A stretch of DNA of 64,000 nt from an uncultured Alphaproteobacteria bacterium (lineage in GTDB: Bacteria; Pseudomonadota; Alphaproteobacteria; RF32; CAG-239). The DNA lies in assembly GCA_944392295.1 (NCBI GenBank), contig CALXWE010000003.1, positions 83,502 to 147,501 on the forward strand, written 5' to 3'. Below the pieces are notes generated by a model. That model ran no database searches and had not been told where the DNA came from. It saw only the letters and a program-made list of their open reading frames with translations. Shown piece by piece: positions 1 through 64,000 of the stretch. The position numbers were made by a program, and so were the translations under genes. Position 1 is the first letter of the stretch. The number at the start of each line of letters is the position of its first letter.

Positions 1-1502
1 GACATAATCTTATATCCGGCATGCGGAAGATGTGCTACGTAAGCGGTAATTTCATTAACCATCATTACCCCAAACCCGACAATTTTAAGCGGAATTACAT
101 CTAAACCCAGCGGCATTAAGAATAGAGCCGCCAATACAAAGGGCATAATGATTAGACCGATAATCGGTCCGGCCAGCATATTGCCCAAAGTGGTATAGAT
201 TGCCACCTGATTAAAGTGATATATTGAAAACGGCAAAGTTGCCAAGCTTGCCACGAAATCGGAAATTAACAAACCACCCATATAGGCAATTACAATTTTA
301 ACAAACCCCGAGCCGGCAAAAAAGCGCTGTATGGGTTTAGCATATCTTTCATAAAAGGCAATCAAGACCACCACGGCGGCAAACGACATCTGAAAACTTG
401 CACTTACCAAAGCTTGAGGAGATATAGCTAAAACTATAAGTGCGGCAAAACTGACCATCCGCATGGAAATAGCCTGCCTTGCAAACAAAACACCTAAGAG
501 CACGACAAAGGTGCTGATAAAAGCCCTCTGCGCCGGAATTTCCGCGCCCGAAATCAACAAATAAACCAAACTCATAAAAATAGCAAATACGGCGGCAATC
601 TTTTTAGAATTATAACGCAAAGCCAAAGGCGGAATAAGAGCAATAAAAAGCCTTACAAAAAAGAAAGCCATCGCCGCAATCATACTCATGTGCAAGCCGG
701 ATATGGAAAGAAAGTGTGCCAACCCCGAATTACGATAATTATCGGTAATATTTGGCGATATACCGCCTCTTTCTCCGGCAACGATTGCCGCTACGATACC
801 TGCTTCATCGGGACTTAGTTCAGAATTAATACGTTCCACAATACGCGAGCGCATTTTATCAACCAAGTATGAAAAATTTTGGCTTAAAACGGGTTTAGTT
901 TCACAATCAATAACAAACACCGAACTGTTGGCATAACCGACCGCACTGATACCTTCAAAAAAGGCTTTACGGTCAAACTGGTAACCTCCCGGCAAAGCCG
1001 GAGCCGAAGGTTTCATTAAAGTTGCCACCATTTCCACACACTGCCCGGCTTTTAAGGTGCTTGATTTAGAAGATAAGGTAACTCTGAAAAGTCCTTTACG
1101 CGCATTTTCAAAATCAGCGGCATCGGTTAAAAGAAGACGTACTTTTCCTTTTGCATTTTTACCGACATTTACGATTCGCCCTTTTAGGTAGGTAACCTCG
1201 TTATCATTTTCCGGATATTGAATATACTTTTCCTGATAGAGTGTCTGTATTTGCACATCGCTAAAACCGGCGGCAATTATCAACAGAACGCTTAAGAACA
1301 ATATTTTTACCGTACTATGACGCCATATATAGCACAAAACCAACAGCAGTTCGACAAAAGCAACCGTCCACCATTTATTAGGCTCAAAGGAAAGTGAAAA
1401 ATAAAAACCGATGCCCATAGCAAAAAGCACGGCGACCCAAACCACCCAGCGCTCACGTTCGGCAAAAAAGTTTTCTTTAATATTTTCCCAAAATCTTTTC
1501 AT
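1..1502 (-). CDS. comEC: ComEC/Rec2-family DNA internalisation protein, N-terminal ~500 aa (3' part of the gene lies left of the window)
   Basis: Minus-strand frame is open from ATG (1502-1500) to the window edge, so it is absent from the ORF track. My translation starts MKRFWENIKENFFAERERW..., is multi-TM and contains ...NSGLAHFLSISGLHMSMIA..., typical of the ComEC competence domain. Confidence 0.75.
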   Translation of the reverse strand, partial: MKRFWENIKENFFAERERWVVWVAVLFAMGIGFYFSLSFEPNKWWTVAFVELLLVLCYIWRHSTVKILFLSVLLIIAAGFSDVQIQTLYQEKYIQYPENDNEVTYLKGRIVNVGKNAKGKVRLLLTDAADFENARKGLFRVTLSSKSSTLKAGQCVEMVATLMKPSAPALPGGYQFDRKAFFEGISAVGYANSSVFVIDCETKPVLSQNFSYLVDKMRSRIVERINSELSPDEAGIVAAIVAGERGGISPNITDNYRNSGLAHFLSISGLHMSMIAAMAFFFVRLFIALIPPLALRYNSKKIAAVFAIFMSLVYLLISGAEIPAQRAFISTFVVLLGVLFARQAISMRMVSFAALIVLAISPQALVSASFQMSFAAVVVLIAFYERYAKPIQRFFAGSGFVKIVIAYMGGLLISDFVASLATLPFSIYHFNQVAIYTTLGNMLAGPIIGLIIMPFVLAALFLMPLGLDVIPLKIVGFGVMMVNEITAYVAHLPHAGYKIM

Positions 1503-1551
1503 TTAAGCACAAACCGCATATCAGAAACGGGCCTTAAGCCCGTTTTCATCA

Positions 1552-2709
1552 TCATTTACTTTTTTTATTTTCAATATCTTGCCAGATGGCATCGCAAGCA
1601 TTATCACTCGGGGTTTGCTCACCGAGACCTAAGATTTCTTTAACTTTGGCAAAACCTTCTTGTTGACGTTCATACAAGGAGCCCTTTTTCAAGAACTCTT
1701 CCATATAGTATAAAATTTTCTCGGGGTTACAATCATCTTGCAGCAATTCCGGTACAATTTCTCTGCCGAGCAAAATATTGCTTAAATTTACAAACTGAAT
1801 ATGCAAAAAGTGCTTAGCCAAAAAGGCAGTTGCCGGCGCCACTTTATAGGCAATAACATGCGGCACGTCAACCATGGCCAATTCTAAAGCCACGGTTCCC
1901 GAAGCCGCCATTGCCAAATCGGAAGCCACAAATGCATCATGTCTATCCACTTCATTATTTACAACAATAATCGGTAGATTACTTTTTTCAACCATACCAC
2001 GCACCATATCTTCCACGGTATGAACGGTCGGAATTACAAACTTAAATTCGGGATGTTTTTGATGAAACATCTCGGCTGTTTGTAAAAATATCGGCAATAA
2101 ACGAGAGACTTCGGTTTTTCTTGAGCCGGGAAGCAATGCCATAATTTTTTCGTTTTCCTCAAGGTTATAGCGATTATAAAAATCCTCACGACTTCCCCAA
2201 ACTACCGGACTTTCAATAACCGGATGTCCCACAAATGTGGTTTTAAGTTTGTAAGGTGTAAAATATTTCGGTTCATAAGGAAACAGCGTAAGCAAATGAT
2301 CAATATACTTATACATAGTTTTAGCCCGTTTTTTCTTCCAAGCCCAAACCTGCGGAGCCACATAATGAATTTGCGGAATATGCAGATTTTTCTTACGAAG
2401 TGCCTTATGAACTCTGGCCGAAAAACTCCAACTATCGATGGTAATGACGGCATCAGGCTTAACTCGTTCAATATCTTCAACGGTTTGTTTAATTCTTTTT
2501 AGAATAAGCGGAATACTTGGAACTACCTCAGCCAAACCCATAACAGCCAAATCCGAAATATCAAACAACGAATTTAAGCCTTCTCTTTGCATACTTTCAC
2601 CGCCTATACCGAAAAACTCAACATCTGGGTGCTTGGCAACCATAGCCTTCATCAAACGAGAACCAAGTAAATCTCCGGAAGGTTCTCCGGCAATCAAATA
2701 TATTTTCAT
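1552..2709 (-). CDS. lpxB: Lipid-A-disaccharide synthase
   Basis: 385-aa ORF. The N-terminus MKIYLIAGEPSGDLLGSRLMKAM and the length are classic LpxB. It overlaps the upstream lpxI stop by 4 nt. Confidence 0.93.
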   Translation of the reverse strand: MKIYLIAGEPSGDLLGSRLMKAMVAKHPDVEFFGIGGESMQREGLNSLFDISDLAVMGLAEVVPSIPLILKRIKQTVEDIERVKPDAVITIDSWSFSARVHKALRKKNLHIPQIHYVAPQVWAWKKKRAKTMYKYIDHLLTLFPYEPKYFTPYKLKTTFVGHPVIESPVVWGSREDFYNRYNLEENEKIMALLPGSRKTEVSRLLPIFLQTAEMFHQKHPEFKFVIPTVHTVEDMVRGMVEKSNLPIIVVNNEVDRHDAFVASDLAMAASGTVALELAMVDVPHVIAYKVAPATAFLAKHFLHIQFVNLSNILLGREIVPELLQDDCNPEKILYYMEEFLKKGSLYERQQEGFAKVKEILGLGEQTPSDNACDAIWQDIENKKSK

Positions 2710-3548
2710 TTAACCAAATCTCCGGGGTTTATACCCACAATAAACATTTTATATTTATCGGCCAGTTTAATAACTGCCGATTCATCAACGATAAGAGCAT
2801 TTCCGGCATGAACGGCAATACCTCTAAGTCCGCTTTCATAAGCATTTTGAACGGTTTTAGTACCGATAGTCGGTAAATCAATCCGCATATCCTGGTTAGG
2901 CTTACGCAGTTTTACCAATACACCGCCCTCACCTTTACGCTTATACGAGCCGCAACGTTTAATCAGTTCATCGGTACCTTCAATACCTTCAACACCAAGC
3001 ACCAAACCTTGTTGCACAATAACCGACTGCCCAACGTCCAAAGAGCCTAAAGGGAGTCCTACTTCCACGCCTCGTAAAATATCTGCTTCTGCTCTTTTAT
3101 CGGGTTTGGTTTTAGTTAAAACTCCTTCTTTAACAAGCAATTCCGGCATAACTTCATGAATGCCGACAACCTTCATTTTTTCAGATTCTATTTCTTTTAC
3201 AAGAGCCCTTAAAATACCGTCATCACCAAGGGCCTTAAGACCGATTTTGGTAAAAAACGCAGTAGTTCTTAAATCGGGCATTAAATCGGCAAAACTCGGA
3301 CGATGGATAGTACCTATCATTACCACGTCTTGTACTTTTTCTTCACAAAAACGTTTAAAGCCGGTACCTGCTTGTCCGATTCTAATCCATTGATGGGGAA
3401 TTGTATCATTAAATATTGCCCTATCGGCATTTCCTTCAATAGCCAGCACAAAAAACGGGATTTGTTTTGCCTGACAATATTGTATTAAAAGCTGCGGAAT
3501 TGTGCCTCCGCCGGCGATAATACCTAATTTTCGTTGGCCGTCGCTCAT
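2706..3548 (-). CDS. lpxI: UDP-2,3-diacylglucosamine hydrolase LpxI (DUF1009)
   Basis: 280-aa ORF with KLGIIAGGGTIPQLL N-terminus and ...RIDLPTIG... motif, collinear with Caulobacter LpxI. It is translationally coupled to lpxB. Confidence 0.9.
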   Translation of the reverse strand: MSDGQRKLGIIAGGGTIPQLLIQYCQAKQIPFFVLAIEGNADRAIFNDTIPHQWIRIGQAGTGFKRFCEEKVQDVVMIGTIHRPSFADLMPDLRTTAFFTKIGLKALGDDGILRALVKEIESEKMKVVGIHEVMPELLVKEGVLTKTKPDKRAEADILRGVEVGLPLGSLDVGQSVIVQQGLVLGVEGIEGTDELIKRCGSYKRKGEGGVLVKLRKPNQDMRIDLPTIGTKTVQNAYESGLRGIAVHAGNALIVDESAVIKLADKYKMFIVGINPGDLVK

Positions 3549-3753
3549 AATCTTTCAAATCTCAAAGTTAATATAACTTTTGCAAGGTAGCACAAAAAAT
3601 ATTTTTTAGCAACAATCCTTATTAGACAAAACAAAACAACACGATTATTCAATACGCTAGCTAAAATTTTATCAAAATTTTCTAAATTACGGTTGACAAA
3701 CTTTTAAATTTCGGCTATTTTTATACCCAGAAACCAATTAAATATATATAGAT

Positions 3754-4110
3754 ATGAATAGATTTAGACCTGAAAACGGCGAAAAAGCCGTTGTGCTTGT
3801 AGAGTTCAAACCTTATTTTCTCGCCTACAAAGCTGATGAGACACGGTGGAATTACCCAATATCCAAAGTTATTCCAGCCTGGAAGACCAACGACGGAAGA
3901 TACATTTCTCCGTTGACCGGTGAAGAAGTAAGTGTAACAGAAAATTCGCAGGAGCGAGTTCTTCTTCGCGGTATGGAGTGTGTTTACCCGGAAGGTGATC
4001 ACATCATCCTCACCCGCAACAGCAAGGGAGAAACGTTCTTCATGAACGTGTTTGACGAAAACGGTGTCCGCCAAGCCAAAGGCATCGGCTGCATTACCGT
4101 CAAGCTCTAA
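3754..4110 (+). CDS. Hypothetical protein (118 aa)
   Basis: ORF preceded by TTGACA-type promoter-like sequence (~3693) and followed by a strong hairpin terminator. The antisense ORF 3721..4074 has no such signals. Confidence 0.5.
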   Translation: MNRFRPENGEKAVVLVEFKPYFLAYKADETRWNYPISKVIPAWKTNDGRYISPLTGEEVSVTENSQERVLLRGMECVYPEGDHIILTRNSKGETFFMNVFDENGVRQAKGIGCITVKL

Positions 4111-4116
4111 AAATTA

Positions 4117-4165
4117 CCCCGATAACAACCGCTTTATTAAGCTTGTTATCGGGGTTTTACTTTTT
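4117..4165. terminator. Bidirectional intrinsic terminator between convergent genes
   Basis: ccccgataacaa (4117-4128) pairs with ttgttatcgggg (4143-4154), followed by T-runs. Confidence 0.7.
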
Positions 4166-4174
4166 AAACCAATA

Positions 4175-5419
4175 TTAAGACCTTGTTCTAAAAAGTTTTT
4201 CTCTGATAATGCTTATTTTATACTCTCGCAGTAATTCCTTAAATTTATCGTCTTTAGGAAGTTCATCAAACTTTGGCATATCCTGTGCCTTAATTTGATT
4301 TATAATGGAACAAGCTTGCCTTAATTTTTGGGAAGACTGTTCAAAAATCTGTTGAGCTTTGAGCTCTTGAGCCTCAGGTGTAGTTAAAAAATCGGCCCGA
4401 CAAACTTCAATATATTCATCAACATAGCAATTATGCCCCAAAATCATTGCTGCTGCTAAATTATACAAACTTTTGGGCTTCATTTCGGGTATTGAATGAA
4501 ATTTCATATGTTGTTTGCAAGCCATACCGGCAAACTCACGATACCGATTCGGGGTTTTTAAGCGATGACAAACCTGATAAACTAACTCTTGCCCTCTTAC
4601 CTCATGCATTTTGTGAGAAGGAAGCTCTTCTTTCGGGGTCAAAGCCTTACCGACATCATGCAACAAAATACCAAACTTTACCATTGCCGAGGCATTTGGC
4701 GCGGCCTTTAAGGCATTTAGGGTATGTTCGCCAGAATTACCTTCAGGATGGAATTGTATTTTTTCCGGCACCTGCCATAACACATCAACTTCGGGCATAA
4801 TTACCTTTAAAGCCCCTATTTCGTGAGCCAGTTCTACAAATCGGCAAAAAGCCTTAGATTTCATAGCTTTTAAGACCTCTGCCCACACCCGTTCATAGGT
4901 CAAATATTCAAGCATTCCCGAAGCCACCATATATTTGCAAAGTTCTAAGGTTTTGCTATCCGGCGTAAAATCAAGTTGTGCGGCAAAGCGGCATAATCTT
5001 AAAACTCTTAGCGGGTCTTCCACAAAATGCTCGGCATTTATGTGGCGCAATATTTTATTTTCAATATCTTTTTTGCCGCCGAAATAATCGATATATTCTC
5101 CGCTTAACTCATCATAAGCAATGGCGTTACACGTAAAATCGCGCCTTTCCAAATCTTCTTTTAAGGTTATCTCAGGAGTAAAAGCAAACTCAAAATCGGT
5201 ATGCTTGTTACCTATTTTAATTTCTTTTCGAGCCAGAGCGTACTCTTCTTTGGTTGCCGGATGCAAAAATACCGGAAACCCTTTACCTACCTCAATAAAG
5301 CCGTTGTGTTTCATCTCATCTACGGTTGACCCGACAACAACATAGTCAACATCATTGGGCTCAACACCCAATATTTTATCTCTGACAGCTCCGCCGACCT
5401 GATATATTTTCACGCTCAT
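4175..5419 (-). CDS. cca: CCA-adding tRNA nucleotidyltransferase with HD domain
   Basis: 414 aa. N-terminus IYQVGGAVRDKILGVEPNDVDYVVVG (polymerase beta-like nucleotidyltransferase head) and ...LLHDVGK... HD motif. Confidence 0.9.
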   Translation of the reverse strand: MSVKIYQVGGAVRDKILGVEPNDVDYVVVGSTVDEMKHNGFIEVGKGFPVFLHPATKEEYALARKEIKIGNKHTDFEFAFTPEITLKEDLERRDFTCNAIAYDELSGEYIDYFGGKKDIENKILRHINAEHFVEDPLRVLRLCRFAAQLDFTPDSKTLELCKYMVASGMLEYLTYERVWAEVLKAMKSKAFCRFVELAHEIGALKVIMPEVDVLWQVPEKIQFHPEGNSGEHTLNALKAAPNASAMVKFGILLHDVGKALTPKEELPSHKMHEVRGQELVYQVCHRLKTPNRYREFAGMACKQHMKFHSIPEMKPKSLYNLAAAMILGHNCYVDEYIEVCRADFLTTPEAQELKAQQIFEQSSQKLRQACSIINQIKAQDMPKFDELPKDDKFKELLREYKISIIREKLFRTRS

Positions 5420-5550
5420 CTCCTCTTAATTTTAGCCTTTAAGAGCTTAACTTGTAAAATAAAAAAAATCAACTTTTAACTAAGCTCTTGCATTTTATTT
5501 CAAAAACGAGTAATCTTTAGACAAAATGAAATTATGATGTAAATACTATA

Positions 5551-6084
5551 GTGATGAAAAGAATTATGATGATTAGTGTACTTATCACAGTGATGAGTAC
5601 ATCTGCATTTGCCCAGCGCTGGGTAAATTTTAACGCCGGAGCCTATGCCGGACTAAATTGTGCCGAAAGCTCTCCGATTGCCGGAGCTCTTGTAAGCATG
5701 GATGTAGCATGGTTCAGAGTAGAACTCGATGCCGGGTGGACATACTTTTGGATAAATCCGCCGTCTGCCGAGGAAGAACCTAATGCTAATACGCCTTATA
5801 CCAAAAATCTGGTATTTATTAACCCATCAATCGGAGCCGTTATCGGGTACGATTTTAAGGTGTTCTGTTTGGTGGGAATAACCAATTGGTTTGGTATTGA
5901 CAAGAGGTTGGAAACGTATAGGACCAACATTTTATGCCCAAAGATAAAACTCGGAGGAGAAATCCCAGTACTTCCGTTTCTGAGTATTAATCTGGCATGG
6001 AATTGTGTTCTCAACCCCAGCCGCGACCACTTTGAGGTAAACGATGCCAACATTGTTGCTGCCGCCGTAATGTTTAATTTTTAG
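5551..6084 (+). CDS. Putative outer-membrane beta-barrel protein (signal peptide)
   Basis: 177 aa. Signal peptide ...STSAFAQ, alternating aromatic/hydrophobic pattern, C-terminal ...VMFNF. Terminator hairpin at ~6104-6135. Confidence 0.5.
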   Translation: MMKRIMMISVLITVMSTSAFAQRWVNFNAGAYAGLNCAESSPIAGALVSMDVAWFRVELDAGWTYFWINPPSAEEEPNANTPYTKNLVFINPSIGAVIGYDFKVFCLVGITNWFGIDKRLETYRTNILCPKIKLGGEIPVLPFLSINLAWNCVLNPSRDHFEVNDANIVAAAVMFNF

Positions 6085-6147
6085 GTGATGGTATCTTAGC
6101 AAAAAGGAGGATTAAAAACCCTCCTTTTTGTTTTATGTTAAATAGAT

Positions 6148-6840
6148 TTATCGGCATAAAAAATCTGCCAAACAGTCAAGTTCTTCATTACTTACAATAT
6201 GCCCCATATTTTCAAAAGCCTTAATTTGTACCGGCACATTATTGTTTATAAGCCAATTTTTGGTAAAATCCATACATTTAAACAAAACCTGAGTATCTGC
6301 AGTACCGTGCATTAAATAAACATTAGGATGCGATACAATACTTTTCTGCAGTTCATCAATACCGGAAATAAGCCCGGATAAAGCACAGCATCCGGCAAGT
6401 TTATGCTTTCTGGTTAAAGCCGTCCAAATAGAGAGCATTGCTCCTTGAGAAAAACCGGCAATAAAAGTATTATCATTTTTAAAACCATACTGTTGTTGCA
6501 CATCATCAATAAAATGATTCATATGGGTAGCAATATCATGTAAAAACGCACCGGTAACGTTATATATTTTCATAATTTCTTCAACCGAAGTTGAATTTTT
6601 TTGCCTTTTACCGTCAACATCGAAACCCGAAACTTTATACCAACGTTTACGCCCTTTATACTCTTGCGATTCGCTGTTACCTTCCGGTGCCACAATGGTT
6701 AAATTAGGCGCTATCTTCTGCAAATAGTTATAAATCGGCAGCATTTCATCATAAGTATTATTATAACCATGCAAAAACACCAACAGCTTGGCATTATCCG
6801 TAATTTTTGCCGGTAAATAATGACTTTTGAACTCAGACAC
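6148..6840 (-). CDS. Phospholipase/carboxylesterase-family alpha/beta hydrolase
   Basis: 230 aa. Nucleophile elbow GFSQGAM, LVFLHGYN oxyanion region, C-terminal ...GHIVS acid/His region. Confidence 0.8.
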   Translation of the reverse strand: MSEFKSHYLPAKITDNAKLLVFLHGYNNTYDEMLPIYNYLQKIAPNLTIVAPEGNSESQEYKGRKRWYKVSGFDVDGKRQKNSTSVEEIMKIYNVTGAFLHDIATHMNHFIDDVQQQYGFKNDNTFIAGFSQGAMLSIWTALTRKHKLAGCCALSGLISGIDELQKSIVSHPNVYLMHGTADTQVLFKCMDFTKNWLINNNVPVQIKAFENMGHIVSNEELDCLADFLCR

Positions 6841-6950
6841 GTATTTTCTCCCTCAAGTGATTTACGTTTTTTATAAGAATATTATTTAAATTTATTTAAC
6901 AAAAAAAGAGGGGCATTTTTCAATGCCCCTCTTCTTTAACAAAAAAAATA

Positions 6951-7460
6951 TTACCCCCTGAGTAACAATAGGGTCATAAAGTCATCAACGGTACCAAGCT
7001 GCTGCAGAACAAACAAATCTGCAGCAACAGCCGCCAAGTCGTCAAATCCGTAGAACTTGTTTTTACGCATCAAGTTATTAACCAACCTCAATTTTTGAGG
7101 GATATGGGTTAATTTGTACCACCACGGCATAGACTTAAACCGATAATTATCGGCCAGAGCATTCTGATAAGCCTGAAAATCACGCAAGAAGCGATGATAG
7201 GCTCCAATCTCGTGCTTTTGCAGACGAGCGTAAATACGTTGGCGAATTGCCTGCGCATATCTTCTGGCATCCGGACCATGATAATCCAAATCGCAAGGGA
7301 TATCCCCCAAAGGATGAGGAGTAATCACAAATCTGGAAAGTCCGTCAGAACATCCGTTAATTTCCATATTCAGCCAAGCGGCAAACACTCGCGGCCAACA
7401 ACGACCGTTATCATTGAGCAGGCTTATAAACATACCCAGCTCTCGTAATTCATATCCCAT
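6951..7460 (-). CDS. Hypothetical protein (169 aa), distant paralog of the adjacent gene
   Basis: Long ORF with clean codon usage. Shares spaced residues with 7478..7984 (F..W early, Y.N.L mid, RF...W...QK, GT..DF near the C-terminus). Confidence 0.55.
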   Translation of the reverse strand: MGYELRELGMFISLLNDNGRCWPRVFAAWLNMEINGCSDGLSRFVITPHPLGDIPCDLDYHGPDARRYAQAIRQRIYARLQKHEIGAYHRFLRDFQAYQNALADNYRFKSMPWWYKLTHIPQKLRLVNNLMRKNKFYGFDDLAAVAADLFVLQQLGTVDDFMTLLLLRG

Positions 7461-7477
7461 AAGCGTATAAATTTAAG

Positions 7478-7984
7478 TTAAAAAATCATTTTCACGGCCT
7501 GCTGAAAATCAGCCATTGTTCCACCCTTTTGCAAGTAAGAACTCCGAGCAATTTGCATAACATCCACAAATGACAGTTTGCGATTTTCAAGCATTTTCTG
7601 CCATTTTATTTGCAAAAGCAGAAACCACTTTCTAAAAACAAACCTTTTACAAAGTAAGCAATCTTGCTCACTCTGACAAAGATTATTATACGTGTTAAAA
7701 ACTCCGTCAAACCATTGTTTAGTTTCGTGATGATACGGTTCATTAATGGTTTCGTAAAGCATCTGATTATAATCTTGGCGAGCAAGCGTTTCCGTTTGTT
7801 GCCACTCAAGATCAGCAAATCCATAATGATTTTGCACTACATCACACCTACGGTTATTCAGATAAAACCCATATGCAACAGTTTTAAACCATTGAGTAAA
7901 ACTTTTTAGCATATGTCTTTTATCGGCAATGTTAATTATACGAGCAAACTCCTTGAGTTCGCTTACATGAAATATTTTTTCCAT
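7478..7984 (-). CDS. Hypothetical protein (168 aa), distant paralog of the adjacent gene
   Basis: Same size and conserved residue spacing as 6951..7460. The two are in tandem, 17 nt apart. Confidence 0.55.
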   Translation of the reverse strand: MEKIFHVSELKEFARIINIADKRHMLKSFTQWFKTVAYGFYLNNRRCDVVQNHYGFADLEWQQTETLARQDYNQMLYETINEPYHHETKQWFDGVFNTYNNLCQSEQDCLLCKRFVFRKWFLLLQIKWQKMLENRKLSFVDVMQIARSSYLQKGGTMADFQQAVKMIF

Positions 7985-8174
7985 ATCTATAAAAAATTAA
8001 TAATCATACTTGGCTTTAGGGTACACTTTGGTATTTTTTTTGTCAATCATATTTTATACGTTTTATTTATTACACAAATTGCAGACTATTACGGCCGATT
8101 TTTTTAATGCCTGCTCTAAAAGTTACGATGAAGCTACCACTGTTATGCAACTGTATTTTGTATTTAGCCTTTAG

Positions 8175-8645
8175 CTATTTATACTTTTTGGCTTTTAAGA
8201 TAACCCCGTTTTCAACGCCGATAATTTTAACTTTATCGCCTTTTTTCAAATTATCTTCGGTTTCAACCAGCCAAAAAGTATCACCGACTTTGGCTTTGGA
8301 GCGCCCATCGACTACATCTTCGGTTAAGTTATAAACTTTACCCACATAAGAGCCGGCAATATCGTTTAAGTTTTTATACTTTTCCGGCACTTGGCTCTTT
8401 TTAATAACTTTGCCGTACACATACCAACCAATGGCGGCAAATACCGCAGAGATTACGGCAAAGAGTACGCAGAGTTCCATACCTGATAATGTAGCAAACG
8501 GTACAACACAGCCCACAACAAAGGCTGATAAACCAAACCATAGCAAATAAGTTCCGGGAACCAGCATTTCCAGTAAGATTAAAGCCAAACCAATGGTAAA
8601 CCAGCCTAAATATCCCAGTTGCTCAACAAACTCCAAAAATTCCAT
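8175..8645 (-). CDS. NfeD-family membrane protein
   Basis: 156 aa. N-terminal TM helices plus a C-terminal OB-like soluble domain (...GDTFWLVETEDNLKKGDKVKIIGVENGVILKAK). Lies directly downstream of an SPFH gene, the classic pairing. Confidence 0.85.
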   Translation of the reverse strand: MEFLEFVEQLGYLGWFTIGLALILLEMLVPGTYLLWFGLSAFVVGCVVPFATLSGMELCVLFAVISAVFAAIGWYVYGKVIKKSQVPEKYKNLNDIAGSYVGKVYNLTEDVVDGRSKAKVGDTFWLVETEDNLKKGDKVKIIGVENGVILKAKKYK

Positions 8646-8707
8646 TTTTTTATCCCTTTATAAACTTTAAGCACGACCGCAGTATACGGTCGTGCTACAC
8701 AGTGATA

Positions 8708-9619
8708 TTATTTCTTTTTATCTTGCAAAACCTCTTTGGCAATCTCGGCAATACCTGCCAAAGAACCGGCAACATTGGTAACATCGGTCGGCAGCATTAA
8801 AAGCTTTTGATTAGGCGAAGTTATAATACCTTGCAAAGCTTCAATATATTTTTGACCCAAAAAGTAATTTAAAGCTTGCGGGTTGCCGCTTTTAATGGCA
8901 TTCGAGACCATTTCGGTAGCATTAGCTTCAGCCTGTGCTAAACGTTCTCTGGCTTCAGCCTCACGGAAAGCTGCCTCTTTTTGGGCTTCGGCGGCTAAAA
9001 TCACGGCTTGTTTTTCACCTTCGGCTTTCAAAATTTCTGATTGCCTGATACCTTCAGCCTCCAAAATACTGGCACGTTTATCACGCTCGGCTTTCATTTG
9101 TCTTGCCATAGAATCAATTAAATCGGCAGGAGGAGTAATATCTTTAATTTCGACACGAGTTACTTTAACACCCCACGGAACGGTTGCTTCATCAACCACC
9201 GATAACAACTGATGATTTATGGTATCGCGCTGAGATAACAACTCATCCATTTCCATACTACCCATAACCGTACGAATATTGGTCATAATTAAATTTAGTA
9301 TGGCTGCATCCAAATTTCTTACCTGATAAGCGGCATTAACGGCATTTTGAATTTGAAAGAATAAAACTCCGTCAACCCTTACCATAGCGTTATCTTTGGT
9401 AATAACATCTTGAGAAGGAACATCTAAAACCTGTTCCATACGATTAACTTTAGCTCCGATTCTTTCAACAATCGGTATCATTAAATGGATACCCGGCTCC
9501 ATGGTGCGGGTAAAACGACCAAAACTTTCAACTGTATATTCATATCCCTGGCGTACAATGACAACAGACGATATTAATACCAGTAAAACAACCACTATCA
9601 GAGCAATAGCAAATTCCAT
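8708..9619 (-). CDS. SPFH/band-7 (stomatin/QmcA-like) protein
   Basis: 303 aa. N-terminal TM helix, SPFH core (...[15 protein letters not shown]..., ...VEIKDITPP...), Ala/Glu-rich coiled-coil tail. Confidence 0.9.
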
Positions 9620-9715
9620 AATAAAATCTCCTTATCCATAATATTAAAATCAGATAAGGAGATTTTGACAGTTTATAAAAAATATGCAAGCCTTAAAAGC
9701 TTTTTTCACAGTGTA

Positions 9716-10651
9716 TTAAATCTTTTTAGCCTCATTAAAAGCCTCTTTCATAATTTCGGCACTCTTTTTAAGCTGTTGTTGTTCTTCTGCATTAAGCTCC
9801 GGCACAACTGCGCGAGAAGCACCGTTTCTGCCTACAATTACCGGCAAAGACAAGCATACGTCTTTTACGCCCAAAACATCTTCATGCACGGTTGAAACGG
9901 TAAGTTCCTTGCGCTCATTTTTAATAATAGCTTCGCAAATTCTGATAAGAGAACTGGCAATGCCGTAGTATGTAGCTTTTTTACCGCGATAGATCTTAAA
10001 TCCGGCATCAATAACATCCGCGGCCATTTGTTTTTTTAATTCAGCAGTTAAGGGCTTATTCATCTTAGCTGCATAATTATCAACATTCAAACCACCGATA
10101 TAGGCATTGGAAAAAGAAACCAAAGAAGAGGCTCCGTGTTCTCCCATAACATAAGCGTGTACAGACTGCGGAGACACCTCAAAATATTGTCCGAGTAAGG
10201 TACGGAAGCGAGCAGTATCTAAAACCGTACCCGAGCCGATAACCTTTGAAGGAGAAAAGCCTGATATATCAACCACCACTTTGGTAATTACATCAACAGG
10301 GTTGGTAGCAATTAAAATAATGGAGTTCGGAGCATTTTTAGCAATTTCGGGCACAATTTGGTGCATAATTTTGGTATTGCTTTCCAACAAGACCAAACGA
10401 CTATCAGTTAACGCCTTTTGACAATCGACGGTAATAATAACGATATCGGCATTATTTAAGTCAGCATAAGAACCGAACTTAATATCACATTCCGAATTTA
10501 AGGCCGCGGCATGCAAAATATCCAAGGCTTCGGCTTCAGCCTTAACTTCATTAATATCCACCAGAACAATCTCCTGAGCTAAGCCTTTAACAACCAAGGT
10601 ATAAGCGGTTGTACTTCCGACAAAACCTGCGCCGATAATCCCTACTTTCAT
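9716..10651 (-). CDS. ldh: L-lactate dehydrogenase (LDH/MDH superfamily)
   Basis: Start re-set to MKVGIIGAGFVGSTTAY (ATG 10651-10649) with AAGGAG 7-8 nt upstream. Rossmann GxGxxG, ...ATNPVD..., ...GEHG.... The 78-codon upstream extension in the track is implausible. Confidence 0.88.
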   Translation of the reverse strand: MKVGIIGAGFVGSTTAYTLVVKGLAQEIVLVDINEVKAEAEALDILHAAALNSECDIKFGSYADLNNADIVIITVDCQKALTDSRLVLLESNTKIMHQIVPEIAKNAPNSIILIATNPVDVITKVVVDISGFSPSKVIGSGTVLDTARFRTLLGQYFEVSPQSVHAYVMGEHGASSLVSFSNAYIGGLNVDNYAAKMNKPLTAELKKQMAADVIDAGFKIYRGKKATYYGIASSLIRICEAIIKNERKELTVSTVHEDVLGVKDVCLSLPVIVGRNGASRAVVPELNAEEQQQLKKSAEIMKEAFNEAKKI

Positions 10652-10784
10652 ATTAAATCTCCTTAAAAAACAATCTGAGAGATTGTGTAGCGCCAAAAAG
10701 CTTTTTTTGCAAATAACATTAGGTATCCGATTATTACAAAAAATCCCTACCGTCTTCATGACGGGAGGGATTTTTGTTAAGAAA

Positions 10785-11111
10785 TTAATCTTTAGGCTCA
10801 GAAATTGCCTCCAGATGATGATCCATAATCTGCCAATGTTTACGTTCCGCCTGTTCTTCCAAAGCCGTAACCATTTCGGCATCAAAAGCGTGATCTACCT
10901 CATACTGTAAATATTCACGCAAACAGTTTTGGTAAGATGGGCGTAAACGGCTTACCATTTTTGCAAATTCCTGCACACGCGGCTCATCATCTTTAATAAC
11001 AGCCACTGCCGGAGGTAAAAGAGCATTGAACTTACGCCATAACTCCCCACCCTTATTGAGGCGTGCTTTATCAGAAGCTAAGCCGATGATAATAAGTAAA
11101 TTTTTCCACAT
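10785..11111 (-). CDS. Hypothetical protein (108 aa)
   Basis: ORF upstream of ldh on the same strand. No recognisable family. Confidence 0.45.
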   Translation of the reverse strand: MWKNLLIIIGLASDKARLNKGGELWRKFNALLPPAVAVIKDDEPRVQEFAKMVSRLRPSYQNCLREYLQYEVDHAFDAEMVTALEEQAERKHWQIMDHHLEAISEPKD

Positions 11112-11201
11112 AACTTAAGAATAATTTAAAACATTGTCATTATAATAGAACCGATATATAAAAAGTAAAGAAATTTTATACTCATTTGTTAGAAAAAAAT
11201 A

Positions 11202-11229
11202 TTGACAAAAAGCACTTCAAGGATATAAT
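11202..11229 (+). promoter_or_regulatory. Sigma70-type promoter (TTGACA-16 nt-TATAAT)
   Basis: TTGACA at 11202-11207 and TATAAT at 11224-11229, about 35 nt upstream of the AAGGAG/ATG of ORF 11264. Confidence 0.6.
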
Positions 11230-11263
11230 GACGCCGTCGTTTGGATAAAAAAGGAGCTTTCAA

Positions 11264-11566
11264 ATGGATAAAAAGAACGATATTAATGCTATAGCTTTGC
11301 AACGCGTTTCTGAAAGACTTGCTGCAAAGAACGGTAGTAACAAGCAAGAAGATAATTTGCAAAAGGCCATTGAATGGTATTCTAAAAATTTAATATCTCG
11401 CGGTATTCAAGAAGGGGCAATGCCTGCTGACCGAGAAAGCGACCTTGTTGCAGCTACAATCAACAGCTTTAAGGTAATTTGCAGCGGCACCAACAACAAT
11501 GCCAAAGAGCATATTAAAACAAGTTACAACAATTATTTGCAAACACTCAACGCTGTTAGCAGATAA
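11264..11566 (+). CDS. Hypothetical protein (100 aa)
   Basis: Consensus promoter, AAGGAG RBS, and terminator hairpin at 11593-11616 (actccc..gggagtttttt). Confidence 0.6.
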   Translation: MDKKNDINAIALQRVSERLAAKNGSNKQEDNLQKAIEWYSKNLISRGIQEGAMPADRESDLVAATINSFKVICSGTNNNAKEHIKTSYNNYLQTLNAVSR

Positions 11567-11710
11567 GTTTGAGTTAAGCAATAGTAATACAGAACTCCCC
11601 TCGCGGGAGTTTTTTATTGCTTAAAAAATAAAATTAACCCCCAAAGGAAACTTGAAGCGACCATTTTATTATCAGATACAAAAAGAACTCCCGCATATCG
11701 GTGAGCTTTT

Positions 11711-11797
11711 TGGTGCTCTGAAAAGGACTTGAACCTTCACGGGAAATTTCCCATAAGTACCTGAAACTTACGCGTCTACCAATTCCGCCATCAGAGC
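11711..11797 (-). tRNA. tRNA-Leu (anticodon CAG), long variable arm
   Basis: Reverse complement folds as a cloverleaf: acceptor GCTCTGA/TCAGAGC, anticodon loop TTCAGGT, long extra arm, T-loop GGTTCAAGTCC, encoded CCA. Confidence 0.9.
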
Positions 11798-11844
11798 ATG
11801 CTTAACTTAATAAAAACTTTTTGCCTATAAGTCAACACTTTCTT

Positions 11845-12654
11845 TTAAAAAAGTTCATAAGAATAAATTATTAAGGCAACACCCAAAATCACTCTATAAA
11901 TTACAAAAGGCAAATAAGTTGATTTTTTAAGCCATTTCAACATAGCAAAGATGACCACGATTGATGCCATAAATGAATATAAAGCCGCATCAGCCGCCCA
12001 TAATATAGCCGTTGAATTGCCCTCCTTAAACAAGCCGTAAGCTGCAAACACGCCGGCAGCCAAAATAGTCGGAACGGAAAGCAACATTGAAAATTTAGCC
12101 GCCTCACTGCGATTAACTCCCAAAAAACGAGCCATGGTAATAGTAATACCTGAACGGCTCGTTCCCGGAATCAAAGCCAAGCACTGGGCACAACCGATTA
12201 AAACAGCGTCTTTTATAGTTAAATCAGCTTCTGTTCGGTCAAGCTTTCCATATTTATCGGCAAAATATAACAATAGACCGTAACCTAAAATCGTCCAACC
12301 GATAATTTTCGGATTTCTAAGCCACTCCATACCGTAACTATGTAACAAAAATCCTACAATAAATGCCGGAATTGAAGCGATAATAATTAAATAAGCTAAT
12401 TTATTGCCAGTGTTATTAAAATTAGGCAATAACTTATCAGTCAGCAACCCTTTAATCATACTCCATATAGTTTTATGAAAATATATCAAAACCGCCAGCA
12501 AAGAACCAATATGTAAAGCCACGTCCATTGCCAAACCTTGGTCTTGAAAAGCCGTAAACTCGGCAAATAAAACCAAATGTCCTGAAGAGCTTACCGGTAA
12601 AAACTCGGTTAAGCCTTGCACAATTGCCAGTCCGATAAGTTGTAATGTTGTCAT
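11845..12654 (-). CDS. uppP: Undecaprenyl-diphosphate phosphatase
   Basis: 269 aa polytopic protein with ...EFLPVSSSGHL... and ...PGTSRSG.T... BacA/UppP signature motifs. Confidence 0.92.
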   Translation of the reverse strand: MTTLQLIGLAIVQGLTEFLPVSSSGHLVLFAEFTAFQDQGLAMDVALHIGSLLAVLIYFHKTIWSMIKGLLTDKLLPNFNNTGNKLAYLIIIASIPAFIVGFLLHSYGMEWLRNPKIIGWTILGYGLLLYFADKYGKLDRTEADLTIKDAVLIGCAQCLALIPGTSRSGITITMARFLGVNRSEAAKFSMLLSVPTILAAGVFAAYGLFKEGNSTAILWAADAALYSFMASIVVIFAMLKWLKKSTYLPFVIYRVILGVALIIYSYELF

Positions 12655-12656
12655 AT

Positions 12657-13484
12657 TTAATCCTTACTTTCTAAAATTATACACTGTTTAGCTTCCAATA
12701 AAGAATGCGGACGAAAGCGAATATTGTTAAATGATGCACCCCAATGTAAATGAGGTCCCGTAGCACGTCCGGTTTTACCAACCAAGCCTACGACATCTCC
12801 TTTTTTAACTTCATCACCTTTTTTAACGGTTGCTTTTTGTAAATGCATATAAATGGTTTGCAAACCCAAACCATGATCAATAATGACCATATTGCCGCCG
12901 TAAAAATAATTACCGCCGCTTAAAAGCACTTTACCGTTACCGGCGGCTTTAACTTCACTTCCTTCCGTTGCGGCAATATCGGTACCCGTATGCGGACTTT
13001 TAGGTATACCGTTAAATATGCGCTGATTGCCAAAATTTCCGCTTATTGTACCATCTATCGGCAAAACAAAACCGTCCTGCCAAGATTGATTATCTGTATC
13101 AACCGTAGTTAAAGCCTCTTTCACGTCCTTTTGCTCTCGCAAAATTTCTGCTTCGTCTGCGGCCAAAGGCGTGACCTTACGCTGTTCAACACCTTTAATA
13201 CTTTGTATATCCCAATCTTGTTTGGCGACTGCCAAATCATAATTTTTACCGTCAACGCTTAATGTAACCTTTGAAGGAGCGTCCCTGCCCAACACCAACA
13301 AAAAATCACCGTCTTTATTTACGGGATACGTTTTGCCGTCAAGCGTAACACTTTTACTCAAAGCCCCATGACCTATAAGCACCTCACCTTGTTTTAAGGT
13401 TCCGCATAAACTTAAAGCTTTGGCATCAGCTGCCCAAAATACAACACTTAAAGCGCTAATCAAATAAATCAAACTGCTGCGCAT
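12657..13484 (-). CDS. M23-family (LytM-type) metallopeptidase, secreted
   Basis: Signal peptide, ...HTGTDIAA... and ...GPHLHW... zinc-ligand motifs. Confidence 0.88.
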   Translation of the reverse strand: MRSSLIYLISALSVVFWAADAKALSLCGTLKQGEVLIGHGALSKSVTLDGKTYPVNKDGDFLLVLGRDAPSKVTLSVDGKNYDLAVAKQDWDIQSIKGVEQRKVTPLAADEAEILREQKDVKEALTTVDTDNQSWQDGFVLPIDGTISGNFGNQRIFNGIPKSPHTGTDIAATEGSEVKAAGNGKVLLSGGNYFYGGNMVIIDHGLGLQTIYMHLQKATVKKGDEVKKGDVVGLVGKTGRATGPHLHWGASFNNIRFRPHSLLEAKQCIILESKD

Positions 13485-14748
13485 CGCGATTCTCCACTAC
13501 TTTGGTCTTAACAATTCCGTCCACAAAACGAATATTCAACTCTCCGCTTTTTTTGGCATGACTGGTATCATAAAGCGTTTTAAAATGCCTATCGGTAACC
13601 CAAGCAAAACCTCGTTTTAAAACCGATTCTATGGAAACGCTCTCCATACGAGCTTCTAAATTATGCAAAAGAGATTTATTTTTTTCCAAAATATTTTCTA
13701 CATAATAGGGTTTCAAGCCGATTAAATCCAAAGATTGTTTTTTAAGTATCAAACAGTTGGCAAGAGCTATTTTTAAGCGCTCCCATCTGTCATCTACTTT
13801 TTGCCTTGCTTCAGTAACAATTTGTTCCAAATTAGGAATACCTCTGCTTAAACCATCCAATATTTGTTTATATTCGGCAAACAAGCGATTAACGGCATTT
13901 AAGCGCCGATTATCAAGAGATGATAATTGTAACATCAATTCCGATTTTACGGGTACGGCAAACTCAGCCGCTCCCGTCGGTGTCGGTGCACGCATGTCAG
14001 CCACATAATCAATCAACATTGTATCTGTTTCATGCCCCACCGCCGAAATTACGGGGATTTTACAATCATAAACGGCTCTTATCACAACCTCTTCGTTAAA
14101 CGGCCATAAATCTTCCAAACTTCCGCCGCCGCGTGCCACAATCAAGACATCAGGGCGCGGAACATTGCCGTTTTCAGGCAGATTATCAAAACCACGAATA
14201 GCAGCGGCAATTTTATCGGCAGCTCCCTCACCTTGCACCGGCGTCGGCCAAACAATAATCCGACTGGGGAATCTGTCGCGTACTCGATGAATAATATCAC
14301 GAATAACCGCCCCGCTGGCACTGGTAACTACGCCGATAACTTCAGGTAAATAAGGAATTTTTTGCTTATGAGAAGCATCAAACAACCCCTCTTTTAGAAA
14401 CTGTTGTTTACGTTCTTCCAAAAGCTTTAACAGAGCCCCCGTTCCGGCAACTTCCAAACGTTCAATTACCAGCTGATAAGATGATTTTCCGGCAAAGGTA
14501 GTAATTTTGCCGGTTGCCACAACTTCCAACCCGTCTTCAATTTTGACCGGCAAAGATAATGCCACACCCTTCCAGCAAACCGCCGACAGCACGGCATTTT
14601 CATCTTTTAACGATAAATACCAATGTCCGGAATCAGCTCTCTTGGCACCGAAAATTTCTCCTTTTACCCGAACCTGATTAAAAGAAGTTTCCACACAGCG
14701 TTTTATGGCAAACGATATTTCACTGACCGTATATTCAACTATATCCAT
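13456..14748 (-). CDS. xseA: Exodeoxyribonuclease VII large subunit
   Basis: 430 aa. N-terminal OB fold (VSEISFAIKRCVE...VRVKGEI), ...RGGGS.EDLW.FN... catalytic core. Confidence 0.92.
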   Translation of the reverse strand: MDIVEYTVSEISFAIKRCVETSFNQVRVKGEIFGAKRADSGHWYLSLKDENAVLSAVCWKGVALSLPVKIEDGLEVVATGKITTFAGKSSYQLVIERLEVAGTGALLKLLEERKQQFLKEGLFDASHKQKIPYLPEVIGVVTSASGAVIRDIIHRVRDRFPSRIIVWPTPVQGEGAADKIAAAIRGFDNLPENGNVPRPDVLIVARGGGSLEDLWPFNEEVVIRAVYDCKIPVISAVGHETDTMLIDYVADMRAPTPTGAAEFAVPVKSELMLQLSSLDNRRLNAVNRLFAEYKQILDGLSRGIPNLEQIVTEARQKVDDRWERLKIALANCLILKKQSLDLIGLKPYYVENILEKNKSLLHNLEARMESVSIESVLKRGFAWVTDRHFKTLYDTSHAKKSGELNIRFVDGIVKTKVVENRDAQQFDLFD

Positions 14749-14882
14749 TTCAGACCTCTTAAGCGCATTGTAATCAGATGAGTTTTATATGCAATCATTT
14801 ATATCCCTTACCAACAAAAAAGATATTGCAATTATATTTTCTTGCTCGTAAAATAAAGCATCAATCTGAAAGGAAAATCAAA

Positions 14883-15056
14883 ATGTCAAAAGCACCTTTA
14901 GTAAAACCTTTAAGCAAAGCCGCAGTGGGCGGTCGCTTAAGCTTTATCTTCAGTATTTTTAAATTTTTAACCTTTGATTTGGCTGCGTTTTTTGTTTCAA
15001 AAGCCGGTGAAGCCAAAGATGGTTTATTTAATTCCAAAGGTAATTCAAGAGAATAA
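14883..15056 (+). CDS. Possible small membrane protein (57 aa)
   Basis: Internal ATG of track ORF 14778..15056 with a weak AAAGGA RBS. Hydrophobic core. Lies immediately upstream of ORF 15069. Weak call. Confidence 0.3.
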   Translation: MSKAPLVKPLSKAAVGGRLSFIFSIFKFLTFDLAAFFVSKAGEAKDGLFNSKGNSRE

Positions 15057-15068
15057 AGGAGTTAGTTT

Positions 15069-15491
15069 ATGGAAGAACAAGAAAAAATTACTCCGTTACC
15101 TGCCGGATTTTTCTTTGATAAAATCGGGGTTATCATTAAAATCGAAATGAACGCCGACCATGTTTTCAGAGGCGAGATTGTTTATGACGGACGCAATCAG
15201 ATTATCTTAAACCGCAACGATAAGCAGTTTTATTTGCTAACCAAGATTGCTCCGATTATTCGTAAAAAAATCTTAAAAAGCAAGTACGTTACCATCGCCG
15301 AAGAATTTAACGATGAATTGACGCAAGCTTACGATATAGCCGTACGCATTGTCGATGAAATTCCGGGTGCCGATACCTATGAAGAAGAAATGCAAAAATA
15401 CTTAGAAAAATTAAAGGCAACTTTAGGCGAAGATAAACTAAAAGAACTACAGCGAGAAGCCATTCACTCATTTGATAAGCTCACCGCTTAA
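15069..15491 (+). CDS. Hypothetical protein (140 aa)
   Basis: AAGGAG RBS 7 nt upstream, followed by a strong terminator. Confidence 0.55.
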   Translation: MEEQEKITPLPAGFFFDKIGVIIKIEMNADHVFRGEIVYDGRNQIILNRNDKQFYLLTKIAPIIRKKILKSKYVTIAEEFNDELTQAYDIAVRIVDEIPGADTYEEEMQKYLEKLKATLGEDKLKELQREAIHSFDKLTA

Positions 15492-15494
15492 AAA

Positions 15495-15524
15495 TAAAAA
15501 AGCCGGAAAATTTCCGGCTTTTTT
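15495..15524. terminator. Bidirectional intrinsic terminator
   Basis: aaaaaagccggaaaatttccggctttttt: perfect 9-bp stem flanked by an A-run and a T-run. Confidence 0.8.
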
Positions 15525-15526
15525 AT

Positions 15527-15859
15527 TTACCACATAAATCTTATTAAAGCTATCAAGTAAACATAAACCATAAAGGCTATGGCTTTATAAGCAATCGGCC
15601 ACAAAGCAAAAGCACCGCCGAATACAAGCTGGATAACAACAGCAGCGATAACTGCACATCCGAGCATTAAAAGCCAGTAGTGTTTTTGCTTATTAAGAAG
15701 CAAGGCTAAAATAACCGCTGCACCTGCCACATACGGATTTTTCATAGCGGCAAATACGGCTTCGACCTCTGAAGTAACAGCGCCGATTTTTAAGATAAAA
15801 GCGGCAATAATAGCAATTACGGCGATAACAAAAATCATAAAACAAGTTTTTTTAGACAT
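15527..15859 (-). CDS. Small integral membrane protein (110 aa)
   Basis: Four predicted hydrophobic helices. Lies downstream of the MFS gene on the same strand. Confidence 0.5.
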   Translation of the reverse strand: MSKKTCFMIFVIAVIAIIAAFILKIGAVTSEVEAVFAAMKNPYVAGAAVILALLLNKQKHYWLLMLGCAVIAAVVIQLVFGGAFALWPIAYKAIAFMVYVYLIALIRFMW

Positions 15860-15901
15860 TTATTTTTCCTTTTATAATTTATCAGATTCGCCGCAAGTAT
15901 A

Positions 15902-17068
15902 TTACGCAGTATGTTTAATTTTGGTTACCATAAACAATAAATATGCTACGCAAAAGAGCATAACTACCACTGCACCGTCTTGTGAAGCAACCAAATCGGA
16001 AGCCGCGCCCATCAAAATCGGGAATACGGCACCTCCGAAAATGCCCATAATCATCAAAGCCGACACTTCATTTTTCTTGTCAGGTTTGGCAAGCATAGCT
16101 TGAGAAAAGACAATCGGGAAAATATAAGCATTACCGGCACCGATTAAAGCCATACAGGTATAAAGAGCATAAAGTTCGTCAAATACAAGCAGCCCTCCCA
16201 AGCCGAAAGCTAAGCATAAAACGCTTACAAAAAACAGTAAGCGGTTGGAGTATTTAGCCAAAGCATAAGCTCCGATAAGGCTTACTATAGTTCTTGACAA
16301 GAAATACACACTGGTAGCAATACCTGCTTGTGTAAGCGGTATGGATAATTTTTCAATTAAAATCTTCGGAGCGGTAACATTAGTTCCGACATCAATACCC
16401 ACATGGCATAAAATAGCAATAAAGGAGAGCAGAACCAGTTTATCGGAAAGTAAAGCAACGCTTTGTGTAAAAGTAGAAGTTTTTGAAGCCAGTTTTTCTT
16501 CAGGTATTTTATCAAACCACAAGCTGACAAAAGCAACTACCCCCTCAAGCAAGAAGATAGCAAACAGCATACGCCAGTTTCCGAGAGATACGGCAGCCCA
16601 ACCGGCAATAATCGGAGCTGAAAATGCGGCCATAGCTTTAACAAACTGCCCGAACGTTACGGCACTTGAAAGCGATTTTTTACTAACGATATTTGATAAC
16701 AGCGGATTAATGGAAACCTGCATCATGGTATTACCGATACCCAGTAACGAAAATGATACAATCATCAAAGGTAGGTTATAATCTATCAAAGGCAGCAAAA
16801 CCGCAAGTAAAGTTACAAACAAACTCCATAATACGGTTTTATGCCGCCCGATTTTGTTCATAAGCATTCCGGTAGGAACAGAAGCTACCAAGAACCAAAA
16901 GAACACCATTGACGTAAATAAATTAGCAATGGTGTCGGAAAGTGCAAAATCTTGTTTTACATAGTTGGTGGCAATACCGGTTAAATCAACAAAGCCCATG
17001 GCAAAAAAGGTGAGCATTACCGGAATAAGCTGCCAAACCACATGGGAATTTTTTGTTTGTTTTACCAT
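15902..17068 (-). CDS. MFS sugar transporter (FucP/GluP-like)
   Basis: 388 aa, about 12 TM. N-terminal ...FFAMGFVDLTGIATNYVKQDF... resembles the glucose/galactose-fucose permease family. Adjacent to a sugar kinase. Confidence 0.8.
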   Translation of the reverse strand: MVKQTKNSHVVWQLIPVMLTFFAMGFVDLTGIATNYVKQDFALSDTIANLFTSMVFFWFLVASVPTGMLMNKIGRHKTVLWSLFVTLLAVLLPLIDYNLPLMIVSFSLLGIGNTMMQVSINPLLSNIVSKKSLSSAVTFGQFVKAMAAFSAPIIAGWAAVSLGNWRMLFAIFLLEGVVAFVSLWFDKIPEEKLASKTSTFTQSVALLSDKLVLLSFIAILCHVGIDVGTNVTAPKILIEKLSIPLTQAGIATSVYFLSRTIVSLIGAYALAKYSNRLLFFVSVLCLAFGLGGLLVFDELYALYTCMALIGAGNAYIFPIVFSQAMLAKPDKKNEVSALMIMGIFGGAVFPILMGAASDLVASQDGAVVVMLFCVAYLLFMVTKIKHTA

Positions 17069-17086
17069 AACTTTTCTCCTGCTAAA

Positions 17087-17950
17087 CTAAAAATCGTATT
17101 TTGGCCAAGCCCCTTCTTTGGTGCAAACAAATGCCGAAATTTCAACGGCTTTTTTATGAGCTTCACGCACACTTTTGCCGGTTAAAATCGAATAAACAAA
17201 GGCTGCCGAGAAAGAATCTCCGGCGCCCACCGTATCGGCAACTTTAACTTTTGGGGTATCAAAATAAGAAACTTCATCATCAGTATAGATAATGCTGAAT
17301 TTTTCACCAGCGGTAAAAATCATATATTTAAGATTATAACGACGCATCAGCTCTTTGCAGACTTCTTCATCTGAGCCGGTAAGCCCTAACAGCGGACGAA
17401 TAACAGTCATTTCATCAATATTGATTTTAAAAACGTTGGCATGTTTTAACAAAGTATCAATCAAATCGGCCGAGTAGTAGTTTTGGCGCAGATTGACATC
17501 GTAAAATTTGAGAGCATCAGGGTTGGCATATTCTAACATTTTAAGGATATTTTCCCGACTTTCGGGGTGTCTTAAAGCCAAAGTTCCGAAACAAACGGCA
17601 TCGGCTTGTTTTAAGACGGCAAGCGCCTCATCGGTAACGGGAATATGATCCCAGGCTACATTTTCCACAATTTCATATTCGGGCATACCATTTGTAAGTT
17701 TAACCAGAACTTTTCCGGTTGGAAATTGGGTAGTAGCGATAATACCGTTAATTGAATTTTGTTTTAATTCGGTAAGTATTTCATGCCCGAGCTCATCATC
17801 GCCGACAGCGCTCACGGCATAGCCCCTCGCCCCCAAACTGGTAGCATGATATACAAAGTTAATCGGTGCACCTCCGGCTTTTTTGGTATTAGGAAAGACA
17901 TCCCATAAGAGTTCGCCCAAGCCGACCACAATCGGAGTTTTGTTTTGCAT
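17087..17950 (-). CDS. PfkB-family carbohydrate kinase (fructokinase-like)
   Basis: Start set to MQNKTPIVVGLGELLWDVF (GAGGAG 7 nt upstream). C-terminal ...DTVGAGDSF... PfkB signature. Confidence 0.85.
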   Translation of the reverse strand: MQNKTPIVVGLGELLWDVFPNTKKAGGAPINFVYHATSLGARGYAVSAVGDDELGHEILTELKQNSINGIIATTQFPTGKVLVKLTNGMPEYEIVENVAWDHIPVTDEALAVLKQADAVCFGTLALRHPESRENILKMLEYANPDALKFYDVNLRQNYYSADLIDTLLKHANVFKINIDEMTVIRPLLGLTGSDEEVCKELMRRYNLKYMIFTAGEKFSIIYTDDEVSYFDTPKVKVADTVGAGDSFSAAFVYSILTGKSVREAHKKAVEISAFVCTKEGAWPKYDF

Positions 17951-18087
17951 AATCTTTCTCCTCAACTTAATAATATATAGTAAAGTGTAGCGCCTTTTTT
18001 AAGCATACTCAACAAAATTTTATAAAACGTTTAAAACGCTTGCAAAAATTTTATTAAAGATATAATTGTAGATAGTTAAGTTCCAGT

Positions 18088-18164
18088 GTCGGCGTAGCTC
18101 ATCAGGATAGAGCAACAGTTTCCTAAACTGTGGGTAGTGGGTTCGAGTCCCGCCGCTGACGCCA
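18088..18164 (+). tRNA. tRNA-Arg (anticodon CCU)
   Basis: Cloverleaf: acceptor GTCGGCG/CGCTGAC, anticodon loop TTCCTAA, T-loop TTCGAGT, encoded CCA. Terminator hairpin at 18167-18200. Confidence 0.9.
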
Positions 18165-18257
18165 ATAAAAACACCCACCTTTTATGGTGGGTGTTTTTAT
18201 TGGCAACAATATTTTTGGGACGCGAACCCGAGAGGGCGCGAACCGATAGAAAAATGC

Positions 18258-18797
18258 TTAATACCTAAAGCAAGCTCGCTCGTGGTCATTTACTACCCCT
18301 ATTGCCTGTAAATAAGAGTAAATAATAACCGAGCCGACAAACTTCATTCCTCTTTTTTGCAAATCTGCCGCAATCGTGTCCGAAAGAGCCGTTTTGACAG
18401 GCATATTATCATCTTGATTTTTAATAATTTTGCCATAAGTAAAATGCCAGATATAGCTATCAAAACTTCCCCACTCTTTTTGAATTTTTAAAAAGACTTG
18501 GGCATTGTTAACCGCCGCTTTTATTTTAGCAAGGCTGCGAATAATAGAGGCATTTTCCATTAAAGACTTTATCTTGCCTTCATCATATTGACTTACTTTT
18601 ACCACATCAAAATTATCAAAAGCTTTTCTGAAAGCCTCACGCTTTTTTAAAACCGTCAACCAAGAAAGCCCGGCTTGAAACGATTCTAAAACCAACAGCT
18701 CAAACAATTCACAGTCATCATGTTTAGGCACACCCCACTCTTCATCATGGTACTTTGTATAAAGTTCTGATTTTTCATCTACCCAATGGCATCTCAT
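18258..18797 (-). CDS. tag: DNA-3-methyladenine glycosylase I
   Basis: 179 aa. MRCHWV...Y.KYHDEEWGVP..D...LFELL.LE.FQAGLSW is the Tag family N-terminus. Confidence 0.92.
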   Translation of the reverse strand: MRCHWVDEKSELYTKYHDEEWGVPKHDDCELFELLVLESFQAGLSWLTVLKKREAFRKAFDNFDVVKVSQYDEGKIKSLMENASIIRSLAKIKAAVNNAQVFLKIQKEWGSFDSYIWHFTYGKIIKNQDDNMPVKTALSDTIAADLQKRGMKFVGSVIIYSYLQAIGVVNDHERACFRY

Positions 18798-19912
18798 AAC
18801 TTTATCTTTCCCTGAGCAAGGCTTTCCAAAAACTTAATTTGAATATCGGCAATTTGCTTAACCGATTCTATCTCTACATACTCTCCGTCGGCATGCATTC
18901 CCTCGCCGCTTCCCGAATGCATAATAACTATTGAGCCTTTTTCGGCAAATGCTCTGGAATCAGTGGCCCCGCCTATATATTCAAACTCAACGGATTTATG
19001 CAAAACTTTTTCAGCCAGTTCCTTATAAGCCAAGATATAAGGGTCATTTTCATTCATAACTACCGGCGTTGATGATGATACTATTTTATAACTTACACCT
19101 TCAACCATACATTTATCCAACGCGGCGCACAAGTCTGCCACCGTTGATGTTTCAACAAGCCTAAAATCAAGTAAAGCTTCTGCATGAGAAGCAATAACAT
19201 TTGATACCTCACCGCCGGAGATTTTTGCAAAATGCACGGTATCAATCCACGTATTATGAGGTTTAGGTTCATTTTTAGCAAATGCCGGATAGATTTTACG
19301 AATATTTGCCCAGGTTTTAAACAAGTTTTCATTAGCATCAATACCATCCCAAGGGGTTGAACCATGAGCGGCCTCACCTTGAGCCATAAGTTTTACAAAA
19401 ACCGGATTTTTACATCTGGCCACAATTTTGGTAATATCGCCTCCGACATCATTATCCAGCACAATTTTAGCCGTTAAATCAGGATGTGACTGTAAAAAAG
19501 CTTCCGTGCTCAAGCTGCCTTTTTCTTCATCGGTTGAAAGAATAACCCCAAATTTTAAGGGGAGTTTGTTTTGAGCCACATACAAAATTGAGTTAAGAGC
19601 AACAGCGGCAAAAGACTTCATATCCAAAGTTCCGCGACCGAACATTTTACCGTTTTGCACCATCGGTACAAACATATCATCTACGGCCGGAACAACATCA
19701 ACGTGCCCTAAAATCAAGACATCAAAATCGTTGGTATCTGCGGTATGCGCAAAAAACACCGGTGAAACATTTTCATAACGGCATATTTGAGCCTTAACTC
19801 CGCCCTCGATTACCAACTTTTTCATATACTCCAAACATTTATCGATTTCTTTAAGATTACCGGTTTCGGTTTTGAACTTAATTAAATCCTCAACAACTTG
19901 AAATAAATCCAT
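18794..19912 (-). CDS. M20-family metallopeptidase/deacylase (ArgE/DapE/ACY1-like)
   Basis: 372 aa. ...LILGHVDVVP..., ...GRGTLDMK..., ...STDEE.GS... metal-ligand motifs. ATGA overlap with tag. Confidence 0.85.
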   Translation of the reverse strand: MDLFQVVEDLIKFKTETGNLKEIDKCLEYMKKLVIEGGVKAQICRYENVSPVFFAHTADTNDFDVLILGHVDVVPAVDDMFVPMVQNGKMFGRGTLDMKSFAAVALNSILYVAQNKLPLKFGVILSTDEEKGSLSTEAFLQSHPDLTAKIVLDNDVGGDITKIVARCKNPVFVKLMAQGEAAHGSTPWDGIDANENLFKTWANIRKIYPAFAKNEPKPHNTWIDTVHFAKISGGEVSNVIASHAEALLDFRLVETSTVADLCAALDKCMVEGVSYKIVSSSTPVVMNENDPYILAYKELAEKVLHKSVEFEYIGGATDSRAFAEKGSIVIMHSGSGEGMHADGEYVEIESVKQIADIQIKFLESLAQGKIKL

Positions 19913-19988
19913 CTTTTTTACCTTTTCTTTATCATCTTTATTTACACTATGAACAATATATAATCAAAAATCAAAAAAAGGAAATAAA

Positions 19989-20495
19989 ATGAAAACATTA
20001 TTTACAGCAATAATCGCGTTGATAATGTCCATAAGCACGGCCATGGCGCAAGCTGCCGATTCCAGCGAGAGCGGTTTAGAATTGCCGCGTATGGTATCTT
20101 TGCGTTCCGATTTAATTAACGGGCGTTCAGGACCCGATACCAAATATCCGATAGAGTGGATTTATAAACAAAAAGGCATGCCTGTAGAAATCATCAACGA
20201 ATTTGGACTTTGGCGCCAGATTCAAGATTGGGAAGGCTCAAAATGCTGGGTGCATAAATCGATGCTGACCGGGCGCCGCTTTGTAAGAGTTATGAACCTG
20301 GGAGAAAACAACATCTACAACAATGACGATTACAACTCTAAGGTAATAGCCAAGGTTGAAGACGGGGTTATCGGTGAAGTTAAAGAATGCAAAAAAGGCA
20401 ACGACTTTTGCCTGATAAAATTTGGCAGCATTGAAGGCTGGGTACCCAAAAACATTTTATTCGGCATATATAAGGACGAAAACATCAATACTTAA
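19989..20495 (+). CDS. Secreted bacterial SH3-like (DUF1058) protein
   Basis: Signal peptide. ...LPRMVSLRSD.IN.RSGP...YPIEWIY...G.PVEII.E...WR.I.D.EG..GWVH..ML.G.R pattern. Terminator at 20511-20543. Confidence 0.8.
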   Translation: MKTLFTAIIALIMSISTAMAQAADSSESGLELPRMVSLRSDLINGRSGPDTKYPIEWIYKQKGMPVEIINEFGLWRQIQDWEGSKCWVHKSMLTGRRFVRVMNLGENNIYNNDDYNSKVIAKVEDGVIGEVKECKKGNDFCLIKFGSIEGWVPKNILFGIYKDENINT

Positions 20496-20574
20496 AATAT
20501 TAATATTTATAAAAAGCATCGGCGGTAAACCGATGCTTTTTTGTATTAGCCTATCCGGCTGAGGCGTCAGTGTT

Positions 20575-23500
20575 TTACTCTCTTCCGCCGCTTCTTACCA
20601 TATTAGAAGCTTTTTGCGAAGATTTGGTTTGTTTCGGAACACTGAACGTTACCGAATAAACCTTGCTGCCGTCGCTCATCTCATGGTCAACTCCGTGATT
20701 TTCAAACTTGACCAATCCTCTTTGCGACATTGCCTCTAAATATCTGTATGTTGTTTTATCTCTTAGCTCGGCACTCCATTCGCCTCCGATTTTATGAATG
20801 CGTTTTATTAACTCACCAAATAACTTCTTTGATGAGGCATTCTTATCCGTCCTGTATTCCGGTAATACCGCCATATCGTAAATATTTCTTTCTTCTTTAT
20901 CATATAAGCAATATCCTACAACCCCTTTAGCCTCATCTACCAACGCTAAGCCTGATAAATTCTTCGGCACCTGCAACCTTTTATCTCCTTGAGGGAAACA
21001 CTCTTTCGATATTTTACCCATTGCATTAATATCCCAAAAGCATACATCCCTTATAAACCTTTTACTTTCTTGACTTTTATCCAAAGGTTTAGCATTCAAG
21101 TTTTCTGCCAATAATACTTGCCCTCCATCGGCATCACTATAACCATCCCCATATTGCTTAGGTAACCCTATATCCTCAGTTTGCTTATATTTGGAAATAT
21201 CCGCATCAGAATTCCCCTTACCGATGGTTACTTTATGACAGTTGCACTCTTGAGTTAAATATTTACCTGCCGTTTCATATATCGTATTTATTAACGGATT
21301 CTTGCCTTGGTCTCCTATTGCTTCAATATTATCAAAGCACACATCTCTATACTTGCCTTCCTTGTTCTCCCATACCCAACTGCCGGCTATTATCTGACCT
21401 TCTTTATTCTCTATTACAAATAGCTGTGAGTACGGGTCCTTAACCGTGGAGATGGCACACTCTCTTCCTATGCCATCAAAATGTTGGCAACAATCCGTGT
21501 ATTGCCCGAAAAAGCCTACCCTGACATCATCTCTGGGCAAAAATTTTCCCGTATATTGACCGAACTTAAACTCCTTGCTGCTGTCAAACGGTTCAGGAAC
21601 CATCAATCCGGCATGATAAATGCCTTCCCAGTTCTTATAATCTTGCGGCTTTACTGCCCATCTTGCCGCCTCTAAGGCAAAATTATCATCTTCTTGATCT
21701 TCATATTTACGGTTTTTACATATTGATAATGCTTCTTTATACGATATTTTACCTTTCTCTACATTTATATAATCCCAGTTCCTTGCTATAATTCCCATCT
21801 CCGATAATGAATGAACCTTTTTTTGACCGGAGATACTATCATCTATCAAATGATTTTTTACAAAAATCCTGAAACTTTCTCTTTTACTTTCAGACATTTT
21901 ATCCGGCAACCAATAAACCGCATCGTGCACCGATAAGTACTTCTCCGTCTGTTTTATATATGACGGGAAATAGCTACCAAATATCTCTGCCGCTCTAAAA
22001 CTTGCCGAAACTAACCAATCTTTGTTGGAAGCATATATTTCATTATTATATCCTTCCTTACGGTATTTATTTGTATCTTCATTGATAATACCTTTTGCTT
22101 GTTCCAACTTACCCATCATAACATTCATACATTTATGCTGGGCCGATAAACTCATACTTGATAACTTATCCAAACCATATCGTTCATAGGCATATTTTAT
22201 TTCATCATTTGTAGAAAATCTCACATTATATGCAGCTTGCAATATTTTGTCGTTATGTACCGTTCGATCTATATCTTGATAAAAATCTTCCGGCTTATGA
22301 TATTTCATACACTGAGCGCATACACTTAAGGCTCGTCCATTATCATCATCAACTCTATCTTGAAGATTCTTACTCAATACAATATTCATGACCTCAGAAG
22401 CTAAATTCGGTTGGGCTTTAACTATTTCTCCTAAAGCAGGATAGACTTCCCTTAGTGAATAGTAATTATTCTTTCCATTTTTTAGAGCAAACTTTAATGT
22501 ATCAAAGACTTCAGAAGCTAAATTGGGTTGAGCTTTAGTAATTTCTCCTAAAGCAGGATAGGCTTCACTTAAAGAATCACTATCATTCTTTCCTTTTTTT
22601 AGAGCATGCTTAAAAGTATCCAATACTTTAGAAGTCAAAGTCGGCTGTGCTTTAGCAATTTTTCCTAAAATATTATAGGGCAAACCTAGTGAATAATTAT
22701 TACGTTTTAAAGCAATCTTCAAGTTGTCAAAAACTTCAGAAGCTAAATTCGGTCGGACTTCAGCCATTTTCATTAAAATATAATACGCCTCTTTTAGTGA
22801 ATATTTATTATTATTTTTATTTTGCAAAGCAAGCTTCAATGTATCCAATACTTCAGAAGCTAAATTCGGCTGGGAGTTAGCTATTTTTCCTAAAGCGACA
22901 TAGGCTCTGGTTAGCGAATACGAAGCATTCTCTGTATTTTGCAAAGCAAGCTTAAATGTATCAAATACTTCAGAAGCTAAATTAGGTTGGGCTTTAGCAA
23001 TTTCTCCTAAACCAATATAGGCTACAGTTAGCGAATACGAAGCATTCTCTGTATTTTGCAAAGCAAGTTTCAAAGTATCAAATACTTCAGATGCTAAATT
23101 CGGTTGAGCCTTAGCTATGTCTCTTAAAACAGTATAGATCTCTTTTAAAGAATCTTTATCGTTATTTTCATTTTGTAAAGCGAGTTTAAAGGTTTCAAAT
23201 ACTTCAGACGCTAAATTCGGTCGAGGTATAGCAATTCTTGCTAAAACATGACAGACCATTTTTAAAGAATCTCTATCATTCTTTTTATTTTGCAAAGCAA
23301 GTTTCAAAGTATCAAAGACTTCAGAAGATAAACCCGGTTGAGATTCAGCAATGTATCCTAAAACATAATAGCCCCCTTCTAAAGAATCGCTATTATTATT
23401 TTCATTTTGCAAAGCAAGTTTAAAAGTATCAAATACTTCAGAAGCTAAATTCGGTTGAGCTGTAGCAATATCTCCTAAAACGTAATAGGCTCCCTTTAGC

Positions 23501-23712
23501 GAATAGAAATTATTCTTTTCATTTTTTAGAGCACGCTTAAATGTATCTAAAACATTAGAAGATAAATTAGGTTGATTCTTCACAACATCATTTAAAAAAT
23601 GATATGAATCATTAAGTGAAGAACCATCTATGTCACTACTTTGAAATCTACTTTTAAGAATATCTAATTTTTCTTCCCATTCCGTCATTTGCATATCCTC
23701 TGCCGAATACAC
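20575..23712 (-). CDS. 1045-aa repeat protein: about 10 HEAT/ARM-like 39-aa repeats, an unknown central region and a C-terminal GNAT-like domain
   Basis: Residues ~47-445 are tandem QPNLASEVFDTxKLALQNxxNxxxSLxxAYxxLGxIAxA units. C-terminus ...VVGYCLYDKEERNIYDMAVLPEYR...KLFGELI... has a GNAT beta4-alpha3 pattern. Confidence 0.8.
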   Translation of the reverse strand: MYSAEDMQMTEWEEKLDILKSRFQSSDIDGSSLNDSYHFLNDVVKNQPNLSSNVLDTFKRALKNEKNNFYSLKGAYYVLGDIATAQPNLASEVFDTFKLALQNENNNSDSLEGGYYVLGYIAESQPGLSSEVFDTLKLALQNKKNDRDSLKMVCHVLARIAIPRPNLASEVFETFKLALQNENNDKDSLKEIYTVLRDIAKAQPNLASEVFDTLKLALQNTENASYSLTVAYIGLGEIAKAQPNLASEVFDTFKLALQNTENASYSLTRAYVALGKIANSQPNLASEVLDTLKLALQNKNNNKYSLKEAYYILMKMAEVRPNLASEVFDNLKIALKRNNYSLGLPYNILGKIAKAQPTLTSKVLDTFKHALKKGKNDSDSLSEAYPALGEITKAQPNLASEVFDTLKFALKNGKNNYYSLREVYPALGEIVKAQPNLASEVMNIVLSKNLQDRVDDDNGRALSVCAQCMKYHKPEDFYQDIDRTVHNDKILQAAYNVRFSTNDEIKYAYERYGLDKLSSMSLSAQHKCMNVMMGKLEQAKGIINEDTNKYRKEGYNNEIYASNKDWLVSASFRAAEIFGSYFPSYIKQTEKYLSVHDAVYWLPDKMSESKRESFRIFVKNHLIDDSISGQKKVHSLSEMGIIARNWDYINVEKGKISYKEALSICKNRKYEDQEDDNFALEAARWAVKPQDYKNWEGIYHAGLMVPEPFDSSKEFKFGQYTGKFLPRDDVRVGFFGQYTDCCQHFDGIGRECAISTVKDPYSQLFVIENKEGQIIAGSWVWENKEGKYRDVCFDNIEAIGDQGKNPLINTIYETAGKYLTQECNCHKVTIGKGNSDADISKYKQTEDIGLPKQYGDGYSDADGGQVLLAENLNAKPLDKSQESKRFIRDVCFWDINAMGKISKECFPQGDKRLQVPKNLSGLALVDEAKGVVGYCLYDKEERNIYDMAVLPEYRTDKNASSKKLFGELIKRIHKIGGEWSAELRDKTTYRYLEAMSQRGLVKFENHGVDHEMSDGSKVYSVTFSVPKQTKSSQKASNMVRSGGRE
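22378..23574. repeat. Tandem ~117-bp coding repeats (about 10.5 units)
   Basis: Nucleotide-level periodicity is visible (recurrent gcaagtttcaaagtatcaaatacttcagaagctaaattcggttg... blocks). Units 5 and 6 are nearly identical. Confidence 0.85.
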
Positions 23713-23866
23713 AGAATATCAATATGTATTGTTATATTTTATCTTTATTAACATATCATAAAAAATTATTTTTGTCTAGAAGTGCCAGAAAACAATTTTT
23801 AATATAAAAAACCTCCCCTTTAATATAAAAAACCTCCCCAACGGGAGGTTTTTTTAATTGCTAAAT

Positions 23867-24535
23867 TTAAGCTTCTTCTTTATTCATTTTTTCTAACAGA
23901 GCTTTCAACTCATCGTAACTTCTTACTTCCGGAATCCACTTCATATCGTCCGGCAAATCGGTGGTAAATTCGCATCTGTAACGAATAGGATGAGCTCCCA
24001 CGCCGATAGCGGCTTTTTGGTTATAAATTCTGTCATCAACCAAAACGGTTTCTTCCGCCTTCAAGCCATATTTTTCAAAGCAATACTTGAGCATATCTTC
24101 TTTGGCGGTATCGTGCATAAATTTACCGTGTTGCACGCACTCAATATGGATAATATCAATAACGGGAGCCAGCAAATTGGAGAGCAACCGCTTTTTAGTT
24201 TCAACATCAAAAGTGGCCGACATCGTAAATTGTTTATAACCCAATTTATCAAACTCTTTAATGGCCTCAATCGCTCCCGGATAAAGCGGACGATTATTAA
24301 AAAATTCCGGGCTGTGGCAAAAGTCATAATCCATTTCCACACCCATGGTCGGATGCGTTTTCAATTCCAAAGCACCGTATTTAGGCACAATCGGCAAAAC
24401 TTTAGGTAAATCTTCCCATTTAATATCGCCGTACATTTCCTTATATTTGGGGTGTTTAGTTAAAAAGTTATAATAAGCGTAATTGAGATTAGCCAGTACC
24501 CCGTCTACATCCCAGAAAATATTTTTGATAGCCAT
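23867..24535 (-). CDS. HAD-superfamily hydrolase (NT5C / deoxyribonucleotidase-like)
   Basis: 222 aa. N-terminal IFWDVDGVLA (DxDG HAD motif I). ...VLVDDR... motif IV-like. Confidence 0.65.
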   Translation of the reverse strand: MAIKNIFWDVDGVLANLNYAYYNFLTKHPKYKEMYGDIKWEDLPKVLPIVPKYGALELKTHPTMGVEMDYDFCHSPEFFNNRPLYPGAIEAIKEFDKLGYKQFTMSATFDVETKKRLLSNLLAPVIDIIHIECVQHGKFMHDTAKEDMLKYCFEKYGLKAEETVLVDDRIYNQKAAIGVGAHPIRYRCEFTTDLPDDMKWIPEVRSYDELKALLEKMNKEEA

Positions 24536-24558
24536 AAATGTCCCCTGATAAAATAAAA

Positions 24559-24635
24559 TGGCGCGCTCTGGGCGATTCGAACGCCCGACCCACAGCTTAG
24601 AAGGCTGTTGCTCTATCCTGCTGAGCTAAGAGCGC
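24559..24635 (-). tRNA. tRNA-Arg (anticodon UCU)
   Basis: Reverse complement GCGCTCTTAGCTCAGCAGGATAGAGCAACAGCCTTCTAAGCTGTGGGTCGGGCGTTCGAATCGCCCAGAGCGCGCCA folds as a canonical cloverleaf. Confidence 0.92.
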
Positions 24636-24735
24636 ATAAAGCAAAGATATAAAAACATTAACGCTGGGAAAACTTGTCGCACATTTGGAGTTATTTGTCA
24701 ACAGCAAATTATCAAGTTTTATCAACAAAATTAAA

Positions 24736-25338
24736 TTAGGCGCGTTTTTGCTGCATTCTTTTGCGTTTTTTTACGGTTTTGGGTTTTTCAACAGAAAAGC
24801 CGAATTTACCGAGCTGACGCCCCAAAGTATAATAAAATCCGTGTGCATAAGCCAACAAGCCGGCAGTTTTTAAGTCAAGAGCTCCTTTGGAGTTGATATA
24901 TTTATCATCAACATTAACCGCAACAACTTCAGCCAAAAACATATCATGACTGCCAAAGTTTGTTACCGACTTTACCTTGCATTCCAGAGATACCGGAGCC
25001 TCAGCAACTTGTACGGTATTAAGTTTGGCACACGGCAGCGGGGTTAAATTGCAAACCTTAAACTTATCAATATCGCGCCCTGATTTTACTCCGCAAAAAT
25101 CAACAACCTTAGCCAGCGGCAGATTGGGAACGTTAATTACAAACTCTCCGGTTTTACTGATAATTTCATGCGAATAGCGCGAAGGTCTTATTGAAACATA
25201 AGTAATAGTTGGATTAGTACAGACGATACCCGTCCACGCCGCCGTCATAACATTGGGTTTATCAATTGAGCCCGAAGAGATTAAAGCCGGAGGAAGAGGA
25301 GCCAACATGGTACCAGCCGGCCAAGTAATTTTTGCCAT
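24736..25338 (-). CDS. Flavin reductase-like FMN-binding protein
   Basis: 200 aa. ...PNVMTAAW.G.V...P..I.VSIRPSRYSHE.I...GEFVINV... split-barrel pattern. Lys-rich tail. Confidence 0.8.
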   Translation of the reverse strand: MAKITWPAGTMLAPLPPALISSGSIDKPNVMTAAWTGIVCTNPTITYVSIRPSRYSHEIISKTGEFVINVPNLPLAKVVDFCGVKSGRDIDKFKVCNLTPLPCAKLNTVQVAEAPVSLECKVKSVTNFGSHDMFLAEVVAVNVDDKYINSKGALDLKTAGLLAYAHGFYYTLGRQLGKFGFSVEKPKTVKKRKRMQQKRA

Positions 25339-25461
25339 ATATTTTTCCTTTGTTATAAATAATACCAGATATATACCTCTCTTTATCAGATTACTACAAA
25401 ACTTTTAACACTTATTCACAAGCTTACCAAAAAACCTCCCTTAAGAGGAGGTTTTTAAGGC

Positions 25462-25731
25462 TTACAGCTTCAACAGTTTCAGTATATCTTTAGCCAACGG
25501 ATTTTCCATTCTATAATATATGGTTTGGGCATCTCTGCGAGTTTTAACTATTCCCGTTTTACGCAGTACTGCCAAATGCTGCGACAAGGCCGATTGGCTC
25601 AAACCCACCAATTTTTCCAATGCCCCGACGCTCAATTCTCCTTTTTGTAAATTAACCAAAATCTCCAACCTTCTGGCATTAGCCAAAGCCTTTAAAAGCT
25701 CTGCGTTTGATACCTCTGATAAATGTTTCAT
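25462..25731 (-). CDS. ArsR/SmtB-family transcriptional regulator
   Basis: 89 aa. ...LKALAN..RLEIL..L..GELSVG.L...VGLSQSALSQHL..LR..G.V..RR... winged-HTH signature. Terminator at 25431-25458. Confidence 0.88.
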   Translation of the reverse strand: MKHLSEVSNAELLKALANARRLEILVNLQKGELSVGALEKLVGLSQSALSQHLAVLRKTGIVKTRRDAQTIYYRMENPLAKDILKLLKL

Positions 25732-25944
25732 ATGCCTTCTCCTTTATACATCACCATTACCAAATTAGCATAAACTCATCGGCAATAAAAGTTCTAATAA
25801 AGCTAATTGTTATATATACTTAAGCCGCAAACACAAATATATAACATATTATAACTTTGGTTTTATCAGTCAATTAAAAATAAAATGCACAAACAAACAA
25901 CAAAATATTGCCATTACAAAAATGATATACTACACTGCTAAAAC

Positions 25945-26208
25945 ATGGAGAGAAATATGAAACATGAAGAATTTGAAAAATTAAGTTTTGAAGATGCCTT
26001 GCAAAAGCTTGAGACCATAGTTCGCGACTTAGAAGGCGGACGTATTAAATTGGATGATGCCGTAGAAGCTTACGAAAGAGCGGTTGCCTTAAAAAAATTT
26101 TGTGAAGACAAACTAAAATCGGCCGAATTAAAAATCGAGAAAATAGAAATTGACAACGACGGTTCGTTAAAGTTGCAACCTCTTGACGGTATTGAAAACA
26201 ATGAGTGA
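25945..26208 (+). CDS. xseB: Exodeoxyribonuclease VII small subunit
   Basis: ...SFE.AL..LE.IV..LE.G...L.D.V..YE.... pattern. Stop overlaps the ispA start (classic xseB-ispA arrangement). The start may be ATG 25957. Confidence 0.88.
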   Translation: MERNMKHEEFEKLSFEDALQKLETIVRDLEGGRIKLDDAVEAYERAVALKKFCEDKLKSAELKIEKIEIDNDGSLKLQPLDGIENNE

Positions 26209-27094
26209 TATACAAAACAAGTTAAGCGCCTATTCATCGCGCTTTAATCAGCAAATAGAGCCTTTATTTTGCATGCCTCACGGACCACAAAAGCGTGTAG
26301 TTGAAGCCATGAAATACTCCGTATTAAACGGTGGAAAACGCTTGCGTCCGTATTTGGTATATGAAACATCGCGCTTGTTCGGAAAAAGTTTTGACGATTC
26401 TTTTTATGCTGCCGCTTCACTTGAAATGCTGCATACTTATTCTTTAATCCATGACGACTTACCGGCCATGGATAACGATGATTTGCGCCGCGGCAAGCCT
26501 ACCTGCCACAAACAGTTTGACGAAGCCACCGCCATTTTGGCCGGCGACGGACTTTTAACTTATGCCTTTGAGATATTGGCAACTTCGCCGTATGCCGATG
26601 ATATCAAGATTCGTTTAATAAGTTTATTATCACAAAACGCCGGAGCTTTTAAGGGTATGGTTTCCGGTCAAATGTTGGATTTATACGCCGAAACGGTTAA
26701 AAATCCTGAAAATCCATCAGAGCTCATCAGCCATATTGAAGAAATGAAAACCGGTTGTTTATTATCATATTCCTGCCAAGCCGGAGCCGTTATAGGTAGG
26801 GCCGATTCTTCATCTTATGAAGCCTTAACCAAATATTCGCGCTGCATAGGTATTGCCTTTCAAATTGCCGATGATATTTTGGATGTTGAAGGCGACCAAC
26901 AATTAGTTGGTAAAACTTTACAAAAAGATTCTGCTCAAAATAAGCTCACCTTTGTAAGTTGTTATGGTCTGGATAAAGCCAAGGATATGGCTAAACAATT
27001 AATATCCCAAGCCAAATCCGAAGTAGAAATATTTGGTCAGGAAAGCCACGATTTACAAGCTCTGGCTCAGTTTATAATCGACCGCAAATATTAA
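26201..27094 (+). CDS. ispA: Farnesyl/geranyl-diphosphate synthase
   Basis: Start set to ATG 26201 (MSDIQNK...). First and second Asp-rich motifs LIHDDLPAMDNDDLRRG and FQIADDILD. Confidence 0.92.
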   Translation: MSDIQNKLSAYSSRFNQQIEPLFCMPHGPQKRVVEAMKYSVLNGGKRLRPYLVYETSRLFGKSFDDSFYAAASLEMLHTYSLIHDDLPAMDNDDLRRGKPTCHKQFDEATAILAGDGLLTYAFEILATSPYADDIKIRLISLLSQNAGAFKGMVSGQMLDLYAETVKNPENPSELISHIEEMKTGCLLSYSCQAGAVIGRADSSSYEALTKYSRCIGIAFQIADDILDVEGDQQLVGKTLQKDSAQNKLTFVSCYGLDKAKDMAKQLISQAKSEVEIFGQESHDLQALAQFIIDRKY

Positions 27095-27191
27095 ACTTAA
27101 TTGTTACACTTTTGTTACAGTTTATGTTGCAATAAGCTGCGATATATGCTACACTGATTCTATAATATAATTATGGGAAAGGAGTAATCTG

Positions 27192-27593
27192 ATGACTACT
27201 TTACAAAAAACTTTCGGACAGCAGTTTCTTGAGATTTTAAATGTTGCCAAAGAAGATAAATCCAAGATGTTTACGTTATTACGTTCAACCTTGGAAAAGA
27301 TTAATCCGTTCCCCTCCGAACCGGTAAATTTTTCAGGAATGCTTGCTAAAGTTACCAACATGGAAAGTATCGCTGCCATGAAGGCTGCTCGTGCCGGATG
27401 TAATGCCCGTAACGGAGCCTACATGTTTGCCGATGACTATATCTATCTATCAGCTAAGGCTTATAAAGATCAAGGTCTAGGGGATATTGCCGATTTTAAA
27501 CGCGACTTTGATTTGTTTTTGAAAAATGACGATAAACCTAATAACTTAGCCAATGGCAAAATAAAAGAAATGGCCGCTAATCAGGGACGTTAA
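27192..27593 (+). CDS. Hypothetical protein (133 aa)
   Basis: GGAAAGGAG RBS. Terminator hairpin at 27622-27653. Confidence 0.55.
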   Translation: MTTLQKTFGQQFLEILNVAKEDKSKMFTLLRSTLEKINPFPSEPVNFSGMLAKVTNMESIAAMKAARAGCNARNGAYMFADDYIYLSAKAYKDQGLGDIADFKRDFDLFLKNDDKPNNLANGKIKEMAANQGR

Positions 27594-27785
27594 ATTACTT
27601 TAATTAACAAAACTCTTTATTAAAAAACTCCGTATAAAAACGGAGTTTTTTTATTGACATTTAAAACATATGCTGTATTTACTATATATAGATTATGTAA
27701 TGTTTGTAATGAATAAAAAAACACTTGTTTTAAAAACAAATTACCGCATAATAAACTCAATTTACATAACAGAAAGGATACAAAA

Positions 27786-28319
27786 ATGTTATTAAGTATT
27801 GCTTTATTAATGGTATTATTCACTGCCAAAGCCGCCATGGCTAATCCGGCTTGCGCCGTATGTACGGTAGCGGTAGGCGCCTCGCTGGAAATTGCCCGTA
27901 GTTTGGGCGTTGATGACAGCGTGGTCGGAGTTTGGGCCGGAGCCTTTTTGGTACTCTTAGGGTACTGGACCATTAAATGGTTTGATAAAAAGAACTGGAA
28001 CTTTAAGTGGCGCAACCCGATAATTTTAATCACCTCCGTTGCCATGATAGGCTTTATGTATATCAGCCAGATGCAATACCACGCCGAAGTAATCGGCATT
28101 TTATACCTTGACCCATTCTTGTTTAGTGTATTGGTAGGAGCTTTGGTATTAATATTTTCTTCCGATTTTTACCAATGGATGAAAGCTCGCAACGGCGGAC
28201 ACGCCCACTTCCCGTTTGAAAAAGTAGTAGTTCCGGTTGCAGCATTGTTAATCGCCAGCATTTATTTTAATTATTTTCCGATATGCGAACACACCGGCGG
28301 CGATTTGTACACTTTCTAA
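27786..28319 (+). CDS. Integral membrane protein (177 aa)
   Basis: Signal-like N-terminus plus four hydrophobic helices. Strong bidirectional terminator at 28338-28378. Confidence 0.55.
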   Translation: MLLSIALLMVLFTAKAAMANPACAVCTVAVGASLEIARSLGVDDSVVGVWAGAFLVLLGYWTIKWFDKKNWNFKWRNPIILITSVAMIGFMYISQMQYHAEVIGILYLDPFLFSVLVGALVLIFSSDFYQWMKARNGGHAHFPFEKVVVPVAALLIASIYFNYFPICEHTGGDLYTF

Positions 28320-28383
28320 ACAGTATTTATGCACAATAAAAAACAACCTTAACCGCAAATGGTTAAGGTTGTTTTTTGATGCT

Positions 28384-28848
28384 TTAACGCAAGGCCTCTC
28401 GGATTTCCATTAAAATTTTACCGAGATTGTTCTCGCCTACCCCGTTGCATATACCCCAATAAGTATCGCCCCAGGTATTGCCCTCTTCCAAAACGGCATC
28501 TCCGGTATCAAGGAGCATCTGCCTAAGTTTCGGAGAGTTACGGTACTTTTGAAAATTTAAATCGCGCAAGACGGAAAATTTAATATTGTGCCAGTCTCGG
28601 CGAACTTCATTTTCTCTGCCGACCCAATATTGTTTTGCTTCATAGGGCGTCATTTTACTGATTTTTTGCCTGAGCTCCATATCCAAAGTTTTGGCGGCCT
28701 GATAGGCTTTTTCAGTGCAGTCAAACTCCATACCGTCCCAAAAAACACTTACCTTTTCGGGATATTTATCCCCTTCTTTGTTTTTGTACGGGTAAAAGTT
28801 TGATAAAAACCTGGTTTCCGGCAGGGTAAAAGTTGCAATTTTTTCCAT
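28384..28848 (-). CDS. NADAR (YbiA/DUF1768) family protein
   Basis: 154 aa. ...FLSNFYP...F.C.EKAYQAAK..., ...KF.QN..L...LL.TG...L.E....D..WG... family hallmarks. Confidence 0.85.
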   Translation of the reverse strand: MEKIATFTLPETRFLSNFYPYKNKEGDKYPEKVSVFWDGMEFDCTEKAYQAAKTLDMELRQKISKMTPYEAKQYWVGRENEVRRDWHNIKFSVLRDLNFQKYRNSPKLRQMLLDTGDAVLEEGNTWGDTYWGICNGVGENNLGKILMEIREALR

Positions 28849-29018
28849 AACAATATTATTTTAATTTTACATACTTATTTGGTTTTTCCTCACGGTAACA
28901 AAAATAAGTTTTTATGTCAATTTCGTTTTCATCATAAAAAAATCATAAAAAAGTTGTTCTTTAGAAAATTGTGCTCTATATTATGAAAGTTAAAATTTAA
29001 TCATACGGGATAAATAAT

Positions 29019-29612
29019 ATGAAAAAAATTTTGCTGTCGTTGTTTTTATTATACGCTTTTTCGGCTAAGGCTCAAACAGCTGCTGATTTAACTAAAATAG
29101 AGAACTATCTTAACAACATAAAAACTCTTGAAGCCAGCTTTGTACAAACGGCAAGCAACGGAACGGTTTCGGAAGGCAAGTTATACATTGCCAAGCCCAG
29201 CAAAATTCGTATGGAATATGCCGCACCGACTTCGGTTTTAATTGTCGGCAACGGCGATTACGTGGTATTTAACGATAAAGAATTAGACCAGATTACCAAT
29301 ATTGACTACGATGACATTCCCGCCACCATGATTTTGGCCAACAATATTAAGATTGACAATAAAAACTTAAAAGTTACCGATTTTTATAAAGATGCCGGAA
29401 TAACTTCCATAACCTTAGAATACGGCAAAAATAAAGATGTCGGACCTATTACTTTAGTATTTAACAATCAACCGTTTGAATTAAAACAGTGGAAAATTGT
29501 TGATCCGCAAAGTGTTGAAGTAACGCTTTCTCTTTATAATGCCACCGAAGACAAACCGCTTGACGAGTCTTTATTCAAGTTTACCAAAGAAAAACGCAGC
29601 CGCCGCAAGTAG
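29019..29612 (+). CDS. LolA-like outer-membrane lipoprotein carrier protein
   Basis: Signal peptide. ...L.ASFVQ......S.G.LYI.KP.K.RMEY..P... LolA fold pattern. Confidence 0.75.
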   Translation: MKKILLSLFLLYAFSAKAQTAADLTKIENYLNNIKTLEASFVQTASNGTVSEGKLYIAKPSKIRMEYAAPTSVLIVGNGDYVVFNDKELDQITNIDYDDIPATMILANNIKIDNKNLKVTDFYKDAGITSITLEYGKNKDVGPITLVFNNQPFELKQWKIVDPQSVEVTLSLYNATEDKPLDESLFKFTKEKRSRRK

Positions 29613-29635
29613 GCTGGTAAACAACAGACCTATAA

Positions 29636-31459
29636 TTAAAAATTGCGTTTTAATCTGAGTACGGTTTCGGTAACATTTTTTCCGTAATTTTGTGTGTATG
29701 AAAAAGCCGCCTCCAGAGCCCAGTTGCGAGTTAAGAAATAATCTGCGGTTACATTCCACTTTAGTGTAGAGCCGATTTTGGAAGTTGCCCAAATTTTTTG
29801 TGCTTCAATCTGTAATGAAGCAACTTTAGACTTTATTAACACGCCTGGTTTAAGGCTTAAGCCCACCCACTGATTGCGCGGCAATGCTCCTCCGTAAGCC
29901 CCGTTTACCCCGGTTAAAGCATAAAGCCAAACATTATCACTTAAGGCATAAGTTCCACCGCCTTCAACAGCGGCACTAAAAGTATAATAGCTATCCTCAT
30001 CAGAAGGATTTAACTGACGCAAAACATCAACCGTTATCTGATAAGAGGGCGCGGCAAAAACTTCGTCTATCGGCGATAAAGATGTTAGCTGTAAAATATT
30101 GAGCCGTTGTAACACATAGTTATTTTTATCATCGTAATGCCGAAACGACATATCCAAAAAATTAATAGCCGCTCCCGGTAAAAAGCCGAAACTGCGGTCG
30201 ATTAAACTATGATACGCCGGACGCAGGCGAAGTTCTTCAAAAAACTTTCCATTATAAGTACCCAAACCTAGCGATATTTGTTTACTATCGTGAGAATATA
30301 CGGGATTTTCTCCCTCTTGCAATTCATTAAACTTTTGCCCGGCTTTAACCTGATTACGAGCTTTTAACAAGGCAAAACTTTTTTTACGATATTCGCTCAA
30401 ATCAATATCTTTGGCTACATATTGATATTGAATGTACTGATAAGCGGTTTCAAACACATCGGCTTGCTGTTCTTCGGGTAAAGATTTAGTAGATTGTAAA
30501 TTAAGTTGTATGGCATCTAAAAACGCCTGATACTGTTCATCAGACATCTGTTTCATGCGATATTTTATTTTACGCTGCCGTGAGGGACGATAATTGATGC
30601 TTTTTACCAACCCTTCCCTTTTATTAACTTCTTTAATGGTATCTAACGGAATAGTCTGCATGGGAAAACTTTGTGCCAACTTAAATTCGGGTTTTACGGC
30701 ATCAAAAACTTCCATAAGCATATATGAGCAATTTTGCGTAAAGAAATAATAAGGGGTTGTGGTTTGTCCCACTTCCCAAATATGCGCTACAAAGAAATCA
30801 AGTTCTTCGTTGCTAAGGTTTAAATTATATTCCCAGATATCGCGATTTTCGATATTGTTGTAAGTATTGATAATATCATAATAAGGTTTTACGGTAAAGC
30901 CGCCCGGATAAAAGCCGGCAAGCCCGTAGACCGCATACAAAAAGCTGTTTTCATAACCGTTGGTCCAGGCTCCGTAGTTAATACCGTGAGCCAAAAGCTG
31001 CGTACCTTTACGCGCGGTATCAACTCTTAACAGAGTGTGCCCAAACAAAGATGATGAATTATTCATATAAGCATCGGTAAACAACAAGGTAATACCCGAT
31101 GGTTGCAGGTCTTGTTTAAATTGCTCAAACTCCTGACAATGAGGAAACGGAGCATTGATAAGATTATTTTTTTCAAGCCATAAATAGCGAGCCGGAAACA
31201 AGCACTTGGTTTTATCGTCATTGGATTGAAAAAGGGCGATGGTAGCATCAAGTTCTTTGAGGGGATTCGTTTTACCGCAAGGGCTTAAATAAAAATTTTC
31301 CGAACCGACGGTAGATTCGTAACCGGTTAAGGTAGGCTGATAGTGCACCAAAGCCAGCCAAGAAGGAGAGTAAGCAAAAGCAGATAAATTGTTTGCATAA
31401 GCCGGCAAGACAAATAATGAAAACAACATTGATAAAAGGTATTTACGACAAACTCTCAT
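29636..31459 (-). CDS. DUF4105 (Lnb N-terminal periplasmic domain) protein with a C-terminal beta-barrel-like region
   Basis: Start set to MRVCRKYLLSML (signal peptide). ...SSLFGHTLLRV... motif typical of DUF4105. C-terminal residue F. Confidence 0.6.
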   Translation of the reverse strand: MRVCRKYLLSMLFSLFVLPAYANNLSAFAYSPSWLALVHYQPTLTGYESTVGSENFYLSPCGKTNPLKELDATIALFQSNDDKTKCLFPARYLWLEKNNLINAPFPHCQEFEQFKQDLQPSGITLLFTDAYMNNSSSLFGHTLLRVDTARKGTQLLAHGINYGAWTNGYENSFLYAVYGLAGFYPGGFTVKPYYDIINTYNNIENRDIWEYNLNLSNEELDFFVAHIWEVGQTTTPYYFFTQNCSYMLMEVFDAVKPEFKLAQSFPMQTIPLDTIKEVNKREGLVKSINYRPSRQRKIKYRMKQMSDEQYQAFLDAIQLNLQSTKSLPEEQQADVFETAYQYIQYQYVAKDIDLSEYRKKSFALLKARNQVKAGQKFNELQEGENPVYSHDSKQISLGLGTYNGKFFEELRLRPAYHSLIDRSFGFLPGAAINFLDMSFRHYDDKNNYVLQRLNILQLTSLSPIDEVFAAPSYQITVDVLRQLNPSDEDSYYTFSAAVEGGGTYALSDNVWLYALTGVNGAYGGALPRNQWVGLSLKPGVLIKSKVASLQIEAQKIWATSKIGSTLKWNVTADYFLTRNWALEAAFSYTQNYGKNVTETVLRLKRNF

Positions 31460-31528
31460 CTGTAGCCCTTCAAGATACAACAAACACGGTCTAATTGACC
31501 GTGTTTGTAAATAAAGCCAAACAAAAAA

Positions 31529-31984
31529 TTAAGCCTTCATAATTTGATAAAATTTCAAAGTAACATCAACGGCGTCAACATTTTCGTTCGGGAACAAAAC
31601 GGCAAAATTTTGATAAGTTTTTTCGGCAACCGTTTTTTCATCCATATTCATAATACCGGCAAGGGTTGTAATAGTTTCGCCCTGACCTGCAGCAGCATCC
31701 ATGGCAAACTGTTCCAAGTTATTTTCCAAAAAGGCGAGAACCATTTTTTGAGTTCCGCCGGTAACGCGTCCGTTCGGATCGCAACCGGAAGTACCGAAAG
31801 TAATACCAAAAGTTTGTGTACCGAAAGTACCGTTAGTGGTAACGGCGGCAACTTGAGGCAAAATACCGCTTTGACCGCGCCAAGCCATAGAGCCCAAACC
31901 GCAACCGGTACTATCAATGGCATGAGCCGGAGCCGTTAAAGCAACAGCACCCAACATCAAAGATGCAAATATAATTTTCTTCAT
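31529..31984 (-). CDS. DUF3015-like secreted protein
   Basis: Signal peptide. ...GCGLGSM.W....G...Q..A.TTNGT.G.QTFGITFGTSGC... pattern. Lies adjacent to the DUF4105 gene, as commonly seen. Confidence 0.6.
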   Translation of the reverse strand: MKKIIFASLMLGAVALTAPAHAIDSTGCGLGSMAWRGQSGILPQVAAVTTNGTFGTQTFGITFGTSGCDPNGRVTGGTQKMVLAFLENNLEQFAMDAAAGQGETITTLAGIMNMDEKTVAEKTYQNFAVLFPNENVDAVDVTLKFYQIMKA

Positions 31985-32186
31985 AAAATTTCTCCTTAAA
32001 GCGTATTATAAAATACTGTTTTTAGGATACCAGAGCTTAAACTAATGTATATATAAATTACGAGTTTTACACAAGAAAGAAAACACTTGATTTAAAAATT
32101 TTAAGCGATATAATGGCGGCATATATTAAGTATGGCTGTGATGACCTATGGTTTATCGCAGTCTAATTTTTTGATTTAAAAAATAT

Positions 32187-32219
32187 ATTACCTTCTTTAA
32201 TTTGGAGGGTAATTTTTTA
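32187..32219 (+). promoter_or_regulatory. Leader hairpin plus T-run (attenuator-like) just upstream of greA
   Basis: attaccttc (32187-32195) pairs with ggagggtaat (32205-32213), followed by ttttt. This lies between a TTGATT..TATAAT promoter-like sequence (~32088-32122) and the greA RBS. Confidence 0.5.
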
Positions 32220-32234
32220 TAAGGAGAAAAAGAA

Positions 32235-32708
32235 ATGGATAAGTTCCCGTTAACTAAAAAAGGTTATTTGCAGCTTGAACAAGAATTAAAAAATCTTAAA
32301 GGCATAGAACGTCCTAACATCATTGCTGCCATTGCTGAAGCTCGCTCACATGGAGACTTATCTGAGAATGCGGAATACTCTGCCGCTAAAGAAAAGCAGA
32401 GCTTTATCGAAGGACGTATTCAAGAATTGGAAGCCGTTGTAAGTCGAGCTCAGGTAATTGATCCTCAAACCGTAAAAGGAGACGTTGTACGTTTTGGTGC
32501 TACCGTTTTGGTAGTTGATGAAGATACCGACACCGAAACCAAATATCAAATTGTCGGCGATTATGAAGCCGATATTGAAAAGAATTTAATTTCCGTATCT
32601 TCCCCCTTGGCTAAAGCCTTAATCGGCAAAGAAGTCGGTGATATTGCCGAATACATGGCTCCCGGTGGTAAAAAATCTTTTGAAATTTTGGATGTTCAAT
32701 ATATCTAA
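32235..32708 (+). CDS. greA: Transcription elongation factor GreA
   Basis: 157 aa. ...PLT..G...L..EL..LK...RP.I...I..AR..GDLSENAEY.AAKE.Q... signature. Confidence 0.95.
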   Translation: MDKFPLTKKGYLQLEQELKNLKGIERPNIIAAIAEARSHGDLSENAEYSAAKEKQSFIEGRIQELEAVVSRAQVIDPQTVKGDVVRFGATVLVVDEDTDTETKYQIVGDYEADIEKNLISVSSPLAKALIGKEVGDIAEYMAPGGKKSFEILDVQYI

Positions 32709-32740
32709 TTAAAAAATCCGGTCATAATAGACCGGATTTT

Positions 32741-33241
32741 TTATACTCTTTCTTGAAACATATCACACATCTTTTGACAACTTCGCTTAAATAGCTCCAC
32801 ATTATTAAACTGCTCTTTGGCTTTAATTAAAACGTTTTGCCATATTTTGCCATCTTCTTCCTCAAAGGCTGAAAGATAAAACTCCGGATAGATATTATCT
32901 ATTAAACATTTCTCCGACGGAGGTAAAGCCGAAACCAAAATTCCGCTTTTAGGAAGACATTCTCCTTCCACATTACTTTCTTCAGTCATACTTTGATAAC
33001 AGTTGCGTACATAATGTTCAAAAAAACGCAAAAAATTATCATGATATTCGTGCCATAATTGCAAATTATTTCCGCTAGGAGTTGTAAGAGTATACACTGC
33101 AACCAGATTCTCAGGCATCTCATTAATGTGCCGCTTTAAAGCCGAAACTAAAATATGTATCATTGCCGGATAAAACAACAAATTATGTTGTTTGACCTTT
33201 GCCACCAAATGACTGACATCAATTTTGATACTATAATCCAT
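32741..33241 (-). CDS. Chloramphenicol-acetyltransferase-fold protein, N-terminally short and lacking the catalytic HHAVCDG motif
   Basis: SIKIDVSHLVAKVKQHNLLFYPAMIHILVSAL aligns by eye with CAT ...KIDIT.L.K.......FYP..IY.I..A.... The position of HHAVCDGFH reads KEQFNNVEL. Confidence 0.5.
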   Translation of the reverse strand: MDYSIKIDVSHLVAKVKQHNLLFYPAMIHILVSALKRHINEMPENLVAVYTLTTPSGNNLQLWHEYHDNFLRFFEHYVRNCYQSMTEESNVEGECLPKSGILVSALPPSEKCLIDNIYPEFYLSAFEEEDGKIWQNVLIKAKEQFNNVELFKRSCQKMCDMFQERV

Positions 33242-33372
33242 ACTGTTGTCTCCTCAAATGCACACACATCTAATATATACTTATTTATGCAATTTCTCAA
33301 GTAAAAGACACGGAATTTACATTTATTTAAATATATGTACATAGAATAAAGTTCAAAATAAGGACAATACTA

Positions 33373-34614
33373 ATGCCTCACGGAAATCAAATTTTAATTC
33401 GCCCTTTGGGTATAGATAAACTCAACAAACAAGATAAAATCATTGGTTTTTCTTATGTCTGTAATCGTTGGCATCCTAAACGGCGCAAAGCTTTTGTATA
33501 TCTAAACTATAACAGTGATAAAAAAGAAGAAACCTATAAAGTGGTAATCGGTAAACACAAAGTTATAGGCTATTGTATTTTACATCGCCTCAAAAAAGAA
33601 CTGCATATACCTTTACTTGGAAGCCTCGACCGAAGATACCATCTTGGAAAAATTTTAGCTGATATTGCTTTTTGGCGATTACTGAATTTAAATATGGATA
33701 AATTATGTTTAACATCAAGTTGGAACAGTCTGTTATATTATTTATCTTTAGGTTTTGATATAAAAGATCAATATGCCATAAACGGTCAAGATTACGATGC
33801 CATATTATCGGTAAAAGATTTAGCATTAGCTCAAGAGCTTGGAAGCATTACAATGTATTTGCCGGAAGAGATATTAAAAGAAAAATATGAGCAAATAGAG
33901 CAGCCCTTGTTAGACTCAAAATTAATGCGCCATAAAACGATTGATGTCGGAAACATACAATTATTAAACAAAGTCGACAATAAATATACCAACATTAAAA
34001 TCAGCAAAGAATTTATTGCCAAAGGCGTAGATAAGTTTAGTTTAATTCGTAAAAAAGATTCGCAAGTACTGGGAATAATAGTTTTAAATTATTTCAAGTG
34101 GCACACTCTCAGCAATGGTAAGCGCTACTATGGAAACATTTATGGAGCTTATCCGAGTTGGTCTATTTTTTACAATTACGGGAGCAAAGAAAAAGGTGTT
34201 AATAAAACATTTGCCGAATTCTGGTCGATTATCGATTCTAAAGAGTACGAGTATGAAGAAATATTAAACATTTTATTTCAAATAGCCTTAGAAGCCGGCA
34301 AATATAATAAATGCCCACGTTTGCAAATAGAAGCCGATTGGGACGAATACTTATCTGTTTTTGATTACGGATTTAAGTGTCAAGATTTCAATCATCCTAA
34401 AACGGCTCAACAAATCACCAAAATCATAAAACAAGACACAAAATCCTTTGCGGAAAACAGCACTCCTATCAATTTAAACAAATTCGGCAGTGTTGAGCTG
34501 TTTTTAAGTAAAGAAAAAGTACAACAAAAAAGAGATAAATTACCATACTTTAATTTATCTCTTAATTTATACCAACGTATTATGTTAAAGCTTCGTTATT
34601 TTCTAGGATTCTGA
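33373..34614 (+). CDS. Hypothetical 413-aa protein with two GNAT-like halves
   Basis: ...VIGYCILHR...LLGSLDRRYHLGKILADIAF...LCLTSSWNSLLYYLSLGFD fits the GNAT beta4-alpha3...beta5-alpha4 pattern. The second half has ...LGIIVLNYF... / ...LQIEADWDEYLSVFDYGFK. Confidence 0.45.
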   Translation: MPHGNQILIRPLGIDKLNKQDKIIGFSYVCNRWHPKRRKAFVYLNYNSDKKEETYKVVIGKHKVIGYCILHRLKKELHIPLLGSLDRRYHLGKILADIAFWRLLNLNMDKLCLTSSWNSLLYYLSLGFDIKDQYAINGQDYDAILSVKDLALAQELGSITMYLPEEILKEKYEQIEQPLLDSKLMRHKTIDVGNIQLLNKVDNKYTNIKISKEFIAKGVDKFSLIRKKDSQVLGIIVLNYFKWHTLSNGKRYYGNIYGAYPSWSIFYNYGSKEKGVNKTFAEFWSIIDSKEYEYEEILNILFQIALEAGKYNKCPRLQIEADWDEYLSVFDYGFKCQDFNHPKTAQQITKIIKQDTKSFAENSTPINLNKFGSVELFLSKEKVQQKRDKLPYFNLSLNLYQRIMLKLRYFLGF

Positions 34615-35325
34615 TTGAGGTTGTTTTAATTTTTTTACAACTGCAAACTGGGTAAGCAGCATAATAACAAAGAACAAAAAGACATTAATATGCAGCCCCA
34701 ATAAAGTTAAAACAAACGACAATGCATATACGGCAATAAGCACCACGCTACTCAAGCGCATTCTGGTATCAAAGCTTAACGAAGTTTTATTTAGTTTAGT
34801 TGCCAAAGCTGCGCAATAAGCATAAAATATGGCTAAAATAAAATACATTAAGAAAAACACCAAAATACCAACCGCGGCTATGCCCATAACTATCCATTTA
34901 ACAGCGGCATTAAGTATTGGTTTATAATCTTGTTTAGGTAAATCAAACGAAGATGAAAGTTTGGTAGTTTTAACCTGATTATCATTTACGGTATAGGCAT
35001 ATAAACGGCTAAAATAAACACCATTGGTAAGTTTCGTTGTATCTAAAGTATCTTGGGTAGTATCAAGTACAAAAGAATAAGTATCTTGAGCAGTATCACC
35101 GGTTAAAGTAAGTTCACGCACAGTATTCTCCGGACTGACAATTTTCCCATCTTTGACCGATACCGGCAAAAGTTCATCGGCAACATGTTGAACATAAGGG
35201 ACAGAATCAAACATAAAGCCTCTGGCCATTAATGACAAATAAAGCGTATAGACAAAGGCCATCAACAAAAGCCAAATAGCTCCTGTTCCCTTGCCGTTGG
35301 CTATATAATTTAAAATTTTACTCAT
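34603..35325 (-). CDS. Integral membrane protein (240 aa)
   Basis: Start set to MSKILNYIANG (GGAGA RBS). One N-terminal and several C-terminal TM helices around a soluble loop. Confidence 0.55.
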   Translation of the reverse strand: MSKILNYIANGKGTGAIWLLLMAFVYTLYLSLMARGFMFDSVPYVQHVADELLPVSVKDGKIVSPENTVRELTLTGDTAQDTYSFVLDTTQDTLDTTKLTNGVYFSRLYAYTVNDNQVKTTKLSSSFDLPKQDYKPILNAAVKWIVMGIAAVGILVFFLMYFILAIFYAYCAALATKLNKTSLSFDTRMRLSSVVLIAVYALSFVLTLLGLHINVFLFFVIMLLTQFAVVKKLKQPQSES

Positions 35326-35594
35326 AGTTATCTCCATTAAACAACAGATTCGTCGTAACGAAATAGATTGTAACAGATTCGTAAAAAAAAGAAACAACAA
35401 AGTAAAAAGGTTGAAAAAACAATACTAAAAGGTGTTAAGAACTGTGGAAAACCGGCAAAAAAGAGTAAAAAAAGAACATTTTCTGGAAAAAAGTCATTTT
35501 TTTGTTTGACTTAAGCAAAAAACGTGTTTCAATTTAGGTGTGATAAGCAGTAATGCTCACAATTGGTTAAACTTTTTTAGAGGGAGTCCTCACC

Positions 35595-35870
35595 GTGAAT
35601 AAAAATGAACTCATTGCTAGCGTAGCTAGTGCAACAGGTCTTACCAAAACTGATGCAGCTAAGGCTGTTGATGCTTTTGTAGCTTCTGTAACAACTGCTT
35701 TGAAGAAAGGCGACGAAGTTCGCTTGGTTGGTTTCGGTACATTTGCCGTAGCTAAGCGTGCTGCAACAACCGGCCGCAACCCCCGTACAGGTGCTGAAAT
35801 CAAGATTGCTGCTCGTAAGCAAGCTAAATTCAAAGCTGGTAAAGCTCTTCAAGAAGCTGTAAACAAATAA
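35595..35870 (+). CDS. hupB: DNA-binding protein HU
   Basis: GTG start. MNKNELIA.VA...GL.K.DA.KAVDAF...VT.AL..GD.V.LVGFGTF.V..RAA..GRNP.TG..I.I.A. Terminator at 35891-35919. Confidence 0.93.
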   Translation: MNKNELIASVASATGLTKTDAAKAVDAFVASVTTALKKGDEVRLVGFGTFAVAKRAATTGRNPRTGAEIKIAARKQAKFKAGKALQEAVNK

Positions 35871-36039
35871 TTTACAGTTTTTCTTTTATAAATAAGGCGG
35901 TTTTCCGCCTTATTTTTTGCAAAAAAATTAATGTATAAACAATAAGATATAAAAAAGTTTGGAAAAAAATCAAAAAAAATAAAAATTTTACTTGATTTAT
36001 AAAAAAATATTAGCTATAAGACAATGCAGTTGGTGAGAC

Positions 36040-36115
36040 GGGCGCTTAGCTCAGCTGGAAGAGCATCTCGTTTACACCGAGAGGGTCGGGAGTTCGAACC
36101 TCTCAGCGCCCACCA
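36040..36115 (+). tRNA. tRNA-Val (anticodon UAC)
   Basis: Cloverleaf: acceptor GGGCGCT/AGCGCCC, anticodon loop TTTACAC, T-loop TTCGAAC, encoded CCA. Confidence 0.92.
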
Positions 36116-36158
36116 ATCAAGAAAGCTTTCAAGAACAACTTGAGAGCTTTTTTTGTAT
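36105..36158 (+). repeat. 54-bp direct repeat, copy 1 (last 11 nt of tRNA-Val plus its terminator)
   Basis: agcgcccaccaatcaagaaagctttcaagaacaacttgagagctttttttgtat is identical to 36365-36418. Confidence 0.95.
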
Positions 36159-36364
36159 CTGCATTATTTAGGTTCTCACTCCCTTCGGGAGTTCTTCTGG
36201 CTCCTAACCTCAGAGTTTTATAAAACTCTGAGATAACTCGCTGCGGTCACTCGTTTTGTAACTTTCGCTCATAAAGATTTATCTTTAATCGCTCAATAAC
36301 AAAACTTCGCCACTTGTGGTAAAAAACACCGGAGCATCGGTGTTTTTTATCCTCGTGCCTCTTA

Positions 36365-36418
36365 AGCGCCCACCAATCAAGAAAGCTTTCAAGAACAACT
36401 TGAGAGCTTTTTTTGTAT
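36365..36418 (+). repeat. 54-bp direct repeat, copy 2 (att-like duplicate of the tRNA-Val 3' end)
   Basis: Perfect copy of 36105-36158, separated from it by a 206-bp hairpin-rich segment. Confidence 0.95.
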
Positions 36419-36463
36419 GAACTCTAAAAAAGAAAAAGTTAACTCTTAAAACTTAACAGCGCA

Positions 36464-37009
36464 TCAATCTGCCTTCACGGATTCTTTAATTTTTTTTATC
36501 ATCCATTCATCAGATTTTTCTTGTTTGTTTTCTTGCCACAATTCATTAAAACGATTATGGTAATCTATTACAACTTGATTTTGCTCCAAAATAAACAAAC
36601 AGTTCTCGCTATTCTTATCTGTCGCCGAATTCGTCCAGTTATAAGAACCGGTAACAACCTTATTTCCATCGAAAACGGCAAATTTATTATGCTCCAATTT
36701 ATGTGCCGAATTAACTTTAATATTCAAACCTGCCTGATACATATCAATTGTCTTTGATGATTTCTGCCCTGATGACATTTTATCGGTAAGTATACGAACC
36801 TTAACCCCTCGCCGATGAGCATCCTTAAGCGCCTTAACAATATTATCGTTATTAATGGAAAATACCGCTACATCTATGGAATTTTTTGCTTCATCTATCA
36901 AATCAGCAATCTTTTGCTCACAACTTAAAGACGGAGTAAAATTAACTTCAAACTGCGCATACACCGGCCAACTTATTAACATAAACAAGACATATATTCG
37001 CCAAAACAT
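36464..37009 (-). CDS. Secreted PLD-superfamily Nuc-like endonuclease
   Basis: 181 aa. Signal peptide ...WPVYAQ. Single HKD motif HNKFAVFDGNKVVTGSYNWTNSA (HxK-x4-D-x6-GSxN). Confidence 0.85.
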   Translation of the reverse strand: MFWRIYVLFMLISWPVYAQFEVNFTPSLSCEQKIADLIDEAKNSIDVAVFSINNDNIVKALKDAHRRGVKVRILTDKMSSGQKSSKTIDMYQAGLNIKVNSAHKLEHNKFAVFDGNKVVTGSYNWTNSATDKNSENCLFILEQNQVVIDYHNRFNELWQENKQEKSDEWMIKKIKESVKAD

Positions 37010-37332
37010 GATTATATCCTTTTCCGAACCTACACATTAAAAGAGGTGTTTAAGGATATAAGCCCGATTATTATAAAACCAAGTTGGAATATAAATTTTT
37101 AAAATAAAAAAATCGGAAGTAAGTTACTACCCGAAGGTAGTGCGACATATTCAGCCCTTAAAACCCTATTCTGCCGCCTTCCGATTAATGCCTTTATTGA
37201 TTTGGAGGTCACATATTACATATGTCCTACACACATAAGCCTACAGCAAACAATATAAAAGTCAAACTAAAAATGACATTTTTACTGCAAATTAAGCTTG
37301 CATATTTTACCGATTTTTCATATACTCTGCCT

Positions 37333-37717
37333 TGCCGAGCAATCGGCTATGGTACTAGAAGCGGTATGGAATAGGTTTTCAAGACCCGAGGGCAGTACTC
37401 GGCACCTCCACCATTTTATGCTTTGCTGCGAAGTTGTTTTTGAAGCTATTTGCAAAAAAATACAAAACAACGAGCATGAAAGCGTTTATATACACTTTTA
37501 AGGGGGTGAAATAGGCTTGATTGGAAATAGTAAAGATACTTGGCTGTACTCGGCAAGACACCACCGTTATCGGTTCAAATCAAATGAATGCAAATGATAA
37601 TTTTGCACCTGTTGCCGTAGCTGCTTAATTTAGGCAAAAGCAACAAACTTAAATTCTTTTAACCTTTGGTTTGTTAAAAGTGGGGTTGGCCGCCTAGCAA
37701 CAGAAAGGCCTTTTTTT
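37333..37717 (+). ncRNA. ssrA: Two-piece (circularly permuted) tmRNA gene. Acceptor piece ends at CCA 37411-37413. Coding piece starts at GGGGGTG 37502.
   Basis: Promoter-like TTGCAT-17-TATACT at 37298-37326. ...CACCTCC-A-CCA (37403-37413) can pair with GGGGGTG (37502-37508). Tag ORF GCA AAT GAT AAT TTT GCA CCT GTT GCC GTA GCT GCT TAA (37590-37628) encodes ANDNFAPVAVAA. Terminal hairpin plus T-run at ~37688-37717. The outer ends are approximate. Confidence 0.8.
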
Positions 37718-37804
37718 ATAAGCTCTTTTGCAAACCTTGCTTGAAATTTAAATATTTGTATCTATAATGCTTCAATAAAAAATCGTATTTAATAAGGAAT
37801 AACA

Positions 37805-38272
37805 ATGTCAGAATGGCTCGATGAAATCGATTATGATAAATTAATCAACAAACATTTACGCGGTGTAGTGGTTGACGCTTTAAAAATTGCTCAAGATCAA
37901 GGTCTTCCCGGGGAAAATCATTTCTATATTACTTTTAAAACTGACTTTCCGGGAACTGAAGTTCCTGAAATGCTTAAAATTCAGTACCCTGATACCATGA
38001 CCATTGTATTACAACATCAGTTTTCCGACCTTAGCGTTAATGACGACAATTTTTCCGTTGTCTTAACTTTCGGCGGAATTCCGCACACTTTGGTTATTCC
38101 GTTTAATTCCATAACCTATTTTGCCGATCCTTACGCTAAATTCGGCTTAAGTTTTAATATGGAAGATAATAACGATGCCGCCAAACTGGAAAAGCTTGAA
38201 AAAGAAATGCAACAAAATACTCAAGCTGTTCCTGCCGAAGTAATCTCAATTGACAGTTTTCGTAAAAAATAA
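37805..38272 (+). CDS. sspB: ClpXP adaptor SspB (alphaproteobacterial type)
   Basis: ...LRGVV.DALK.A...GLPGENHFYITFKT...G..VP..L...YPD.MTIVLQHQF.DL.V....FSV.L.FGG.... and C-terminal ClpX-binding-like VISIDSFRKK, collinear with Caulobacter SspB-alpha. Confidence 0.88.
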   Translation: MSEWLDEIDYDKLINKHLRGVVVDALKIAQDQGLPGENHFYITFKTDFPGTEVPEMLKIQYPDTMTIVLQHQFSDLSVNDDNFSVVLTFGGIPHTLVIPFNSITYFADPYAKFGLSFNMEDNNDAAKLEKLEKEMQQNTQAVPAEVISIDSFRKK

Positions 38273-38273
38273 A

Positions 38274-38492
38274 ATGCAAAAATATTCCGTTACCATAGCC
38301 GGCCGACATAATACCAGCTTTTCGCTGGAAGAAGAATTTTATGCCGAATTAAAACGTATTGCCAAGCTCAAAAATCTAAGTGTTAATGAGCTTATCACTA
38401 AAATCGATTCAACCCGCCAACTTGATAATTTATCAAGCAGTATTCGCATTTATATTTTACAATTTATAAAATCAGAACAGTCTAAACTTTAA
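38274..38492 (+). CDS. Ribbon-helix-helix (RHH_4-like) protein
   Basis: Start set to ATG 38274 (MQKYSVTIAGRHNTSFSLEEEFY.ELK.IA......S.NELI..ID). Typical small alphaproteobacterial RHH protein. Confidence 0.65.
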   Translation: MQKYSVTIAGRHNTSFSLEEEFYAELKRIAKLKNLSVNELITKIDSTRQLDNLSSSIRIYILQFIKSEQSKL

Positions 38493-39931
38493 TGTTTCCA
38501 AAAAGTTTTGGTAAATACCACCAGCAAAGTAATAATTTCCAAGCGACCGAGCATCATCACGGCAATTAACACCCACTTTGCCGTATCGGAGAAAAAGGCA
38601 TAATTGCCCATAGCTCCTATTTCTTTGACAATTCCCGGACCTGTATTGGTAATACTTGCTACCGATGCCGATAAAGAAATTACAAAATCATACCCCATAA
38701 AATTAAGTAAAATTGCACTTACTGCCGTCGTTATTAAAAATAACAAAATATATACCAACACCGAAGTTACAACATTATCATCTACCGGCACATCGCCGAC
38801 TTTTACCGGGACTACCCGATTTTGGTCAATAGAAGAAACAAACAGTTTATGCAAATATGAAGTAAGCACCTGCCAACGCATAACCTTAATTGAACCCGTA
38901 GTAGAACCGATACAGCCGCCATGTAAAGGCAGAAGCGTAAAAAACATTCCCGTCCATACACCCCAGTTTAAAAACTCCGTTGAACCGTAGCCCGTAGTAG
39001 TTATAACCGAGATAATATTAAATGAACTCTGGCGCAATGCTGTTAAAAACGACACACCGTTTTGCCAAACCATCCATAAGCTGGCAAACAAGGTTAAAAG
39101 CAAGACCGTTTTTAAAAATTGTTTTACCTGCCCCAAACGAAAACCGTCTACCTCTTTGGACCGCAGCAGCATAACATAAAATGTCATAGGCAGTGCTCCC
39201 AACACCATAAATAAAGACAACACCGCCTCGATCGAAGCACTATCAAAAAACGCCACCGAATTATTTTTGGTCGAAAATCCACCTGTTGCCACTGCCGAGA
39301 GCGCATGATTTAATGCATCAAACCTACTCATCCCGCACCAATACAGCATAAACGTACACAATGCTATAAGCCCGATATAACAAGCAATCAGCCACTTAGC
39401 AATATCAACAAACTTAGGCATAAATTTATCGCTGGCATCGGCGTTTTCTCTTTGAAAGATTTGCATACCGCCGATACCTAAAAACGGCAGCATGGCAACG
39501 GCAAAAATAATTATTCCGATGCCGCCTAATCCGTTAAGCATTGAGCGCCAGAGCAAAATAGAACGAGGCTGAGCCTCAACATCGGTTAAAACCGTTGAGC
39601 CGGTACCCGTAATACCTGACACACTCTCAAAAACAGCAGAGGTCCAAGTACTGACCGTACCTTCTAAAAAAAACGGCAATGCAGCAAACAAACCTACCGA
39701 TATCCAACCGATACCTGTGACTAAAAAACCTTGCCTCAAGCTCATATGGCTAATACGCACCCGATTGGAAACAAATAAGGACAAACCTATAAAAAACGTA
39801 ATCATTGCCGATATTAAAAATGACGAATACAAGTTTTCGGAATCATAATATTCCAAACCTGCCGGCAACAACATACTCATCCCCAAAACGGCAAGTATGT
39901 AGCCGTCAATCATTATAACCGGCTGCCACAT
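38489..39931 (-). CDS. trkH: TrkH-family potassium uptake protein
   Basis: 480 aa polytopic protein. Repeated selectivity-filter-like ...TGTGS..., ...ATGGFS..., ...TTTGYGS... segments. Confidence 0.9.
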   Translation of the reverse strand: MWQPVIMIDGYILAVLGMSMLLPAGLEYYDSENLYSSFLISAMITFFIGLSLFVSNRVRISHMSLRQGFLVTGIGWISVGLFAALPFFLEGTVSTWTSAVFESVSGITGTGSTVLTDVEAQPRSILLWRSMLNGLGGIGIIIFAVAMLPFLGIGGMQIFQRENADASDKFMPKFVDIAKWLIACYIGLIALCTFMLYWCGMSRFDALNHALSAVATGGFSTKNNSVAFFDSASIEAVLSLFMVLGALPMTFYVMLLRSKEVDGFRLGQVKQFLKTVLLLTLFASLWMVWQNGVSFLTALRQSSFNIISVITTTGYGSTEFLNWGVWTGMFFTLLPLHGGCIGSTTGSIKVMRWQVLTSYLHKLFVSSIDQNRVVPVKVGDVPVDDNVVTSVLVYILLFLITTAVSAILLNFMGYDFVISLSASVASITNTGPGIVKEIGAMGNYAFFSDTAKWVLIAVMMLGRLEIITLLVVFTKTFWKH

Positions 39932-39942
39932 TCATATAATCC

Positions 39943-40821
39943 TTATAAAGCAACGTTATCGGCAAACCCGGCATCAACCATATTACGGTTAATGCTTATA
40001 CCGTTTAAGAAACATACACCCGTGGCAATATTATTATATGTATATGCCACAATCATACACCTCAAATTTTTACCATCGACCAATTCCTTTAAGTACTGAT
40101 GTGCTTTTTCAACATCATATTTAGAAGGATCGGTATAAATGCCGTACAAAATTAAATATGCATCACCGACGGAAAGTTCGGAAGCACTGAAAACAAAAGT
40201 TTTACCTGAAACTTCTTTAGGCGTATCTTCATAAACCAAAGGCAGGGTTTCATCTTTTCTATAATACTCTTTTTGTGCTGTGCCGGAAAAGACAGGTTTT
40301 GCCTTAGGTTCAGACTTAACTGGCTCGTAAACTTCCGGCAGTGGTCTATCATCTGTCGGAGCGACAAATGTTTCATAGCTGTCAGCACCGCTTCTGTCCA
40401 TAGGAGGAGCCTTTTTAAGCTTCATAATTTTATACTGTTTTTTGGGAGCCGTTTCGGTTTCGACCACCTTAAAAGCCTTACGTCCTTGCGTAGGCTGCGG
40501 TTCAACACCTTGAGGCTGTTTACGAATAACTTGCGGAGCCGTAACCTGAGGAGCTTCTGCGGGTTGCTCTTTTTCAACCTTATTTACAACCTCGGTTAAA
40601 TCAGCTTTAGTTTCATCATAACGCATCAAGTACCAATCTGCTATACCTGCAAAAGGAATACCCTTTATCATCGGCACGGCAATAATTATTACCGCTGCAA
40701 TAAATAAGGCAAACAGCGTTTTAAATATATGCCGCAGCGGATAAGTAATAATCATAACCAAAGTATGAACAAGCTTAGCAAATCCGTGTACACGAATGGT
40801 TTTCAATCTGTCTAATTCCAT
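39943..40821 (-). CDS. Membrane-anchored hypothetical protein (292 aa) with a Pro/Gln-rich linker
   Basis: One or two N-terminal TM helices, low-complexity PQ-rich spacer, C-terminal globular domain of unknown family. The start abuts the metG stop. Confidence 0.5.
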   Translation of the reverse strand: MELDRLKTIRVHGFAKLVHTLVMIITYPLRHIFKTLFALFIAAVIIIAVPMIKGIPFAGIADWYLMRYDETKADLTEVVNKVEKEQPAEAPQVTAPQVIRKQPQGVEPQPTQGRKAFKVVETETAPKKQYKIMKLKKAPPMDRSGADSYETFVAPTDDRPLPEVYEPVKSEPKAKPVFSGTAQKEYYRKDETLPLVYEDTPKEVSGKTFVFSASELSVGDAYLILYGIYTDPSKYDVEKAHQYLKELVDGKNLRCMIVAYTYNNIATGVCFLNGISINRNMVDAGFADNVAL

Positions 40822-42518
40822 TATTTGGAACTCCCGTATTTTTGTTTTAATTCATCAAGCCTTTCAGGAGAGATTCTCTCAAACAGAGGCTCTCCCACCG
40901 TAAACTTGTGTCCAGGTTTTAAAAAGTTAATTTCTTTAGCAACATCAAAGCCTTTAAGCAGCGGCATATCTTTTGTCGTCAAGCCCAATTTTGCCAACAT
41001 AGTTTCGGTTGTTTTAGGCATAATCGGATAGCTCAAAACGGCAAATATATAAATAAGATTAATGCAAACCCTTAAGATGGTTTCGGCACGTTGTTGATTT
41101 TCTTTAATAACCGACCACGGCTCGGTAACGGAAATATAATTATTTCCTTCAACCCAAATAGCTCTGAGTTCATTTAGTGCCTTACGAAATTCCAACTCGT
41201 TCATATATTTTAAATAAGCATCAACACGTTGTTGCAAATTTTTAACAAGCTCATTTTCAACTTCGGTAAAATCACCGCCGGTCGGGACTTGTTCGCCCAA
41301 TTTTGAGGCAGTCATTTTCAAAACACGCGACACAAAATTACCCAACACACCGTTCAAATCTTTATTGACGGTACCGGCAAAAGAATCAAAAGTAAAGCTG
41401 GTATCAGACGATTCGGGAATATTAATCATCAACCAGTAACGCCAATAATCGGCAGGAAATTCTTTAACGGCATCTTCAGCAAAGATACCCCTGTTTTCAG
41501 ATTTAGAAAACTTACCGCCCTCATAGTTTAAGTAGCTTACGCCTTTAAGATAATCAACCTGTGTCCAAGGCTCTCCGGTTCCAAGAAGGGTAGCCGGGAA
41601 TGTAATGGAGTGATAAGGAACATTATCTTTAGCCATAAACTCAACATGACGCACATCTTTGGCATCATACCACCAATCTTTCCAATTTCTTTCCTCAGGT
41701 TTTTCATCTGCCCACTGTTTGGTAATACCGATATACCCAATAGGAGCATCAAACCACACATAGAAAACTTTATCTTCATAACCGGGCTTATTAACCGGGA
41801 ATCCCCACTTTAAATCACGGGTAATACAACGCGGCTGCAATCCTTCTTTAATCCATTTTTGAGCAATAGAATAGGCAACCTCGGGCCAAAAAGCCTCTTT
41901 AGTTTTGAGCCACTGACGCAATTTTTCTTCAATTTTCGGCAAATTCAAGAATAAGTGTTTAGACTCTCTTACTTCCAAATTTTTACTGCCCGAGATAGTG
42001 CTTTTAGCATCAATCAAATCGGTAGGTTCCAAAACCTTTGTGCAATTTTCGCATTGATCGCCGCGAGCCTTATCATATCCGCAATAAGGGCAAGTGCCGG
42101 TAATATAACGATCGGCCAAAAACATTTTATCATCAATCGAATAAACCTGTTTTACGGTACGTTCTTCAATAAAGCCGTTTTTATCCAACTGAGAAAATAT
42201 GTGATAAGTCATCTCTTTATTTTGCTCGGAAGAAGTTCTGCCGAAACAATCAAAAGACAGTTCAAAATCTTTATAAGTATCACGATGTCTTGCATGGTTC
42301 ATATCGCAGTAGGCCTGTACATCCATACCGGCCTTTAAAGCTCCGACCTCGGAAGCCGTGCCATGTTCATCATTTCCGGCTACATATAAAACCTCATTTC
42401 CCATCATTCGCATATACCGAGCATAAACATCTGAGGGCAACAGGCACCCGATCATATGTCCCAAATGAGGAACACCGTTTACATATGGCAAAGCTGAAGT
42501 GATAAGAATTTTAGACAT
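40821..42518 (-). CDS. metG: Methionyl-tRNA synthetase
   Basis: 565 aa. ...ITSALPYVNGVPHLGH... (HIGH), zinc knuckle CPYCGY...CENC, ...KFSKS... (KMSKS). Confidence 0.95.
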   Translation of the reverse strand: MSKILITSALPYVNGVPHLGHMIGCLLPSDVYARYMRMMGNEVLYVAGNDEHGTASEVGALKAGMDVQAYCDMNHARHRDTYKDFELSFDCFGRTSSEQNKEMTYHIFSQLDKNGFIEERTVKQVYSIDDKMFLADRYITGTCPYCGYDKARGDQCENCTKVLEPTDLIDAKSTISGSKNLEVRESKHLFLNLPKIEEKLRQWLKTKEAFWPEVAYSIAQKWIKEGLQPRCITRDLKWGFPVNKPGYEDKVFYVWFDAPIGYIGITKQWADEKPEERNWKDWWYDAKDVRHVEFMAKDNVPYHSITFPATLLGTGEPWTQVDYLKGVSYLNYEGGKFSKSENRGIFAEDAVKEFPADYWRYWLMINIPESSDTSFTFDSFAGTVNKDLNGVLGNFVSRVLKMTASKLGEQVPTGGDFTEVENELVKNLQQRVDAYLKYMNELEFRKALNELRAIWVEGNNYISVTEPWSVIKENQQRAETILRVCINLIYIFAVLSYPIMPKTTETMLAKLGLTTKDMPLLKGFDVAKEINFLKPGHKFTVGEPLFERISPERLDELKQKYGSSK

Positions 42519-42671
42519 TGTTACATTTTCTCCTTATTACAATTAAAACACGGCAATTTTAGCACATTTTTTTACGGATACAAGCATTATGAGTACTTTT
42601 TTAGCACTTATTATCACATTTTAAAAGTCAAAAGAGCACCATTTAAGGTGCTCTTTAAAAATACTCCTCTG

Positions 42672-43073
42672 TCAGTGAATTGATGAAGACTGAGCGGCAT
42701 CAGGGAATACCTCGCTTACCGAGAATTTCCATCCTTTAATCTCCCCGCGGATAGTTTCCAAGGCACTTTTCCTCTCCAGTTGGTAATATTCTTCCGCAAT
42801 CTGATCGATTGAAGAAGTGTTGGTTATTTTCACAGTAAAAGGTAAACCCAACATGCGAGGGAAAAGCATATCCAAAGAGATGCCGATTGCGTCCGGGGTT
42901 TCCGTACCATTATAGGTAGCCATAATCTCCGGACACAAGCTATCATTTTGCTCCGGATACATCGGATGATGCTTGCTGTAGTGCTCAAGCAGATTCTGCA
43001 CTTTCTCCGTCTTACACCTTACCTCAGCCAAGGCAAACATGTACTTTACTCTTCTTTTTATTTGCTCTTTCAT
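42672..43073 (-). CDS. Hypothetical protein (133 aa)
   Basis: ORF with a downstream hairpin (agagcacc..ggtgctct, 42633-42655). No family recognised. Confidence 0.45.
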   Translation of the reverse strand: MKEQIKRRVKYMFALAEVRCKTEKVQNLLEHYSKHHPMYPEQNDSLCPEIMATYNGTETPDAIGISLDMLFPRMLGLPFTVKITNTSSIDQIAEEYYQLERKSALETIRGEIKGWKFSVSEVFPDAAQSSSIH

Positions 43074-43154
43074 AATTTAATAAAAATTAGATATTGGTTA
43101 TAAAAATAAAAAATGAGCTTTCATTATATTCCACCTGATAGTTTTGTCAATAAT

Positions 43155-44225
43155 TTAAAACATTTCTATTTGCGGAATAAAAACCGTTTGATTAAATACA
43201 TTTTCCAAAAAGAACAAGCAAACAAAACAAATAAGCATAGCCATTAAAGGAGTTACCACCCATCCGAGCATAATTTTACCGGTAATTCCCCAGTTTATGC
43301 CCTTTCCGCCCTTTAACAAGCCGATGCCCAATATCGCCCCTATAACTGCCTGAGTACTTGAAACCGGCACCAAAGGCAAGGTCGGTAAATTATGATTATG
43401 TAAAAAGTTCTGTAATCCTTGAGAAGAAAACAAAAACAATACAACTGTTTGTGCCACGACCACAGTCAGAGCTGCCAAAGGAGTCATTTTCAATAAATTA
43501 TTACCTACATTGGCAATAACTTTGTGCGAATATGTAACAATGCCAACAGCTATAGCAATACCGCCGAGCAAAAACAAAACCTGCACACTACTCAGTTCAA
43601 AAACTCCGGCCACATTAACTGCCCTAAACGGTGAAGAATCCACAAAAACACCCATGATATTAGCAATATTATTGGCACCCAAAGCATAAGCACACAGTGC
43701 TCCCATAACAACCAATCCGATTCGCAAATATCTGTCTTGCCGCAAAAGATGCACATGTAAGCTACGCATCAATTTACGTAACATAAAATAAATAAACACC
43801 GCCACAATTGCAGCCAAAATCGGACACATAACCCAAGTAGCCGCAATTTTAAGCACCACTTTAATATCGGTAGGTAATCCGCAATAAAAGTTCCAGCCTA
43901 TAATAGCTCCCACAATTGCCTGAGAAGTAGAAACATTTAATCCTGAACGAGACATCCAATATACGGTAAGAGCCGCAGCAAGAGCCACCATAAAAGCACC
44001 GGCCAAAGCATTAACCGAGCCCAACTGCCCTAAAGTTGCCGAAGTTCCCTCACCTCCGAAAACCGCACCCAAAATTACAAACACCGAGGCAATAATTGCT
44101 GCCGTATTAAACTTAACCATTTTGGTTCCGACTGCAGTTCCGAAAATATTAGAAGCGTCGTTAGCCCCTAAAGACCACCCTAAAAACAAACCGCTGCTTA
44201 AAAAGAATAAATAAGAAATATCCAT
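43155..44225 (-). CDS. PiT-family inorganic phosphate transporter
   Basis: 356 aa. Duplicated ...GANDASNIFGTAVG... / ...GANNIANIMG... PiT signature motifs. Confidence 0.9.
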   Translation of the reverse strand: MDISYLFFLSSGLFLGWSLGANDASNIFGTAVGTKMVKFNTAAIIASVFVILGAVFGGEGTSATLGQLGSVNALAGAFMVALAAALTVYWMSRSGLNVSTSQAIVGAIIGWNFYCGLPTDIKVVLKIAATWVMCPILAAIVAVFIYFMLRKLMRSLHVHLLRQDRYLRIGLVVMGALCAYALGANNIANIMGVFVDSSPFRAVNVAGVFELSSVQVLFLLGGIAIAVGIVTYSHKVIANVGNNLLKMTPLAALTVVVAQTVVLFLFSSQGLQNFLHNHNLPTLPLVPVSSTQAVIGAILGIGLLKGGKGINWGITGKIMLGWVVTPLMAMLICFVCLFFLENVFNQTVFIPQIEMF

Positions 44226-44884
44226 TAAATATCCCTCTTAATAACATAAATAAGAAGTTGATCCACACAATTCTCGGCCAAATCGGCAATATCTGCCACT
44301 TCACTTAAAAAAGACTCCAACTGCAGTTTATGAGCCAACTCCAAATCAGAATCAAATACGGCCTCCTTCAATGAAGCAGTAGTTTTATCACTCTCATGCT
44401 CCAACATATAAACCTTTTTGGCATAATCTCTTACAATTGAAAAATCTCTGAAAAAAGCCCTTGAGGCCATAGCTAAATTTTCGGCACATTCGCAAACTTG
44501 CTCAACCAGTTCTTTAAAACGTTCAAAATACTTTTCCGGAATAACCGGCTGTTCAATGTAAAACTGGTGAGCCACTTCATCAAACTCATTAATTACCTTA
44601 TCTAAATTTTCTACCAGCTCCAAAACACTACCGCGTAAATCCGGAATTAAATTTTGCGAATATAAACGGTTTTCAATTTCACGCCGCAAAACATCAGCAT
44701 CGTGCTCTATATTTTTAATTTCTTTACTTAATTTTTTATATTCTTGGCTGCGTTTTTCCTTTAAGTATACACTAACAGCTTTTTTAAAAATCATTGCCAC
44801 TTCAATAATTTTATCATGAAGCATATCAATTTTTTGTTCCAATTCTTTTGTATTGGAAAATAAAGAAATTTTCATATCAAACAT
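44225..44884 (-). CDS. DUF47 (PhoU-like, TIGR00153) protein partner of PiT
   Basis: Start set to MFDMKISLF (ATG 44884). Helical PhoU-like repeats. The stop overlaps the pit start, the typical DUF47-PiT operon. Confidence 0.82.
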   Translation of the reverse strand: MFDMKISLFSNTKELEQKIDMLHDKIIEVAMIFKKAVSVYLKEKRSQEYKKLSKEIKNIEHDADVLRREIENRLYSQNLIPDLRGSVLELVENLDKVINEFDEVAHQFYIEQPVIPEKYFERFKELVEQVCECAENLAMASRAFFRDFSIVRDYAKKVYMLEHESDKTTASLKEAVFDSDLELAHKLQLESFLSEVADIADLAENCVDQLLIYVIKRDI

Positions 44885-45013
44885 CTTGCCACCTCTAATT
44901 CGAAAATACTTAGTTGTTAACATAAAACATAAAATTATGCTTGTAAACGAATAAATAATTGTTTAGATTATAGCTGTTTTTAGTTACAAAATTATTGATA
45001 AGGATATCAAAAA

Positions 45014-45751
45014 ATGAATAAAACTTCTTTATATGTCTCTATTGTAGCTTTATTGGTATCTGGTGCTGCTTTATTTTATGCATCAGAGAAAAATACCGTA
45101 AAAAGTACCGCACCGTCTTTGGATGTTGCTGAATTAGCCAATGCTTTATACAACAATCCGCAAATGGTAGTTGATGCTTTACAACAGTATGAAAACATTC
45201 AACGTGAAGCACAAGCCAAAGAAGCTGCCAGATTATTTATGGAAAATATTGAAGAACTCAATAACGACCCGAACACCCCGTTTGTTGGTCCTGAAGATGC
45301 CAAAGTTGTACTGGTAGAATTCTTTGATTTTTCATGTGGATACTGCAAGAGATTAGCTCCGACTGTTGAAGCTATTGTTAAAGCCAACCCCGACGTTAAG
45401 GTTGTCTTCAAGCCCATTACATTCGTTGCTCCTATTTCCAAGTACGCTGCTCAGGCTGCTTTAGCTGCTGGCGAGCAAGGTAAATTTATGGAAATGTACA
45501 CAGTATTGTTAGGCTCTCAAGAAAGATTAGATGAAAAGAAAATTGATGAAATGGCTAAAAAACTTGGCTTAGATATGGACAAGTACGAACAAGACGTTAA
45601 ATCACAAAAAGTTCAAGATACCATCAAAAGAGTATCACAACTTGGCAACAAAGTACAAGTTCACGGCGTACCTGCATTAATTTTGAACGGTCAACAATTA
45701 AACACTATTGACCCTGAAGGTATCCAAGCTGAGATTAACAAATTAAAATAA
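45014..45751 (+). CDS. DsbA-family thiol:disulfide oxidoreductase
   Basis: N-terminal anchor. ...VLVEFFDFSCGYCK... CxxC thioredoxin motif. ...VHGVPALIL.... Terminator at 45769-45802. Confidence 0.88.
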   Translation: MNKTSLYVSIVALLVSGAALFYASEKNTVKSTAPSLDVAELANALYNNPQMVVDALQQYENIQREAQAKEAARLFMENIEELNNDPNTPFVGPEDAKVVLVEFFDFSCGYCKRLAPTVEAIVKANPDVKVVFKPITFVAPISKYAAQAALAAGEQGKFMEMYTVLLGSQERLDEKKIDEMAKKLGLDMDKYEQDVKSQKVQDTIKRVSQLGNKVQVHGVPALILNGQQLNTIDPEGIQAEINKLK

Positions 45752-45813
45752 TCTCAACCACAAAAATAAAAAAACAACTCCGTAATCGGAGTTGTTTTTT
45801 TATTTAGCTGTTT

Positions 45814-47298
45814 TTATTTACCTATTTCATAGCCTGTATTAGCATCCACAAAAGATAAAGCCATAGCTAAATCATCTGCATCACAAGCAATAATCTGGTA
45901 TAAAGGCTCACCTTTTGCCACAGTATCGCCCACCTTTTTAAGCAAGAAAATGCCGGCTTCTTGATATTTATCGGCACCGGCCAATCTACCGATTTTTTTA
46001 ACAATCTTATTATCAATGGAAAGTACCGAACCGCTATTTGGTGCCAAGACCTCATGGACCAAAGAACCCAGTTCAATACGCTGATTACGTCCTTGATCGG
46101 TAATTATCTGAGTAAAGGCATCCAAAGCCCTGCCGGAATCCAGTATTTCCTTGGCAATTTTATAACCCTGCCCGCCACGTAAATCCGGATCAAATTCTAA
46201 AACTCGACCGGCCAGGAACAGGGCTTTTTCGGTTAATCCTGCGGGGGCATTATCTTTACGCTTTAAAATGCGCATAACATCACGAGCCGATAACACCGCG
46301 CCTATTCCCTCACCTACCGGCTCTCGTCCGTCGGTAACCACAACATCAACCGTAATCCCCAAATTATCTCCGGCATATTCTAAAAATTTACGAACTTTTA
46401 TGGCTTGTTGCGCATTTTTTACCAAAGTTTTCGGTCCGACGGGAATATCAACTACCAAGTGATTAACACCTGCCGAAATTTTCAAAGCCAACAACTGAGC
46501 CATCGCTAAGGCATCATCTTCAATGTTTAAAAAAGCCCCCACCGATTTTAGTACCGATAAGACTTTGGCTATCGGTAAAGCCTCATAGCTTACCACAGCG
46601 CCGCGATCTTCTTTAATCAAACGCCTTAATTCTATAGTAGATTTATTAATATCGGCAAAAATCTTCATGGCATTAGCCGTACCGTAACAAGAAATATTAT
46701 TGGGTATGACCACCTTCGGAATAGGAATACCGTAAGCCGCAACAATGGCGGTAACCAATAAATCGACGTTATTTGCCGGAACTGAACCGATGGTGTAACA
46801 ATCGGCAACAATTTCTTCTTCGTCCCAAAACAAATTACGTTCCGCAGTTAAGGCCTCAACTAAAGAGACCACCTCAGGCACCGTTACAAAAGAGTTAAAA
46901 GCCGTCAAAAACGAAGCAACCTCAATGTTGGTATATTTACGCATTTTAATATCATTAACGACCGCCTTATATTCATTAAGAGACAAAACGTGTCCTAAAA
47001 TTTTTTTACGTACCATATTAAGGCTCATCGGAGGTTCTGCCAAAATCATACTGACTCTGGCGCCTTCCGGCAAACTCAAAAGTTTAAAAGCCTCTTTATT
47101 AAGGGCAATTTCATTAGGCTTAACCAAACGAGCATCATCCGTTACATTTAAAAAAGCACATAGAGGCAAAGCCCCGCCATGAATTTCAACTCTGGTAATG
47201 GTATTAAGCCCATCCAGCGGATAATCGACACAGTCTTTATGGACATAGGCAATATTTTCATTAAAAGAACAAATCGGCAAACATTTTAAGTTAAGCAT
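45814..47298 (-). CDS. Thymidine-phosphorylase-family protein (~494 aa form)
   Basis: Start set to MLNLKCLP (ATG 47298, GGGAG RBS). Glycosyl-transferase family-3 core (...VDIPVGP..., ...TDGREPVG.GIG...) and a C-terminal PYNP domain. Confidence 0.82.
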   Translation of the reverse strand: MLNLKCLPICSFNENIAYVHKDCVDYPLDGLNTITRVEIHGGALPLCAFLNVTDDARLVKPNEIALNKEAFKLLSLPEGARVSMILAEPPMSLNMVRKKILGHVLSLNEYKAVVNDIKMRKYTNIEVASFLTAFNSFVTVPEVVSLVEALTAERNLFWDEEEIVADCYTIGSVPANNVDLLVTAIVAAYGIPIPKVVIPNNISCYGTANAMKIFADINKSTIELRRLIKEDRGAVVSYEALPIAKVLSVLKSVGAFLNIEDDALAMAQLLALKISAGVNHLVVDIPVGPKTLVKNAQQAIKVRKFLEYAGDNLGITVDVVVTDGREPVGEGIGAVLSARDVMRILKRKDNAPAGLTEKALFLAGRVLEFDPDLRGGQGYKIAKEILDSGRALDAFTQIITDQGRNQRIELGSLVHEVLAPNSGSVLSIDNKIVKKIGRLAGADKYQEAGIFLLKKVGDTVAKGEPLYQIIACDADDLAMALSFVDANTGYEIGK

Positions 47299-47471
47299 GA
47301 CAAACTCCCAATTAGCGATATTAAAGAGTATAAAATTGCTATTATTTATTTTTGGTAAAGAAGGAAAAATATAATCAAAGGTGTAGGTTGGAAAACGCCA
47401 AAGCCTATTTATATAGATAAGTGTTGATAGAACAACAAAACATATATCAAACAGGAAAAAGGAGAATAAAA

Positions 47472-47630
47472 ATGGGATGCGGATGTGGAAGTAAAAAAAC
47501 TTCAAGCAATAATAGTAATAACAGCAGCAAGAACAGCACTATGGAAAGCAAGAGCTCCGAGAGCAGTTGCAGCAGCAAGAGCGAAAAGAGCGCAGCAAGC
47601 AGCAGCAAGAGCGGTAAATGCAGCAAATAG
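47472..47630 (+). CDS. 52-aa Cys/Ser/Lys-rich peptide MGCGCGSKKTSSNNSNNSSKNSTMESKSSESSCSSKSEKSAASSSKSGKCSK
   Basis: AAGGAG RBS 7 nt upstream of ATG 47472. Perfect 13-bp hairpin (aaagcccttcaag / cttgaagggcttt, 47672-47704) downstream. Confidence 0.55.
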   Translation: MGCGCGSKKTSSNNSNNSSKNSTMESKSSESSCSSKSEKSAASSSKSGKCSK

Positions 47631-47832
47631 AGGAAAGGAAATCAGAGAAGAAAATAAAGTAACAAGACAATAAAGCCCTTCAAGAGAAAAGCTTGAAGGG
47701 CTTTAATAAAAATATCGATAAAACAAACAGAAGAAGAGAAGAAACGAAAAAAAGTAAAAAAAAATCAAAAAAGATAAAAAAAAGACTTGCAAAGAGAAAA
47801 AAATTAAACTAAGAATAAGGCTGTTAAGAGAA

Positions 47833-47907
47833 TGGGGTGTCGCCAAGTGGTAAGGCATCGGCTTTTGGTGCCGACATTCGTTGGTTCGAATCCAGCCACC
47901 CCAGCCA
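47833..47907 (+). tRNA. tRNA-Gln (anticodon UUG)
   Basis: TGGGGTGTCGCCAAGTGGTAAGGCATCGGCTTTTGGTGCCGACATTCGTTGGTTCGAATCCAGCCACCCCAGCCA is collinear with E. coli tRNA-Gln. Anticodon loop TTTTGGT. Confidence 0.92.
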
Positions 47908-48184
47908 CAGTTCAAAAGTCGTCAGAAATGGCGACTTTTTATTTTATATACAAGCATTTCAGCCTGTTCGAAGATTAGACACTTAATATGCCACGCACCA
48001 GATAATCTTCGAACTAATTCCATCAAAAATCTAACACAATCAATGAGTTAAGTTCGAACAATATCCAGTCGCCCTTAGTTACTTTTGTTAAATAAAATAA
48101 ATTTGTATTGCAATAAAAAAAGGAATGACATAGACTCATTGAGAATAAAACCCAATATTTTATATCTGGATATAGAGGTAGAAT

Positions 48185-49636
48185 ATGAATAAAATTATAA
48201 ACGCATTCCAAAACTTATTTAAATCTGGCAAGCATACTTCCTTTTTCTCTTCAGAATGGTGGAAAACGGCGACCCCACAACTACTTGAAGATGAGATTAA
48301 AAATGGGGTTAATGTTAATACCAGAAACGATGATGGTTTTACACCTCTGATGTTTGCTGCAGCCATTGCACAAAATCCAGAATTGATTAATACTCTAATA
48401 CAAGCAGGTGCTGATGTTAATGCCAAAGATAGCGAAGGTTTAACTCCTTTGATGGATGCAGCTAGCGTGAATCCTAATCCAGAAATTACTCGTGCATTAA
48501 TAAAAGCGGGAGCTGAGGTTAATAATAAAGATGGAAATACTTCAGAACCACTTATGTTGGCTATTAGAGATAATAATTCAGAAGTAATCAAAGAATTAAT
48601 TCGTTCAGGAGCTGATGTTAACATTAAGAATATACTCTATGGAACCCCTTTATTGCTGGCAATATCAAAGAATCATGGCTTAGATGTAATAAATGAACTA
48701 ATTAGAGCCGGAGCTGATGTCAATGCAATGGATGAATTTGGCCGTCTTCCATTAACAGAGGCTTTAAGAAAGAATTGTAGTCCCGAATTAATATGTGCTT
48801 TGATTGATGCTGGAGCAGATGTTAATGCTGGATATGTTAAACCTCTAGATCGGGCTATTGTAAATAAATATCCACAAGAGGTTCTTAGCACCCTTATTCA
48901 AGCTGGAGCGGAACTAAATGAAAGATATGATAATGGTGGTACTCTTTTATTCCAAGCAATAGTTGATGAAAATATATGTGCCATTAATTCACTTATTCAG
49001 GCAGGAGCAGAGGTTAATCTTAGGGATAGTGACGGGATTACACCTCTAATGTGTGCAGTAAGTAAAAACTTAGATACAGAAATAGTTACAAATTTAATTC
49101 AAGCTGGGGCAGATGTTAATGCAAAAAATGGAAATTTAGGAACACCACTTATGTATGCAATATGTAATAATCGACCGATTGAAATCATTATTACTTTAAT
49201 TAAAGCTGGGGCTGAGATAAACATTCAAGATAGTAGCGGCTTTACACCATTAATGACTGCAGCTAGTACTAATATTAATCCTCAAGTAATAGATGTATTA
49301 ATTATTTCAGGAGCTGATATTAATATTACAGGACTATTAGGTAAAAATGCTTTAATGTATGCAGCACAAAATAATCCAAATCCAGATGTTCTTTTAACTT
49401 TAATAAAGTATGGTTGTGATATTAATGCAAAGGCAGATGATGTAAATTATACACCTTTGATGTATGCTGCAAAATATAATAAGAATCCTCAAGTTTTAGA
49501 AGTATTACTCAAATGTGGAGCTGATACAAAAGAAAGAAGCGATGAAGGAAAAACAGCATTAGATTATGCAAAAGAAAATCCTAATATATACCAAACTGAT
49601 GCTTTCTGGTTGCTTAATGATAAGACATATGAGTAA
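48185..49636 (+). CDS. Ankyrin-repeat protein (~13 ANK repeats)
   Basis: 483 aa of consecutive ~33-aa units ...G.TPLM.A.......E.I..LI.AGADVNAK.... The antisense ORFs are artefacts of the repeat. Confidence 0.95.
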   Translation: MNKIINAFQNLFKSGKHTSFFSSEWWKTATPQLLEDEIKNGVNVNTRNDDGFTPLMFAAAIAQNPELINTLIQAGADVNAKDSEGLTPLMDAASVNPNPEITRALIKAGAEVNNKDGNTSEPLMLAIRDNNSEVIKELIRSGADVNIKNILYGTPLLLAISKNHGLDVINELIRAGADVNAMDEFGRLPLTEALRKNCSPELICALIDAGADVNAGYVKPLDRAIVNKYPQEVLSTLIQAGAELNERYDNGGTLLFQAIVDENICAINSLIQAGAEVNLRDSDGITPLMCAVSKNLDTEIVTNLIQAGADVNAKNGNLGTPLMYAICNNRPIEIIITLIKAGAEINIQDSSGFTPLMTAASTNINPQVIDVLIISGADINITGLLGKNALMYAAQNNPNPDVLLTLIKYGCDINAKADDVNYTPLMYAAKYNKNPQVLEVLLKCGADTKERSDEGKTALDYAKENPNIYQTDAFWLLNDKTYE

Positions 49637-49810
49637 ATAATTGCCCTATAACATCCAGATTTACTTTTCCTAATAAAATCTATATCCAAGCCAGAATCGC
49701 GCATATAGAGCAGAAAAACTTTTGTTATTCAAAAATAAAAGTTACTTCAACCTCTGATTCCTAACAACCACAAGTTAAGCCGATGCAAAAAAAATAGCTC
49801 GAGAACCGCG

Positions 49811-49933
49811 AGTTCACTCCAGCCACAGAATACGAACCGTTAGAAATGGCGGTTTTTTCTTTATATATCAAGCATTTATACTGGTTCGGATGTTTAAAAG
49901 TCAAAATAGGCTTTTTTGGAACAACATCCGAAC
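49811..49933 (+). repeat. Diverged second copy of the module that follows tRNA-Gln (tRNA T-arm/3' remnant, terminator hairpin, 11-bp-stem hairpin)
   Basis: gagttcactccagccacag matches ggttcgaatccagccac..ccagccacag of the tRNA. ..agaaatggcg.tttt.. and ..caagcattt.. match 47914-47960. Hairpin gttcggatgtt/aacatccgaac (49884-49894/49923-49933) corresponds to gttcgaagatta/taatcttcgaac (47966-47977/48003-48014). Confidence 0.75.
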
Positions 49934-50209
49934 TTTTTTGATTTTCAATCTTTGTATTTCAATAGCTTACGGGATTTTAATCAATTTCGTATCTCACCTG
50001 ATATATATTATCCTCCCCCAGACTCGATATTGTTTTTTTTCAACTTATCGTCATCAATGACTTGAGGTTCAGTTTAATAAAAACAAAAATGAGATTTCAT
50101 CACATCAATTTTCCAAAAAATAAATATCTCAACTAGAATTTTCTAAAAAATGAATTAAAATGCATTATATGATTATAAAATAAGATCATTTCATAAAAAG
50201 GAAAATAAA

Positions 50210-53200
50210 ATGCATATATCTTCAACAGAATTGGAAAAATTGAGTAACACAAGACAATCACAAGAAAAATTGCCATTATTGTTAAGAAGGCTAATAACAA
50301 ACAATCTCGATGGGAAATACATTGTTAACTTAGATATTCCCGGAGGAGATAGTATTTGGAAACCAGGAGCTGATGGTTATGTACAAACCTTAGAAAATAG
50401 CATATTAGGCGAAGCTGGAATTTACCTAATTGAATGTGGACAAGATGAAAGCTATCAAACAAAATTTCAAAAAGATTTAGATAAACGTACTGAAAATCTT
50501 TCCCAAAATTCAAATAAGACGTTTGTTTTTATTACTACTCGTAAAGTTAGAAATAAAGATGCCTCAATTGCAAAGGCGCAAAAGAAAAATCCTAAAGCTA
50601 ATTTTTGGAAAAATATAAGAATATTTGATGCTGACGACATCGAAACATGGCTTGAACATGACTATGCAACAAGCGCTTGGCTTTGTGATGTTTTAGAAAA
50701 ACCATTCGATGATATATATAATTTCGAAAAGAAATGGCAAGACTGGATAAAATCAACTATTATACCCTTAGATGAAAATATTATTCTTGCAAGAAAAAAT
50801 ATATATGAAAAAGAAATAAATGACTGGCTTTTACATGATAAAGGGTTAATAGAGGTACGAGCATGTACAAAAAAAGAAAGTCTATTATATCTTCTAGCCT
50901 CGATAATGAAAATTTCATCTTTAGAAGAACGAGAAGATATTAAATCTAAAATTACAATTATTGAAGATAGAAAACAATGGAATCGAGTTGTTGAAAATGG
51001 TAACTCTAAAAAATTAATTTTGGTACCAATGTTTGATATTCCTGAGGGTATTCACACTCTTTTAGAAAAAGGATATACAATATACTTGCCTTTAGCTAAA
51101 AAAGATTCATTTCAAACCAATAAAAAACTAGATGTTGATAATATTTGCAATTACTTATTGGAGCCCATAATTGAAGCTAAATATGGGTATGAATATCAAA
51201 AGTTGATATATAAAAATTTTAGTAATAATGACATGTTGTTATTGCAAAGAATATTAAGAAATCCTAAGGCTCCTCTTCCGAAACCTATTTGGGCAAATAA
51301 AAACTATGCTAATATTTTGCTATTTTTGAGCATATTCAGCTCTTGGGATGACTTAAATAGAAAAGATATAGAACTTATTGAAAAAACTCTAAAAATACCA
51401 TACAGCGAAATCAAAAACAAATTAATCGAATTGATGAATATAGATGAAGCTCCTATACAACAAATAGGTAATATTTTTCAAGTAACAAATCCAAAATTAC
51501 TTATTGAATATTTAGGAGCCTATCTCACTAAAGAACAATTTTTTTCTTTATTAAAATCCGTTCAAGAGGTTTTAACAACAATTGATAATGAGTATTCAAA
51601 AGAAAAAGACTATTTTAATTTTGATTTTTTTCACAATAAAGCAAAATACTCAGAACAAATAAAATCATCTTCAACAAAGGGGCTAGCCTTATTTGCAAAT
51701 AATGATAATTATTTTAATTCAAATGTAAAAATCAAAGAACAAATAAATAGAGTAATCAAGGATATTTTTGAAGATTGTGATTATAAATTATGGCTTTTCT
51801 TAGGTTCTTATATGCCAATGCTATTTGAAGCATCTCCAGAAATTATGTTAACAGAAACAGATCGTATGCTAGATAACAAAGTAATCCTAGACACTATAAT
51901 AGAAGAAGGCTCCATATCTTTTGGTGGAAATTGTTATTATGCTGGTATTTTATGGGGATTAGAAAGTGTAGCATGGCTTCCAGAATACCTAAATAAGGCA
52001 ACCAGTATACTTTTAAAAATGTATAGTAATTGGGTTAACGGCTCTGGATATGCCAACTCTCCATTATCAAGTCTTCACAAAATATATTGCGCTTGGTACC
52101 CGCACACTTCTGTTGATACAGAAGATAGGAAGAAAATTCTTACAACGTTTATTAATGGTCGCAAATACAATGAAGCTCTCACAAATTTGCTAATTAAACT
52201 GCTTCCACAGCGAAATGAATCTTTGTGTAGTTCAACTGAACCAAGTTATTTAGAATATAAACGTTTAAAACTGAAAAATGCGGATGTTTGGAATATGTAT
52301 AACTTTGTTTTTGAAAAGTTATTGATATTAATGGATGAGCTAAATAATTGGGATATTTTAATTGGATGTTACTTTGATCTTTCAACAGACCAAAAACAAA
52401 AACTATATGACAAACTAAATTCATTAGATTTTAGTACCATTCAAGATGATAAAAAAATAGAAATACAGAAAGCAATTTTATTAAAAACATACTGGTTTGA
52501 TGAGTTTGGCAAAAATAAAGAATTTTCTAAAGAAGATAAGAACCTAATTGAGAGCTTAAAAACCATAATTTCAAAAATTAATTTTTCAGATAAACATAAG
52601 CAATATGTGGCCTTATTTACAAGCTACGACTATAAGCATAATGATACTATTTATGCTAAGAAGTTAAAAGATCTTTTAGATGATGAAGGAATAGAGGGAA
52701 TAATTCATCTTATAGGACATATTGAAGATAGCTATGGTTTTAGACTGATAGATGCGTTAAAATCGCAAACATTTTCTGAAGAACAAATAAAAGAAATATT
52801 GTCATACTTAGGACAAAATGAAAAAATAGATAAAATTTTATTTAATTTTATCGGACAATATTTTTGGAATAATGAAATGCCGTTTATCAATCAATATTGG
52901 AATACGAATTGGAAGGATAGCATTAAGCAAAATATCTTACTGAATTTGAGTTCATCTCCAGAATTATGGAAATGGATTGAAACAAATCATTTAGAGAATT
53001 TATACTGGAGCAAGAAAATATTCAGAGGAGATTTTTCTGCCTCAAAACTTGATTTTATTATACCTAGATTAAAACAATATAATAATACGGATTCTCTTTT
53101 AGAAATAGTTTTTTACAATAAAAATACTATAAACACAAAGGAAATTGTTGATGCTTTAATACTGTATACCGGAGAGCATCATTTACAACTAAGTAGCTAT

Positions 53201-53911
53201 TATATAACAGAATTATTTGATATCTTATATGCTAATAATGTTGAACAAGATTTGTTAATTAAACTTGAAATGAAATATCTAAAGATTTTAGATCATAATG
53301 GTATCCCAAGAGCAATAAAAAAAGAACTTTCGACCCCTGCTTCTTCGTTTTTTAGTGATATTGTAAAGATGTTATATGGAGAAGAAAGTTTAGATGATGA
53401 TAAGCGTGAAAAAATAAGACAACAATCTAAGAATGAGAATGACGAAAGAACAAAAGAATTAGCTATTTCACTCATGATAAAAATGGATAAGAATTTTATA
53501 TTTGAAAATAAAAGAGATATAAAATCTTGGTTTGAGAATAATAAAACCAATCTGCAAAAATTAAATCGTTTGCAGTATGGACTCTCTTTTATTGGGCAAA
53601 TGTTCGGACAGAGTCCTAATGATGCCAGTGATAATATTTGGCCGCTTAAGGAAATAAGAGAAATAATTGAAGCTGAAGAAAGTGAGATTTTAGAAAAAGG
53701 AATACTTATTGGAAAACATAACTCTATAGGTATTCGCGCTATAACTCCTGATGCTAAAGATATGTGGACCGCATATAATGAATATAAGGAGTATGCGAAA
53801 ATAGTAAGATTTCAATATCCTAGAACATCAAATCTTCTTGAAAAGATTGCAGCGGGGTACAAAGAATTAGCGGAAAGTGATGAGAATTCACACAAACAAA
53901 GATATATGTAA
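50210..53911 (+). CDS. Orphan 1233-aa protein: ~170-aa N-terminal globular domain plus a long all-helical repeat-like body; no P-loop seen
   Basis: Uninterrupted ORF with AAAGGAAA RBS, its own upstream AT-rich region and its own terminator. I found no Walker A, helicase, methylase or known nuclease signature with confidence. Confidence 0.8.
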   Translation: MHISSTELEKLSNTRQSQEKLPLLLRRLITNNLDGKYIVNLDIPGGDSIWKPGADGYVQTLENSILGEAGIYLIECGQDESYQTKFQKDLDKRTENLSQNSNKTFVFITTRKVRNKDASIAKAQKKNPKANFWKNIRIFDADDIETWLEHDYATSAWLCDVLEKPFDDIYNFEKKWQDWIKSTIIPLDENIILARKNIYEKEINDWLLHDKGLIEVRACTKKESLLYLLASIMKISSLEEREDIKSKITIIEDRKQWNRVVENGNSKKLILVPMFDIPEGIHTLLEKGYTIYLPLAKKDSFQTNKKLDVDNICNYLLEPIIEAKYGYEYQKLIYKNFSNNDMLLLQRILRNPKAPLPKPIWANKNYANILLFLSIFSSWDDLNRKDIELIEKTLKIPYSEIKNKLIELMNIDEAPIQQIGNIFQVTNPKLLIEYLGAYLTKEQFFSLLKSVQEVLTTIDNEYSKEKDYFNFDFFHNKAKYSEQIKSSSTKGLALFANNDNYFNSNVKIKEQINRVIKDIFEDCDYKLWLFLGSYMPMLFEASPEIMLTETDRMLDNKVILDTIIEEGSISFGGNCYYAGILWGLESVAWLPEYLNKATSILLKMYSNWVNGSGYANSPLSSLHKIYCAWYPHTSVDTEDRKKILTTFINGRKYNEALTNLLIKLLPQRNESLCSSTEPSYLEYKRLKLKNADVWNMYNFVFEKLLILMDELNNWDILIGCYFDLSTDQKQKLYDKLNSLDFSTIQDDKKIEIQKAILLKTYWFDEFGKNKEFSKEDKNLIESLKTIISKINFSDKHKQYVALFTSYDYKHNDTIYAKKLKDLLDDEGIEGIIHLIGHIEDSYGFRLIDALKSQTFSEEQIKEILSYLGQNEKIDKILFNFIGQYFWNNEMPFINQYWNTNWKDSIKQNILLNLSSSPELWKWIETNHLENLYWSKKIFRGDFSASKLDFIIPRLKQYNNTDSLLEIVFYNKNTINTKEIVDALILYTGEHHLQLSSYYITELFDILYANNVEQDLLIKLEMKYLKILDHNGIPRAIKKELSTPASSFFSDIVKMLYGEESLDDDKREKIRQQSKNENDERTKELAISLMIKMDKNFIFENKRDIKSWFENNKTNLQKLNRLQYGLSFIGQMFGQSPNDASDNIWPLKEIREIIEAEESEILEKGILIGKHNSIGIRAITPDAKDMWTAYNEYKEYAKIVRFQYPRTSNLLEKIAAGYKELAESDENSHKQRYM

Positions 53912-53998
53912 ATAATCAACATACGACTATTTTGTTACAATTCTTACTTGATATAATATATCATCGAAGTATTAGTTTTATATAAAATGCTCAAATAA

Positions 53999-54034
53999 AG
54001 AGGCAAGGATATCAAAGTCCTTGTCTCTTTTTTA
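53999..54034 (+). terminator. Intrinsic terminator of the 1233-aa gene
   Basis: agaggcaagga (53999-54009) pairs with tccttgtctct (54018-54028), followed by ttttt. Confidence 0.75.
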
Positions 54035-54111
54035 ACATAATGTCATTAGTGACAATAAGTATCTAAAACCTTAACTTGATATTTATAAACTATGCTTATA
54101 ATATTTTAAAT

Positions 54112-55263
54112 ATGATTACGGCAGATGAAATAAAAGCCAAATATTGGGCTTTGGAAGTATTAGCTTCCAACAACCAAGCGGATATGGGTAACATTTCCGG
54201 CTCTTTAGGCACGTCCAAAATTGACTTAAACCCACACCAAATAGATGCCGCATTATTTGCCCTAAAATCTCCTTTATCTCAAGGCGTTATTTTAGCAGAT
54301 GAAGTAGGTTTAGGAAAAACTATTGAAGCCGGAATTGTTATATCTGAATATTTTTCTCGGGGTTTTACATCTATTTTGGTTGTTGCTCCAGCCAGTTTAT
54401 GCCAACAATGGCAAACAGAAATGCAAGAAAAGTTTGATCTACCAGCTCAAATTATTGATACCAAAATATATAAGGACTCCTTAAAAGAAGAAAAAGACGT
54501 CTTTGCCTTTAAGGGAATTACAATTTGTTCATATAACTGTGTTGTTCAACTAAAATCATCCTTCAAACACCATAATTGGGACTTAGTTGTTATTGATGAA
54601 GCCCACAAACTTCGTAATTTCTATAAAGGAAGCACAAAAATTGCCGATGGTATTAATGAAGCTTTTCTTGGAAAAAAGAAATTACTATTAACAGCAACCC
54701 CAATCCAAAACTCCTTAATGGATATATATTCTTTGGTTACCATCATTGATCCTAGCATCTTAGGCAATGAATATGCTTTTATGGAAAATTATATGCATTC
54801 CGAACAGCATCACAATGAATTAAAAAAACGTTTGGCGTGTGTGTTGCACCGAACATTAAGAAAAGATGTTTTAGAATACATAAAATACACCAACAGAGAA
54901 GCAATGACTGTTGCATTCAACCCAACAAAAGCTGAAGAAGAGTTATACAATGAGGTTTCTGCCTATATTCAAGATATTTCTAAAGTAGCTATTACCACAC
55001 GTTTCCGCACTCTGATTGTTTTGATGATAAGAAAATTGATGAGTTCTTCAACCGCCGCGGTTAAAGGAACACTTGAAGGTTTAATGAACCGTTTGGAACA
55101 AATGGAAAAAAGCGGCAAAGAAACTGATATTTTTTCTTCTTTTAACTTTTTCCGCTGTCCAAGTAGATTTACACAAGATATGGATTTAGAAGCATTGGAA
55201 AAATTTCTTGAAATTATATTGATCACGTCTTGGATATCCATTGCCATAAACCTACAGACATAA
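54112..55263 (+). pseudogene. Truncated SNF2-family helicase: N-terminal ATPase lobe only, C-terminal lobe missing
   Basis: MITADEIKAKYW...; motif I ADEVGLGKT, motif II VVIDEAHKLRN, motif III LLLTATPIQNS. The frame ends at 55263 with no helicase-C motifs (IV-VI) anywhere downstream on this strand. Confidence 0.75.
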
Positions 55264-55381
55264 AACATTCCCCGATATATAATTAGAACTTGAATTGGTG
55301 ACAAAATAAATACTGTTTATCTTTATATGGTCACGAAAAGCATATTTTCCACCGCATTGTATAGCAAAATAAAAAATATTT

Positions 55382-55545
55382 AAAATTGTAAATTCCATTT
55401 AACAAAAACCTCTTTTCCATAGATTTTGTTAATTCAAATTTACAAAAACTCAAAAAATACAAAATTGTAAATTCTGATTTACAAAAATTTATGCGGTGGT
55501 TCTAAAATAATAGTTTCATTTTTTAGTGATAATAGTTTCATTTTT
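55382..55545. repeat. Cluster of operator/iteron-like repeats in a non-coding gap
   Basis: aaaattgtaaattccatttaacaaaaa (55382-55408), aattcaaatttacaaaaa (55431-55448), aaaattgtaaattctgatttacaaaaa (55461-55487; contains palindrome TGTAAAT-tctg-ATTTACA), then ataatagtttcattttt twice (55507-55523, 55529-55545). Confidence 0.8.
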
Positions 55546-55616
55546 GCAACAATTATACAATGAGTACAATATTGAAAAACTCAGAAAGACAATACAATTT
55601 TTTATATTTCTAAAAT

Positions 55617-56642
55617 TTAATTTGTTATTTTATTACTATTAAATAAATTTAATTGGTTATCTTCAGCAAAATCATAATCACTATCAAAATGTAAAGTTTC
55701 TGGAATTTTATCGAATATTCTATCATTGTATTGATATACTTTCTTAGCAGAAATAATTTGTCGCTTTTTCATATTTTCATAATGAATGGTTCTGTATTCA
55801 AAGTATGCCACCATTTCATCATCTTGATTTGTTGATTTTATAGGGCATTGACCTTCCATTATTATTTTTTTGAAATATATATCATCCATATTAAATCTAA
55901 TTTTTTTGTTTTGTGTAATACTTTTTCCAATCCACGGATCATCACTATCTACGATTGTAGGATTTGTTATAATGATCTTTTGTAGTTTATAATGTATATC
56001 ATCATTTACATGAACTTTAGCCATATACGATGTAAATTCATTCCTTTTAACAGGAAATGAATGTTCTTTAAGATATCCTATTCCTTTAATTCCATTATTA
56101 GGTTGAAGACAAGTTTCATAAAATTTATTTTTAGCAATAAAAGAATTAGGAAAATCTTGTGGATGGATTTTATTTTTATTTAAGGTTTCTGTATTGGAAA
56201 ATAAAAACATTTTTATTATGTACAAATAAAGATAAAAAGCAATCTTAGTATTTAAAGCAAAACTCTCAGTGTCATTTTTAATTTTTTTTAACTCATCAAC
56301 AAATTCATCCCATACTATTCCAAGTATTTTTTCAGCCCAGTCTTTAATATCTCTATCACTCACTTTTTTTAAGATGAAGTCAATTATAAATTTTCCAACA
56401 ATGATTTCTGCAGGATGATTTTGAATACTATAATTTAGTAGCTCAATAAAACCGCCATGTTCAGCAGGAATAATATAGATTTCTGTTTTTAATTTGTTAT
56501 TGAATAATTTTTTGTTCATTTCTCTGGATATACCCAGAACAGAAGTTGCTGTATTAACAAATACATCTACAGGGATTCTGTGTTCATCCGTATCAAAATG
56601 AATACATAAATCATCAGAAAGTTTACTTTTGGTCAAATTCAT
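55617..56642 (-). CDS. Hypothetical protein (341 aa)
   Basis: Long AT-rich ORF, last gene of a three-ORF minus-strand unit divergent from the recombinase. No family recognised. Confidence 0.6.
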   Translation of the reverse strand: MNLTKSKLSDDLCIHFDTDEHRIPVDVFVNTATSVLGISREMNKKLFNNKLKTEIYIIPAEHGGFIELLNYSIQNHPAEIIVGKFIIDFILKKVSDRDIKDWAEKILGIVWDEFVDELKKIKNDTESFALNTKIAFYLYLYIIKMFLFSNTETLNKNKIHPQDFPNSFIAKNKFYETCLQPNNGIKGIGYLKEHSFPVKRNEFTSYMAKVHVNDDIHYKLQKIIITNPTIVDSDDPWIGKSITQNKKIRFNMDDIYFKKIIMEGQCPIKSTNQDDEMVAYFEYRTIHYENMKKRQIISAKKVYQYNDRIFDKIPETLHFDSDYDFAEDNQLNLFNSNKITN

Positions 56643-56733
56643 TGCTAAATTTCCACATTTTTCCGTAGTGTAACGTATTTTACCTTATAGTGCAATTTTA
56701 ATTTATTGTTCTTTAACAAAATTCATAAATGCA

Positions 56734-57333
56734 TTACTTATATTCCTCATCATAAATAGAAATGATATAATCTACCACTGTTTCTTTGTAAATTATCGGT
56801 GTTGATTTAGGGATCATCTTATCTTTTTTGTATTTTTGTTCCTGCTCTTTGTTACGAAAGTTAATCCAAGCATATTCCTGGTTCTTCTTGATATTGTTAT
56901 CTGAGATAATTCTATCGATGAGTCGCTTGCCAATTTGTGGTTTCTTTAGCTTAATTTGTTCAGCAACTTGTGTATACGTCAATGGGTAATTGGTAAGTTT
57001 ATCAACTTCTACCTTTTTAACCACTGTTTTAGGTGTTTCATCGGTTTCATCATAACTAATCAATTGTGTAATATCACTTTTTGTTTTCGATGTAGCTTCC
57101 GTCCCATAATAAACCTTAATTTTGAAAGCATTGTTACTTGCAAACTCACTTTTATCAATACTTTCGTAGATAGCTTTAATTTCAGGAGGCCATGTAGATA
57201 AATCCATATCTATTACTTGTTCTTTTTGCAATCCAACAAATTGCAATGCCAAAGATAAGTTGTTTGAGAGGGGAAGATTGGATTTTGAGATAACTTTTAA
57301 CTTCTTTATCTGTTGCTGCTGTAATTTCATCAT
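56734..57333 (-). CDS. Hypothetical protein (199 aa); 5' end overlaps the upstream ORF in another frame
   Basis: ORF MMKLQQQQIKKLKVISKSNLPLS.... It overlaps ORF 57182..57514 by 152 nt. Confidence 0.5.
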   Translation of the reverse strand: MMKLQQQQIKKLKVISKSNLPLSNNLSLALQFVGLQKEQVIDMDLSTWPPEIKAIYESIDKSEFASNNAFKIKVYYGTEATSKTKSDITQLISYDETDETPKTVVKKVEVDKLTNYPLTYTQVAEQIKLKKPQIGKRLIDRIISDNNIKKNQEYAWINFRNKEQEQKYKKDKMIPKSTPIIYKETVVDYIISIYDEEYK

Positions 57334-57514
57334 TTTTATCTATTTTGGATATTCTGCCTAAATTTGTGGTTTGTTTACGACCTTGATTAACAATATGAAC
57401 AATATCTTGAGGAATATAACCTTGTTGTAAAAGCCCTTTAACCAAACACTTTTCTTCTGGAGTTAAACCTCCATCTTTTGATTTTTTGCGATTTGGTTTA
57501 ATATTCTGTAACAT
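57182..57514 (-). CDS. Small putative HTH protein (110 aa as read; C-terminal ~30 aa look out of frame)
   Basis: ...GGLTPEEKCLVKGLLQQGYIPQDIVHIVNQGRKQTTNLGRISKI... resembles a short HTH. The tail ...LIFGIAICWIAKRTSNRYGFIYMAS looks like non-coding read-through. Confidence 0.45.
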   Translation of the reverse strand: MLQNIKPNRKKSKDGGLTPEEKCLVKGLLQQGYIPQDIVHIVNQGRKQTTNLGRISKIDKNDEITAATDKEVKSYLKIQSSPLKQLIFGIAICWIAKRTSNRYGFIYMAS

Positions 57515-57642
57515 AGTATACTCTCTTTACGCTTAATTAAGTTTTAGATTTACTGTATCTGCTATTAATTTTACCATTTAATTTATTGATGATATATTGT
57601 CTTTCTTTTATCGTCAAATCTTATTTTATTATAGGAGAAAAT

Positions 57643-58293
57643 ATGATTTATGGATATATAAGAGTCAGTACAGACAAACAAACACTTGAAAACCAAAAAT
57701 TTGAAATCCAGAATTTTTGCAGACGAGAACGCTTACAAATAGATGATTGGATAGAAGAAACCATATCTGGAACGAAAGCATATAATAAAAGAGAGTTGGG
57801 AAAATTATTACACCACATTAAGAAAAATGATCTTATAATCTGTGCTGAATTATCTAGATTGGGACGCAATTTATTCATGATCATGGAAATCTTAAATATA
57901 TGCATGCGAAAAGAATGTCGGGTATGGACTATAAAAGATAATTATAGATTAGGAGACGATATTCAATCGAAAGTACTAGCATTTGCTTTTGGTTTATCAG
58001 CTGAAATTGAAAGAAATTTAATATCTCAAAGAACAAAAGAAGCTTTGGCTAGACTAAGATCTGAAGGAAAAAACATAGGTAGGATCAAAGGAACTAGGAA
58101 TAAGGAATATAATAAAAAATGCACTAAAAAACATGATATTATACTGCAATTACTTGATATTGGTGTATCTGTACCTCAGATAGCAAAGGAAATACATGTT
58201 GCAAAAGGTACTCTGTATCGTTATCTTGCCTACACTGGTATTAAGCTTCCTACTTGTAATACCAGTAAACGATGGGAACGTGGAATATATTAG
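57643..58293 (+). CDS. Serine recombinase (resolvase/invertase family)
   Basis: Start set to ATG 57643 (AGGAGA RBS). MIYGYIRVSTDKQTLENQ... with the catalytic Ser in YIRVST. ...LSRLGRN... and a C-terminal HTH (...IAKEIHVAKGTLYRYL). Confidence 0.9.
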   Translation: MIYGYIRVSTDKQTLENQKFEIQNFCRRERLQIDDWIEETISGTKAYNKRELGKLLHHIKKNDLIICAELSRLGRNLFMIMEILNICMRKECRVWTIKDNYRLGDDIQSKVLAFAFGLSAEIERNLISQRTKEALARLRSEGKNIGRIKGTRNKEYNKKCTKKHDIILQLLDIGVSVPQIAKEIHVAKGTLYRYLAYTGIKLPTCNTSKRWERGIY

Positions 58294-58304
58294 TCCTGAA
58301 ATAG

Positions 58305-58322
58305 CGTCCATTTTTTGAAGAC
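58305..58322. repeat. Inverted repeat A, left copy (18 bp, encodes VHFLKT)
   Basis: cgtccattttttgaagac is the exact reverse complement of 59189-59206. Confidence 0.95.
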
Positions 58323-58358
58323 AGATCCTAAAGCACGTTACCAAGGATATTCGTTCTT

Positions 58359-58381
58359 TTTTAGGGAGGGTTTTTGTTGGA
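58359..58381. repeat. Inverted repeat B, left copy (23 bp, encodes FREGFCW)
   Basis: ttttagggagggtttttgttgga is the exact reverse complement of 59112-59134. An imperfect extension reaches ~34 bp (58353-58386). Confidence 0.95.
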
Positions 58382-58731
58382 ATAATGTTCTTAATCCAAA
58401 TGCAAGATTATTAAAAACCAAATTAAAACTACCTACAGTTAACGATGTCGGTTCAATGTCTTTAATGTCAACAATTCCCAATATCCCAAATTACTACTTT
58501 GTTATCTTACTTAATTCAAATTTATTATTTGATTACTATAGAGAGTTCATCAATTGCACTGTAAATATACAGATCAATGACATCCGCCAATTACCGATAG
58601 TTATTCCATCAGAAGAGCAATTAAGTGAATATAACATGCTCTTTCAAAGCATTTTGCACTTAAAACAACAAAATGCTCCAGACACAGACATATCAAAAAT
58701 AGAATATAAATTAGATCAAACGGTTTTAAAA

Positions 58732-61700
58732 TTATACCAAATATAGTTTTTGTACGGCTTGATTTAATTGCGCTTGTACCTCTGATAGAAGTTTTTCGGC
58801 TGTTTCATAATTAATTTTATGGTTGAAAAATTTCTTTTTAATATCCACGGCTTTATTAAAGATATTGTGAAAATATTCTAATTGTTCGTTAGATGGAATG
58901 ATGATTGGTAATTGTCTAGCATCGTTAATCTGAAAAGTTTGCGTGTTATTAATAAAATCATCAACATATTCACTTATAAAACTAGAATTTATAAGTGATA
59001 CAATATAGTATTCTGGTGCCAACCTAGATATTCCGTACATACTCATACTTTTTACATCGTTGATGCTTTTATCCTTTTTACGGCATTTAAGATATGTTGT
59101 ATTTATATCACTCCAACAAAAACCCTCCCTAAAATTGAACTGAGGATTCCTGACAACAGGCATACCAGCCCCTTTTTTACCAGAGTTAGTCTTCAAAAAA
59201 TGGACGTTTTCTTTAGACCATGCAATTGCAAAAGGTGTCTCCAAATACCACCTGTTACCATCTTTGTCTCCTTTGTCATATGGTACATAGTATTTTTTAG
59301 AAACATCAATTCCATTTTCTTTTTCATCTTCTGTTAATTCATCAACATTGGCTATTTCGTCATCATCAATTAATCTGTATATATAGCCTTGTCCGAAAAT
59401 ATCTCTTCCATATTTTTCTTTAAGATGATCAAAGAGTTCAATTATTTCATTTTCAGATGAATTATCTATATATTCTGATGGAGACATATATTTTAATTCT
59501 GCACTTGGTATATGGTACTTTTTAACAGCTTCTTCCAATTTTTTAGGACGAGACTGTATAATATTGATTGCCCATTTAGTTGATTTTCTAACAGCTATAT
59601 ATTTACCATTATTTGCAGTTGCTAAACCCTGACCTCCTTCTGTTAGACAACCAAGTAAAGCAATATCCCCAGGTTGTAAGCTATTTCTGTATTTAGTTAA
59701 TTCTTCTTGATTCTGCGATATTTTTTTACTGGTTTCAATTTTACTCCACCAAGTATCGTATAATTTCTTAACTTTTTCTCCGTATTTCTCATATATGCGA
59801 AGATTAAGGTCTGTGGGTTTAAAAATAACAGCGTTTTGTGTATTAAGATAGATATTTTGTGCTATTTGATACATTTCAGGACGTTCTAGGTCTTGTGTTC
59901 CGTCCAGAAAATCTATCTTATGTTTTTCTCCCATTTTATAAGCTTCATCATACATAAATTGAGCAGCTTTATTACATCTATGGTTAGTCCAATTATTAAT
60001 GATGATCTTCTGAATTTTACTATCAAAAGATTTTATATTATTTTGTATTGATGTAACGCAAGTATCAACCATTGCTGCTTCAAAAGGATTTGCTGTATCA
60101 AATATAAAATTTATTTTTTGAGATAGAAGCAAATTTCTTAAATTTCTTTTTGTTTGTGTTGTCCAAAAGGTTTTCGGAGTAATATATGTTAGAATGCCGT
60201 TGTTATTAAGTGACGAATATCCCTTGAAGAAAAATAAGTTATAAGTATCATCTGAAAAACCAAATTCTTTTTCATACAAAACTTTATCGTTTGCAGCCAC
60301 TCCTTTAGTTGATATATATGGAGGATTACCTATAACAATATCAAAACCTCCATTCATAAAAACATCTGCAAAGAACAACTTCCATGGAAAAAAGTTACGA
60401 TGTTTGTTATTCTGAGCAAAATCACGAATAGTTTGTTCTGCTTTATCCCATTGTATACCTCCTTGTTTGGCTTTTTCTTCTACTTTGCTTTTGACCAGAT
60501 TAACAATTTCTTGTTCAATTTTATTACGTATCTCTTGTTTTTCAGTATCGTGAGAAACTTTTATATATTGATACATCAGATTGTTAATGTTGGTTATAAT
60601 ATTGTCCGACTGAGTACCAAAATAATCAAAATCTAACTGAACATTCGTTGGTTTATAATCTTCTACAATTTCATCAAAGTCAATTCCTTCATAGCTCGTA
60701 ATCAAAGAATTACCTTGCATAACTTTGTAATCAAGGTTAGGCAATGGCTTGATGTTAGATACATCTTCTTCATCAACAATCAAAGAAAGCCAAAATCTCA
60801 ACTTTGCAATTTCCACCGCACCATCATCTAAATCCACACCATACAAATTGTTTTCAATGATTTCACGTTTGATTTGATATGCTGTTTTATTTTCAACTCC
60901 CAGTGCCAAACGGGCACGTACAATTTCATTCATCATACCGACAGGAAATGCACCTGAACCAATGGCTGGATCGCAGATTTTAACATCTTTAAGAGCTTGA
61001 TTGATTTTGACTGCGTTTTCTTTAATAGAAGACGGCAAATCTTCATTTATACCACGATTTGAATTGGTATATGTCGATTCACCTAACTTGATAAATGTGC
61101 TAATATCTTCTTTTGATACGATTTCTTCAAATTTTTCCAACTTTAAATCTGTTTGTTTTACTTTTTTCTTAGCAAACAATACATCTTGCTTGGCTTCAGA
61201 TGGAGTTAGTTTTTGTGTATTTACGGCATTATAAAGGTAGTTAATCAAAGACTCCTGACACATATAGTGAACGATTTCACGAGGTGTATAAAAAGCACCA
61301 TTTCCTTTACGTTCGTTTTCAGGAAGTAGGTTTTCAAATACTTTACCTAGCATTTCAGGATCAATAGCCACTTCTTTTTCAAGTGGTTCATCCTCTTTTA
61401 CGGTAAAGTTATATAGGTCAAACACATCAAAAATTTCTTTGAAGACTGCATTATCAATTGTTAAGTCTGTTTGAGCGTAACCATAACCATTGATAGGTTC
61501 AAACAAACCACCATTAAGGAATGGAATACGGCAATTCAATGGAGCAAAATTATCATTTTCATTTCCACGGTCACGTGCCAAAGCCCTGTAAAACAAAGGC
61601 TCTAGGATATCATTAAAGAAATTATCATATTTAACATATTTTTTATCAAACAAATTACGCAAAAAGCGTTTATCACCAGAACCCCATGTTTTTCCTGTTT

Positions 61701-62499
61701 CTACACCCAACCATCCTTTTTTCTGCACAAAATAAAGAAAAACCAGCTGTCCTAAGGTTTTCTTTGCAAAGTCATCAATATTGATGTCATGTTCATTAAA
61801 GTCGTTGTGTATCTTTTTGTCATAGTTATAAATTCTTTTAAGCTCATCACGCAAGCGAATGTATAATTTTTTATACTCATAGAAGAATTCTTTGGATACC
61901 TTCTCAATATCAAAAGCTTCAACAAGATCTTCCAATGTTATCTGTTTACCACTACTGGCTTTACTGAGACAGTTAAATAATTGTTTTTGTGCTGTATGTA
62001 TATATTCATTTTCACCTACCAAAAATGAAAAACGTTTTGCAGGTGTTAATTCTTTTTCTATGATACGCTTTTGTTTCCCATTCTCTAGTGTGATTATTTG
62101 ACTTTTATAATCCATTTTAACAAAAGAAAATCGCCAATCTTTTGTATCTTCAGAAATAAAAGCAACTAACGCAGCATCTCGTTTTATATCACCAAACGCA
62201 CCATTTAAGTAACGTGCCACAAAATTACGTTGCATAGCACGTGCATGTTCAATACTGTTGTTTCTTTTAAGTTTTACTTCCAAAACATCGATAATCTTCT
62301 CAAAACCATCATTATAAACGTATTTGCCAACCCTGTAATAACTCTGAATGTAATCCTTGAATTGTGTAGGAATTTGAACATGAGTTGTCCCTCGCTCTTG
62401 AATTCCTGTCAAAAGTTCTCTGGTAAAACGTGTGAACTTATCTCGATTGTAGGCTTGTCCAAATGTTTCTCTGATTATTGTTTCGTTTAGATTACTCAT
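58732..62499 (-). CDS. Eco57I/COG1002-type (PglX/DrmMI-like) N6-adenine DNA methyltransferase, 1255 aa
   Basis: ...GAFYTPREIVHYM..., motif I ...ICDPAIGSGAFPV..., motif IV ...IVIGNPPYIS.... The N-terminal region ...AMQRNFVARYL...AALVAF...WRFSFVK... is typical of this family. The start lies 4 nt after the helicase stop. Confidence 0.88.
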   Translation of the reverse strand: MSNLNETIIRETFGQAYNRDKFTRFTRELLTGIQERGTTHVQIPTQFKDYIQSYYRVGKYVYNDGFEKIIDVLEVKLKRNNSIEHARAMQRNFVARYLNGAFGDIKRDAALVAFISEDTKDWRFSFVKMDYKSQIITLENGKQKRIIEKELTPAKRFSFLVGENEYIHTAQKQLFNCLSKASSGKQITLEDLVEAFDIEKVSKEFFYEYKKLYIRLRDELKRIYNYDKKIHNDFNEHDINIDDFAKKTLGQLVFLYFVQKKGWLGVETGKTWGSGDKRFLRNLFDKKYVKYDNFFNDILEPLFYRALARDRGNENDNFAPLNCRIPFLNGGLFEPINGYGYAQTDLTIDNAVFKEIFDVFDLYNFTVKEDEPLEKEVAIDPEMLGKVFENLLPENERKGNGAFYTPREIVHYMCQESLINYLYNAVNTQKLTPSEAKQDVLFAKKKVKQTDLKLEKFEEIVSKEDISTFIKLGESTYTNSNRGINEDLPSSIKENAVKINQALKDVKICDPAIGSGAFPVGMMNEIVRARLALGVENKTAYQIKREIIENNLYGVDLDDGAVEIAKLRFWLSLIVDEEDVSNIKPLPNLDYKVMQGNSLITSYEGIDFDEIVEDYKPTNVQLDFDYFGTQSDNIITNINNLMYQYIKVSHDTEKQEIRNKIEQEIVNLVKSKVEEKAKQGGIQWDKAEQTIRDFAQNNKHRNFFPWKLFFADVFMNGGFDIVIGNPPYISTKGVAANDKVLYEKEFGFSDDTYNLFFFKGYSSLNNNGILTYITPKTFWTTQTKRNLRNLLLSQKINFIFDTANPFEAAMVDTCVTSIQNNIKSFDSKIQKIIINNWTNHRCNKAAQFMYDEAYKMGEKHKIDFLDGTQDLERPEMYQIAQNIYLNTQNAVIFKPTDLNLRIYEKYGEKVKKLYDTWWSKIETSKKISQNQEELTKYRNSLQPGDIALLGCLTEGGQGLATANNGKYIAVRKSTKWAINIIQSRPKKLEEAVKKYHIPSAELKYMSPSEYIDNSSENEIIELFDHLKEKYGRDIFGQGYIYRLIDDDEIANVDELTEDEKENGIDVSKKYYVPYDKGDKDGNRWYLETPFAIAWSKENVHFLKTNSGKKGAGMPVVRNPQFNFREGFCWSDINTTYLKCRKKDKSINDVKSMSMYGISRLAPEYYIVSLINSSFISEYVDDFINNTQTFQINDARQLPIIIPSNEQLEYFHNIFNKAVDIKKKFFNHKINYETAEKLLSEVQAQLNQAVQKLYLV
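59112..59134. repeat. Inverted repeat B, right copy (inside the active methyltransferase gene)
   Basis: tccaacaaaaaccctccctaaaa is the reverse complement of 58359-58381. Confidence 0.95.
59189..59206. repeat. Inverted repeat A, right copy (inside the active methyltransferase gene)
   Basis: gtcttcaaaaaatggacg is the reverse complement of 58305-58322. Confidence 0.95.
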
Positions 62500-62502
62500 A
62501 TT

Positions 62503-64000
62503 TTAGTCCTTTGCGTATAAAAATTCAGATAATACAATGATTTTCTTGGTATGTTCGAGTTTCTGCGCTGTTTCATCCGATTCTAAATAGATGTCGGATA
62601 CTTCAGATCGGATTTTATTAAGGATTTTCAAATTATCAAACTCTTTATTCATAAAATCTGATATTTTCTTGCTTATAGCATGTGGAATAATGCCACTGTT
62701 GTATGATTGTAAAAGTTTTTGGATATATTCAATATCACTCTCTGTGTATCTTTTTTCTTCACGAAGTGCTGCACGTAAATATTCCATCACTTTTCTGTGA
62801 TTCGAGCGTCCACGGGTTGTTGTAACCATTTCACTGTCATCTGCCAGTGGAGTATCAAATAATTGTTTATTTTGTTTCAAATACTCAAAATAATCATGAG
62901 GTAATGCTTTTTGAACTTCATTTTTATTGCATTCAAAGTATTTTATAGCTTCATCAAAAGAAATTTCCATTGATTGTAAACCCTGGGTAATACAAAACTT
63001 CTTCAATTTACCTTTGCGGAAAAATGTTATCAAGCTATCATTGTTGATTTTTGAAGCAACTTTTGCAGTACGGATCTTTTTAGGTAAATCCACAATTGAC
63101 TTAAATAGATTTGGTTCTTTATCTCTAACATCACGGATAACAGCTAAATATTTTAATTCAGGACTCTCTTCAGTATCTTCAAACATCCCTTTGTTTGTTA
63201 AATTCTCGTATATCTGTTCACCACGTAAGTTAAATGATCCAACTTCTTCTGTATCACTCAAGTATTTTGCGTCTTCTCCTAAAGCATCATGGAAGGCTTG
63301 TAACTTGGATATGATGTTTGCTTTCAATGATATTTCTTTTTCAGCTTTTGCTGTTGGGAAGAAGTTATAGATATATATTTTGCTGTGTTCTGTACCAATA
63401 CGGTTTACACGACCAACTCTCTGTAATACTCTTGTTGGGTTCCATGGTAAGTCATAATTAACTACAATATTCGAACGATGCAAGTTGATACCTTCAGCCA
63501 AAACATCTGTTGTTATCAAAATTCTTATGTTATCAGATGGCAATTTGTTGTTAGGATCAAAATTCTCTTTGATCATTTCCTTTATGGTATTACTCTTTGC
63601 TGCCGAATAGAAAAGGACTTTGTTAGGATATAAGGCATTCAGATCTTTATATAAATCATCACCAGTTTCAGCAGATTCTGTAAAAATAATCAATTTACTA
63701 TTCTTCAGCTGCTTATCAGTCTTCAATTGCTGAATAAATTCTTCCTTCTTTACATCTTTAGGAATATTACACCATGATGAGTATATTTCTTTTAACAAAT
63801 CCAAATCAGAGTACAAATCCTCAATGAATTCTTCCTGGAACTCTTCCTTTGTATATTTTTCCACATTTTTCTCAGAACTATCAAGTAATTTATCCAGTTC
63901 TTCAGTATTATCATTGTCCAAATAGTCAAAGACATTAACATCTTTACTTATATAAATTATACCAGAATTATACATATCAATATACTTTTGGTATGATTCT
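62503..64000 (-). CDS. SNF2-family helicase, C-terminal part (the frame stays open to the window edge; the N-terminus lies beyond 64000)
   Basis: Helicase-C motifs ...LIIFTES... (IV), ...ILITTDVLAEGINL... (V), ...NPTRVLQRVGRVNRIG (VI). Codons upstream of the track's ATG (ESYQKYID) carry no stop. Confidence 0.88.
   Translation of the reverse strand, partial: ESYQKYIDMYNSGIIYISKDVNVFDYLDNDNTEELDKLLDSSEKNVEKYTKEEFQEEFIEDLYSDLDLLKEIYSSWCNIPKDVKKEEFIQQLKTDKQLKNSKLIIFTESAETGDDLYKDLNALYPNKVLFYSAAKSNTIKEMIKENFDPNNKLPSDNIRILITTDVLAEGINLHRSNIVVNYDLPWNPTRVLQRVGRVNRIGTEHSKIYIYNFFPTAKAEKEISLKANIISKLQAFHDALGEDAKYLSDTEEVGSFNLRGEQIYENLTNKGMFEDTEESPELKYLAVIRDVRDKEPNLFKSIVDLPKKIRTAKVASKINNDSLITFFRKGKLKKFCITQGLQSMEISFDEAIKYFECNKNEVQKALPHDYFEYLKQNKQLFDTPLADDSEMVTTTRGRSNHRKVMEYLRAALREEKRYTESDIEYIQKLLQSYNSGIIPHAISKKISDFMNKEFDNLKILNKIRSEVSDIYLESDETAQKLEHTKKIIVLSEFLYAKD

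Follow-up and report, generated by a model that had tools for sequence, protein, structure and literature searches.

Programmed inversions in Cj0031-like Type II restriction-modification (RM) enzymes were confirmed with long reads by Milman, Yelin & Kishony (NAR 2023; PMC9881135), with published examples in Bacteroides ovatus (CP083813.1, 5322008-5329826) and in CP044495.1, where the target has a neighbor with phospholipase-D (PLD) and SNF helicase domains. Mpi-family invertases were found to be 16-fold enriched beside inversion targets (PMC9881135). The same source describes inversion loci at pglX of BREX type 1, in Lacticaseibacillus rhamnosus (NC_013198.1) and Brevibacterium casei, the methyltransferase encoded by pglX being the component that gives BREX its specificity (PMC9881135); this precedent, to which the initial annotation of the DNA studied here had pointed, is documented. 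Type I hsdS shufflons are known from the pneumococcal ivr/SpnD39III locus, Mycoplasma pulmonis and Bacteroides fragilis (PMC7672463, PMC7641763). Finally, according to the account of Coyne et al. (2003) cited in PMC8375218, the B. fragilis invertase Mpi inverts promoter segments, bounded by ARACGTTCGTN, at many distant loci.

Here, we analyzed a stretch of 64,000 nucleotides (the window) from an uncultured alphaproteobacterium. Compared by architecture, it holds a locus that resembles the Cj0031-like loci in that the inversion target is a large Eco57I-domain methyltransferase, the CDS directly upstream carries PLD and SNF helicase domains, the adjacent recombinase belongs to the family enriched beside such targets, and inverted repeats accompany its homologues in several phyla; the link to Cj0031 and to the B. 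ovatus protein is drawn through the Pfam Eco57I domain and through homologues named "Eco57I ... domain-containing protein." Features that define the class are present, namely repeats that lie both in the target CDS and in an inverted, partial paralogue of it, an adjacent recombinase, a PLD/SNF neighbor, and inverted variants that coexist in sequence data, in this case across samples. We consider it likely that the locus serves as a shufflon-type, phase-variable switch within an RM-like defence module of two genes; flipping it most likely alters the motif that is methylated and restricted.

Nested inverted repeats and their gene neighborhood

The expressed gene (58732..62499, minus strand) encodes a gamma-class N6-adenine DNA methyltransferase (MTase) of 1255 aa, made up of an N-terminal domain, an Eco57I-type MTase domain (Pfam Eco57I, E 1e-33) and a C-terminal recognition region; the PADLOC model REase_MTase_IIG covers residues 7-823 (E 2e-179). 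Tail to tail with this gene, and overlapping it by 15 nt, lies a silent, start-less alternative 3′ cassette (58300..58746, plus strand), an open frame without stops that comprises a spacer and a tail of type T2 and is 39% identical to the C-terminal ~155 residues of the MTase (BLASTP, E 3e-34). A scan for promoters and terminators around the cassette returned nothing exceeding shuffle expectation.

The expressed and silent copies share two exact inverted repeats of 18 and 23 bp, which were found at the positions given in the initial annotation, as were all other sequence features that it claimed. The left arm of the shorter repeat, IR-A (CGTCCATTTTTTGAAGAC, 58305..58322), encodes VHFLKT in the silent copy and is complementary at 18 of 18 bases to the right arm at 59189..59206, its reverse complement inside the expressed MTase gene. 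The left arm of IR-B (58359..58381) encodes FREGFCW, and its 23 exact bases, complementary to the right arm at 59112..59134 inside the same gene, form the core of a 34-nt match that is 88% complementary. Between IR-A and IR-B, the silent copy has an alternative 12-codon spacer (58323..58358, 36 nt, plus strand; DPKARYQGYSFF), and the expressed gene has an 18-codon spacer that equals the family consensus (59135..59188, 54 nt, minus strand; NSGKKGAGMPVVRNPQFN). The core invertible segment between the IR-B arms (58382..59111) contains both tails, joined tail to tail.

Repeats of this length are not expected by chance: in 300 dinucleotide-preserving shuffles of 58000-59500, in which only repeats with at least five G/C were counted, exact inverted repeats reached a maximum of 14 nt (mean 9.1), compared with the 23 and 18 nt observed. 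Moreover, identical residues are encoded by the identical codon at 12 of 13 positions inside the repeats, compared with 23 of 49 outside. When the segment was inverted in silico, every product remained in frame and full length, with 1244 aa after inversion at IR-A, 1250 aa at IR-B and 1249 aa at both, in agreement with the earlier prediction that either repeat would yield in-frame chimeras.

A serine recombinase had been proposed to adjoin IR-A, and the ORF in question (57643..58293, plus strand), whose stop lies 11 nt before the repeat, indeed encodes an Mpi-family serine DNA invertase of 216 aa, or of 234 aa from an alternative ATG at 57589. The protein carries the YIRVSTDKQ motif, a Pfam Resolvase domain (E 1e-33) and a C-terminal HTH_7 domain, and scores 321.7 bits against NCBIfam NF009949, "master DNA invertase Mpi family," above the equivalog cutoff of 272. 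This neighboring invertase presumably catalyzes the inversions. Checked by eye against the B. fragilis Mpi site consensus ARACGTTCGTN, the MTase-side IR-A arm with its flank (AAACGTCCAT) agrees at ~8 of the first 10 positions, a loose likeness, and the IR-B arms show no resemblance.

Immediately upstream of the MTase gene, with its stop overlapping the MTase start, is a PLD(HKD)-nuclease/SNF2-helicase gene. Its 3′ part occupies 62503..64000 (minus strand), and the remainder, toward the 5′ end, is outside the window; in contig L001 the gene is whole (4386-7601) and encodes 1071 aa with PLDc_2, SNF2-rel_dom and Helicase_C domains, its top PADLOC match being "HKD+Snf2" (E 2e-50). The earlier description of a "helicase-associated type IIG-like methylase" is thus apt, and the nuclease/helicase and the MTase would together form a module that restricts DNA. 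We also considered that a larger inversion might have broken one gene into two ORFs, the N-half of a SNF2 protein at 54076-55263(+) and a Helicase_C part at 62503-63975(-), which match the DrmD_b profile over ranges 23-339 and 340-802. This idea was rejected because the gene upstream of the MTase encodes an unbroken PLD-SNF2 protein of 1071 aa and runs on past the window end; the SNF2 ORF at 54-55 kb is a separate truncated fragment. Two further assignments were discarded: BREX type 1, for which the PglX model NF033452 gave 132.6 bits against a cutoff of 500 and no BREX components were found among the neighbors, and DISARM class 1, for which the DrmD models, with cutoffs of 610 and 950 bits, scored 140 and 74, and the DrmMI matches were weak. 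No DUF1998 (DrmB) or DrmA gene was found at the locus. As to its setting, the locus sits on a low-GC island beside tRNA-Gln, with a second resolvase gene upstream of the helicase.

Both orientations in assembled sequences and the conserved design

Inverted states of the cassette exist in nature. In three contigs from different samples (L006, L007 and L092), the segment between the IR-B arms is reversed, with the crossover point at IR-B, and in five others (L001, L002, L003, L004 and L091) it has the window orientation; both groups are 99.7-100% identical to the window. In addition, two 47-kb contigs of a sister strain (L009 and L010) differ solely in that their A-B spacers have been exchanged reciprocally, which requires a crossover at IR-A, so that recombination takes place at both repeats. 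The reversed segment and the spacer exchange support the phase-variable invertible switch that had been proposed from the letters of the window. Exact look-up in the collection retrieved a single predicted product, the silent ORF of 148 aa expected after inversion at IR-B. None of the three full-length chimeras predicted for the methyltransferase was present in it, nor were the silent ORFs that recombination at IR-A would create (A alone, A plus B), and no contig carries the strain of the window with an inversion at IR-A alone.

Given that this evidence comes wholly from assemblies, and that short-read assemblers can mis-join at repeats, the alternative orientation might be an artefact generated by the inverted repeats themselves. 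This we hold to be extremely improbable: the k-mers usual in final assembly graphs are long compared with repeats of 18 and 23 bp, the same junction recurs in L006, L007 and L092, three assemblies of different samples from two projects, and the reciprocal spacer swap of L009 and L010 lies on 47-kb contigs.

Several contigs stop at the repeats, one (L005) exactly at 58322, the edge of the IR-A left arm, and two (L003 and L008) at the edges of the IR-B left arm, the ends falling at 58322, 58381 and 58360. The two orientations themselves were observed in assemblies of different samples, and it is these breaks that suggest their coexistence within one sample and, probably, within one clonal population. 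The origin of the two orientations from different samples would also fit rare past inversions, or gene conversion by homologous recombination between strains, with the recombinase serving the mobility of the island, as its low GC, the adjacent tRNA-Gln and the second resolvase gene might indicate. Such a history appears improbable, since the two orientations have flanks that are 99.7-100% identical, contig breaks coincide exactly with repeat edges, and a repeat length of 18-23 bp is low for recombination that depends on RecA. It also accords poorly with arms that are exactly identical and co-vary in four phyla, in three of which an Mpi-type invertase is adjacent, and with the 16-fold enrichment of Mpi-family invertases beside inversion targets (PMC9881135).

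The design of the switch is conserved across phyla, the same layout with repeats on the same two peptides being found in Bacteroidales, Prevotellaceae, Treponema and Bacillota genomes. A tail-to-tail cassette is present in six related loci (L011, L013, L014, L017, L028 and L032); in three of these (L011, L013 and L028) both peptides carry exact repeats of 12 nt or longer, and in two (L014 and L032) such repeats are confined to FKEGFCW. An Mpi-like invertase, 63-78% identical to that of the window, adjoins the equivalent cassette in L011, L013 and L028. The 12-codon spacer allele and its 18-codon partner are kept in every related locus examined, and the repeat arms are identical within a locus and divergent between loci, such that H/Q/R in VxFLKT and R/K in FxEGFCW change in the two arms at once. 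Tail types are common to different phyla, tails of the same type being 48-70% identical; partner tails within one locus are 32-43% identical, with the exception of L009 (54%). Five spacer/tail combinations are found in the expressed position among related strains, and in a lineage just 64% identical, similarity falls sharply directly after FREGxCW. Decay of the plus-strand copy, which the initial annotation had named as a point against a switch, is not seen: the copy is intact in distant genomes, and the T2 tail occupies the expressed position in the related strain P0012.

Fold of the swapped tail and predicted consequences of switching

Searches of PDB sequences, with the single sequence or a profile, matched the MTase domain and not the C terminus. 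A Pfam search with the active tail alone gave no match, and the silent cassette gave a weak one to TaqI_C (E 0.044). In a full-length homologue (P0058), TaqI_C (PF12950) scores 32.4 bits at residues 1030-1138 (cutoff 26.5), a stretch that aligns to residues ~1090-1199 of the 1255-aa MTase. The AlphaFold model of the MTase (pLDDT 88) resembles BrxX/PglX, CamA, M.BseCI, MmeI and M.TaqI, and a model of residues 1056-1255 alone matches BrxX/PglX (E 2e-5), the M.BseCI-DNA complex (E 5e-4) and M.TaqI (E 0.09), these matches being at the level of the fold rather than of residue-level DNA contacts. According to the model, the swapped part thus has a TaqI/BseCI-type target-recognition fold; it comprises ~70-90% of the TaqI_C-type domain plus a terminal helical hairpin, the two helices of which form the last ~55 residues and fall outside the TaqI_C region.

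Judged from the modeled tail, which has the fold of a target recognition domain (TRD), switching most likely changes the target motif. The tail alone may set just part of that motif, because variability in the family alignment peaks at residues 821-880, upstream of the swapped tail. The latter observation would equally suit a switch that is real but leaves specificity constant, with the tails altering partner coupling, oligomerization or activity level, for example between modification-only and restriction-proficient forms. So would the position of the two-helix hairpin outside the TaqI_C region, and the role proposed for the C-terminal domain of BrxX beyond the TRD, namely to contact partners and to bind DNA non-specifically (PMC11842806). 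We nevertheless judge constant specificity unlikely, given that ~70-90% of the TaqI_C-type domain lies within the swapped part, that the isolated C-terminal model matches the recognition domains of M.BseCI and M.TaqI, and that discrete tail types are common to several phyla, like TRD alleles.

We therefore favor a change of motif, and propose a model in which the PLD-nuclease/SNF2-helicase gene is followed in the module by the large Eco57I-type adenine methyltransferase gene. The adjacent Mpi-family invertase would recombine either IR-A (on VHFLKT) or IR-B (on FREGFCW), both of which are common to the 3′ end of the expressed gene and to its promoter-less, start-less inverted copy. Inversion at IR-B would swap the last ~125 residues, inversion at IR-A would swap these ~125 residues together with the 12- versus 18-residue loop, and use of both sites in turn would swap the loop alone, such that one silent cassette could give rise to four full-length enzymes. 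Switching would then change part of the methylated motif and, via the nuclease-helicase partner, of the restricted motif, leading to subpopulations that differ in defence specificity and in their methylomes. A bolder version, which we offer tentatively and regard as rather doubtful, is that of a 2 x 2 combinatorial switch, in which the loop and the ~125-residue tail each set part of the motif to give four specificities, and in which the whole unit (nuclease-helicase, methylase, cassette and invertase) travels between phyla as a self-contained phase-variable defence module; the present locus is from Pseudomonadota, and the related loci are from Bacteroidota, Spirochaetota and Bacillota.

Relation to described inversion systems

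The locus offers a natural example, caught in both states in public data, of a defence methyltransferase whose putative recognition domain is rewired. Switches of such a kind are a source of diversity in phage resistance and, as phasevarions, can reset gene expression that depends on methylation. With two repeats, one cassette and four in-frame products, the locus is tractable for mapping TRD residues to the bases read, and the matched tail types in distant phyla should aid the study of the large, uncharacterised Eco57I/PLD-SNF2 family.

With hsdS shufflons, the locus has in common inverted repeats that fall within conserved parts of the coding sequence, partial copies that are silent, and a dedicated recombinase, as well as the logic of a recognition-domain swap, which in the hsdS case leads to several methylation specificities. 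It differs in that the recognition domain is the C terminus of the MTase polypeptide rather than a separate S subunit; no HsdS, HsdM or HsdR family match was found at the locus, which is hence not a Type I RM hsdS shufflon. The recombinase resembles B. fragilis Mpi in that it passes the NCBIfam equivalog model of the Mpi family, whereas the present enzyme is local and its repeats lie within coding sequence.

As in BREX pglX loci, what is exchanged through inversion by a recombinase is part of a large adenine methyltransferase of the gamma class that belongs to a defence system, and BrxX/PglX are the best structural matches of the present MTase. In contrast, the locus contains no brxA/B/C, pglZ or brxL, and whereas L. 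rhamnosus swaps a middle segment via unstable one-inversion intermediates, here every state is full length. From the Cj0031-like loci, the closest in architecture, it differs by its host, an uncultured alphaproteobacterium, and by the length of the protein (1255 aa, compared with 1122 aa in B. ovatus). On this comparison by architecture, the present locus may further be set apart by two nested in-frame sites that would give four isoforms from a single cassette. Taken together, these comparisons place the locus in a class of switch already described by Milman et al. 2023 (PMC9881135), of which it is a further member rather than the opening of a new category.

Nested inverted repeats at the 3′ end of the methyltransferase gene

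The initial annotation read the end of the 1255-aa methyltransferase gene (58732-62499, minus strand) as a recombinase-linked invertible cassette, and every sequence element that it named was found. The silent copy, an open frame at 58300-58746 on the plus strand, overlaps the methyltransferase ORF tail-to-tail by 15 nt and aligns with its last ~155 residues at 39% identity (E 3e-34). Both carry two nested inverted repeats: IR-A, on the peptide VHFLKT (residues 1099-1104), is exact (CGTCCATTTTTTGAAGAC, 58305-58322; reverse complement 59189-59206), and IR-B, on FREGFCW (residues about 1122-1129), has 23 exact bases (58359-58381 / 59112-59134) and belongs to a longer, 34-nt match with 88% complementarity. 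Exact inverted repeats of similar complexity reached at most 14 nt in 300 dinucleotide-preserving shuffles of 58000-59500, and identical residues use identical codons in 12/13 cases inside the repeats vs. 23/49 outside; the two repeats are not due to chance. The spacers from IR-A to IR-B measure 36 and 54 nt, and inversion in silico at A, B or both yields uninterrupted proteins of 1244, 1250 and 1249 aa, respectively, as anticipated for in-frame chimeras arising at either repeat.

The recombinase ORF (57643-58293; YIRVSTDKQ) stops 11 nt before IR-A, as first described, contains resolvase and HTH_7 domains, and passes the curated NCBIfam equivalog for master DNA invertases of the Mpi family (321.7 bits; cutoff, 272). 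It shares one reading frame with the silent cassette, separated by two stops (TAG 58291-58293 and TGA 58297-58299), which may be coincidence. Both repeat types contain a T-run and then G (CCATTTTTTGAAG, GGGTTTTTGTTGG), in the window (58305-58381 and 59112-59206) and also in three related loci of other genomes (L011, L013 and L028). We take this pattern to resemble Hin/Gin half-sites (GGTTTTTGATAA), as a lead only, coding also constraining the sequence.

Both orientations in public assemblies

Contigs of the source and sister strains were retrieved by exact-protein look-ups and then aligned to the window. Five of them, from five different samples or runs (L001-L004 and L091), cross IR-B in the window orientation at 99.9-100% identity. 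The alignment of L006 (ERZ24773394) runs over 55076-58381, then from 59134 backwards to 58353, then over 59112-60488, so this contig carries the stretch enclosed by the IR-B arms in flipped orientation (flanks 99.9-100%, inverted segment 99.7% identical); the same junction occurs at 100% identity in L007 (ERZ28614836) and L092 (ERZ28614361). Three contigs break off precisely at the edge of a repeat, as expected of an assembly graph where the sequence past the repeat is heterogeneous: L005 (ERZ28614228) at 58322, the end of the IR-A left arm, and L008 (ERZ24773558, BRZ_SS) at 58381, the end of the IR-B left arm, both compatible with either orientation, and L003 at 58360.

In the sister strain, two 47-kb contigs that are 99.4% identical (L009 and L010) have, relative to each other, the A-B spacers reciprocally exchanged between expressed gene and silent copy, the tails (the C-terminal parts after IR-B) being unmoved. 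Judged from these sequences, one inversion each at A and B gives this exchange as the net product, which indicates that IR-A also recombines. Across cluster mates and close homologues, five spacer/tail combinations occupy the expressed position; homologue P0012 carries there the tail type that is silent in the window, and P0013 and P0014, of a lineage only 64% identical, share about 95% identity before FREGxCW vs. about 45% after it. The contigs flipped at IR-B and the exchanged spacers support the phase-variable inversion first proposed. We regard the switch as genuine, as operating in natural populations and as ordinary in kind.

The swapped domain and its module

By its motifs and profile matches, the target is a gamma-class N6-adenine methyltransferase, with Pfam Eco57I (E 1e-33), an NPPY motif and a PADLOC REase_MTase_IIG match over residues 7-823 (E 2e-179). 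In fold searches, a model of residues 481-1255 (pLDDT 88) matched BrxX/PglX, CamA, M.BseCI, MmeI, M.TaqI and LlaBIII, and residues 1056-1255 modelled alone (pLDDT 87) matched BrxX/PglX (E 2e-5), the M.BseCI-DNA complex (E 5e-4) and M.TaqI (E 0.09), all as whole-fold scores without residue alignment. Because M.BseCI and M.TaqI have only catalytic and recognition domains, their matches to residues 1056-1255 must lie on the recognition domain. Pfam TaqI_C (“TaqI-like C-terminal specificity domain”) is above threshold in the full-length homologue P0058 (1030-1138) and weaker in P0025 and P0047, and the family alignment places these ranges on residues 1090-1199 of the window methyltransferase. From the residue positions of IR-A and IR-B, the invertible part thus comprises ~70-90% of the TaqI_C domain and the terminal two-helix hairpin. 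Variability in the family alignment peaks not in the tail but at 821-880, immediately behind the catalytic domain; the tail probably determines the target motif in part, not in full. Several of the homologues P0015-P0023 share 85-87% identity with the window methylase across the first ~65% and then continue into an unrelated C-terminal third with a clear TaqI_C; the whole post-catalytic region seems to be exchanged among these close relatives, beyond the local inversion switch.

The stop of the upstream gene overlaps the methylase start. This gene continues past the window end and is complete in the source contig (1071 aa; PLDc_2, SNF2 and Helicase_C), which bears out the annotation of a helicase-associated type IIG-like methylase. 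The best PADLOC match of its product is the candidate family “HKD+Snf2,” and this product does not reach the cutoffs for DISARM DrmD or for the PLD anti-phage family. The locus has no BREX or DISARM companion genes, and the PglX model gives 133 bits on the methyltransferase (cutoff, 500). By gene content, a two-gene RM-like system of nuclease-helicase and methyltransferase, with putative restriction, describes the module best.

Related loci, genomic setting and known systems

A scan of one genome per GTDB species, with the best 80 loci kept, found a tail-to-tail silent cassette in Bacteroidales (L011 and L032), Prevotellaceae (L028), Treponema (L013) and a Bacillota MAG (L014), and a partial one in Dialister (L017); about ten other full-length homologues have no cassette. 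An Mpi-like invertase (63-78% identical) adjoins the cassette in L011, L013 and L028. Exact 14-28-nt repeats occur in the five cassette loci, on both peptides in L011, L013 and L028 and only on F[RK]EGFCW in L014 and L032; a search of the partial L017 cassette found none. The arms are identical within each locus, yet loci differ in a His/Gln/Arg codon in IR-A and Arg/Lys in IR-B, which points to selection on arm identity. The spacer alleles NSGKKGxGMPVVRNPQF and DPKARYQGY are both present in every related locus examined. A few tail types are common to several phyla, with 48-70% identity within a type vs. 32-43% between the two tails of one locus (54% in L009), a pattern that would be expected of exchangeable recognition alleles. 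In L028 (8119-8151), a third, 15-nt inverted repeat lies on the outermost 3′ ends (VCELY) of methylase and cassette, 3 nt apart, and may be a hairpin, a terminator or a further crossover site.

The window is chromosomal, with MetRS (86% identical to that of an Alphaproteobacteria MAG), XseA, CCA-adding enzyme and TrkH. Directly after tRNA-Gln (47833-47907), at about 48 kb, GC falls from ~0.38-0.40 to 0.28-0.32 and does not recover before the window end, suggesting that the module lies on an acquired island; among the loci found, those most closely related to it outside the species belong to gut-type Bacteroidales, Treponema and Bacillota. The stretch 47833-64000, which looks like a genomic island, also holds a 483-aa ankyrin-repeat protein (48185-49636) and orphan ORFs. 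A 395-aa ORF (54076-55263, plus strand), unchanged in all sister contigs, has the N-terminal SNF2 lobe only, without Helicase_C (DISARM_DrmD_b positions 23-339, 324 bits), and has the appearance of a truncated relic of another helicase-based system. Just upstream, a 1233-aa ORF (50210-53911, plus strand) has no match in Pfam, NCBIfam or PADLOC. Past the end of the window and upstream of the helicase gene, L001 (1-4200) encodes a second, shorter resolvase (184 aa), an HTH regulator, an SNase-like product and a DUF3768 protein, a set that hints at a mobile element; in L009 and L010, from the sister strain, DUF3768 likewise adjoins the module.

Gene-altering programmed inversions were found systematically, with loci confirmed by long reads, by Milman, Yelin & Kishony (NAR 2023; PMC9881135). 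Their set includes Cj0031-like Type II RM enzymes with a PLD + SNF helicase neighbour, with homologues in three phyla; the BREX pglX precedent named in the initial annotation is real and is in that paper. Our locus is a further member of this class, with modest additions: both orientations captured directly in public assemblies, trans-phylum tail types and an alphaproteobacterial host. The contigs also support recombination at both nested repeats, which would give four in-frame isoforms. In its logic the locus matches a Type I hsdS shufflon, except that here the methyltransferase polypeptide itself contains the recognition domain.
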